Shown here: in pieces, positions 1-35,539 of the stretch | Numbering within the stretch: the stretch's first letter is position 1 | Layout of the letters: each line of letters begins with the position of its first letter | DNA from: Thermodesulfobacteriota bacterium | GTDB taxonomy: Bacteria > DASVDK01 | NCBI GenBank assembly: GCA_036381125.1 | Contig: DASVDK010000296.1 | Location: forward strand, 1 to 35,539 | Reading direction: 5' to 3' | DNA length: 35,539 nt | Translations under genes and position numbers: made by a program | Notes under the pieces: model-generated | Databases searched by the model: none | The model's input: the letters and a program-made list of their open reading frames with translations, nothing else | What the model was told of the DNA's origin: nothing

Positions 1-636
1 CAACGTCCCGAAGAGGTCGGGCGGCTGGCCGTGGGGTACCGTGCCGAGGGTCGGCTTGACGCCCACGATCCCGCAGCAGGCAGCCGGGATCCGGATGGAG
101 CCGCCGCCGTCGGTCCCGACGCCGAGCGGCCCCATGCCGGCCGCCACGGCGGCGCCGGCGCCGCCGCTCGACCCGCCGGGAGAGCGTGACCGGTCCCAGG
201 GGTTGCGCGTGATCCCGAAGAGCGGCGCGTCGGTGACCGCCTTGTGCCCGAACTCGGGCGTCGTCGTCTTGCCGACGAGGATGGCCCCCGCGGCTTTGAG
301 GCGCCGCACGGCCACGCCGTCCTCCGTGGGGACGAAGCCTTCGTAGAGCCGGGAACCGAAGGTCGTACGCACGCCGGCGGTCGTCACGAGGTCCTTGACC
401 GAGAAGGGGACGCCGTGGAGCGGCCCGAGCCGATCCCCGCGCCGGACGGCGGCGTCGGCCTCGATCGCGGCGCGCCGGGCCTCCTCGCGCGTGACCGTGA
501 CGAACGCGTTCAGCGACGGCTCGAGCCGCTCGATCCGACGCAGCACCGCGTCGACCACGTCCACGGGCGACAGCCGCCGCGCCCGGATCTCGTCGGCCAG
601 GCGGGTGGCCGGCGTGAAGCAGAGATCGTCGCTCAT
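1..636 (-). CDS. Amidase-signature (AS) family amidase, 5' part (runs off window edge)
   Basis: Not in ORF track (no stop in window). Manual translation from ATG at 636: MSDDLCFTPATRLADEIRARRLSPVDVV...GPLHGVPFSVKD...GKTTTPEFG...NPWDRSRSPGGSSGG...GTDGGGSIRIPAACCGIVGVKPT, containing the Lys/Ser/Ser triad motifs. GGAGG RBS upstream. Confidence 0.92.
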   Translation of the reverse strand, partial: MSDDLCFTPATRLADEIRARRLSPVDVVDAVLRRIERLEPSLNAFVTVTREEARRAAIEADAAVRRGDRLGPLHGVPFSVKDLVTTAGVRTTFGSRLYEGFVPTEDGVAVRRLKAAGAILVGKTTTPEFGHKAVTDAPLFGITRNPWDRSRSPGGSSGGAGAAVAAGMGPLGVGTDGGGSIRIPAACCGIVGVKPTLGTVPHGQPPDLFGTL

Positions 637-676
637 GGTGAACCCTCCTGTACGTCCGCGCGCCGATCGCCGCGGC

Positions 677-1462
677 TCACGCCTCCTCCTCGCCCCAGAT
701 CAGGCGCAGCACCTTCTCCCGCATGGCGACGAACTCCGGCAGGGCCTTGACCGACCGGCTGCCGGCCTGCCCGGCCTGCCGCCCGAAGGGCGCCTCGATG
801 CGGGCGATGATCCGGCCCGGCCGGGGCGACATGACGATGATCGTCGTGGCGAGGTAGACCGCCTCCTCGACGCTGTGGGTGATGAGGAAGACGGTCTTCC
901 TCGTCGCCTTCCAGATCTTGAGGAGCTCGTCCTGCAGGTGCTCGCGCGTGAGCGCGTCGAGGGCGCCGAACGGCTCGTCCATGAGGAGGATTCGCGAGTC
1001 GTTCGCGAGCACGCGGGCGATGGCGACCCGCTGCTGCATGCCGCCCGAGAGGGTGTACGGCGGCTTGGCCGCGAAGTCGGCGAGCCGGACCATCTCCAGG
1101 TACTCGGTCGCGATCCGGCGCCGCTCGGCCGCGGGCACTCCGCGCATCTTGGGGCCGAACTCCACGTTGTCCCTGACCGACAGCCAGGGGTAGAGCGCGG
1201 GGTGCTGGAAGACCACCCCGCGCTCGTGGTCCGGCTCGGTGATGGGCACGCCGTCCATGAGGACCCGACCCGAGGTCGGGGGCAGGAAGCCGGCGATCAG
1301 CCTGAGGAGCGTGGTCTTCCCGCAGCCGGAAGGGCCCACGACGCAGACGAAGTCGCCTTCCCGCATGGCGAGGCTCGCCCCGGCGACGGCCGTGACCGGA
1401 CCGTCCCTCGTCTCGAAGACGACCGAGACGTCGTCGACCTCGAGGATGGGCCGGCCGGCCAC
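677..1462 (-). CDS. tauB: Taurine/sulfonate ABC transporter ATP-binding protein
   Basis: Walker A GPSGCGKT, signature LSGGMQQR, Walker B LLMDEPFGALD, ITHSVEEA; adjacent to TauA/TauC-like genes. Confidence 0.88.
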   Translation of the reverse strand: MAGRPILEVDDVSVVFETRDGPVTAVAGASLAMREGDFVCVVGPSGCGKTTLLRLIAGFLPPTSGRVLMDGVPITEPDHERGVVFQHPALYPWLSVRDNVEFGPKMRGVPAAERRRIATEYLEMVRLADFAAKPPYTLSGGMQQRVAIARVLANDSRILLMDEPFGALDALTREHLQDELLKIWKATRKTVFLITHSVEEAVYLATTIIVMSPRPGRIIARIEAPFGRQAGQAGSRSVKALPEFVAMREKVLRLIWGEEEA

Positions 1463-1474
1463 GGCCGCGCGTTC

Positions 1475-2479
1475 CTACCGCCTGGCCGCCGTCTCGGCGT
1501 ACGTCGAGACCACCGCCTTCTGGAAGGTGGCCAGGTCGGGCGCCGAGCGGATGGTCTTCTGGGTCACGAGGAAGTCGGCCGCGTCCTTGAGGGCCCTGGC
1601 GACCCCGCCCTGGAGGTACTTCGGCGTCACGTGCTCCTCGGCGGTGAGGAACGTCATGGTCTTCATCTGGCGCAGCGCCTCGGCCTCGGGGATGCCGAAC
1701 TCCCTGGCCACGGCCCTGGCCGCCTCCTGGGGCTTCTCGCGGAAGAGCGTGACGGCGTCCGAGAGGGTCTTGACGTACGTGGTGACGACCTCGGGGTACT
1801 TCCGGGCGAAGTCCCTCCGGACGACCGCGACGTCGGCCGTGAGGTAGCCCTTCTCCGCGAGGGCGCGCGAGGAGACGAGGACCTCGCCGCCCGACTCGAG
1901 CATCTTGATCAGCGTCGGCTCCCAGACGAAGCCGGCGTCGATGTCGCCGCGCGTCCAGGCGGCCAGCATGTCGGGCGGCTGCATGTCGAGCACGGTCGCC
2001 TTCCTGGGGTCGAGGCCGAACTCCTTGAAGGCGACGAGGAGGTGGTAGTGCGTGGTGGAGCCGAAGGGCGCCGCCACCTTCTTGCCGGCGAGATCGGCGA
2101 CCTTCTCGACCCCCTTCCCCTTTCGGACGACGAGCGCCTCGTTGTCGCCGATGACGTCGTAGAGCCAGATGACCTCGTACGGGATGCCGCTCGAGATGCC
2201 GATGGCGGCCGGGCTCGAGCCGGTGAGACCGATGTCGACGCTGCCCGACGCCATGGCGGTGTTCACGTCGCGGCCGGAGTCGAACTGCCGCCACTCGATC
2301 TTGACGCCGAGCGCCTTCTCGTGCATGCCGAGGGCCTTGGCGATGATCTCCCCGTTCGGGATGATCTGGTAGGCGATCGTGATCTTCTCCGGCTTCGCCT
2401 GGGCGAAGAGCGGCGACGAGACCCCGGCGGCGACGAGGGTCGCGAGCGCGATGCCGACCAACCAGCGCCAGTGTTGCAT
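1475..2479 (-). CDS. tauA: Taurine/sulfonate ABC transporter substrate-binding protein
   Basis: C-terminal part of ORF 1475..3241; start at MQHWRWLVG (2479) after a GGGGAGG RBS. Signal peptide, then TauA-like motifs WRQFDSG, GSSP, PFGSTTHYHL, AAWTRGDIDAGFVWEP. Confidence 0.85.
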   Translation of the reverse strand: MQHWRWLVGIALATLVAAGVSSPLFAQAKPEKITIAYQIIPNGEIIAKALGMHEKALGVKIEWRQFDSGRDVNTAMASGSVDIGLTGSSPAAIGISSGIPYEVIWLYDVIGDNEALVVRKGKGVEKVADLAGKKVAAPFGSTTHYHLLVAFKEFGLDPRKATVLDMQPPDMLAAWTRGDIDAGFVWEPTLIKMLESGGEVLVSSRALAEKGYLTADVAVVRRDFARKYPEVVTTYVKTLSDAVTLFREKPQEAARAVAREFGIPEAEALRQMKTMTFLTAEEHVTPKYLQGGVARALKDAADFLVTQKTIRSAPDLATFQKAVVSTYAETAARR

Positions 2480-2529
2480 GGGGCGTACCTCCCCTCTTGC
2501 GTGGGCGCGGCGGCCGGTCCGCCGCGCCG

Positions 2530-3315
2530 TCACGCCTTCCCCTTCCACGGCACGAGCCGCCGCTCGGCCACGCGGATGACCCGGTCGAGCACCACGCCGG
2601 TGAGGCCCATGACGATGATCCCCATGAAGATGATGTCCGACCGGAGGAACTTCGACGCGTCGAGGACCATCCAGCCGACCCCCGACGTGGCCGCCACCAT
2701 CTCGGCGGCGACGAGCGTCGTATAGGTGAACCCGATCGAGACCCGCATGCCGGTGAAGATGTCCGGCAGGCACGACGGCAGGAGCACGTACCGGAACACC
2801 TGCCAGCGCGACGCGCCGAGGGAGCGGGCCCCCTGGATCCGCTCCTCCGAGACCCCCCGCACCCCCGCCATGGCGCTCACCGAGAGCGGAGGGAAGGCGG
2901 CCAGGTAGAGGAGCGCGATCTTCGAGGGGTTCTCGATGCCGAGCCAGATGACGAGCAGCGTGTAGTACGCGAGCGGCGGCAGCGGCCGGTAGAACTCGAT
3001 GATCGGGTCGAAGATCGCCTGGACCTTCGTCGAGTAGCCGATGGCGAGGCCGAGCGGCACGGCGGTGACCACGGCCAGGCCGAAGCCGACGAGCACCCGG
3101 TAGAGGCTGTCGGTCAGGTGGGCGAGGAGCGTCGGTCCCCTGTACCCGTCGGTCAGCGTCTCCTGGAACGCGAGCCAGACCGACTCCGGGTGCGGGACGA
3201 ACAGCTCCGGCAGGAGCCGCCACTCGGCCACGACGTACCACGCCAGCAGGATCGCGGCGATCGTCAGAGCGGTCAGCAGCGGTTCGACGCGCCTCGAACG
3301 CCGCGTGCTCGTCAT
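2530..3315 (-). CDS. tauC: Taurine/sulfonate ABC transporter permease
   Basis: DPIIEFYRPLPPLAY, ARSLGAS EAA loop, TLVAAEMVAATSGVGWMVLDASKFLRSD. Start could be 3315 (ATG) or further upstream (3360). Confidence 0.87.
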   Translation of the reverse strand: MTSTRRSRRVEPLLTALTIAAILLAWYVVAEWRLLPELFVPHPESVWLAFQETLTDGYRGPTLLAHLTDSLYRVLVGFGLAVVTAVPLGLAIGYSTKVQAIFDPIIEFYRPLPPLAYYTLLVIWLGIENPSKIALLYLAAFPPLSVSAMAGVRGVSEERIQGARSLGASRWQVFRYVLLPSCLPDIFTGMRVSIGFTYTTLVAAEMVAATSGVGWMVLDASKFLRSDIIFMGIIVMGLTGVVLDRVIRVAERRLVPWKGKA

Positions 3316-3361
3316 AGGGAGCGACGGCCTCCCGGGACCGGCCGGAGCGACGGCCCGCACC

Positions 3362-4120
3362 TCATCGTACTAGGAGCCAGAGCCCCGTGGCAAACACGAC
3401 TGTGGTCACCAGGGACAGGAACATGCGCTCCGACAGGCGGCCGTTTACCCGCTCTCCGAGGCGGCTGCCGGCCATCATGACCGGCGCCGCCGCGAGCCCG
3501 AGTGCGAGGTCGCGCGGCGTGAGCGCGCCGGCCGAGACGAGGAGCGGGATCTTCGCCACGTCCAGGACCAGCAGCAGCATCGCCAGCGACGCCACGAAGG
3601 CCGCCCGCGACAGGCGCGGCAACAGGTAGAAGGCGAAGACGAGCCCCCCGGAGTGGGCCAGGATGCTCACCACCCCCCCGCCGATGCCGCAGGCCGACGC
3701 GAGGGCGCGGGAGGTCCCCTTCCGCACGACCCGGTTCACGGCGGCACCGCCCGGGGCCCCCAGTAGCCGCCGCGCCTGCACGGTCGCGAAGGCGAGCGCC
3801 ACGACGCCCATCGCGCGACGCAGCCCCGACGCCGAGGCCGTGGCGACGAACAGCGCGCCGATGCCGATCCCGATCAGGGCGGCGGGGACGAGGACGCGCA
3901 CCGTGGGCCAGTGCCACCGGCGCCAGTGGGCCCGGAGCGTCGTCAGGTCGGTCACGAGCATGATCGGCGCCGTGATGCCGAGGGCCACGCGCGGGTCCAG
4001 GACCGCCGCCAGGAGCGGCACGGATACGGCGCCGCCGCCGAGGCCGACCGCCGACTTGACGAACCCCACGGCGAAGCCGACGAGGGCGACGAGCGCGAGG
4101 AGCGCCGGCTCGACGGTCAC
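3362..4120 (-). CDS. tauE: TauE/SafE family sulfite exporter
   Basis: C-terminal half of ORF 3362..4861; GTG at 4120 overlaps the tctA stop (GTGA). Hydrophobic, with the repeated motifs GFVKSAVGLGGG and GGVVSILAHSGG typical of TauE/TSUP proteins. Confidence 0.82.
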   Translation of the reverse strand: MTVEPALLALVALVGFAVGFVKSAVGLGGGAVSVPLLAAVLDPRVALGITAPIMLVTDLTTLRAHWRRWHWPTVRVLVPAALIGIGIGALFVATASASGLRRAMGVVALAFATVQARRLLGAPGGAAVNRVVRKGTSRALASACGIGGGVVSILAHSGGLVFAFYLLPRLSRAAFVASLAMLLLVLDVAKIPLLVSAGALTPRDLALGLAAAPVMMAGSRLGERVNGRLSERMFLSLVTTVVFATGLWLLVR

Positions 4121-5613
4121 GACGCGGGACGGCGGCCGGCAAGGTGCCGCTGGAGCGCCGGCCAGGCCAGGAGCGCGATCGACAGCACGACGAGGGCGGC
4201 GCTCACCGGCCGCCTGACGAACACCGTCAGGTCGTTGGCGTTGCTCACCATGGTCGTCAGGAAGTACTGCTCGCCGAGCGGCCCCAGGATGAGCCCGAGC
4301 ACCAGCGGCGGCACCGGGAGATCGTAACGCCGCATGACGAACCCGACGACGCCGAAGAGCATCGTGAGCCAGACGTCCGCCATGTTGTTGCGCAGGGCGA
4401 AGGCGCCGACGACGCAGAGCGCGCAGATGAGGGCGCCGAGGACCCCCGCGGGGATCCGCATGAGCGAGGCGAAGACTCGCGCCGCCAGGAGGCCGATCCC
4501 GATCATGAGCACGTTGGCGAGCAGGAAGCCGGAGAAGATCGTGTAGACGTCGAGCGCGTTGTTCCGGAAGAGGAGCGGGCCCGGCTGCACCCCGTGCAGC
4601 AGGAACGCCCCCATCATGACCGCCGTGGCGCCGCTCCCCGGGATGCCGAGCGTGAGGAGCGGGATCATCGCGCCGCCGGTGGAGGCGTTCACCGAGCTCT
4701 CCGCCGCCGTCAGCCCCTCGAGCGAGCCCTTGCCGAACCGCTCGGGCTCGCGCGCGAACTGCCGCTCGACGCCGTACGACACGAACGAGGACACGGTCGC
4801 CCCGGCGCCGGGTATGAGGCCGATGGTCGTGCCGACCGCCGACCCTCGCAGGAGCGACCACCGGTAGGGCCAGAGCTGCCGGAGCGACGGCAGCGCGGCG
4901 CGCCCCTCCACCCGCCCGTCGACCGGCGCCGGCGCCTCGCCGCCGCCGGCGAGCTGGTCGAGGATCTCGCCGACCGCGAAGAGGCCGATCAGCACGACCA
5001 CGAAGTCGATGCCGTCGCGCAGGATCGGGATGCCGAAGTCGAGGCGCGTGACCCCGTACTGCGAGTCGGTGCCGATCGAGCCGAGCACGATCCCGGCGAA
5101 GAGCGCGATGGCCGCCGAGACGATGGAGCGCGACCCGAGCACGACGACGCTCGCCATCCCGAAGAGCACGACGGCGAAGTACTCGGCGGTCGAGAACGAC
5201 AGCGCGACCCTGGCGAAGGGAGGGGCCGCGAGCGCCAGAAGGAGCGCCGACGCGAACCCGCCGAGCGCCGACGACATGATCGCCATGCCGAGGGCGAGCC
5301 GCACGTGCCCCTGGCGGTTGAGCGGGTACCCTTCCCAGGTCGTCGGCACGCTCATCGGATCGCCCGGGATGTTGAAGAGGATGCCGGTGATGGACCCGCC
5401 GAAGACGCCGCCGGCGTAGATGGACGACAGCAGCAGCAGCGACGGCGCGATGCCCATCAGGTACGTGAAGGGCAGGACGAGGACGACGGCGTTCAGCATC
5501 GTCACGCCGGGGAGCGCGCCGGCCACGACGCCGATCGTGAGGCCGAGGACGATCATGCCGAGGCTGACCGGTGCGAGCGCCGCGGCGAGACCGGCGAGCA
5601 GATCCGCGTCCAT
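4117..5613 (-). CDS. tctA: Tripartite tricarboxylate transporter large membrane subunit TctA
   Basis: GALPG, YAGGVFGGSITGILFNIPG, IPLLTLGIPGS, HGVQPGPLLF motifs; ATG at 5613 overlaps the tctB stop. Confidence 0.93.
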   Translation of the reverse strand: MDADLLAGLAAALAPVSLGMIVLGLTIGVVAGALPGVTMLNAVVLVLPFTYLMGIAPSLLLLSSIYAGGVFGGSITGILFNIPGDPMSVPTTWEGYPLNRQGHVRLALGMAIMSSALGGFASALLLALAAPPFARVALSFSTAEYFAVVLFGMASVVVLGSRSIVSAAIALFAGIVLGSIGTDSQYGVTRLDFGIPILRDGIDFVVVLIGLFAVGEILDQLAGGGEAPAPVDGRVEGRAALPSLRQLWPYRWSLLRGSAVGTTIGLIPGAGATVSSFVSYGVERQFAREPERFGKGSLEGLTAAESSVNASTGGAMIPLLTLGIPGSGATAVMMGAFLLHGVQPGPLLFRNNALDVYTIFSGFLLANVLMIGIGLLAARVFASLMRIPAGVLGALICALCVVGAFALRNNMADVWLTMLFGVVGFVMRRYDLPVPPLVLGLILGPLGEQYFLTTMVSNANDLTVFVRRPVSAALVVLSIALLAWPALQRHLAGRRPAS

Positions 5614-6128
5614 CAGAAGAGGCCCAGCCGGTGGTAGATCCACACGGTCGCGTCGAGGAGCGGCCCCTGGCCGCGCGGCAGCGGGACGTAGACGACCTTC
5701 ACGAACAGGTAGAGCAGCACGAGCGTGGCGGCGACCGCCGAGAGCCCGACCGTCGCGGGCCTCCGGTAGCGCCCGACCCGCATGAAGAGCGCGAGGAAGA
5801 TCGGCGTGGCGAGGACGAAGCCGGCGACCGGGAGGAGCGCGGTGTAGGCGAAGAGGAGGACGACGGCCAGGGTGACGCGACGCCGGTCGACGGCCTCGCC
5901 GTCGGCGCGTCCTCCGTTGCCGCCCGCCGCTTCGCGCCGCCCCCGGCCCCGCACCACCTGGACGATCTTGACGCCCGACAGGACGGCGAGGCCGGCGACG
6001 CCGAGCCGCGGCCAGAAGTCCGGCCCGAGCTGCCCCGGCACCGGGACGATCGGGATGTCGCCCGCCGCGACCCAGAGCAGGGCCGCGGCGGCGACGAGCA
6101 GGACCGGCCCGACGAGCGATCCGACCAT
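5613..6128 (-). CDS. tctB: Tripartite tricarboxylate transporter small membrane subunit TctB
   Basis: About 4 TM helices, LGPDFWP, GFVLAT and FVKVVYVPLPRG motifs; lies between tctC and tctA with overlapping start/stop codons. Confidence 0.87.
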   Translation of the reverse strand: MVGSLVGPVLLVAAAALLWVAAGDIPIVPVPGQLGPDFWPRLGVAGLAVLSGVKIVQVVRGRGRREAAGGNGGRADGEAVDRRRVTLAVVLLFAYTALLPVAGFVLATPIFLALFMRVGRYRRPATVGLSAVAATLVLLYLFVKVVYVPLPRGQGPLLDATVWIYHRLGLF

Positions 6129-7093
6129 TACCTGGCCTTGAGCCCGAATTCCTTGACGTACGCGTTGAGGACGTTCTCCTGCTCGCGGATCCACGCCGGG
6201 AACTGGTCGGGCCCCATGTAGCTGTCGGGACGCATGTACCAGTCGGCCGCGAACTTCTTCCACTCGGCGCTCTCCATGGCCTTGCGGAACGCCTCGGCGA
6301 GCGTCCTCAGCCGGTCGGGCGGCGTGCCGGCCCTGGCCACGATCCCTCGGAACTGCGGCAGCTCCACCTCGAAGCCCAGCTCGCCGGAGGCCGGCACGTC
6401 GGGGAAGGCCGGATGCCGCCTGGCCGCGAAGATGATGAGCGGCTTGAGCTGCTTCGCCTCGAGGAAGCTCTTCACGTCGCCCGCCTGCTCGTAGAGGACT
6501 TCGTTGTGACCGCCGACGACCGCCGCGTAGCGCTCGCCCGGCTTGGGGTACGGCACGACGGTCATCGGGAAGCCCCGATGGCCGAGGTAGCGGACCGTGA
6601 GGTCGTCGACGGTGCCGAAGCCGGTCGTCGCCACGCGCAGCTTGCCGGGGTTCGCCTTCGCGTGCGCGAGGAGCGCGTCGATCGTCTGGAAGGGGCCGTC
6701 GGCCTTCACGAAGAGGAACGAGTCGGCGACCTGCGTCCGGACGACCCAGGCGAGGTCGTCGACCTTGTAGGAGGCGAGCCCCAGGGCGATCGTGCAGAGC
6801 GTGTCCATGATGTACGTGGCGACCTGGTAGCCGTCCGGCCGGCCGTTCAGGATCTGCGCGAGCCCGGTGTTGCCCGAGCCGCCCGGGACGTTCACCGCCG
6901 GCAGCGCGACGCCGAGGTGGGGCTGCGCGAGCTGGGAGAGCTGGCGCGCCATCGAGTCGGCCCCGCCGCCCGGTCCCCAGGTGACGACGATCTCGACCGG
7001 CCGGGTCGGGTACTTCTCCTGCGCAACCGCCGGTCCGCTCGCCACGAGAGTGGCCGCGGCGGCCGCCGCGAGGGTCCTCCGCGTTCGTGTCAT
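6128..7093 (-). CDS. tctC: TctC/Bug family periplasmic substrate-binding protein
   Basis: Signal peptide, then YPTRPVEIVVTWGPGGGAD, VNVPGGSG, AKANPGKL, PAFPDVP motifs. Confidence 0.92.
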   Translation of the reverse strand: MTRTRRTLAAAAAATLVASGPAVAQEKYPTRPVEIVVTWGPGGGADSMARQLSQLAQPHLGVALPAVNVPGGSGNTGLAQILNGRPDGYQVATYIMDTLCTIALGLASYKVDDLAWVVRTQVADSFLFVKADGPFQTIDALLAHAKANPGKLRVATTGFGTVDDLTVRYLGHRGFPMTVVPYPKPGERYAAVVGGHNEVLYEQAGDVKSFLEAKQLKPLIIFAARRHPAFPDVPASGELGFEVELPQFRGIVARAGTPPDRLRTLAEAFRKAMESAEWKKFAADWYMRPDSYMGPDQFPAWIREQENVLNAYVKEFGLKAR

Positions 7094-8082
7094 CGGGCGC
7101 CTCCTTTTCCGCGTGCCTGCAGGGCGCCGATCGCAGCCACGGTCACGATGTCGTCAACCTGGCACCCTCGGGACAGGTCGTGCATGGGCTTCGCGAGCCC
7201 CTGGATGACGGGGCCGATCGCCTCGGCCCCGCCGAGCCGTTCGGTGATCTTGTAGGCGATGTTGCCGGCGTCGAGGTTCGGGAACACGAAGACGTTGGCG
7301 CGGCCCGGCACCGTCGAGCCGGGGGCCTTGCGCCGCCCGACCGCCTCCACCCAGGCGGCGTCGAACTGCAGCTCGCCGTCGATGTCGAGGTCCGGGCGGG
7401 CCGTGCGGGCCCGGGCCGTCGCCTCGCGCACCTTCGTGACCGCCTCGTGCTCGGCGCTCCCCTTCGTGCTGAACGACAGCATGGCCACGACCGGCTCCTC
7501 GCCGGTGAGGCGCCGGTGGGTCTCGGCCGACGAGAGGGCGATCGTCGCCAGGCCGGCGGCGTCGGGGTACGGGACGACCGCGCAGTCGCCGTAGGTGACG
7601 ACCCGCCCGTCCGGCAGGGCCATGAGGAAGACGCTGCTCGCGAGGCCCACGTCCGGTGCAAGCCCGATCACGTGGAGGGCCGCCCGGAGGACGTCGGCCG
7701 TGCGGCTCATCGAGCCCCCCACGCAGGCGTCCGCCTCGCCCGTCCGCACGAGCATGGCGCCGAAGACCAGCGGCGCGCGGACCGCCTCGCGGGCCTGCTC
7801 GGCCGTCATCCCCTTCGCCCGCCTCAGGTCGTGGAGGATCGCCGCGAACCGCTCCGCCCGGGGATCGGTCGCGGGATCGATCACGCCGACCGACGAGGGG
7901 TCGACGCCGGCGCGCCGCAGCGCGCCCGGCTCGCCGAGGAGGACCGGTCGCGCGATCCCCTCGCGCGCCAGGACGAGGGCCGCCTCGACGACCCGCGGGT
8001 CGGCCGACTCCGGCAGGACGACGCGCGCCGAGAGCGCCGACGCCGCCCGGCGAATCCGGTGGACGACCGGCGAGAGGCTCAC
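7090..8082 (-). CDS. pta: Phosphate acetyltransferase (short type)
   Basis: VVLPES.DPRV, YGDCAVVPYP, VAMLSFSTKGSA, DGELQFDAA, FPNLDAGNIAYK, DLSRGC. Confidence 0.95.
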   Translation of the reverse strand: MSLSPVVHRIRRAASALSARVVLPESADPRVVEAALVLAREGIARPVLLGEPGALRRAGVDPSSVGVIDPATDPRAERFAAILHDLRRAKGMTAEQAREAVRAPLVFGAMLVRTGEADACVGGSMSRTADVLRAALHVIGLAPDVGLASSVFLMALPDGRVVTYGDCAVVPYPDAAGLATIALSSAETHRRLTGEEPVVAMLSFSTKGSAEHEAVTKVREATARARTARPDLDIDGELQFDAAWVEAVGRRKAPGSTVPGRANVFVFPNLDAGNIAYKITERLGGAEAIGPVIQGLAKPMHDLSRGCQVDDIVTVAAIGALQARGKGGAR

Positions 8083-8972
8083 GGCCGGCCCCGCGGTCCG
8101 GCCGAGAGCCCCAGTTCCCGAAGGACCGGGCCGATCCGCGAGGGGACGTCCACGACGCGCGCGCCGCCCCTCGCCAGGGCGGCCATCTTGGCGGCCGCGC
8201 TCCCCTTCCCGCCCGACACGATGGCGCCCGCGTGCCCCATCCGCTTGCCGGGGGGGGCCGCCTGGCCGGCGACGAGCGCGACGACCGGCTTCGACATCCG
8301 CGGGACGTACTCGGCGGCCTCCTCCTCCATGCCGCCCCCGACCTCGCCCACGAGCACGATCGCCCGGGTCCGCGTGTCGGCCTCGAAGGCCCGGAGGACG
8401 TCGAGGTGGCTCGTCCCGTTGACCGCGTCGCCGCCGATCCCGACGAAGGCCGACTCGCCGAACCCGTCGCGCACGAGGTTGAGGCAGACGAGGGTGCCGA
8501 GGCTGCCGCTGCGCGAGACGACGCCGATCTCGCCGGGCCGGAAGATGTTGTCGGCCCAGGCCGGCATGATGCCGACGAAGGTCTCGCCCGGCGTGACCAG
8601 GCCGGGGCAGTTCGGTCCCACGACGCGCGCCCCCGCGTCGCGCGCCTCGGCGAGGACGGCCATGACGTCGTGCACCGGAATGTGCTCGGTGAGGACGACG
8701 ACCAGCTTCACGCCGGCGCCGATCGCCTCGAGGGCGGCCCCCTTCGCCGCCATCGGCGGCACGAAGAGGACCGACACGTCGACCGGACCGGCGGTCACGG
8801 CGTCGCGCACGCTGCCGAAGACCGGGACGCCCGAGACCGACTGGCCCGCCTTGCCGGGGCTCACGCCGGCCACCACGCGGGCGCCGTACTCGAGCATCCG
8901 CTCGGTCCAGAAGGAGGCCTCCCTGCCGGTGATCCCCTGGACGAGGATGCGGGCGTCGCGCCGCAGGATCAC
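8079..8972 (-). CDS. Succinyl-CoA synthetase alpha-like subunit; probable ADP-forming sulfoacetate-CoA ligase alpha subunit
   Basis: C-terminal part of ORF 8079..11357, GTG start at 8972 overlapping the upstream stop. VQGITG, GPNCPG, SRSG, GIGGD and phospho-His motif GKRMGHAGA. The substrate call is inferred from context. Confidence 0.85.
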   Translation of the reverse strand: MILRRDARILVQGITGREASFWTERMLEYGARVVAGVSPGKAGQSVSGVPVFGSVRDAVTAGPVDVSVLFVPPMAAKGAALEAIGAGVKLVVVLTEHIPVHDVMAVLAEARDAGARVVGPNCPGLVTPGETFVGIMPAWADNIFRPGEIGVVSRSGSLGTLVCLNLVRDGFGESAFVGIGGDAVNGTSHLDVLRAFEADTRTRAIVLVGEVGGGMEEEAAEYVPRMSKPVVALVAGQAAPPGKRMGHAGAIVSGGKGSAAAKMAALARGGARVVDVPSRIGPVLRELGLSAGPRGRP

Positions 8973-10099
8973 GACCGCTGCCTCGCGGCCTCGACGGCGG
9001 CCCTGACCGCGTCGTCCATCAGGTCGCAGGGGGTGATGCCGAGCCGCGCCTTCACGAGCTCGATCGCCCGCGCCTCGCCGGTCCCGTGGATGGAGAACGC
9101 GACCGGGAGGCTCGGCGCGAGCGCCTCCCACCCGGCCAGGAAGCCCTCGATGATCACGTCGGTGCGTGCGTAGGCGCCGCAGAGGTTCACCAGGAGGCTC
9201 TTCACGCGGGGGTTCGCGAGGACGAGACCGAGCGCCTCGGTGGCGCGCCGGTAGTTCTGGCCGCCGATCTCGAGGAAGTTGGCCGGCCGCCCGCCGAAGT
9301 GGGCGACCGCGTCCATCGTCGCCATGGTGAGCCCCGCGCCGTTGGCGAGGACCCCCACGTCGCCGTCGAGCTCGACGAAGAGGAGCCCCTGCTCGGCCCC
9401 CCGGCGCTCGAGCTCGGTCCCGGCGTGGGCCGGCTTCGGCAGCTCCGGGTGGCGGCCGACCGCGGCGTCGTCGATCACCACCTTCGCGTCGAGCGCCACC
9501 ACCCCGCCTCCCGGCTCGAGCGCGAGCGGGTTCACCTCGACCAGGTCGGCGTCGGTCGACCGGTAGACGGCGTAGAGCGTCGAGAGGAGCCGCGCGACGC
9601 CGGCGGCCGCGGGCCCGAGGCCGGCGCCGCCGAGCGCCGCCTCGGCCTCCGCGACCTCGAGCGGACGCCGGATGTCGAGCGGGCGCTGGATCACCGCGCC
9701 GGGCCGGACGGCGAAGGTCTCCTCGATGTCGACACCGCCCTCGGTCGAGAAGAGCAGCACCGGGCAGCGGCGCGCCGCGTCGGTCACGACGGCGGCGTAG
9801 AGCTCGCGCGCGATGTCGACCCGCGCCTCCACGCGCACCGCGTCCACGCGGAAGCCGGACACGTCGGATCCCAGGAGGTCCTGCGCCGCGACCCGGGCGT
9901 CGTCGGGAGTCGCGGCGAAGCGGATCCCCCCGCCCTTGCCTCGCCGCCCCGCCGGGACCTGGGCCTTGACGACGACCGGCCGCCCGACGGCCCGGGCGGC
10001 CTCGGCCGCCTCGTCGGCGGTGGTCGCCCTCGCCCCGCCGGGGACGCGTACGCCCGCCCGGGCCAGGATCGCCTTTGCCGCCCCTTCCTCGAGGAACAC
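8969..10099 (-). CDS. Succinyl-CoA synthetase beta-like subunit; probable ADP-forming sulfoacetate-CoA ligase beta subunit
   Basis: ATP-grasp motifs VVKAQVPAGRRGKGGG, EGGVDIEE, EVNPL, ALDAK, plus NGAGLTMATMD and PANFLEIGG. The substrate call is inferred from context. Confidence 0.85.
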   Translation of the reverse strand: MFLEEGAAKAILARAGVRVPGGARATTADEAAEAARAVGRPVVVKAQVPAGRRGKGGGIRFAATPDDARVAAQDLLGSDVSGFRVDAVRVEARVDIARELYAAVVTDAARRCPVLLFSTEGGVDIEETFAVRPGAVIQRPLDIRRPLEVAEAEAALGGAGLGPAAAGVARLLSTLYAVYRSTDADLVEVNPLALEPGGGVVALDAKVVIDDAAVGRHPELPKPAHAGTELERRGAEQGLLFVELDGDVGVLANGAGLTMATMDAVAHFGGRPANFLEIGGQNYRRATEALGLVLANPRVKSLLVNLCGAYARTDVIIEGFLAGWEALAPSLPVAFSIHGTGEARAIELVKARLGITPCDLMDDAVRAAVEAARQRS

Positions 10100-10102
10100 G
10101 CC

Positions 10103-11545
10103 CTAGCTCCCGTACCGCCGGAGGTAGTCGCCCCAGAGCGCCTCGTCGGTCGGCTCCTCGAGCGGGATCGGGCGCGACACCAGGGTGTAGTTGAGGAAGT
10201 GGGTGTAGGTGAGGTTCTCGTTGATGGAGTCGCCGCCCCAGATGCCGCAGGCGAGCGTGAGGGTGAACCTGAGCCCGTTGTCGAAGGCGCCGCCGTTGCC
10301 GATGCAGTGTGCCTGGTTCACGAGAACGCGGCCGACCTTGATCGTCACCGACTCGGCGAGCCGCCGGACGTGCTCGTCGTTCCGCGTGTGGATGCCGCAG
10401 GAGTGCCCCTTGCCCTGGTAGTCGAGGATGCCCGCCACGGTGCGGATCGCCTCGTCGAACTCGCCGTACCGGTAGAGCGTGAGGACGACCGACAGCTTCT
10501 CGCCCGAGAAGGGGTAGGCCTTCCCGTAGCCCGTCTCCTCGACCATCAGGAACGCGGCCTCCCTGGCCTCCGGGCTCGTGAGCCCGGCCAGCTCGGCGAT
10601 CCGGGCCGGCGGCTTCGCCACCACCTCGCGGTTGATGGCGCCGTTCGTCCACATCACGGCCCCGAGCCGCGCCTTCTCCTCGGGGGTGCAGAGGTAGCCC
10701 CCCTGCCTGCGCAGCTCGGCCACCATCCGGTCGTAGACGCCGGCCTGGATGACGAGGGCGTTCTCGGAGGAGCAGGAGGTCGCGTAGTCGAAGGTCTTGC
10801 TCTTGCGGATCTTCACCGCCGCCGACGCGAGGTCGGCCGTCTCGTCCACGATGACCGCCGCGTTGCCCGTGCCGGCCGAGACGGCCGGGCGGCCGCTGCG
10901 GTAGGCCGAGCGGACCTTCGGCTGCCCGCCGGTGACGAGCACCAGGTCCACCTGCTTCATCAGCTCGTCCCCGAGGGCGCGGGAGCGCTTCGGGTTCGGG
11001 GCCTTCAGCACCTGCACGATGTCGAGCGGCGCGCCGACCTTCTTCAGCTCCTCGTGGACCAGGCGGACGACCTCGAGGCAGGTCTTCTCGCCCGAGGGGT
11101 GCGGGGAGAGGACGATGGCGTTGCGCCCCTTGAGGACGCACATGATGTTGTGGACCGGAGTCGCGGCCGGGTTCGTGAGCGGGACGAACGCCCCCACCAC
11201 GCCGATCGGCTTGGCGATCTTGACGAGGCCCCGCGCGGGGTCCTCCTCGACCACGCCGACCGACTTCGCCCCCGTGAGGTCGCGCATCGTCCCCTTGGTC
11301 TTGCGTCGCAGCTTCGAGACCTTGTCCTCGAGGCGGCCGAGCCGGCTCTCCTCCCACGCCATCCGCCCGAGCGCCTCGGCGTTCGCGTAGCCGGCCCAGG
11401 CGGCGCCGGCCACGACCGCGTCCGTACGCGCCTGGTCGAACGTCTCGAACTCCGCCTGTGCCGCGCGCGCGCGGGCGACGAGGTCGCGGACGTACTGCTG
11501 CTCGTTCACGTCGAGAACCGCCGTCCCGGACACCGTCGTCTCCAC
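10103..11545 (-). CDS. sauS: CoA-acylating aldehyde dehydrogenase, SauS-like sulfoacetaldehyde dehydrogenase (acylating)
   Basis: C-terminal 480 aa of ORF 10103..14845; GTG at 11545 after GGAGGGAG. PIGVVGAFVPLTNP, SKTFDYATSCSSEN (catalytic Cys), YPFSGEKLS, NQAHC..GGAFDNGL.F.L.L.CG.WGG resemble SauS as I recall it; lies in the xsc operon. Confidence 0.8.
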   Translation of the reverse strand: METTVSGTAVLDVNEQQYVRDLVARARAAQAEFETFDQARTDAVVAGAAWAGYANAEALGRMAWEESRLGRLEDKVSKLRRKTKGTMRDLTGAKSVGVVEEDPARGLVKIAKPIGVVGAFVPLTNPAATPVHNIMCVLKGRNAIVLSPHPSGEKTCLEVVRLVHEELKKVGAPLDIVQVLKAPNPKRSRALGDELMKQVDLVLVTGGQPKVRSAYRSGRPAVSAGTGNAAVIVDETADLASAAVKIRKSKTFDYATSCSSENALVIQAGVYDRMVAELRRQGGYLCTPEEKARLGAVMWTNGAINREVVAKPPARIAELAGLTSPEAREAAFLMVEETGYGKAYPFSGEKLSVVLTLYRYGEFDEAIRTVAGILDYQGKGHSCGIHTRNDEHVRRLAESVTIKVGRVLVNQAHCIGNGGAFDNGLRFTLTLACGIWGGDSINENLTYTHFLNYTLVSRPIPLEEPTDEALWGDYLRRYGS

Positions 11546-11556
11546 CGTGCTCCCTC

Positions 11557-12864
11557 CTACCAGTAGGTCAAGGCGTCCCGATAGATCCCCTTGAGGTCGT
11601 CCATGGTGATCTCGCGGGGGGCGTTGTGCAGGAGTCGCTTCTGGGGAAACGACCCCTCGGCCAGCGCGTCGATGTCGGCTTCCGAGTACCCCACCTCCCG
11701 CAGGCCGTTCGGCATGTGGGTCGCCTTCATGAGCCTGATGATGGTGTCGGCCAGGAGCCGGCCTGCGTCCCGGAGGTCCACGTCGGTCGTGTCGGCGCCG
11801 AGGAGCCCCGCCGCCTCGATGTGGCGCTCCGGGCAGGCCGGCGCCGTGAAGCGGAAGACGGCCGGCGCGTTCAGGATGACCGACATGCCGTGGGGGACCA
11901 TCGGCTTGGCCGGGTAGTCCTTCGCCCGGAAGTCGCGCACCATGCCGGACACGGAGTACGACATGCCGTGCGGCGCGTGGCAGCCCGCGTTGCCGAAGCC
12001 GATGCCGGCCAGCGTGGCCGCGAACATCATCTGCTCGCGCGCCTCGACGTCGTTCGGGTCGTTGACCGCCCGGACGATGTACCGGCCGGTGAGCCGCATC
12101 GCCTCGGCGCAGGCGATGTCGCTGTACGGGTTGGCCCCCTGCGAGGCCGGCCGCTGCCTCGGCTGGGCCGACCGGGCCCGCCTGGTGAAGGGCAGCGCCG
12201 TGTACGACTCGACCGAGTGGCAGAGGACGTCGAAGCCGCTGCACGCCACCACGGTGGCCGGCATGGTCTTCGTCACGGTGGGGTCGATGAGGCCGAGGAC
12301 CGGCCGGATCCGCCTCGACACGATCCCGGTCTTCGCGTGCATCGACGTGAGGTCGAAGATCGCGATCGGCGTGCACTCGGACCCGGTGCCGGAGGTGGTC
12401 GGCACGGCGATCAGCGGCTTCACCGGGCCGGGCACCGGCTTCGCCTTCCCGATGGGGGCGTTCACGTAGTCGAGGAAGTCGGCCGGGTACGTGGCGTAGA
12501 GGTTCGCCGCCTTGGCCGTGTCGATCACCGACCCCCCGCCGACGGCCACGTACCCGTCGAACTTCCCCTCCGTGGCGAACGCCGCCGCCTGCTTGAACGA
12601 CGCGTCGGTCGGCTCGACCGTGACCTGGTCGTAGAGGATGACCTCCACGCCGGCCCGGGCGAGCGACTCCTGCACGACGGCGACGTGCTCGGTCTTCGCC
12701 AGGTTCGCGTCGGTGAGGAGCATGACGCGCGTCATGCCGTGCACCTGCGCGTCGTCGCCGATCTCCCGGAGCACGCCCGGACCGTACTTGACCGCGTTCG
12801 CGTCCACGGAGAAGGCCGTGTCGCCTCCCTCCGCGAATGCGTAGTACCCGAATCCACAGGCCAT
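11557..12864 (-). CDS. Iron-containing (group III) alcohol dehydrogenase, hydroxyacid-oxoacid transhydrogenase (HOT/ADHFE1)-like
   Basis: [84 protein letters not shown]-subfamily motifs. Confidence 0.87.
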
Positions 12865-12909
12865 GGTGAGGGCCTCCGTCCGCGAGGCCGGGCTCGGGCC
12901 CGGCCCCGC

Positions 12910-14622
12910 CTATTGCCTGTACCTGGGGAGGTACCGGACCGGCTTCTTGAGGGCGTCGCGGCGGAACGGATCGGCCAGCTCCTCGCCGTCCACCATGATG
13001 TCGAGGACCGTCGGCCGCCCCGACCGAAGCGCCGCGGACACGGCGTCGCGCACCTCGCCCGGGTGCTCGATCCGGTGTCCGTCGGCCCCCATTGCGCGCG
13101 CGACCGCCGCGAAGTCGGGGTTCTTCAGATTGGTCCCGATGAAGCGGTTGTCGTAGTAGTCGATCTGGTTCTTCTTCTCGGCGCCCCACTGCATGTTGTT
13201 GAAGACGCAGGCGACGACCGGGATGTTCTCCTGGACGGCCGTGATGACCTCCTGCAGGCTCATCCCCCACGCCCCGTCGCCGACGATGGCCACGACCGGG
13301 CTCTTCGGCTCGGCGACCTTGGCGCCGAGGGCGGCCGGGTAGGCGAAGCCGCAGTTGCCGAAGGAGAGCGCCGCCAGGAAGCGCCGCGGCCTCTCGAACC
13401 CGAGGAAGCTGTTGGAGGTGGAGCAGACGTTGCCGATGTCGGTCGTGACGATGGTGTCGGGCGTGAGCGCCGCCGCCAGCTCCCTGAGGGCCCGCTTCGG
13501 GCTCATCGGCGTGCGCGACGAGGACGCCAGCTCGTCGAGCTCCTTCTGCCACTTCGCGTTCTCGGCCGCCACGAGCGCCCGGCGCTCCGCATCGGGCCTG
13601 CGCGCGCCGCCGTCGAGCGCCGTGAGCCGCGAGAGGATCTCCCGGGCCGCCTCCCTCGCGTCGCCCACGATGCCGCAGGCGATCGGCTTGGTGAGCCCGA
13701 GCTGCCGGTGGTCGATGTCCACCTGGATGATCTTCGCGGTCTTCGGGAAGTAGTCGAAGCCGTACTGGGGGAGCGTCCCGAAGATCGACAGCCGGGTGCC
13801 GAGGGCGAGGACCACGTCGGCCTTCGAGATGAGCTGCATCGCCGACTTCCACCCGCAGTAGCCGAGCGGGCCCGCCATGAGCGGGTGCGACGCCGGGAAG
13901 GCGTCGTTGTGGAGGTAGGACGTCACGACCGGCGCCGTGAGGTACTCGGCCAGGGCCTTCACCTCCGCGATGCCGTCGGCGATGACGACCCCCTGCCCGG
14001 AGATGATCACCGGGAACCTCGCGTCCTTGAGAATCCGCGCCGCCGCGTCGAGCGACGCGGCGCCGCCCGGGCCCCGATCGGCCCACCGGTACTGCTCGGG
14101 CCTCAGGATCTCGGTGTCGATCTCCGCATAGAAGAAGTCGCGGGGGATGTCCACCTGGGCCGGGCCGCGCTCGGCGATCGCGATCCGGAACGCCGTCCGG
14201 ACCGACTCGGCGATCCGGTCGGGCCGCGGCACGCGCACCTGGTACTTCGTGATCGGCTGGAAGATCGGGAGCTGATCGGTCTCCTGGAAGCCGTTCGTCC
14301 CGACCATCGTCGTCGAGGCGGCCGGCGAGAGCATGACGACCGGCGTGTGCGCGTGGTACGCCGCCGCGATCCCCGTGACCATGTTGGTGATCCCGGGGCC
14401 GTTCTGGGCCGTGCAGACGCCCGGCTTCCCCGACACGCGGGCGTAGCCGTCGGCCATGTGCGCCGCCGTCTGCTCGTGACGGACCGGCAGGAATCGGATC
14501 TCCGCCTTCGGGAAGATGTCGAGGGCGTCCATGAACGCCGACCCGACGATCCCGGTGATCACCTCGGTCCCTTCGGCGCGCAACTGCTCGACCAGCGCCT
14601 CGCTGGGGCTCATCACTGGCAT
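12910..14622 (-). CDS. xsc: Sulfoacetaldehyde acetyltransferase (ThDP-dependent)
   Basis: Start MPVMSPSEALVE at 14622 after GGGAGG. GIVGSAFMD, HEQ, AQNGPGITN, GFQE, YLHNDAFP, GTLPQYG, TDIGN, FGNCG, GDGAWGMS and QWGAEKKNQ are Xsc-diagnostic; pta is in the same operon. Confidence 0.94.
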   Translation of the reverse strand: MPVMSPSEALVEQLRAEGTEVITGIVGSAFMDALDIFPKAEIRFLPVRHEQTAAHMADGYARVSGKPGVCTAQNGPGITNMVTGIAAAYHAHTPVVMLSPAASTTMVGTNGFQETDQLPIFQPITKYQVRVPRPDRIAESVRTAFRIAIAERGPAQVDIPRDFFYAEIDTEILRPEQYRWADRGPGGAASLDAAARILKDARFPVIISGQGVVIADGIAEVKALAEYLTAPVVTSYLHNDAFPASHPLMAGPLGYCGWKSAMQLISKADVVLALGTRLSIFGTLPQYGFDYFPKTAKIIQVDIDHRQLGLTKPIACGIVGDAREAAREILSRLTALDGGARRPDAERRALVAAENAKWQKELDELASSSRTPMSPKRALRELAAALTPDTIVTTDIGNVCSTSNSFLGFERPRRFLAALSFGNCGFAYPAALGAKVAEPKSPVVAIVGDGAWGMSLQEVITAVQENIPVVACVFNNMQWGAEKKNQIDYYDNRFIGTNLKNPDFAAVARAMGADGHRIEHPGEVRDAVSAALRSGRPTVLDIMVDGEELADPFRRDALKKPVRYLPRYRQ

Positions 14623-14666
14623 GAACTGGCTTCCTCCCTGTTCGACGTGACGGTCGCGGACACGCG

Positions 14667-15461
14667 TCAGGATCGGCCGCGGCCCTCGCGCGACGCCTCG
14701 AGATACGCGCCGAGCTGGTCGGCCGCGGCGCGGAGATCGCCGAGGTGCTCGCGGGCCCTCGCGAGCGGCAGCCGGGCGCTCGGCGCCGAGACGGCGAGCC
14801 CCGCCAGCACCTTGCCCCGCCCGTCCCGCACCGGCACGGCGACACAGCAGACCCCGGCCAGGAACTCCTCGTTGTCCTCGGAGTGGCCGCGCGCCCGCGT
14901 GACGGCCAACTCGTCCTCGAGCCGGGCCCGGCTCGTGAGCGTGTTGCCGGTGCGAGGCTCGAGCGCCGCCACCATGAGGAGCCGCTCGCGCACCGCCTTC
15001 GGGGCGAAGGCGAGGAGTAGCTTCCCGATGGCGGTGCAGTGGATCGGCACCCGGCTGCCCGGCTTGAGCTCCATCCGCAAAGGCCACGACGACTCGACGC
15101 GCTCGAGGTACATCACCTCCCCCCCGTGCAGGACGCCGAGGTTCACCGTCTCGCCGAGCCGCTCCGAGAGCCGCTTGAGCACCGCCCGCCGGTTGCGGTG
15201 GACCGGAGCGGTCCGCAGCGCGTTCAGCGCCAGGCCGTCGAAGCGGCCCGCCACGACGTAGCGGCGCGCGAGGGGATCGCGCTCGATGAGCCCCTCCCCT
15301 TCGACGAGGGCGGCGAGGCGGTGCACCGTCGCCTTGGGCAGGCCGACCGCCCGGCTCAGCTCGGCCAGGCTGAGCGGCGCATCGGCCCCGGCCACGGCCG
15401 CGAGGATCCGCAGCGCCCGCACGACCGGCGAGTCAGCGGGGGATCCGTTTGTTCCACTCAC
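14667..15461 (-). CDS. IclR family transcriptional regulator (SauR-like)
   Basis: N-terminal HTH (RALRIL...LSLAELSRAVGLPKATVHRL), GETVNL, PIHCTAIGKLLLA, RGHSEDNEE. Confidence 0.92.
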   Translation of the reverse strand: MSGTNGSPADSPVVRALRILAAVAGADAPLSLAELSRAVGLPKATVHRLAALVEGEGLIERDPLARRYVVAGRFDGLALNALRTAPVHRNRRAVLKRLSERLGETVNLGVLHGGEVMYLERVESSWPLRMELKPGSRVPIHCTAIGKLLLAFAPKAVRERLLMVAALEPRTGNTLTSRARLEDELAVTRARGHSEDNEEFLAGVCCVAVPVRDGRGKVLAGLAVSAPSARLPLARAREHLGDLRAAADQLGAYLEASREGRGRS

Positions 15462-15489
15462 CGGAACGTCTCGTTCTGTTCACTGGATC
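15451..15489. promoter_or_regulatory. Two tandem candidate IclR operators (GTTC-N3-TCAC-N-GGA-N-C), 22 bp apart
   Basis: GTTCCACTCACCGGAAC (15451-15467, palindromic GTTCC-N7-GGAAC) and GTTCTGTTCACTGGATC (15473-15489) match at 12 of 17 positions and lie just downstream of the predicted -10. Confidence 0.55.
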
Positions 15490-15519
15490 AGCATGGAGTA
15501 CGGCAGCGGGCCGTGTCAA
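15490..15519 (-). promoter_or_regulatory. Candidate sigma70 promoter for the iclR-xsc operon
   Basis: TTGACA (15519-15514), 18 nt, CATGCT (15495-15490) on the minus strand. Confidence 0.55.
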
Positions 15520-15625
15520 CGCTTTTCAGAACGTGGTTCTTTCGCTGCGTCGCGGCCCGAGGCGAGCCGGCGTCCGACGCGCCTCGTCGGACGGGGCGTC
15601 TCGAGGCGGGCGGCGCGACGCCGCG

Positions 15626-16414
15626 TCAGATGCCGCGCGTCGTGCCGCCGTCGATGGCGATCGTGGTCGCGGTGACGTAGGTGTTGCGCGGGGAGGCGAG
15701 GAAGGCGATCAGCGGCGCGACCTCCTCCGGCGTGGCGAATCGGCCTGCCGGGATCTCGCGCAGGAACGCCTCGCGGGCGGCCTCGCGGCTGATGCCGGCG
15801 ATCCTCGCCCTGGCGTCGACGAGGTAGTCGAGCCGGCGCGTCTGCATCGGCGGCGGGCTCACCGCGGTGACGAAGACGTTCTCGGCCGCGAGCTTGCGGC
15901 CGAGGCCCTTCACGAAGCCGTTGAGGCCGGCGTTGGCGACGCTCGACGGGAGCGCGTCGGGGTCCGGGTCCCATCCCCGGTGCCCGTTGACGCAGACGAT
16001 GCGGCCGAAGCCGTTCGCCCTCAGGTACGGCAGCGCCGCGCGGGTCACGCGCACCTGGGCGAGGAGCTTGGACTCGAGGCTGAAGACCCAGTCCTCCTCC
16101 TCGAGGTCGAGGAACTCGCCGCTCCTCGCGGCGCCGAGGCTGTTGACCAGGATGTCGAGCCCGCCGAGCCGCCCCACCGCCTCGCCGACGGCTCGCTCGG
16201 CCTCGGCGCGCGTCGAGAGGTCGGCCTGCACCGTGACGACCGGCCTGCCGGCCGCCGCGGCGATCTCGGCCGCCGCGGCGTCGAGCGCCTCCCGACCGCG
16301 CGCGATGATCGCCACCCGCGCGCCCTCCGTGGCGAGGAGCGTCGCCGCCCCCTTCCCGATCCCCATGCTGCCGCCCGCGACGATGGCGCGGCGTCCTGCC
16401 AGGCCGAGGTCCAT
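15626..16414 (-). CDS. Short-chain dehydrogenase/reductase (atypical active site)
   Basis: MDLGLAGRRAIVAGGSMGIG, LDILVNS, IPAGRFATPEEVA, IAIDGG; the YxxxK position reads SSVAN. Confidence 0.88.
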   Translation of the reverse strand: MDLGLAGRRAIVAGGSMGIGKGAATLLATEGARVAIIARGREALDAAAAEIAAAAGRPVVTVQADLSTRAEAERAVGEAVGRLGGLDILVNSLGAARSGEFLDLEEEDWVFSLESKLLAQVRVTRAALPYLRANGFGRIVCVNGHRGWDPDPDALPSSVANAGLNGFVKGLGRKLAAENVFVTAVSPPPMQTRRLDYLVDARARIAGISREAAREAFLREIPAGRFATPEEVAPLIAFLASPRNTYVTATTIAIDGGTTRGI

Positions 16415-16473
16415 CTGCCCCTCCCGATCGTCTCGTGGGGCTCGGTCGCACGCCCGAGCCAGCTCCCTCGACG

Positions 16474-16502
16474 AGGCTAGGGTGTGGCCGGGGTCCTGTC
16501 AA
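16474..16502 (-). promoter_or_regulatory. Candidate sigma70 promoter for the SDR
   Basis: TTGACA (16502-16497), 17 nt, TAGCCT (16479-16474). Confidence 0.5.
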
Positions 16503-16572
16503 ACCGCGTGCTACTCACCTGTCGCGAAAGCCGTTGCGCCGATGGCGGCCGGCCGGGTAGACTCGCGGCGCC

Positions 16573-17565
16573 ATGAGCCGCGACCCGTCGACGGAGGCCG
16601 ACGACCGGGCCCTGGCCCGAGGCGTGGTCGATGCGCTTGCCGCCATCACCACGGTCGAGATGCGCCGGCACGCCTTCCTCAGGCGCCTGTCGGGGCTCGA
16701 GGCGCCGGAGGCGGCGGCCCTGCTGAACGGCGTCGTCCAGCTCGCCGTCGACCGGCACCGGGCGGCCGCCGCCCTGGTCCCCCTCGTCGGCGACCTGCGC
16801 GGCCTCGCCGAGGCGCTCGGGCAGGCGCGCATGGCGGCCGTCGTCGACGCCGCGCGGCGGACCGGTCGCGCCGACCTCCTGCGGCTCCTCACCAGTCGGA
16901 CCGCACGGCGCGCCTACGACGGTGCGCCCGAGACCGGCAGCACCTCGGGCCCCGCGAGCCTCCCCCTCGGCTGGCGCACGCAGCTCGGCCGGACCGGCTC
17001 TCGCGATACGCTCGACCGGCTCCTGTACGACCAGCAGCCGACCGTCATCGAGAACCTCCTCCGGAACCCCCGCTGTACCGAGCGCGAGGTCGTGCGGATC
17101 GCCGCACACCGCCCCACCTCGGCCGGCGTCCTGGCCGTGGTCTTCCGGCACCCGAAGTGGATCCAGCGCTACCAGGTGAAGCGGGCGCTCGCCCTCAACC
17201 CGTACGCCGCGCCCTCGCAGTCGATCGGGCTCTTGCCGTCGTTGCTCACGCAGGACCTCGAGTTGATCGCCCGCGACGAGACGCTGCACCACGACGTCGC
17301 GTCCGCCGCCGCGGCGCTCCTCGCCGCCCGCGGCATCGGCGCGCCGCCCCCGCGCGAGCCGGCACCGCCGCCGGTCCCCCCCTCCCCCGACGACGAGGCC
17401 GGCGAGACGCCGTACGACGAGGAGGACGGCGGCACGATCGAGGCCTCGCCCGAACTCAAGGCCGCCCTCGAGGCGGCCCTCAGGGACATCGAGGCGGTCG
17501 AGGCGCTGGCGGACGCCGCGGGCGAGGCGGCGGCGAAGGGGGGGCCGACGCGCAGCCGCGACTGA
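16573..17565 (+). CDS. Hypothetical helical-repeat protein with Pro-rich linker and acidic tail
   Basis: Natural composition, fills the gap between the SDR and the esterase. Repeated 'VIENLLRNP' / 'VKRALALNP' units suggest HEAT/ARM-like repeats. Candidate promoter TTGCGC-N18-TAGACT at 16534-16563. Confidence 0.7.
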   Translation: MSRDPSTEADDRALARGVVDALAAITTVEMRRHAFLRRLSGLEAPEAAALLNGVVQLAVDRHRAAAALVPLVGDLRGLAEALGQARMAAVVDAARRTGRADLLRLLTSRTARRAYDGAPETGSTSGPASLPLGWRTQLGRTGSRDTLDRLLYDQQPTVIENLLRNPRCTEREVVRIAAHRPTSAGVLAVVFRHPKWIQRYQVKRALALNPYAAPSQSIGLLPSLLTQDLELIARDETLHHDVASAAAALLAARGIGAPPPREPAPPPVPPSPDDEAGETPYDEEDGGTIEASPELKAALEAALRDIEAVEALADAAGEAAAKGGPTRSRD

Positions 17566-17634
17566 GCGGGGCGAGCCTCTACAATATCCCGACCACACCA
17601 GGGCTCACCGCCCTCTTCCCCGAGAGGACGCTCG

Positions 17635-18648
17635 ATGCGCCGCGACCACCGCCTCCCCCAGGGAACCGTTCACCGTCTGGTCCACGACTCGCGGGTGCTC
17701 GCCGGCAACCCGCTCGACGACCCCACCCGCCGGGAGCTGCACGTCTACACCCCCCCGGGCTGGTCGGGCGACCAGCACCTCCCGCTGCTGGTCGACCTCC
17801 CCGGCTTCGGCAACTCCGGCCTCGGCCACACGGCGTGGAAGGGCTCCGGGGAGAACGTCCCCGAGCGGCTCGATCGCCTGATCGCCGAGGGGGCGATGCC
17901 GCCGGTCGTCGTCGCCTTCCCCGACTGCTCGACCAGGCTCGGCGGCAACCAGTACCTCAACAGCGTCGGCACGGGACGGTACGCGGACTACCTGGTCGAG
18001 GAGATCGTCCCGTTCGTGGAGGAGCGGTTCTCGTGCGGCGGCGCGGGCCGGCGCGGCTGCTTCGGCAAGTCCTCCGGCGGCTACGGGGCGGCCTGGCACG
18101 CCATGCACCACGCCGACTTCTGGGCGGCCGTCTCGATCAACTCGGCCGACATGGCGTTCGAGGTCGTCTACCTGCCCGACTTCTACCCGGCGCTGGACGT
18201 GCTGCAGCGCTTCGAGTGGTCCATCGAGCGGTTCTTCGTCGACTTCGAGTCGAGGCCGAAGGTCTCGGGGGCGGAGCGGGCCTGCCGGATGTTCCTCGCG
18301 ATGAGCGCGTTCTACGATCCCGACCCGACGGCATTCCGGAGCATGCGGCTCCCGGGAGACCCGTACACCGCGGAACTCCTCCCCGAGCGGTGGGCGAACT
18401 GGCTGCGCCACGACCCGGTCGTCCTGGTCGACCAGAACGCGGCCGCGCTCCGCGCGTTGAAGGCGATCTGGCTCGACTGCGGCAGCCGCGACCAGTTCCG
18501 GATGCACTACGGCATGCGGCGCTTCCACCGGAAGCTCGAGGCGCACGGGGTGCCGCACGTCTACGAGGAGTTCGACGACGACCACACCGACATCGACTAC
18601 CGGATGGACCGGTACCTGCCCTTCCTGGCGCGGGCGCTGTCGACCTGA
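17635..18648 (+). CDS. Alpha/beta-hydrolase, enterochelin esterase-like (putative esterase family)
   Basis: VYTPPGW, DRLIAEGAMPPVVVAFPD, nucleophile elbow GKSSGG, DCGSRD, YEEFDDDH. A TACAAT -10-like box lies at 17580-17585. Confidence 0.85.
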   Translation: MRRDHRLPQGTVHRLVHDSRVLAGNPLDDPTRRELHVYTPPGWSGDQHLPLLVDLPGFGNSGLGHTAWKGSGENVPERLDRLIAEGAMPPVVVAFPDCSTRLGGNQYLNSVGTGRYADYLVEEIVPFVEERFSCGGAGRRGCFGKSSGGYGAAWHAMHHADFWAAVSINSADMAFEVVYLPDFYPALDVLQRFEWSIERFFVDFESRPKVSGAERACRMFLAMSAFYDPDPTAFRSMRLPGDPYTAELLPERWANWLRHDPVVLVDQNAAALRALKAIWLDCGSRDQFRMHYGMRRFHRKLEAHGVPHVYEEFDDDHTDIDYRMDRYLPFLARALST

Positions 18649-18669
18649 GCCAGCGGCGTAGCCGCAGTG

Positions 18670-18701
18670 TTTTCCATGGGGTCAGGTCTTTCCATTTGCC
18701 A
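18670..18701 (+). repeat. Copy A of a 32-bp dispersed repeat TTTTCCATGGGGTCAGGTCTTTCCATTT(G/T)CCA
   Basis: 31/32 identical to 23752-23783, same orientation; AT-richer than the flanks. Confidence 0.9.
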
Positions 18702-19013
18702 CGCCCCTCGGCCGGGTCCACCCTGCGTCCCCGCCCAACCCGGTCCGGACCGAGTTGGAGCTCGGCCGGTCCGGATGCGGTCACCCGGCCAGCGTGGCTC
18801 CGGCAACCGACGCATACCTGTCGGTTTCCACCAGGACGCCGGCCCCGGATACGACGCGCAGGAAGATGCTCGGCGTCGTCCTCACGTGGGGAGCCATACC
18901 GGCGCTACGGCCGTGCGTCGAGCTACGCATCGGCACCGGACATGCCGCCGGCCGGCCCCGCGCGTGGCGGAGCCGGCCGGCGCCTCGATTGGCAGGAACG
19001 CGGAGCGGGGGGC

Positions 19014-19880
19014 TTACGCCCGGGCGCGCTCGGCCGCGGTCCGCAGCGCGCGGCCGGCGAGGACGGTGGCGAGGTGGACCCGGTAGTCGCCCGAGGCGTA
19101 CACGTCGCCGAGCGGGTCCCTGATCGCCTCGGCCACCTTGCGTACGGCGGCCCCGACGGTCGCGTCGTTCACCGGCTGTCCCCGGAGCGCCTGCTCGGCC
19201 GCCGTCGCCCGCACGGGGGTGCCGGTGGCGCCGCCGACGACGAGGCTCACCTGCTCGCACGTCCCGCCGTTCACCGTGACGAGCGCCGCGACGCCCACCA
19301 CGGCGTAGCCCGAGGCGGGGTGCTTGTGCTTGACGTACGCGCCGCCGGTCCCCTTGCCGTACGACCGCACCGACACGGCCGTGAGCAGCTCGTTCGGCTG
19401 GAGCGAGGTCGTGAAGAGGTCGGTGAAGAAGGCGTCGGCCGCGATGTCGCGCGTGGCCCGGCCGTTCGAGGCGGTCATGGTGGCGCCGAGGGCGAGCATG
19501 ACGGTCGGGTAGTCGGCCCCCGGGTCGGCGTGGGCGAGCGAGCCGCCCACGGTCCCCCGGTTCCTCACCTGGAGGTCGCCGATCTGCGCCGCCGCCTCGG
19601 CGAGGATCGGGCAGTGCTGGGCCACCTCCCCGGAGGACACGACCTGCGCGTGGGTCGTGAGCGCGCCGATCGTCAGCGCGCCGGCCCGGGCCTGGATGCC
19701 CTTCAGCTCGGCGAGGCCGCCGATGTCGATCAGCGCCGGCGGCGAGGCCAGCCGGAGCTTGAGCACCGGCAGGAGGCTGTGGCCGCCGGCCAGGAGCCTG
19801 GCCTCCCGGTGCTGGCCGAGGAGCGCCGCCGCCTCGGCGAGGGTCTTCGGGCGGTAGTACTCGAAGCTCGCGGGGTACAT
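19014..19880 (-). CDS. coxM: CoxM/CutM-like FAD-binding medium subunit (form II cluster)
   Basis: [44 protein letters not shown]. Confidence 0.92.
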
Positions 19881-19884
19881 GGGC

Positions 19885-22236
19885 CTAGCTCCCCTGCGCG
19901 TCGCGGATCGCGCGCCAGATCCGCTCTGGCGTGAGCGGCATGTCGACCTTCTTCACCTTGAACGGGGCGAGCGCGTCCATGACGGCGTTGTACACCGTCG
20001 GCGTGGAGGCGATCGTCCCGGTCTCGCCGATCCCCTTGACGCCGAGCGCGTTCACGGTGGTCGGCGTCTCGGTGGCGCCGAGCTCGAATCTCGGGAAGTG
20101 CTCGGCCTTCGGCACGGCGTAGTCCATCATGGAGCCGGTGAGGAGCTGCCCCTGGTCGTCGTACCGCGCCCCCTCCCAGAGCGCCTGCCCGACCCCCTGC
20201 ACGATGCCGCCGTGGATCTGCCCCTCGACGATCATCGGGTTGATGACCTTGCCGCAGTCGTCGACGGCGACGTACTTCGCGAGCTTCACCTCGTACGTGT
20301 CGGGGTCGATCTCGACGACGGCGATGTGCGCCCCGAAGGGGTAGACGAAGTTGGGCGGGTCGAAGAAGGCCGACGCCTCGAGCCCCGGCTCCATCCCCTT
20401 GGGCAGGTTCCAGGCGACGTTCGCCATGAGGCAGACGTCCTGGATGGTCTTGGCCTTGGACGGCGAGCCCTTCACGAAGAACTTCCCGTCGGCGTAGTCG
20501 ATGTCCTCGACCGAGGCCTCGAGGAGGTGGGCCGCCACGGCGCGCGCCTTCTCCTTGACCTTGCGCGCCGCCTGGGCGAGCGCCCCGCCGCCGACCGCCG
20601 TGGTGCGGCTGCCGTACGTCCCCCACCCCATCGGCGTCTGGGCGGTGTCGCCGTGGACGACCTGCACGTCCTCGATCGGCACGCCGAGCTCGGACGAGAC
20701 GATCTGGGCGAAGGTCGTCTCCTCCCCCTGCCCGTGGGGGCTCACGCCGACCATCACCGACACCTTCCCGGAGGGATGGAAGCGGACGATGGCGCTCTCC
20801 CAGAGGCCGCCGCCGAAGCCGACGGCGCCGGCCACGGACGACGGCCCGAGGCCGCAGATCTCGGCGTAGGTGCAGACGCCGATCCCCATGATCCTGCCGG
20901 CGGCGCGCGCCTCGGCCTGCTGCTTCCTGAGGCCCTGGTAGTCGGCGAGCTGGAGCGCCTTGTCGAGGGCGGCCTGGTAGTTGCCGCTGTCGTAGACCAG
21001 ACCGGTCGCGACGGCGTAGCCGTCCGTGAAGGGCGGGATCAGGTTCTTTCGCCGCACCTCCACCGGGTCCATCGACAGCTCGCGCGCGAGGAGGTCGACC
21101 ATCCGCTCGACCAGGAAGGTCGCCTCGGGACGCCCCGCGCCCCGGTACGCGTCGACCGGCGTCGTGTTGGTGAAGACGCCGTAGACGTCCTCGTGGATGT
21201 TCTTGATCGTGTAGACGCCCGAGAGCATCAGGCCGTGGAGGATCGTCGGCACGCCGGTCGAGGCGGTCGAGAGGTAGGCGCCGAGGTTCGCCCACACCTT
21301 CGCCCTGAGGGCGAGGATGGTGCCGTCCTTCGTCGCGGCCAGCTCCACCTCCTGGACGTGGTCGCGGCCGTGGATGGTCGCCTTGTAGTTCTCGCTGCGC
21401 GTCTCGGTCCACTTGACCGGCCGCCCGACCATCTTGGACGCGAAGACCGCCATCGCGTCCTCGGGGTAGTGCGGGATCTTGCTGCCGAAGCCGCCTCCGA
21501 CCTCGGGCGCGACGACCCGCACCCGGTTCTCGGGGATGCCGGTCGTGAGGCCGAGGAGGAAGCGCACGATGTGCGGGTTCTGCGAGGTGACCCAGAGGGT
21601 GACCTCGTCGGTCGCCGCGTCGTACTTCGCCAGCGCGGCGCGCGGCTCCATGGCGTTCGGCACGAGGCGCTGGTTGACGATGGTGTCCTTGACGACGACG
21701 TCCGCCTGCTTGAATGCGGCCTCGACGTCCCCTCCGCTCACCTTCCAGTGGAAGGCGAGGTTCTTCGGCGCCTCGGCGTGGAGCTGCGGCGCACCGGCCT
21801 CGGTGGCCTTGACCGCGTCCACCACCACGGGGAGCGGGTCGTAGTCCACCTGCACGGCGTCGGCCGCGTCCCGGGCGAGGTAGCGGTCGGTGGCCACCAC
21901 GACGGCGACGGCGTTGCCGACGTAGCGCACGGTGTCGACGGCGATGGCCGGGTAGGGCGGCGTCTTCGCGTCGCTGTTGGGCACGACCCAGGCGCAGGGC
22001 ATGTTGCCCATGCCCGCCGCCTGCATGTCCTTGCCGGTGTAGATGGCGAGGACGCCCGGCATCTTCGCCGCCCTCGACGTGTCGATCCGCCTGATCCTCG
22101 CGTGGGCGTAGGGCGAGCGGACGACGGCCATGTGGACCATGCCGGGCTCGACCATGTCGTCCGTGTACCTCGCCTGGCCGGTGAGGAGCCGCGGGTCCTC
22201 GCGGCGCTTGACGGGCGTACCGAAGATCGTGGCCAT
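19885..22236 (-). CDS. coxL: Form II (CoxL-like) molybdo-hydroxylase large subunit, substrate uncertain
   Basis: [19 protein letters not shown], active-site AYRGAGR (form II), GTYGSR, VDDCG, EGQIHGG, KGIGE; S-L-M gene order. Confidence 0.9.
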
Positions 22237-22239
22237 GGC

Positions 22240-22710
<471 letters not shown>

Positions 22711-22753
22711 CGATCGCCCTCCTCGCGTATCGAGAACTGCGTTTTAGACTGCC

Positions 22754-22783
22754 AGTATGCGCGTCAGGCTCGCGGCAAGTCAA
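22754..22783 (-). promoter_or_regulatory. Candidate sigma70 promoter for form II coxSLM
   Basis: TTGACT (22783-22778), 18 nt, CATACT (22759-22754). Confidence 0.5.
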
Positions 22784-22960
22784 CTCCGTCGGGCCGGCCG
22801 GCCTGGCAGGCCCGCTCACGGTCCCGATTCCCTTCGACGCGTCCGAGGCCGGTCGACTTCCAGTCCGGGCGGGCTGTCCGGCAGAGCTACCCCTCTCGCC
22901 CCTGGCATGACAGGCAAGCGCTCGTACGGTATCCTCCACCCGCGAGAGGAGGAATCTCCG

Positions 22961-23191
22961 ATGACGCGGATTCGTACCCGGTTGGCAGGCGCCGCGCTCG
23001 GCGGACTCCTGATCGTCGCGGGCGCGCCGGCATGGGCGCAGGACTCGGCCGGACTTGGCCTCGCCCTTTCCCCGACCGTCACCCTCTTCGGCGGCTACGC
23101 GTTCTTCGCCACCGCCGACCCGACCATCGAAGGCACCGACATCGAGTACACGACGCACAACGCCGAGTTCGGCCTGCGGCTCGCCTTCTGA
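22961..23191 (+). CDS. 76-aa secreted protein: signal peptide joined to the C-terminal strands of an outer-membrane beta-barrel (possibly an internally deleted remnant)
   Basis: [87 protein letters not shown] with AWA cleavage site and terminal Phe. Confidence 0.65.
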
Positions 23192-23213
23192 GCTACCGCG
23201 TCGGGGCCGGCCG

Positions 23214-23669
23214 TCACCCGGCGGCCGGCCCCTCGATCCTCGCCCGCACGCAGTCGAAGAAGGCGGCGGTCAGCTTCTGCGTGACGCCGCCCATCAGGCG
23301 AGCGGCGACGCTGGCGATGGTCCCCGAGACGGAGACGTCCGTGGTCCAGACGAGATCGGTCCCCCCGGAGGCGTTGTCGGTCAGGACCATGCCGCTCTCG
23401 GCGTCCATGGCGCTGCCGGGCGCGGTGCCGTGGGCCTTCATGCGCGCGCGGTTCGGCGCGTCCAGCTCGAGCCACTCGACGTCGGTCGTGAAGCGCGCCC
23501 TGACGGTGCCGAAGCCGATCCCCGCCACGGCGCGGAAGCGCCGGCCCGGCTCGGTGACCTCGAGCGTCTCGAGCCCCGGCACGCACTGGCTCACCCCTTC
23601 GGGGTCGGTGAGGAAGCGCCAGACGGTCTCCCGCGGCGCGTTGATGGTCACGGCCCCTTCGAAACGCAT
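23214..23669 (-). CDS. coxG: CoxG family (SRPBCC) protein, without C-terminal membrane anchor
   Basis: [32 protein letters not shown]...[11 protein letters not shown]...FF; ATG at 23669 after GGAGGG. Confidence 0.85.
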
Positions 23670-23733
23670 CCCCGTGCCCTCCACGTCGCAGGGTCCAGCG
23701 TCGCACGAGAGGCCGGACGACCGCAACCACCCG

Positions 23734-23783
23734 TGGGGTCAGGCCTTTCCATTTTCCATGGGGTCAGGTCTTTCCATTTTCCA
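23734..23783 (+). repeat. Two head-to-tail 25-bp units TGGGGTCAGG(C/T)CTTTCCATTTTCCA (copy B of the dispersed repeat)
   Basis: 23734-23758 and 23759-23783 differ at one base and have no spacer. Confidence 0.9.
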
Positions 23784-23841
23784 TTCCGTCGCCGCGGTTG
23801 GCCCGGCGGCCGGTCCCGGCGGCCGGCCCCCGCGGCAGGGC

Positions 23842-24462
23842 CTAGCCTCCCCGGCGAGGCATCGGTGAGGCGAGGGTCGCCACGGCGAGGCCGCCGAGGA
23901 GCGCGTCGGCCACGCCCCCGGCCTGCGCGGCCAGGTCGGCGTGCGCGCCGGAGAGGACCCAGGCCGTGGCGACCTGGTCGAGCGTCCCGTAGACCACGTT
24001 GCGGGCGAGGCGCGGATCGACGTCCGGGCGCAGGACGCCGGCCGCCTGGCCGTCGGCGATGATCCGGTCGAGGACGGCGAAGTAGCTGCGCATCACCTCG
24101 CTGATCGCCCTTCGCATCTCCGGGTCCACCTGACGCAGCTCGATCTGCGTGACCGTGGCGAAGGCGCGATCGGCCGCGAGGCTCTCGAGGTGGTCGGCCA
24201 CGAAGGCGCGCAGCCGCGCGACCGGGTCGGCGAGGCGCCCCTCGTCGGCCGCCCGGCGCGCCACCATCCGGCCGAGGCGCTCGCGGAAGAGGCTCACCAG
24301 CAGGTCCTTCTTGTTCCGGAAGTAGAGGTACACGGTGCCGTTGGCGACGCCCGCCACCTCGGCGATGCGCGCCATCCGGGCCGCGTGGTACCCCTGCTCG
24401 GCGAAGACGGCCACCGCCGCGTCGAGAATCGCCCGCTCCTTGTCCCCGGTCCGCCTGCGCAC
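23842..24462 (-). CDS. TetR/AcrR family regulator (Bacillus FadR-like)
   Basis: [48 protein letters not shown] and VTQIELRQ; divergent from an acyl-CoA dehydrogenase. Confidence 0.92.
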
Positions 24463-24483
24463 GGTCGCCTCCCCGTGATTTAA

Positions 24484-24501
24484 TGGACGACTCGTCAGTC
24501 A
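24484..24501. promoter_or_regulatory. Candidate TetR/FadR-type operator TGGACGACTCGTCAGTCA
   Basis: Imperfect 18-bp palindrome in the AT-richer divergent intergenic gap; resembles the TGAATGAnTAnTCATTCA-type box. Confidence 0.35.
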
Positions 24502-24593
24502 ATCTGGTATCCTGTTCTATCAGGAAACGGGCGCGGAGGGAAGCGCCGCGAGAATCGGGCTCTCGGGCCCTGCTTCACACAAGAGGAGTCCCC

Positions 24594-26504
24594 ATGACCG
24601 CCAACCGCATGCACGTGACCAGCGAGGAGGAATCCCGGCAGGTCGCCGAGCAGGCGCGCCAGAGCGAGTGGGAAGGCCGCGGCTTCCTGCGCGACCTCTT
24701 CCTCGGCCGCTTCGACGTGGGGCTCATCCACCCCTTCCCCGCCGGCGCCCCGGAGCGGCCGGAGTTCCGCGAGTTCTACGATCGGATGGAGGCCTTCCTC
24801 AAGACCGTCGACTCGGCCGCGATCGACCGGACCGGCGAGTACCCGCCGGAGGTCATCGACGGGCTGCGCCGCCTCGGCGCCTTCGGGATGAAGATCCCCA
24901 CGGAGTACGGCGGCCTTGGCCTCTCGGTGCACGAGTACTGCGCCGTCATGGAGATGATCGGCAGCTACGACGGCAACATCACGGCGCTCCTGTCGGCGCA
25001 CCAGTCGATCGGCGTGCCGAAGCCGCTCACCCTGTTCGGTACCGAGGCGCAGAAGCGCCAGTACCTGCCCCGCTGCGCGCAGGGCGCCATCTCGGCCTTC
25101 GCCCTGACCGAGCCGCACGTGGGCTCAGACCCGGCCAGCCTCTCCACCACCGCCGTGCGCGACGGCGAGTACTACGTCCTGAACGGCGAGAAGCTCTGGT
25201 GCACCAACGGCACCCTGGCGGAGCTGCTCGTCGTCATGGCGCGCGACCCGGAGACGAGGAAGATCAGCGCCTTCGTCGTCGAGACCGCCTGGCCCGGCGT
25301 CACCGTCGAGTACCGCTGCCGGTTCATGGGGCTCAAGGCGCTCGCCAACGGCGTCATCAGCTTCACGAACGTCCGGGTGCCGAGGGCGAACCTGATCGGC
25401 GAGGAGGGCAAGGGGCTCAAGATCGCCCTGATCACGCTCAACACCGGCCGGCTCACCCTCCCCGCCATCTGCTCGGGGCTCGCCAAGCAGTGCCTTCGCA
25501 TCACCCGCGGCTGGGCGGCGGCCCGCTCCCAGTGGGGCGCGCCGATCGCGAAGCACGAGGCGATCGCCCATCGCATCGCGGACATGGCCGCCACCGCCTT
25601 CGCCATGGACTCGATCTGGAAGCTCACGAGCCAGCTTGCCGACCGGGGCGGCTACGACATCCGGCTCGAGGCGGCCGCGGCCAAGGAGTGGAACACGGTG
25701 CGCGGCTGGGAGCTGATCGACCAGACGCTCCAGATCCGCGGCGGCCGCGGGTACGAGACCGAGGCCTCGCTCGCCGGCCGGGGCGAGACGCCGATCGGCG
25801 TCGAGCGGATGATGCGCGACTCCCGCATCAACCTCATCTTCGAGGGGTCGAGCGAGATCATGCACCTCTTCATGGCCCGCGAGGCGGTCGACACCCACCT
25901 CCAGGTGGCGGGGGCCATGATCGACCCGAAGAAGACGCTCGCCGACAAGCTCGCCGCCCTGCCGAAGATCGCCGGCTTCTACGCCGGCTGGTACCCTGGC
26001 CTCTGGCTGCGGGGGGTCCGGGCCGGCTCGCAGTACCGCGAGTTCGGCCCGCTCGGCGCGCACCTCGCCTTCGTCGAGCGAAGCGCGCGCAAGCTCGCGC
26101 GCGAGACGTTCCACGCCATGGGGGTCTACGGCGCGAGGATGCAGCGCAAGCAGGCGTTCCTCTTCCGCGTCGTGGACATCGCCATGGAACTGTTCGCGAT
26201 GGCGGCCTCGGTGAGCCACGCCCACGCGCTCGCGGGGCGGCCCGAGGGGGAGCGAGCCCGGACGCTCGCCGACCTCTTCTGCCGCAACGCGCGCCGCAAG
26301 GTGGCGGGCCTCTTCCGCGCCCTCTGGCGCAACGACGACGCGCGCAAGACCCGCGTGGCGGCCGACGTGGTGGCCGGCCTCGACCGGTGGCTCGAGGCGG
26401 GGGCCTTCGACCTCGGGCTCTCGCCCGAGGCGTTCGAGGCCAGGCCCTTCCGCCGGGCCGCGCGGACGCCGGCGGAGGCCGGTGCGGGCGCCGGCCGGAG
26501 CTGA
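24594..26504 (+). CDS. Acyl-CoA dehydrogenase, long (VLCAD/ACAD9-like) type
   Basis: ATG at 24594 after AGAGGAG; SAHQSIG, AFALTEPHVGSD, LNGEKLWCTNG, LNTGR, QIRGGRGYE, RDSRINLIFEGSSEI, plus a C-terminal extension. Confidence 0.93.
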   Translation: MTANRMHVTSEEESRQVAEQARQSEWEGRGFLRDLFLGRFDVGLIHPFPAGAPERPEFREFYDRMEAFLKTVDSAAIDRTGEYPPEVIDGLRRLGAFGMKIPTEYGGLGLSVHEYCAVMEMIGSYDGNITALLSAHQSIGVPKPLTLFGTEAQKRQYLPRCAQGAISAFALTEPHVGSDPASLSTTAVRDGEYYVLNGEKLWCTNGTLAELLVVMARDPETRKISAFVVETAWPGVTVEYRCRFMGLKALANGVISFTNVRVPRANLIGEEGKGLKIALITLNTGRLTLPAICSGLAKQCLRITRGWAAARSQWGAPIAKHEAIAHRIADMAATAFAMDSIWKLTSQLADRGGYDIRLEAAAAKEWNTVRGWELIDQTLQIRGGRGYETEASLAGRGETPIGVERMMRDSRINLIFEGSSEIMHLFMAREAVDTHLQVAGAMIDPKKTLADKLAALPKIAGFYAGWYPGLWLRGVRAGSQYREFGPLGAHLAFVERSARKLARETFHAMGVYGARMQRKQAFLFRVVDIAMELFAMAASVSHAHALAGRPEGERARTLADLFCRNARRKVAGLFRALWRNDDARKTRVAADVVAGLDRWLEAGAFDLGLSPEAFEARPFRRAARTPAEAGAGAGRS

Positions 26505-26565
26505 CGGCGCCCGCGCCGGGGCACGGCTTGACGGCCCCGGACCGGGCGACCAGACTTGAGGGAGG

Positions 26566-27468
26566 ATGCGTCCCGAGATCCGCAAGATCCGCGACGCCAT
26601 GGAGGCGGCGCACTACGTCACGGACGCGCCGGTGGCGACGGCCGTCCACCTCGCCGTGACGCTCGGCCGGCCGCTCCTCATCGAGGGGCACGCCGGCGTC
26701 GGCAAGACCGAGGTCGCCAAGGTCCTCGCCGCGGTCCAGCAGACCAACCTCATCCGCCTGCAGTGCTACGAGGGCCTCGACGCCGCGCAGGCGCTCTACG
26801 AGTGGAACTACCCGAAGCAGCTCCTGCGCATCAAGCTCGAGGAGGGCGACGGCCGCCCGGTCGAGGCCCGCGAGGCCACGATCTTCAGCGAGCCCTTCCT
26901 GCTGAAGCGCCCGCTCCTGCAGGCCATCGCGCAGCCCGGTCCTCCCCCGGTGCTGCTCATCGACGAGATCGACCGGGCCGACGAGGCGTTCGAGGCGTTC
27001 CTGCTCGAGATCCTGTCCGACTTCCAGGTGACGATCCCGGAGGTGGGGACGATCCGCGCGGCGCGGCCGCCGCACGTGGTCCTCACCTCGAACCGGACGC
27101 GCGAGCTGACCGACGCCCTGAGGCGCCGCTGCCTCTACCTCTGGATCGACTTCCCGGCCCTCGACAAGGAGGTCCGCATCATCCGCGCGCGGCTGCCGGG
27201 GGTGAACGAGCGGCTCGCGGTGGAGATCGGCCGCGTCATGCAGCGGCTCAGGCGCGAGCGGCTCGCCAAGCTGCCGGGCGTGGCCGAGACGCTCGACTGG
27301 GCCGCGGCGCTCGCCGCGCTGCACGCCGACCACCTCGACGCCGACCTCGTGACCGAGACGCTCGGCTGCGTCCTCAAGGACGCGGACGACGTGCGGAAGG
27401 TCGAGCGGCTGCTCGCGACCGGCGGCGTCGCGGCCCTCGTCGGGACCGACGGCGATGGACGCCCCTAG
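26566..27468 (+). CDS. coxD: MoxR-type AAA+ ATPase CoxD
   Basis: Walker A GHAGVGKT, RLQCYEGLD, LYEWNY, Walker B LLIDEIDR, LTSNRTREL. Candidate promoter TTGACG-N17-CAGACT at 26528-26556. Confidence 0.9.
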   Translation: MRPEIRKIRDAMEAAHYVTDAPVATAVHLAVTLGRPLLIEGHAGVGKTEVAKVLAAVQQTNLIRLQCYEGLDAAQALYEWNYPKQLLRIKLEEGDGRPVEAREATIFSEPFLLKRPLLQAIAQPGPPPVLLIDEIDRADEAFEAFLLEILSDFQVTIPEVGTIRAARPPHVVLTSNRTRELTDALRRRCLYLWIDFPALDKEVRIIRARLPGVNERLAVEIGRVMQRLRRERLAKLPGVAETLDWAAALAALHADHLDADLVTETLGCVLKDADDVRKVERLLATGGVAALVGTDGDGRP

Positions 27469-28633
27469 GCCGCGCAGCCTCGACGCCGCGGTGGTCGCGT
27501 TCGCGGCCCGATTGCGCGCCGAGGGGCTCGAGCCGCCGGCGGGGCACGCGCTCGTGGCGCTCCGGGCCCTCGAGGCGGTCGACGTGGCCGACCGCGAGGA
27601 GACCCGCCTCGCCCTGCGGGCGGTCTTCCCGTCCCGGCCCGAGGAGCTGCCGATCTTCGACCGGGCCTTCGACCGCTTCTGGGCGGCCCGGCCGCCGCGC
27701 ATGCCGGCCGTCAACGAGGTGCCGCTGCCGCCCGACCGGCGCGACCCTCCGGTCGCGCGGACGGACGGGGCGCGAGCCGAGCCGCGCGTCCTCGCGGGGC
27801 TCGCCCCGCTCGCCGAGACGCTCAGGGAGTGGGCCGAGGGGGAGGCCGCGGAGGACGACGACGCCCGACTCGACACGGCGGCCCTCTCCGACATCGAGGT
27901 CGTCGCCGAGAAGGACTTCTCCACGTTCACCCCCGACGAGCTGCCGGCCATCCGCCGCCTCACCCGCCGGCTCGCCCGCCGCCTGGCCGGGCGGCTCGGC
28001 CGGCGGCGGGTCGCCGGCCGCCGCGGGGCGGTCGACCTGCGCCGGACCCTGCGGCGGAACCTGGGCAAGGGCGAGGTCATCGAGCTGGCCTACCGCCGGC
28101 GGGCGCCGCGGCCGCCGCGCCTCGTCGTGCTCTGCGACGTGTCGGGGTCCATGGACCTCTACAGCCGGTTCCTGGTGCAGTTCCTCCACGCGCTGGCCGG
28201 CGCCTTCGCCGGGCTCGAGGTGTTCACCTTCTCGACGCGCCTGACGCGCGTGACCCCCTGCCTCAGGGCGCGGAGCTTCGCCCAGTCGCTGGCGGCGCTC
28301 GCGACGGTCACCGACTGGTCGGGCGGTACGCGCATCGGCGAGTGCATCGACCGGTTCGTGCGGGAGTGGGGCCGGCGCCACCTCGGCCGCCGCACGGTCG
28401 TGATCATCCTGAGCGACGGCTGGGATACGGGGGACCCGGACCTCCTCGCCGGCGCCCTGTCGGCCATCCGGCGGCGCGGCTCGCGCCTGGTCTGGCTCAA
28501 CCCGCTCCTCGGCCAACCCGATTACGCGCCGGAGACGCGCGGCATGGCGGCGGCGCTGCCGCTCGTCCACGCCTTCCTGCCGGCGCACAACCTCGCGAGC
28601 CTCGCGCGCCTCGAGCGCGCGCTGCGCATCTGA
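27455..28633 (+). CDS. coxE: VWA-domain CoxE protein
   Basis: MIDAS CDVSGSM, FSTRLT, DWSGGTRIG, LSDGWDTG, WLNPL; overlaps coxD. Confidence 0.9.
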   Translation: MDAPRPRSLDAAVVAFAARLRAEGLEPPAGHALVALRALEAVDVADREETRLALRAVFPSRPEELPIFDRAFDRFWAARPPRMPAVNEVPLPPDRRDPPVARTDGARAEPRVLAGLAPLAETLREWAEGEAAEDDDARLDTAALSDIEVVAEKDFSTFTPDELPAIRRLTRRLARRLAGRLGRRRVAGRRGAVDLRRTLRRNLGKGEVIELAYRRRAPRPPRLVVLCDVSGSMDLYSRFLVQFLHALAGAFAGLEVFTFSTRLTRVTPCLRARSFAQSLAALATVTDWSGGTRIGECIDRFVREWGRRHLGRRTVVIILSDGWDTGDPDLLAGALSAIRRRGSRLVWLNPLLGQPDYAPETRGMAAALPLVHAFLPAHNLASLARLERALRI

Positions 28634-28647
28634 CGGGAGGACCACCC

Positions 28648-29721
28648 GTGCACGATCCCCTCGACGAACTCGACCGACTCGCCCGCACCGAGCGCCGCGT
28701 GGCGCAGGCCACGCTCGTCGACACCCGGGGCACCACCCCGCGCAAGGAAGGGGCGAAGATGTGGGTGGGTGAGGCCGGTCGCCTCGTTGGCTCGGTCACC
28801 ATCGGCGGCTGCGTGGACGCGCGCGTCGTCGAGGCGGCCGAGGCGGCCCTCGCCGAGGGGAGGCCGCGCCTCGTCGCCGTCGACATGGGGGCCGAGGACG
28901 CCTGGGAGATCGGCCTCTCGTGCGGCGGCACGGTCGAGGTTTTCGTCGAGCCGATCGCGCTCGAGCCGGGCAGCCCGACGCTCGACCTCACGCGCCGCCT
29001 GCGGGCCAACACCGAGGCGGGCGGCCGCGCCGCGCTCGTGACCTCGCTCGACGGCGGCGGCCGGTTCCTCCTCTACGAGGACGGCCGGCGCGAGGGGAGC
29101 CTCGGCGACCCGGCGCTCGACGCCGCCGCCGTGCCGGTCGCCGCCGATCTCCTGCGCCGGGGCGCCTCCCGTACGATCGACCTCGGCGCGGGCCGGCGCG
29201 TCTTCGTGGAGAGCCACGGGCCGCGCGCGACGCTCGTCATCGTCGGCGCCACCCACGTCGGCGTGCCGCTCACGTCGCTGGCCAGGGTCATGGGCTTCCG
29301 GACCGTCGTGGTCGACGCCCGCCCGCGCTTCGCGACGCGCGAGCGCTTCCCGGACGCCGACGAGATCCGCATCGGCATCCCCTCGGAGATCGTCGCCGGG
29401 ATGCCGCTCACCCCCTCGACGGCGCTGGTGCTGCTGGCGCACGACTACAAGTTCGAGCGGCCGGTCCTCGCCCACGCGCTCGGGACCGAGGTGGGCTACA
29501 TCGGCATGCTCGGCAGCCGGCGGCGAGGCGCGGCCGTCAAGCGGCTCCTCGAGGAGGCGGGCGTCGCGCCGGCCGCACTCGAGCGGATCCGCGTGCCGAT
29601 CGGGCTCGCGCTGGGGGGCGACTCGGCGGCCGAGATCGCCCTCGCCATCCTTGCCGAGATCCAGGCGTCCAGGACCGGCGCCAGCGCCAGGCCGCTGGCG
29701 TCGGTCGGGGCCGGGCGATGA
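28648..29721 (+). CDS. XdhC/CoxI family Moco chaperone
   Basis: C-terminal part of ORF 27829..29721, GTG at 28648 after GGGAGG. ATLV...TPRKEGAKM, GSVTIGGCVD, GLSCGG, HDYKFE, YIGMLGSRRR, PIGL. Confidence 0.9.
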   Translation: MHDPLDELDRLARTERRVAQATLVDTRGTTPRKEGAKMWVGEAGRLVGSVTIGGCVDARVVEAAEAALAEGRPRLVAVDMGAEDAWEIGLSCGGTVEVFVEPIALEPGSPTLDLTRRLRANTEAGGRAALVTSLDGGGRFLLYEDGRREGSLGDPALDAAAVPVAADLLRRGASRTIDLGAGRRVFVESHGPRATLVIVGATHVGVPLTSLARVMGFRTVVVDARPRFATRERFPDADEIRIGIPSEIVAGMPLTPSTALVLLAHDYKFERPVLAHALGTEVGYIGMLGSRRRGAAVKRLLEEAGVAPAALERIRVPIGLALGGDSAAEIALAILAEIQASRTGASARPLASVGAGR

Positions 29722-30755
29722 CCCCCCGCGCGGTGGGACGCGCCGCCGCCTCGGCGGCCGCACTGCGGGGCCGCGTCCTCTGCCACGACGTCCGCGGGGC
29801 CGACGGCCGCGTGGCGGTCGCCAAGGGGACGCTCATCGACGACGCCGCGGCCGCCGCCCTCCTGGCCGCCCCGTGGCCCGAGCTGCACCTCCTCGACCTC
29901 GAGCCGGACGACCTGCTGCAGGAGCCGGCCGGCGGACGCCTCGCGCGCGCCGTGGCGGGCGACGGCGTGGCGGTCGCCGGCTGCACGGCCGGGCAATGGA
30001 CCCTCGAGGCGACGCGGCGCGGCCTGCTGCGGGTGGACGTGGACGCGCTCGAGGGGGTCAACGCCATCGAGGGGATGGCGGTCTTCACCCTCTTCGACCG
30101 CCAGGTGGTCGACGCGGGCGACGTCGTCGCCCGCGCGAAGGTCACGCGCCTCGCCGTGGGCGCCGGCCTCGTGTCGGCCGCGGAGGGGCGCGCCGGGGCG
30201 GCGCGCGGGCTCGTCCGCGTCCTCCCCTTCCGGACGCACCGGTTCGGCGGCGTGTCGGCCGAGTCGCTCGACGAGCGGGGGCGCGCCCGCTTCGAGACGG
30301 CGCTGGCCGAGAAGGTCGCCTGGTTCGGCTCGTCGCTCGTGGGCGTCCGGCACGCCGGCGACACGGCCGGTGCGGCGGACGCCATCGGCGGCCTCGTCGC
30401 CGAGGGGGCCGACGTCGTCGTCGTGGCCGGTGCGGCGGCGCTCGACCCGCTCGATCCGGTCTACCTCGGCCTCGAGCGCCTCGGCGCGCGGATGGAGCGG
30501 CACGGGCTGCCGGCCCACCCGGGGACGCACCTCTGGCTCGCCTGGCTCGACGGCCTCCCGATCCTCGGCGTCCCCGCGTGCGGGATGTTCTCGCAGGCCA
30601 CCATCGTGGACGTGGTGCTTCCGCGGCTCCTCGCGGGCGAGCGGGTCGGCTCGGGGGAGCTGGCCGGGCTCGGCCACGGCGGCCTCCTCACGCGAGAGGC
30701 CGCGTTCCGCTTCCCCCGGTACCGGGCCGCGGGCGAGCGGGGACTCCTCGGGTGA
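29718..30755 (+). CDS. MoeA-like molybdopterin-binding domain protein
   Basis: C-terminal part of ORF 28920..30755; ATG at 29718 overlaps the upstream stop. VLCHD...KG, DPLD, HGLPAHPGT.LWL, LGVPAC, VLPRLLAG, LGHGGLL. Confidence 0.75.
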   Translation: MTPRAVGRAAASAAALRGRVLCHDVRGADGRVAVAKGTLIDDAAAAALLAAPWPELHLLDLEPDDLLQEPAGGRLARAVAGDGVAVAGCTAGQWTLEATRRGLLRVDVDALEGVNAIEGMAVFTLFDRQVVDAGDVVARAKVTRLAVGAGLVSAAEGRAGAARGLVRVLPFRTHRFGGVSAESLDERGRARFETALAEKVAWFGSSLVGVRHAGDTAGAADAIGGLVAEGADVVVVAGAAALDPLDPVYLGLERLGARMERHGLPAHPGTHLWLAWLDGLPILGVPACGMFSQATIVDVVLPRLLAGERVGSGELAGLGHGGLLTREAAFRFPRYRAAGERGLLG

Positions 30756-31129
30756 CCTACGGCGCCGCGCTCCTCTCGCACTACCGCGCCCCGAGGAACT
30801 TCGGCGCGCTCGAGGACGCCGACGCGACCCACGAGGAGCTGAACCCGCTCTGCGGCGACCGCATCCGGATGTCCGTGCGCGTCCGCGACGGGCGGCTCGA
30901 CGCCGTCCGCTTCCGGGGCGACGCCTGCGCGATCGCCGTCGCGTCCGCCTCGATCCTGACCGAGCTGGTCACCGGGCTCGCGGCCTCGCAGGCCGAGGCG
31001 ATCGGCGACGCGGCCGTCCTTCCGGCGCTCGAGACGGACATCCCCCCCTCGCGCCTGCCGTGCGTCCGGCTGCCGATCGAGGCGCTTCGCGGCGCGCTCC
31101 GCTTGACGCTCGGGGCGGGGAACCTCTAG
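30752..31129 (+). CDS. IscU/SufU (NifU N-terminal) family protein
   Basis: GTG at 30752 overlaps the upstream stop; HYRAPRNFG, NPLCGD, GDACAIAVASAS, SRLPCV (three Cys plus Asp). Confidence 0.85.
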   Translation: MTYGAALLSHYRAPRNFGALEDADATHEELNPLCGDRIRMSVRVRDGRLDAVRFRGDACAIAVASASILTELVTGLAASQAEAIGDAAVLPALETDIPPSRLPCVRLPIEALRGALRLTLGAGNL

Positions 31130-31132
31130 GAT
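31103..31132 (+). promoter_or_regulatory. Candidate sigma70 promoter for form I coxMSL
   Basis: TTGACG (31103-31108), 18 nt, TAGGAT (31127-31132), followed by AT-rich ATAACT; overlaps the 3' end of the iscU-like gene. Confidence 0.5.
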
Positions 31133-31227
31133 ATAACTCCGTTTGCGTGTCGCGCCAGCGCGCGCTCCCTGGCATCGCCCTCCCGACGCGACCGGCACCA
31201 CCCACCCCTCGCGTGAGGAGCCCGGCG

Positions 31228-32121
31228 ATGATCCCTCCCCGCTTCGACTATCACGCCCCGGCGAGCCTCGACGAGGCGCTCTCCCTGCTCGCGCAGTACG
31301 GCGACGACGCCAGGGTGCTCTCGGGCGGCCAGAGCCTGATCCCGCTGCTCAAGCTCCGGCTCGCCTCCCCGCGCGTCCTGGTGGACATCAACCGGATCGC
31401 GCCGCTCGCCCGCCTCGAGGAGGCCGACGGCTCGCTCGTCATCGGCGCCCTCGTCCGAGAGGCCGACCTCGAGACCGCGGCCGCCGTGCGCGCGCGCTAC
31501 CCGATCCTCCTCGACACGGCCGGCGTCATCGCCGACCCGCTCGTCCGCAACCTCGCCACCGTCTGCGGCAACGTCGCCCACGCCGACCCGGCCAACGACC
31601 ACCCGGCCACCATGCTCGCCGTGGGCGCCGAGGCGGTGGTCGTCTCGCGGCGCGGGACGCGGCGGATCCGCGCGGCCGACCTCTTCACCGGCCCGTTCAC
31701 CACCGCGCTCGCGCCGGACGAGATCCTCGCCGAGATGCGGGTGCCGACGCCGCCGGCGCTGAGCGGCGGCGCCTACGTGAAGCTCGAGCGGAAGGTCGGC
31801 GACTTCGCCATCGCGGCCGTCGCGGCGCAGGTCACGCTCGGGGCCGACGGGACGTGCCAGCGGGCCGGCATCGGGCTCACGAACGTCGGCCTCACCCCCA
31901 TCGAGGCGCGGCAGGCGGCCTCGAGCCTGATCGGCCGGCGCCTCGACGACGCCGCCGTCGCCGAGGCCGCTCGCCTCGCCGCGGATGCGGCGGAGCCGAC
32001 GGCCGACCATCGCGGGAGCGTCGAGTACAGGCGGGACCTCGTGCGGGTCCTCACGGCGAGGGCGCTCCGCCGCGCCGCGGCCCGGGCCGGCGCGGACGGC
32101 ACGACGGCGCAGGCGGCCTGA
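31228..32121 (+). CDS. coxM: Aerobic CO dehydrogenase medium (FAD) subunit
   Basis: C-terminal part of ORF 30370..32121; [11 protein letters not shown] after [50 protein letters not shown]. Confidence 0.92.
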
Positions 32122-32134
32122 GGAGGACGGGGCG

Positions 32135-32620
<486 letters not shown>

Positions 32621-32645
32621 GATGGCCGGCCGGGAGGCACGTGAG

Positions 32646-35015
32646 ATGTCGCTGCCGCCGACGCCACCCGAGATCGGAGGGATGGGCCACCCGGTGAAGC
32701 GCAAGGAGGACGAGCGCTTCATCCGGGGCAAGGGCACCTACGTGGACGACGTGCACCTTCCGGGCATGCTCCACCTCGACATCGTCCGCAGCCCCTACGC
32801 GCACGCGACGATCAGGCGGATCGACGCCTCGAAGGCGCTCGCCATCCCGGGCGTCCTGGCGGTCGTCACCGGCCAGGACCTCGCGAAGCACAACCTCCAC
32901 TGGATGCCGACCCTCATGTCGGACACGCAGATGGTGCTGCCGACCGACCGGGTCATGTACCAGGCGCAGGAGGTGGCGGCCGTGCTCGCGGTCGACCGCT
33001 ACGTCGCGGCCGACGGCGCGGCGGCGGTCGAGGTCGACTACGACCCGCTGCCGCCGGTCGTCGACCCCTTCGAGGCGCTCGCGCCGAACGCGCCGGTGCT
33101 TCGGACCGACAAGCCGGGCCGGCGCGACAACCGGATCTGGCACTGGGAGGCGGGCGATCGCGAGGCGACCGACCGGCTGTTCGCCGAGGCGGGTCTGGTG
33201 GTGAAGGAGCGGATGCACATCCCGCGCATCCACGTCGCCTCCATCGAGACCTGCGGCTGCGTCGCCTTCTTCGACAAGGCCAGGGACAAGCTCACCGTCT
33301 GGATGACCACGCAGGCCCCGCACGCGATCCGAACCGTCTTCGCCCTCGTGGCGGGTCACGTGGGGCTCGCGGAGCACAAGATCCAGATCATCGCGCCGGA
33401 CATCGGCGGCGGCTTCGGCGGGAAGGTGCCGGTCTATCCCGGTTACGTCATCGCCGTGGCCGCGTCGGTCCTCACCGGCAAGCCGGTCAAGTGGATCGAG
33501 GACCGGATGGAGAACCTCCAGGCCGACTCGTTCGCCCGCGACTATCACATCGAGGGGGAGCTGGCCGCGACGGCGGACGGCCGCATCACCGGCATGCGCG
33601 TCAAGACCCTCGCCGACCACGGCTACACCGACGCCGCGGCGAACCCGTCGAAGTTCCCCGCCGGGCTCTTCAGCATCTGCACCGGCTCCTACGACATGCA
33701 GGCCGCCCACGTGCAGGTCGACGCGGTTTACACGAACAAGCCGCCCGGCGGGATCGCCTACCGCTGCTCCTTCCGGGTGACCGAGGCGGTCTTCGCCGTC
33801 GAGCGGCTGGTCGACATCATGGCCCACACGCTCGGCATGGACCCGGCCGAGTTCCGGTTGAAGAACTTCATCCGCCCCGAGCAGTTCCCCTACCGGTCGC
33901 CGCTCGGCTGGGAGTACGACAGCGGCAACTACGCGGGGGCGCTCCGGCTCGCCATGGAGAAGATCGGCTACGCGGAGCTGCGCCGCGAGCAGGCCGAGAA
34001 GCGCGCCCGCGGGGAGCTCATGGGGATCGGCATCAGCAGCTTCACCGAGATCGTCGGCGCCGGCCCCTCGAAGCACTTCGACATCCTCGGCATCAAGATG
34101 TTCGACTCGGCCGAGGTCCGGATCCACCCGACCGGCAAGGCGATCGCGCGGTTCGGCACCAAGTCGCAGGGCCAGGGCCACGAGACCACCTACGCCCAGA
34201 TCCTGGCCCAGGAACTCGGCATCCCCGTGGCCGACATCACCATCGAGGAGGGGGACACCGACACCGCCCCCTACGGCCTCGGGACCTACGCGAGCCGCAG
34301 CACCCCCACGGCAGGCGCCGCGGCGGCGATGGCGGCGCGCAAGATCCGCGACAAGGCCCGCCGGATCGCGGCGCACCTCCTCGAGGCGGCGCCCGAGGAC
34401 CTCGTCTGGAAGCCGGGGCGCTTCTCCGTGAAGGGCCTGCCGTCCCGCTCGACGACGATCCAGGAGATCGCCTTCGCGGCCTACACGAACCACCCGGAGG
34501 GGATGGAGGCCGGCCTCGAGGCGACGCACTACTACGACCCGCCGAACCTCACCTTCCCCTTCGGCAGCTACGTCTGCGTCGTCGACATCGACAAGGGCAC
34601 CGGGGAGGTGAGGGTCCGGCGCTTCGTCGCGGTCGACGACTGCGGCAACGTCATCAACCCCATGATCGTCGAGGGGCAGATCCACGGCGGCCTGAACATG
34701 GGGCTCGCGCCGGCGCTCTACGAGGAGATCCGGTACGACGAGCAGGGCAACATCCAGGGGGGGAGCTTCATGGACTACCTCGTGCCGACCGCCGTGGAGA
34801 GCCCGAGGTGGGAGACCGCCAGCACCTGCACGCCGTCGCCGCACCACCCGCTCGGCGCCAAGGGGGTCGGCGAGTCGGCGACGGTCGGCGCGCCCCCGGC
34901 CATCGCCAACGCGGTCGTCGACGCCCTCTGGCACCTCGGCGTCCGCCACATCGACATCCCGATCACCCCGCACAAGGTCTGGCAGGCGCTCAGGGCGCGC
35001 GGGGTCACCGAGTAG
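32646..35015 (+). CDS. coxL: Form I aerobic CO dehydrogenase large subunit (Mo-Cu)
   Basis: Active-site AYRCSFR (form I), WMPTL, GGGFGGKV, GQGHETT, GTYASRS; M-S-L order. Start 32646 has a GGGAGG RBS (alternative start 32622). Confidence 0.96.
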   Translation: MSLPPTPPEIGGMGHPVKRKEDERFIRGKGTYVDDVHLPGMLHLDIVRSPYAHATIRRIDASKALAIPGVLAVVTGQDLAKHNLHWMPTLMSDTQMVLPTDRVMYQAQEVAAVLAVDRYVAADGAAAVEVDYDPLPPVVDPFEALAPNAPVLRTDKPGRRDNRIWHWEAGDREATDRLFAEAGLVVKERMHIPRIHVASIETCGCVAFFDKARDKLTVWMTTQAPHAIRTVFALVAGHVGLAEHKIQIIAPDIGGGFGGKVPVYPGYVIAVAASVLTGKPVKWIEDRMENLQADSFARDYHIEGELAATADGRITGMRVKTLADHGYTDAAANPSKFPAGLFSICTGSYDMQAAHVQVDAVYTNKPPGGIAYRCSFRVTEAVFAVERLVDIMAHTLGMDPAEFRLKNFIRPEQFPYRSPLGWEYDSGNYAGALRLAMEKIGYAELRREQAEKRARGELMGIGISSFTEIVGAGPSKHFDILGIKMFDSAEVRIHPTGKAIARFGTKSQGQGHETTYAQILAQELGIPVADITIEEGDTDTAPYGLGTYASRSTPTAGAAAAMAARKIRDKARRIAAHLLEAAPEDLVWKPGRFSVKGLPSRSTTIQEIAFAAYTNHPEGMEAGLEATHYYDPPNLTFPFGSYVCVVDIDKGTGEVRVRRFVAVDDCGNVINPMIVEGQIHGGLNMGLAPALYEEIRYDEQGNIQGGSFMDYLVPTAVESPRWETASTCTPSPHHPLGAKGVGESATVGAPPAIANAVVDALWHLGVRHIDIPITPHKVWQALRARGVTE

Positions 35016-35018
35016 CCG

Positions 35019-35539
35019 ATGGACGCCCTCGACGCCGCCCAGGCGCTGCGCGGCCGGGGGGTCCCCTTCGCCCTCGCCACCGTGGTGCGGCGCGAGCCGC
35101 CCGTCTCGGCCCGGCCCGGGGACAGGGCGGTCGTGAGCGCCGACGGGAGCCTCGAGGGGTGGGTCGGCGGCAGTTGCGCGCACGCGGCGGTCGTGACCAC
35201 GGCGCTCCGCGCGCTGGCCGACGGGACGCCGCGGCTCCTCGTGCTCGACCCCGCGCCCGGCGCCGAGCGGCGCGCCGGCGTCGAGGTGTTCCCCATGGCG
35301 TGCCACAGCGGCGGGACGCTGGAGATCTACGTGGAGCCCTTCCTGCCGCGGCCCCGGCTCGTCCTGATGGGCGCCTCGCCCGTCGCCGAGACGCTCGCCC
35401 GTCTGGCATCGGCCGTCGGCTACCGGGTCTTCGTCCTGGACCCCGTGGCGACCCGCGAGCGATTCCCGGACGCCGAGGCGCTGTTCGCGGACCTGCACGC
35501 CGAGGCGCCGTTCGGGCCGGGCGAGACCTTCGTCCTGGT
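35019..35539 (+). CDS. coxF: XdhC/CoxF family accessory protein, 5' part (runs off window edge)
   Basis: Not in ORF track. Manual translation: MDALDAAQALRGRGVPFALATVVRREPPVSARPGDRAVV...GWVGGSCA...PMACHSGGTLEIYVEPFLPRPRL. Confidence 0.85.
   Translation, partial: MDALDAAQALRGRGVPFALATVVRREPPVSARPGDRAVVSADGSLEGWVGGSCAHAAVVTTALRALADGTPRLLVLDPAPGAERRAGVEVFPMACHSGGTLEIYVEPFLPRPRLVLMGASPVAETLARLASAVGYRVFVLDPVATRERFPDAEALFADLHAEAPFGPGETFVL

Follow-up and report, generated by a model that had tools for sequence, protein, structure and literature searches.

The window, by which we mean the whole 35,539-nucleotide stretch analyzed (contig DASVDK010000296.1 of the Thermodesulfobacteriota bacterium assembly GCA_036381125.1; GC = 72%), carries 15 genes running from position 15461 to position 1 on the minus strand that form one operon (Table 1). 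This reading is based on Shine-Dalgarno sequences in short gaps (45 and 11 bp), a single coding strand, and the absence of minus-strand terminator-like sites, none of which were found in a promoter and terminator scan that was uninformative overall. The order is as follows: an IclR-family regulator, the sulfoacetaldehyde acetyltransferase Xsc, an iron-dependent alcohol dehydrogenase (Fe-ADH, hereafter P0001), SauS, a SauCD-like ligase, Pta, TctCBA, TauE, a TauABC-like importer, and an amidase. The pta and sauD genes are missed by the gene caller applied to the window and rest on Pfam matches. The original prediction had placed a HOT-subfamily Fe-ADH between xsc and a SauS-like gene, and this arrangement was confirmed by the open reading frame, the two spacers, the NF047625 and TIGR03457 matches, and the subfamily inserts described below.

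Table 1 Features of the operon, with window coordinates and the evidence for each assignment
Feature	Position	Strand	Evidence
IclR-family regulator, first gene of block	14667..15461	minus	Pfam IclR_C 151 bits, HTH_IclR 54 bits
Xsc, sulfoacetaldehyde acetyltransferase	12910..14619	minus	TIGR03457 837 bits (cut-off 676); NF005713 838 bits (cut-off 620)
xsc/Fe-ADH spacer, 45 bp	12865..12909	minus	GGAGG 8 nt before ATG; 12-bp GC hairpin
HOT-subfamily Fe-ADH P0001, 435 aa; candidate isethionate/sulfoacetaldehyde oxidoreductase	11557..12864	minus	ATG start; Pfam and HOT inserts
SauS, acylating sulfoacetaldehyde dehydrogenase	10103..11545	minus	NF047625 642 bits (cut-off 600)
Putative SauC, SucC-like beta subunit of ADP-forming CoA ligase	8969..10099	minus	Pfam ATP-grasp_2 and Ligase_CoA
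Putative SauD, SucD-like alpha subunit	8079..8972	minus	Pfam CoA_binding and Ligase_CoA; TIGR01019 367 bits (cut-off 353)
Pta, phosphate acetyltransferase	7090..8082	minus	PF01515 383 bits; TIGR00651 356 bits (cut-off 311)
TctC-type binding protein, SauZ-like	6128..7093	minus	PF03401 110 bits
TctB-type small membrane subunit	5613..6263	minus	PF07331 69 bits
TctA-type large membrane subunit	4117..5643	minus	PF01970 460 bits
TauE/SafE-type sulfite exporter	3362..4120	minus	PF01925 111 bits
ABC permease, TauC-like	2530..3360	minus	PF00528 87 bits; 47-50% identity to HOT-adjacent permeases of L006 and L088
TauA/SsuA-like sulfonate-binding protein	1475..2533	minus	TIGR01729 291 bits (below cut-off of 304); SsuA_fam 181 bits (cut-off 163.5)
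ABC ATPase, TauB-like	677..1462	minus	PF00005 119 bits; 57-58% identity to L006/L088 ATPases
Amidase-signature enzyme, N-terminal 212 aa only (gene leaves contig end)	1..636	minus	PF01425 256 bits

Xsc is present in a single copy genome-wide, while four SucCD-like pairs are found elsewhere in the genome and TctA has more than 25 paralogs. The IclR-family regulator scored above the cut-off of no NCBIfam model. The hairpin in the xsc/Fe-ADH spacer has a predicted energy of -30.8 kcal/mol (z = -1.74), which is not significant at such a composition. In the 11-bp gap between the Fe-ADH and SauS genes, GGAGGGAG overlaps the stop codon. The putative SauC scores 314 bits, below the SucC cut-off of 370, and is syntenic with SauS, as in the clusters presented in the text of Liu et al. 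2023 (PMC10413351).

The window holds the gene set expected of a sulfoacetate cluster, namely SauS, a two-subunit PF00549 ligase beside SauS, a TctC-type protein with a TTT transporter, and Xsc. It thus resembles the SauXYZ-SauCD/SauT-SauS-Xsc clusters, which, as far as their published text describes them, combine a TctC-type transporter, an ADP-forming PF00549 ligase, SauS, and Xsc, with the TctC-type SauZ as a marker (PMC10413351). The window differs from them by its HOT-type Fe-ADH, its TauABC-like importer, and its amidase, none of which is mentioned in that text; the figure and supplements of the paper may differ.

No dsrA and no glycyl-radical (PFL-like) enzyme were found in the genome (96% completeness), and a search for GMC proteins gave only a weak partial match. 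Neither a Bilophila-type reductive route nor an IseJ route is therefore evident; the former, consisting of SauS, a reductase, and a glycyl-radical lyase, was rejected.

The Fe-ADH and the HOT subfamily

The P0001 open reading frame has a GC3 of 0.98, and its product matches PF00465 (Fe-ADH, 151 bits) and PF25137 (ADH_Fe_C, 115 bits). No other Fe-ADH gene was found in the genome at E <= 1e-10. The AF2 model (mean pLDDT of 90.7) adopts the two-domain Fe-ADH fold, with Foldseek TM-scores of 0.82-0.84 to Fe-ADH structures, and the top PDB match of P0001 is the Bacillus methanolicus methanol dehydrogenase. The latter is a nicotinoprotein with bound NAD.

By its sequence, P0001 is assigned to the hydroxyacid-oxoacid transhydrogenases (HOT), a subfamily of Fe-ADHs (cd08190), because both HOT-defining inserts are present and its homologs bear HOT names. 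According to section 3.8.1 of a survey of the superfamily, these inserts are of about 19 residues in the alpha5/alpha6 loop and about 13 residues in the alpha8/alpha9 loop (PMC5125639). In P0001, insert 1 spans residues 224-241 (18 residues) and was found in 14/14 HOT-like rows of an alignment and in 0/14 rows of non-HOT Fe-ADHs, L051 having been dropped from the outgroup count and human ADHFE1 not being among the rows. The family-invariant residues R238, Q242, G243, N245, and S248 are assigned to this insert in P0001. Insert 2 corresponds to residues 313-321 (nine residues) in the multiple alignment and to a 12-residue gap in a pairwise one. The NAD-binding and metal-ligand motifs are conserved. 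Homologs of P0001 are labeled "hydroxyacid-oxoacid transhydrogenase" at NCBI and JGI, and the closest ESM Atlas cluster, at 0.98, is the eukaryotic "HOT, mitochondrial".

HOT proteins form an extensive family, with at least 8000 candidates in a protein search. It occurs in all three domains of life and, as stated in the 2016 survey, its activity outside animals was then unknown (PMC5125639). The same section of that survey gives mammalian ADHFE1 enzymes as the only characterized members, with a tightly bound cofactor and no need for added NAD(P)+. Compared by subfamily description, ADHFE1 shares with P0001 the subfamily, both loop inserts, and the NAD-binding and metal-ligand motifs, but P0001 is bacterial, lies in a sulfonate operon, and is likely to act on a sulfonate rather than a carboxylate.

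Three other Fe-ADH assignments did not hold. The SarD model NF050025 gave 206 bits against a cut-off of 700, and the model for NAD-dependent 4-hydroxybutyrate dehydrogenase, NF058672, gave 170 bits against a cut-off of 500. BkTauF (6jko) is a remote match; it ranked 22nd of 34 PDB matches by phmmer (87 bits, E = 1.5e-23) and 30th by Foldseek, with 26% identity.

Linkage of HOT genes to Xsc and a residue signature

We surveyed 108 loci of the HOT family in other genomes and in metagenomes (at least 40% identity, own genome excluded). All were retrieved with peptide patterns derived from P0001, so the sample is skewed toward its relatives. Linkage to xsc recurs: Xsc is encoded within 2 kb of the HOT gene in 14/108 loci, distributed over six architectures, and is absent from 94. 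When only loci having at least 3 kb of flank on either side are counted, the proportion is 9/50.

A SauS-SauCD-Xsc-Pta-HOT set recurs in five loci. The order is SauS-SauC-SauD-Xsc-Pta-HOT-MFS in L071, L107, L082, and L113, and MFS-SauS-SauCD-GntR-Xsc-HOT-MFS in L063. In L003, from a genome of the same genus, the Xsc-HOT-SauS-SauC order of the window is kept. In L006 and L088, HOT is paired with the same TauABC-like importer as in the window (binding proteins 40-42% identical to the TauA-like protein), while L014 shows the order Liv-type ABC-HOT-Xsc. Finally, L005 encodes HOT-Na_Ca_ex with a divergent Xsc, and L007 encodes TauE-Pta-Xsc divergently from HOT-Na_Ca_ex, an arrangement matched by the L065 group in tblastn. 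Among the annotated neighbors in loci of the L005/L007 type, the HOT gene stands alone as a possible source of sulfoacetaldehyde, as no further gene that would form this aldehyde was found there.

In the tree, Xsc-linked rows appear in at least four places within one 55-row clade. The closest relatives outside the genus (L004, L061, and L062; 74-78% identity) have no Xsc in their 1.6-10 kb of flank, and none was seen in the whole L004 genome, the completeness of which is not established. The linkage is also rare when viewed from Xsc: a HOT-family gene was found in 0/26 Xsc-bearing genomes among 400 sampled from the L014 phylum and in 0/21 among 400 sampled from that of L053, giving 0/47 altogether.

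A combination of four residues, C295, A297, S306, and R/K409 (K409 in P0001), was found in 16 of 84 sequences. C295 and A297 lie on either side of His296, an invariant residue of the alignment. Other clades show V at position 295, L at 297, and Q or H at 409. Ten of the 16 carriers have Xsc adjacent, three are on short contigs having a flanking gene in common with Xsc loci, and three lie in an alanine dehydrogenase/omega-aminotransferase cluster. Both searchable genomes of this last trio (L008 and L010) encode Xsc elsewhere. We read all 16 sequences as standing in sulfoacetaldehyde contexts. The original prediction that the enzyme makes or uses sulfoacetaldehyde is supported by the recurrent proximity of Xsc and by a residue signature that tracks this context.

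Proposed role in isethionate catabolism and alternatives

Isethionate (2-hydroxyethanesulfonate) and sulfoacetate are abundant C2 sulfonates. We propose that P0001 probably interconverts isethionate and sulfoacetaldehyde and that the operon would combine two entry routes with one desulfonation core. In the first route, the TctABC-type transporter would import sulfoacetate, the ADP-forming SauCD-like ligase would activate it, and SauS would then reduce the product to sulfoacetaldehyde. In the second, isethionate would enter, the TauABC-like importer being the likeliest carrier, and would be oxidized to sulfoacetaldehyde by P0001. Cleavage of sulfoacetaldehyde by Xsc would yield acetyl phosphate and sulfite; Pta would turn the former into acetyl-CoA, and TauE would export the latter. 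We infer the pairing of transporters with substrates.

The predicted substrate pair, isethionate and sulfoacetaldehyde, is well supported, and Xsc, SauS, Pta, and TauE can all be counted as neighbors that make or consume sulfoacetaldehyde. Against it stand the sulfoacetate route, which runs without an alcohol dehydrogenase, the closest non-genus relatives, in whose flanks no Xsc was found, the large majority of HOT loci without Xsc, and the sampled Xsc genomes without HOT. The original prediction had also named 3-hydroxypropanesulfonate. This did not hold, and the compound was rejected as the main substrate: its aldehyde, 3-sulfopropanal, is not a substrate of Xsc, which acts on sulfoacetaldehyde, and no Xsc-HOT locus has a gene for 3-sulfopropanal or adds genes for 3-hydroxypropanesulfonate.

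To our knowledge, the oxidation of isethionate to sulfoacetaldehyde is known from two enzyme types only, IseJ and IseD. IseJ is a GMC-type enzyme linked to cytochrome c. IseD was reportedly proposed by Tong et al. (2019, Appl Environ Microbiol) to supply Xsc with sulfoacetaldehyde from isethionate. IseJ resembles P0001 in its proposed step upstream of Xsc, as described in the available text of PMC6453916, but is an unrelated membrane-bound flavoprotein. IseD of Bacillus krulwichiae, absent from the enzymes listed with the original prediction, is cited in passages of PMC11423573 and PMC13474568 as an NAD-dependent Fe-ADH isethionate dehydrogenase. The view that no such entry route had been described must therefore be amended, since an Fe-ADH route to Xsc already existed; the use of the HOT subfamily is what is new. 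IseD and P0001 belong to the same superfamily and are proposed to catalyze the same step, and P0001 is likewise an Fe-ADH encoded beside xsc. An Fe-ADH gene directly after Xsc was found in 2/21 Xsc-bearing genomes of a Bacillota-type phylum, with 26% identity to P0001. The Xsc-adjacent Fe-ADH of L129 is lactaldehyde-reductase-like and 23% identical to P0001 by BLASTP; both HOT inserts are missing from it in the alignment, with an 18-residue gap at insert 1. If IseD, known here by description only, is of the L129 kind, P0001 would be a non-orthologous replacement. TauF and SarD act on the same substrate pair and belong to the same superfamily, and TauF of Bilophila is described in the text of PMC10413351 as a partner of SauCD-SauS; they are, however, reductive, supply a glycyl-radical lyase, and, unlike P0001, lack the HOT inserts by family definition.

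The HOT subfamily appears, from its sequences and their contexts, to be a third lineage recruited to isethionate oxidation, in several uncultured groups of organisms from soil, freshwater, and the sea, and with a role for P0001 on isethionate, the HOT family would receive its first proposed function in bacteria. Our literature search retrieved no paper joining "hydroxyacid-oxoacid transhydrogenase" and "isethionate", supplements, including the cluster lists of Liu et al. 2023, lying outside its scope. The literature pairing "sulfoacetaldehyde" and "transhydrogenase" looks, from the portions available, unrelated to P0001, and a search for DddA/3-hydroxypropionate found nothing.

As to the hydride acceptor, we lean slightly toward the exchangeable NAD+ of IseD, TauF, and SarD rather than a bound cofactor reoxidized by an oxoacid, as in ADHFE1. 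The original prediction favored the second option. In full, P0001 would then be an isethionate:2-oxoglutarate (or other oxoacid) transhydrogenase, with tightly bound NAD(H) that takes up and hands on hydride at one and the same site and no use of free NAD+, and D-2-hydroxyglutarate would be reoxidized elsewhere. This version refines the isethionate reading and is compatible with it, and we consider it possible but doubtful. It agrees with HOT membership (both inserts, the first with the family-invariant residues), with the eukaryotic HOT cluster being the closest in the Atlas, and with a nicotinoprotein as the top PDB match. NAD+-linked alcohol oxidation is, moreover, energetically unfavorable. 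The genome encodes four to five proteins of the FAD-oxidase_C family, which could include a D-2-hydroxyglutarate dehydrogenase, but this family is not specific and the count is uninformative, as it is present in 10/14 control genomes. Mammalian ADHFE1, by the description in PMC5125639, and IseJ, the best-known isethionate dehydrogenase, by that in PMC6453916, both do without added or free NAD+. However, no FAD-linked 2-hydroxyacid dehydrogenase gene, such as one of the D-2-hydroxyglutarate dehydrogenase type, was found among the annotated neighbors in the six Xsc-HOT architectures. All characterized Fe-ADHs for this substrate pair (IseD, TauF, and SarD) use free NAD(H), and signature-bearing relatives lie between alanine dehydrogenase and omega-aminotransferase genes, where free NADH would be the natural partner. 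Tight cofactor binding has no known predictive sequence feature. If P0001 is a transhydrogenase, it would represent a third, mechanistically distinct class of isethionate-oxidizing enzymes, next to IseJ with its flavin and IseD with its NAD, and would give the HOT family, large as it is in bacteria and archaea, its first physiological function. An unfavorable alcohol oxidation would then be driven in bacteria by the 2-oxoglutarate/D-2-hydroxyglutarate couple, tying sulfonate catabolism to D-2-hydroxyglutarate metabolism.

A reverse role, in which P0001 would act as a sulfoacetaldehyde reductase and safety valve, converting excess aldehyde from SauS (or, in relatives, from taurine transamination) to isethionate for excretion or storage, seems unlikely. 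The equilibrium does lie toward reduction, and HOT accompanies SauS-SauCD in six loci beyond the window and alanine dehydrogenase/aminotransferase genes in three, where the aldehyde would be made by another enzyme. There is also a precedent in the Bilophila SauCD-SauS cluster, which, according to the text of PMC10413351, works with the Fe-ADH reductase TauF. Yet Xsc of the same operon already consumes the aldehyde, and no glycyl-radical isethionate lyase to use the product was found in the genome. A taurine/sulfonate-type importer accompanies HOT in the window, L006, and L088, and in the L005/L007 type the genes annotated beside HOT are those for Xsc, Pta (L007), TauE, and a transporter, leaving HOT as the sole candidate source of the aldehyde.

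More improbable still is an oxidative, ATP-yielding branch beside Xsc, in which P0001, SauS, and SauCD, acting in the order alcohol, aldehyde, acyl-CoA, acid, would couple substrate-level phosphorylation to the conversion of isethionate to sulfoacetate (or of 3-hydroxypropanesulfonate to 3-sulfopropionate). Both acylating aldehyde dehydrogenases and ADP-forming ligases can run in either direction, and the HOT-SauS-SauCD adjacency is kept in the window, L003, L063, L071, L082, L107, and L113. In addition, LC-MS detection of sulfopropionyl-CoA as a product of BwSauCD is named in the section headings of Liu et al. 2023 (PMC10413351). However, the TctC-type binding protein marks sulfoacetate uptake clusters in that same paper, Xsc, Pta, and TauE in the same operons indicate desulfonation, and HOT-Xsc loci without SauS/SauCD (L005, L006, L007, and L014) are about equally common.

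Least probable, and very improbable in our view, is that P0001 is an ordinary HOT enzyme acting on 4-hydroxybutyrate or 3-hydroxypropionate and placed in a sulfonate operon by chance, as the mixed contexts of the other 94 loci (aminotransferases, CoA-transferase, ABC transporters) and the unlinked closest relatives outside the genus might suggest, for Xsc is found in only 27/401 and 21/401 sampled genomes and yet adjoins 14/108 HOT-family loci in six architectures, the residue signature follows the sulfoacetaldehyde context, and the spacing between xsc and sauS is tight and translationally coupled.

The isethionate reading also has a phosphonate parallel in PhpC, a pf00465 enzyme like P0001 that oxidizes 2-hydroxyethylphosphonate, the phosphonate analog of isethionate (PMC13576164). 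PhpC differs in being a conventional Fe-ADH that uses free NAD+ and has no appreciable activity on isethionate. In the authors' model, basic residues of PhpC clamp the anionic group, and R/K409, which is subgroup-specific, could do likewise in P0001. The four-residue signature to which R/K409 belongs could be used to annotate sulfonate metabolism in metagenomes.

Gene content of the sulfonate operon

The window has a G+C content of 72%, and frame-specific GC3 indicates a minus-strand coding block that runs unbroken from 15461 to 1. The original prediction had placed an Fe-ADH gene from the subfamily called HOT (hydroxyacid-oxoacid transhydrogenase) between xsc and a sauS-like gene, and this placement was exact, with gaps of 45 and 11 bp and a Shine-Dalgarno sequence in each. 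The Fe-ADH ORF begins with ATG, has a GC3 of 0.98, and is a genuine gene; its 435-aa product (P0001) matches the Pfam Fe-ADH and ADH_Fe_C models and has homologs at 94%, 91%, and 89% identity, then lower. The spacer from xsc to the Fe-ADH gene (12865-12909) holds, ahead of the Fe-ADH ribosome-binding site, a 12-bp perfect GC hairpin that lacks a T-run and has a z-score of only -1.74. The 4.3-Mb genome (96% complete) has one gene each for Xsc, the Fe-ADH, SauS, Pta, and TauE and encodes more than 25 TctA-type transporters. No taurine-deaminating gene was found in the window.

Genes of the minus-strand block in transcriptional order
Feature	Coordinates	Strand	Evidence
IclR regulator (first)		-	Pfam/NCBIfam scan
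Xsc	12910-14619	-	TIGR03457, 837 bits (cut-off 676)
Fe-ADH (P0001)	11557-12864	-	Pfam
SauS	10103-11545	-	NF047625, 642 bits (cut-off 600)
SucC-like and SucD-like subunits, ADP-forming CoA ligase		-	Pfam/NCBIfam
Pta		-	Pfam/NCBIfam
TctC, TctB, TctA		-	Pfam/NCBIfam
TauE		-	Pfam/NCBIfam
ABC permease		-	Pfam/NCBIfam
TauA/SsuA-like binding protein		-	TIGR01729, 291 bits (cut-off 304); SsuA_fam, 181 (163.5)
ABC ATPase		-	Pfam/NCBIfam
Amidase-signature gene (last)	1-636	-	truncated by contig end

P0001 belongs with the HOT proteins. Many of its homologs carry the NCBI and JGI name "hydroxyacid-oxoacid transhydrogenase", and in the ESM Atlas it lies nearest to the eukaryotic cluster "HOT, mitochondrial" (score 0.98). 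The subfamily is defined by two loop inserts, of 19 and 13 residues in human ADHFE1, according to Gaona-Lopez et al. (PMC5125639). When 14 HOT-like rows were aligned with non-HOT Fe-ADHs from the fetched loci, P0001 showed HOT-specific inserts of 18 aa (residues 224-241) and 9 aa (residues 313-321), and aligning it singly with one conventional Fe-ADH reproduced both gaps. Residues R238, Q242, G243, N245, and S248 of the first insert are invariant over 84 family members. No NCBIfam Fe-ADH model scored P0001 above its cut-off, those for SarD (206 bits, cut-off 700) and 4-hydroxybutyrate dehydrogenase (170 bits, cut-off 500) included, and BkTauF (6jko) is distant from it (87 bits, 26% identity). 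There is no HOT structure in the PDB; the AF2 model of P0001 is a confident one, its mean pLDDT being 90.7.

Recurrence of the HOT-xsc linkage

Pattern scans gave 58 loci in genome contigs and 68 in metagenome contigs. With the window's own genome left out, a HOT-family gene reached at least 40% identity in 108 loci, a sample skewed toward relatives of P0001 because all peptide patterns were drawn from that protein. The linkage flagged in the original prediction recurs among them: Xsc was encoded within 2 kb of the HOT-family gene in 14 of the 108, in six architectures. Of the 50 loci whose flanks extended 3 kb or more on both sides, nine had Xsc. The linked Xsc proteins are 57-64% identical to that of the window outside the genus and 100% identical in the same-genus contig L003 (the only same-genus relative among 40 searched, the rest being listed only as "same domain"). 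Thirteen of the 14 matches span more than 100 aa, and the remaining one is L003, which opens with 277 bases that code for the last 92 Xsc residues.

Architectures of loci with linked HOT-family and xsc genes
Architecture	Loci	Gene order
A	window, L003	Xsc-HOT-SauS-SauC and onward
B	L071, L107, L082, L113	SauS-SauC-SauD-Xsc-Pta-HOT-(TauE)-MFS
C	L063	MFS-SauS-SauC-SauD-GntR-Xsc-HOT-MFS
D	L007, L065-L067 group	TauE-Pta-Xsc divergent from HOT-Na_Ca_ex
D	L005	Xsc and HOT-Na_Ca_ex arranged alike; TauE further along contig
E	L006, partial contigs L088 and L089	binding protein-Xsc-HOT, then TauABC-like importer as in window
F	L014	Liv-type ABC-HOT-Xsc-NMO

Xsc-linked rows occupied at least four places within one 55-row clade of an 87-row maximum-likelihood tree. 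The linkage label required six changes on this tree, against a shuffle mean of 10.6, and not one of the 500 shuffles gave so low a number.

Architecture D bears on the direction of the reaction. Isethionate is the only alcohol that gives sulfoacetaldehyde on oxidation, and the HOT gene is the sole candidate source of sulfoacetaldehyde among the annotated genes there, which points to an enzyme acting oxidatively, on isethionate.

Other observations argue against a simple linkage. The closest relatives outside the genus (L004, L061, and L062; 74-78% identical) had no Xsc within flanks of 1.6-10 kb, and their neighbors are unrelated (SNF2 helicase, CoA-transferase, and sugar-binding protein); Xsc was not found anywhere in the L004 genome, the completeness of which is not known. 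Neighbors of other HOT-family members are heterogeneous. The linkage is rare when counted from Xsc. Among 400 genomes sampled from L014's phylum, 26 further ones had Xsc, none with a HOT-family gene (top match, 36% identity) or with any Fe-ADH near Xsc. Of 400 genomes sampled from L053's phylum, the 21 with Xsc likewise had no HOT-family gene, and two encoded a conventional Fe-ADH straight after Xsc. Both of these are lactaldehyde-reductase-like by NCBIfam, and in the genome search each shared 26% identity with P0001; for that of L129, BLASTP gave 23%, in an alignment where it lacks both HOT inserts. They may be of the IseD type of Gram-positive bacteria. The L129 (5825-10364) and L130 (5689-10227) loci, each from a genome of a Bacillota-type phylum, have in a row LysR, 3-hydroxyacyl-CoA dehydrogenase-like, MFS, ALS-like ThDP enzyme, Xsc, conventional Fe-ADH, and aldehyde dehydrogenase genes, possibly an isethionate cluster of the IseD type to which a sulfoacetaldehyde dehydrogenase is added.

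Two loci showed split genes. The HOT-adjacent Xsc of L006, a Candidatus Velthaea MAG, was matched by tblastn in two pieces (8295-8807 and 8819-9976, within 8295-9976) and in the whole-genome search its match to the Xsc model started only at position 162, which could reflect a frameshift or an assembly error. The HOT-like gene of L050, a Candidatus Accumulibacter MAG, appears as two fragments (10001-10639 and 15346-15873) separated by about 4.7 kb, as an insertion would leave it.

Residues that accompany the linkage

Column-by-column comparison of 12 Xsc-linked rows with 68 others identified four columns as the strongest discriminators: Cys at 295 (12/12 linked vs 13/68 others), Ala at 297 (10/12 vs 6/68), Ser at 306 (12/12 vs 20/68), and Arg at 409 (10/12 vs 3/68; Lys in the window). 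His296, between the first two, is invariant in a 50-sequence alignment, and we take this region to be the metal site by homology with other Fe-ADHs. The Xsc-linked L005 and L014 have partial signatures (Leu at 297 in both, and Gln at 409 in L014). Sixteen of 84 rows have the complete signature, C295/A297/S306/[RK]409, and 10 of these have an adjacent Xsc. Three more (L064, L068, and L069) are short contigs with a flanking Na_Ca_ex, MFS, or Pta gene 81-99% identical to those of Xsc-linked loci. The other three (L008, L010, and L070) cluster with genes for alanine dehydrogenase and an AptA-type omega-aminotransferase; Xsc is encoded elsewhere in the L008 and L010 genomes, and L070 is a metagenome contig. 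In L008 and L010 (Kiloniellaceae), these genes are accompanied by a DAO-GcvT fusion (dimethylglycine-dehydrogenase-like), and in L010, if G043:C4 and the locus are one contig, Xsc apparently lies some 21 kb off. The basic residue at 409 might bind the sulfonate, an idea encouraged by the Lys/Arg clamp on the phosphonate analog in the PhpC model (PMC13576164).

Proposed pathway and hydride acceptor

The best-supported reading of these genes is a composite C2-sulfonate operon. Sulfoacetate would enter through the TTT system and be converted by SauCD and then SauS to sulfoacetaldehyde; isethionate, most likely taken up by the TauABC-like importer, would be oxidized to sulfoacetaldehyde by the HOT-type enzyme; and both routes would feed Xsc, Pta, and TauE. 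Together with Xsc, the SauS-to-TctA stretch matches the sulfoacetate degradation clusters of Liu et al. 2023, which comprise a TctC-type SauZ, the PF00549 ligase SauCD, SauS, and Xsc (PMC10413351); this module is already known. So is the isethionate-to-sulfoacetaldehyde step before Xsc, from IseJ and IseD. The original prediction had left IseD, reportedly described by Tong in 2019, out of its list of known enzymes. Our literature search found the HOT subfamily linked to neither isethionate, sulfoacetaldehyde, nor Xsc, though a gene of this kind may already appear in the cluster figures of Liu 2023.

It is possible, but rather doubtful, that P0001 works as the predicted transhydrogenase, passing hydride to an oxoacid through a bound cofactor. 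Its membership in the HOT subfamily with an intact, conserved insert and the costly thermodynamics of NAD+-linked alcohol oxidation favor this chemistry, as does the bound cofactor of the only characterized HOT members, according to a 2016 family survey that states the activity of HOT proteins outside animals as unknown (PMC5125639). However, no 2-hydroxyacid dehydrogenase is among the annotated neighbors in the six architectures, signature-bearing relatives adjoin alanine dehydrogenase, and the known Fe-ADHs acting on the isethionate/sulfoacetaldehyde pair all use free NAD(H). An IseJ route is not evident, since the genome has just a weak GMC fragment, and neither is the Bilophila solution (reduction to isethionate and cleavage by IseG), as no dsrA and no glycyl-radical enzyme were found in the genome.

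Two molybdenum hydroxylase gene sets (19014-23726 and 32622-35015) flank the region; they encode CoxL/XdhA-like large subunits (783 and 797 aa) as well as an FAD subunit and are apparently unrelated to the finding. The operon closes with the TauABC-like importer and then the amidase (1-2533), of which the genome holds at least 12 more paralogs; a third substrate could be a sulfonate bound through an amide, for instance an N-acyl taurine or a compound of the sulfoacetamide type.
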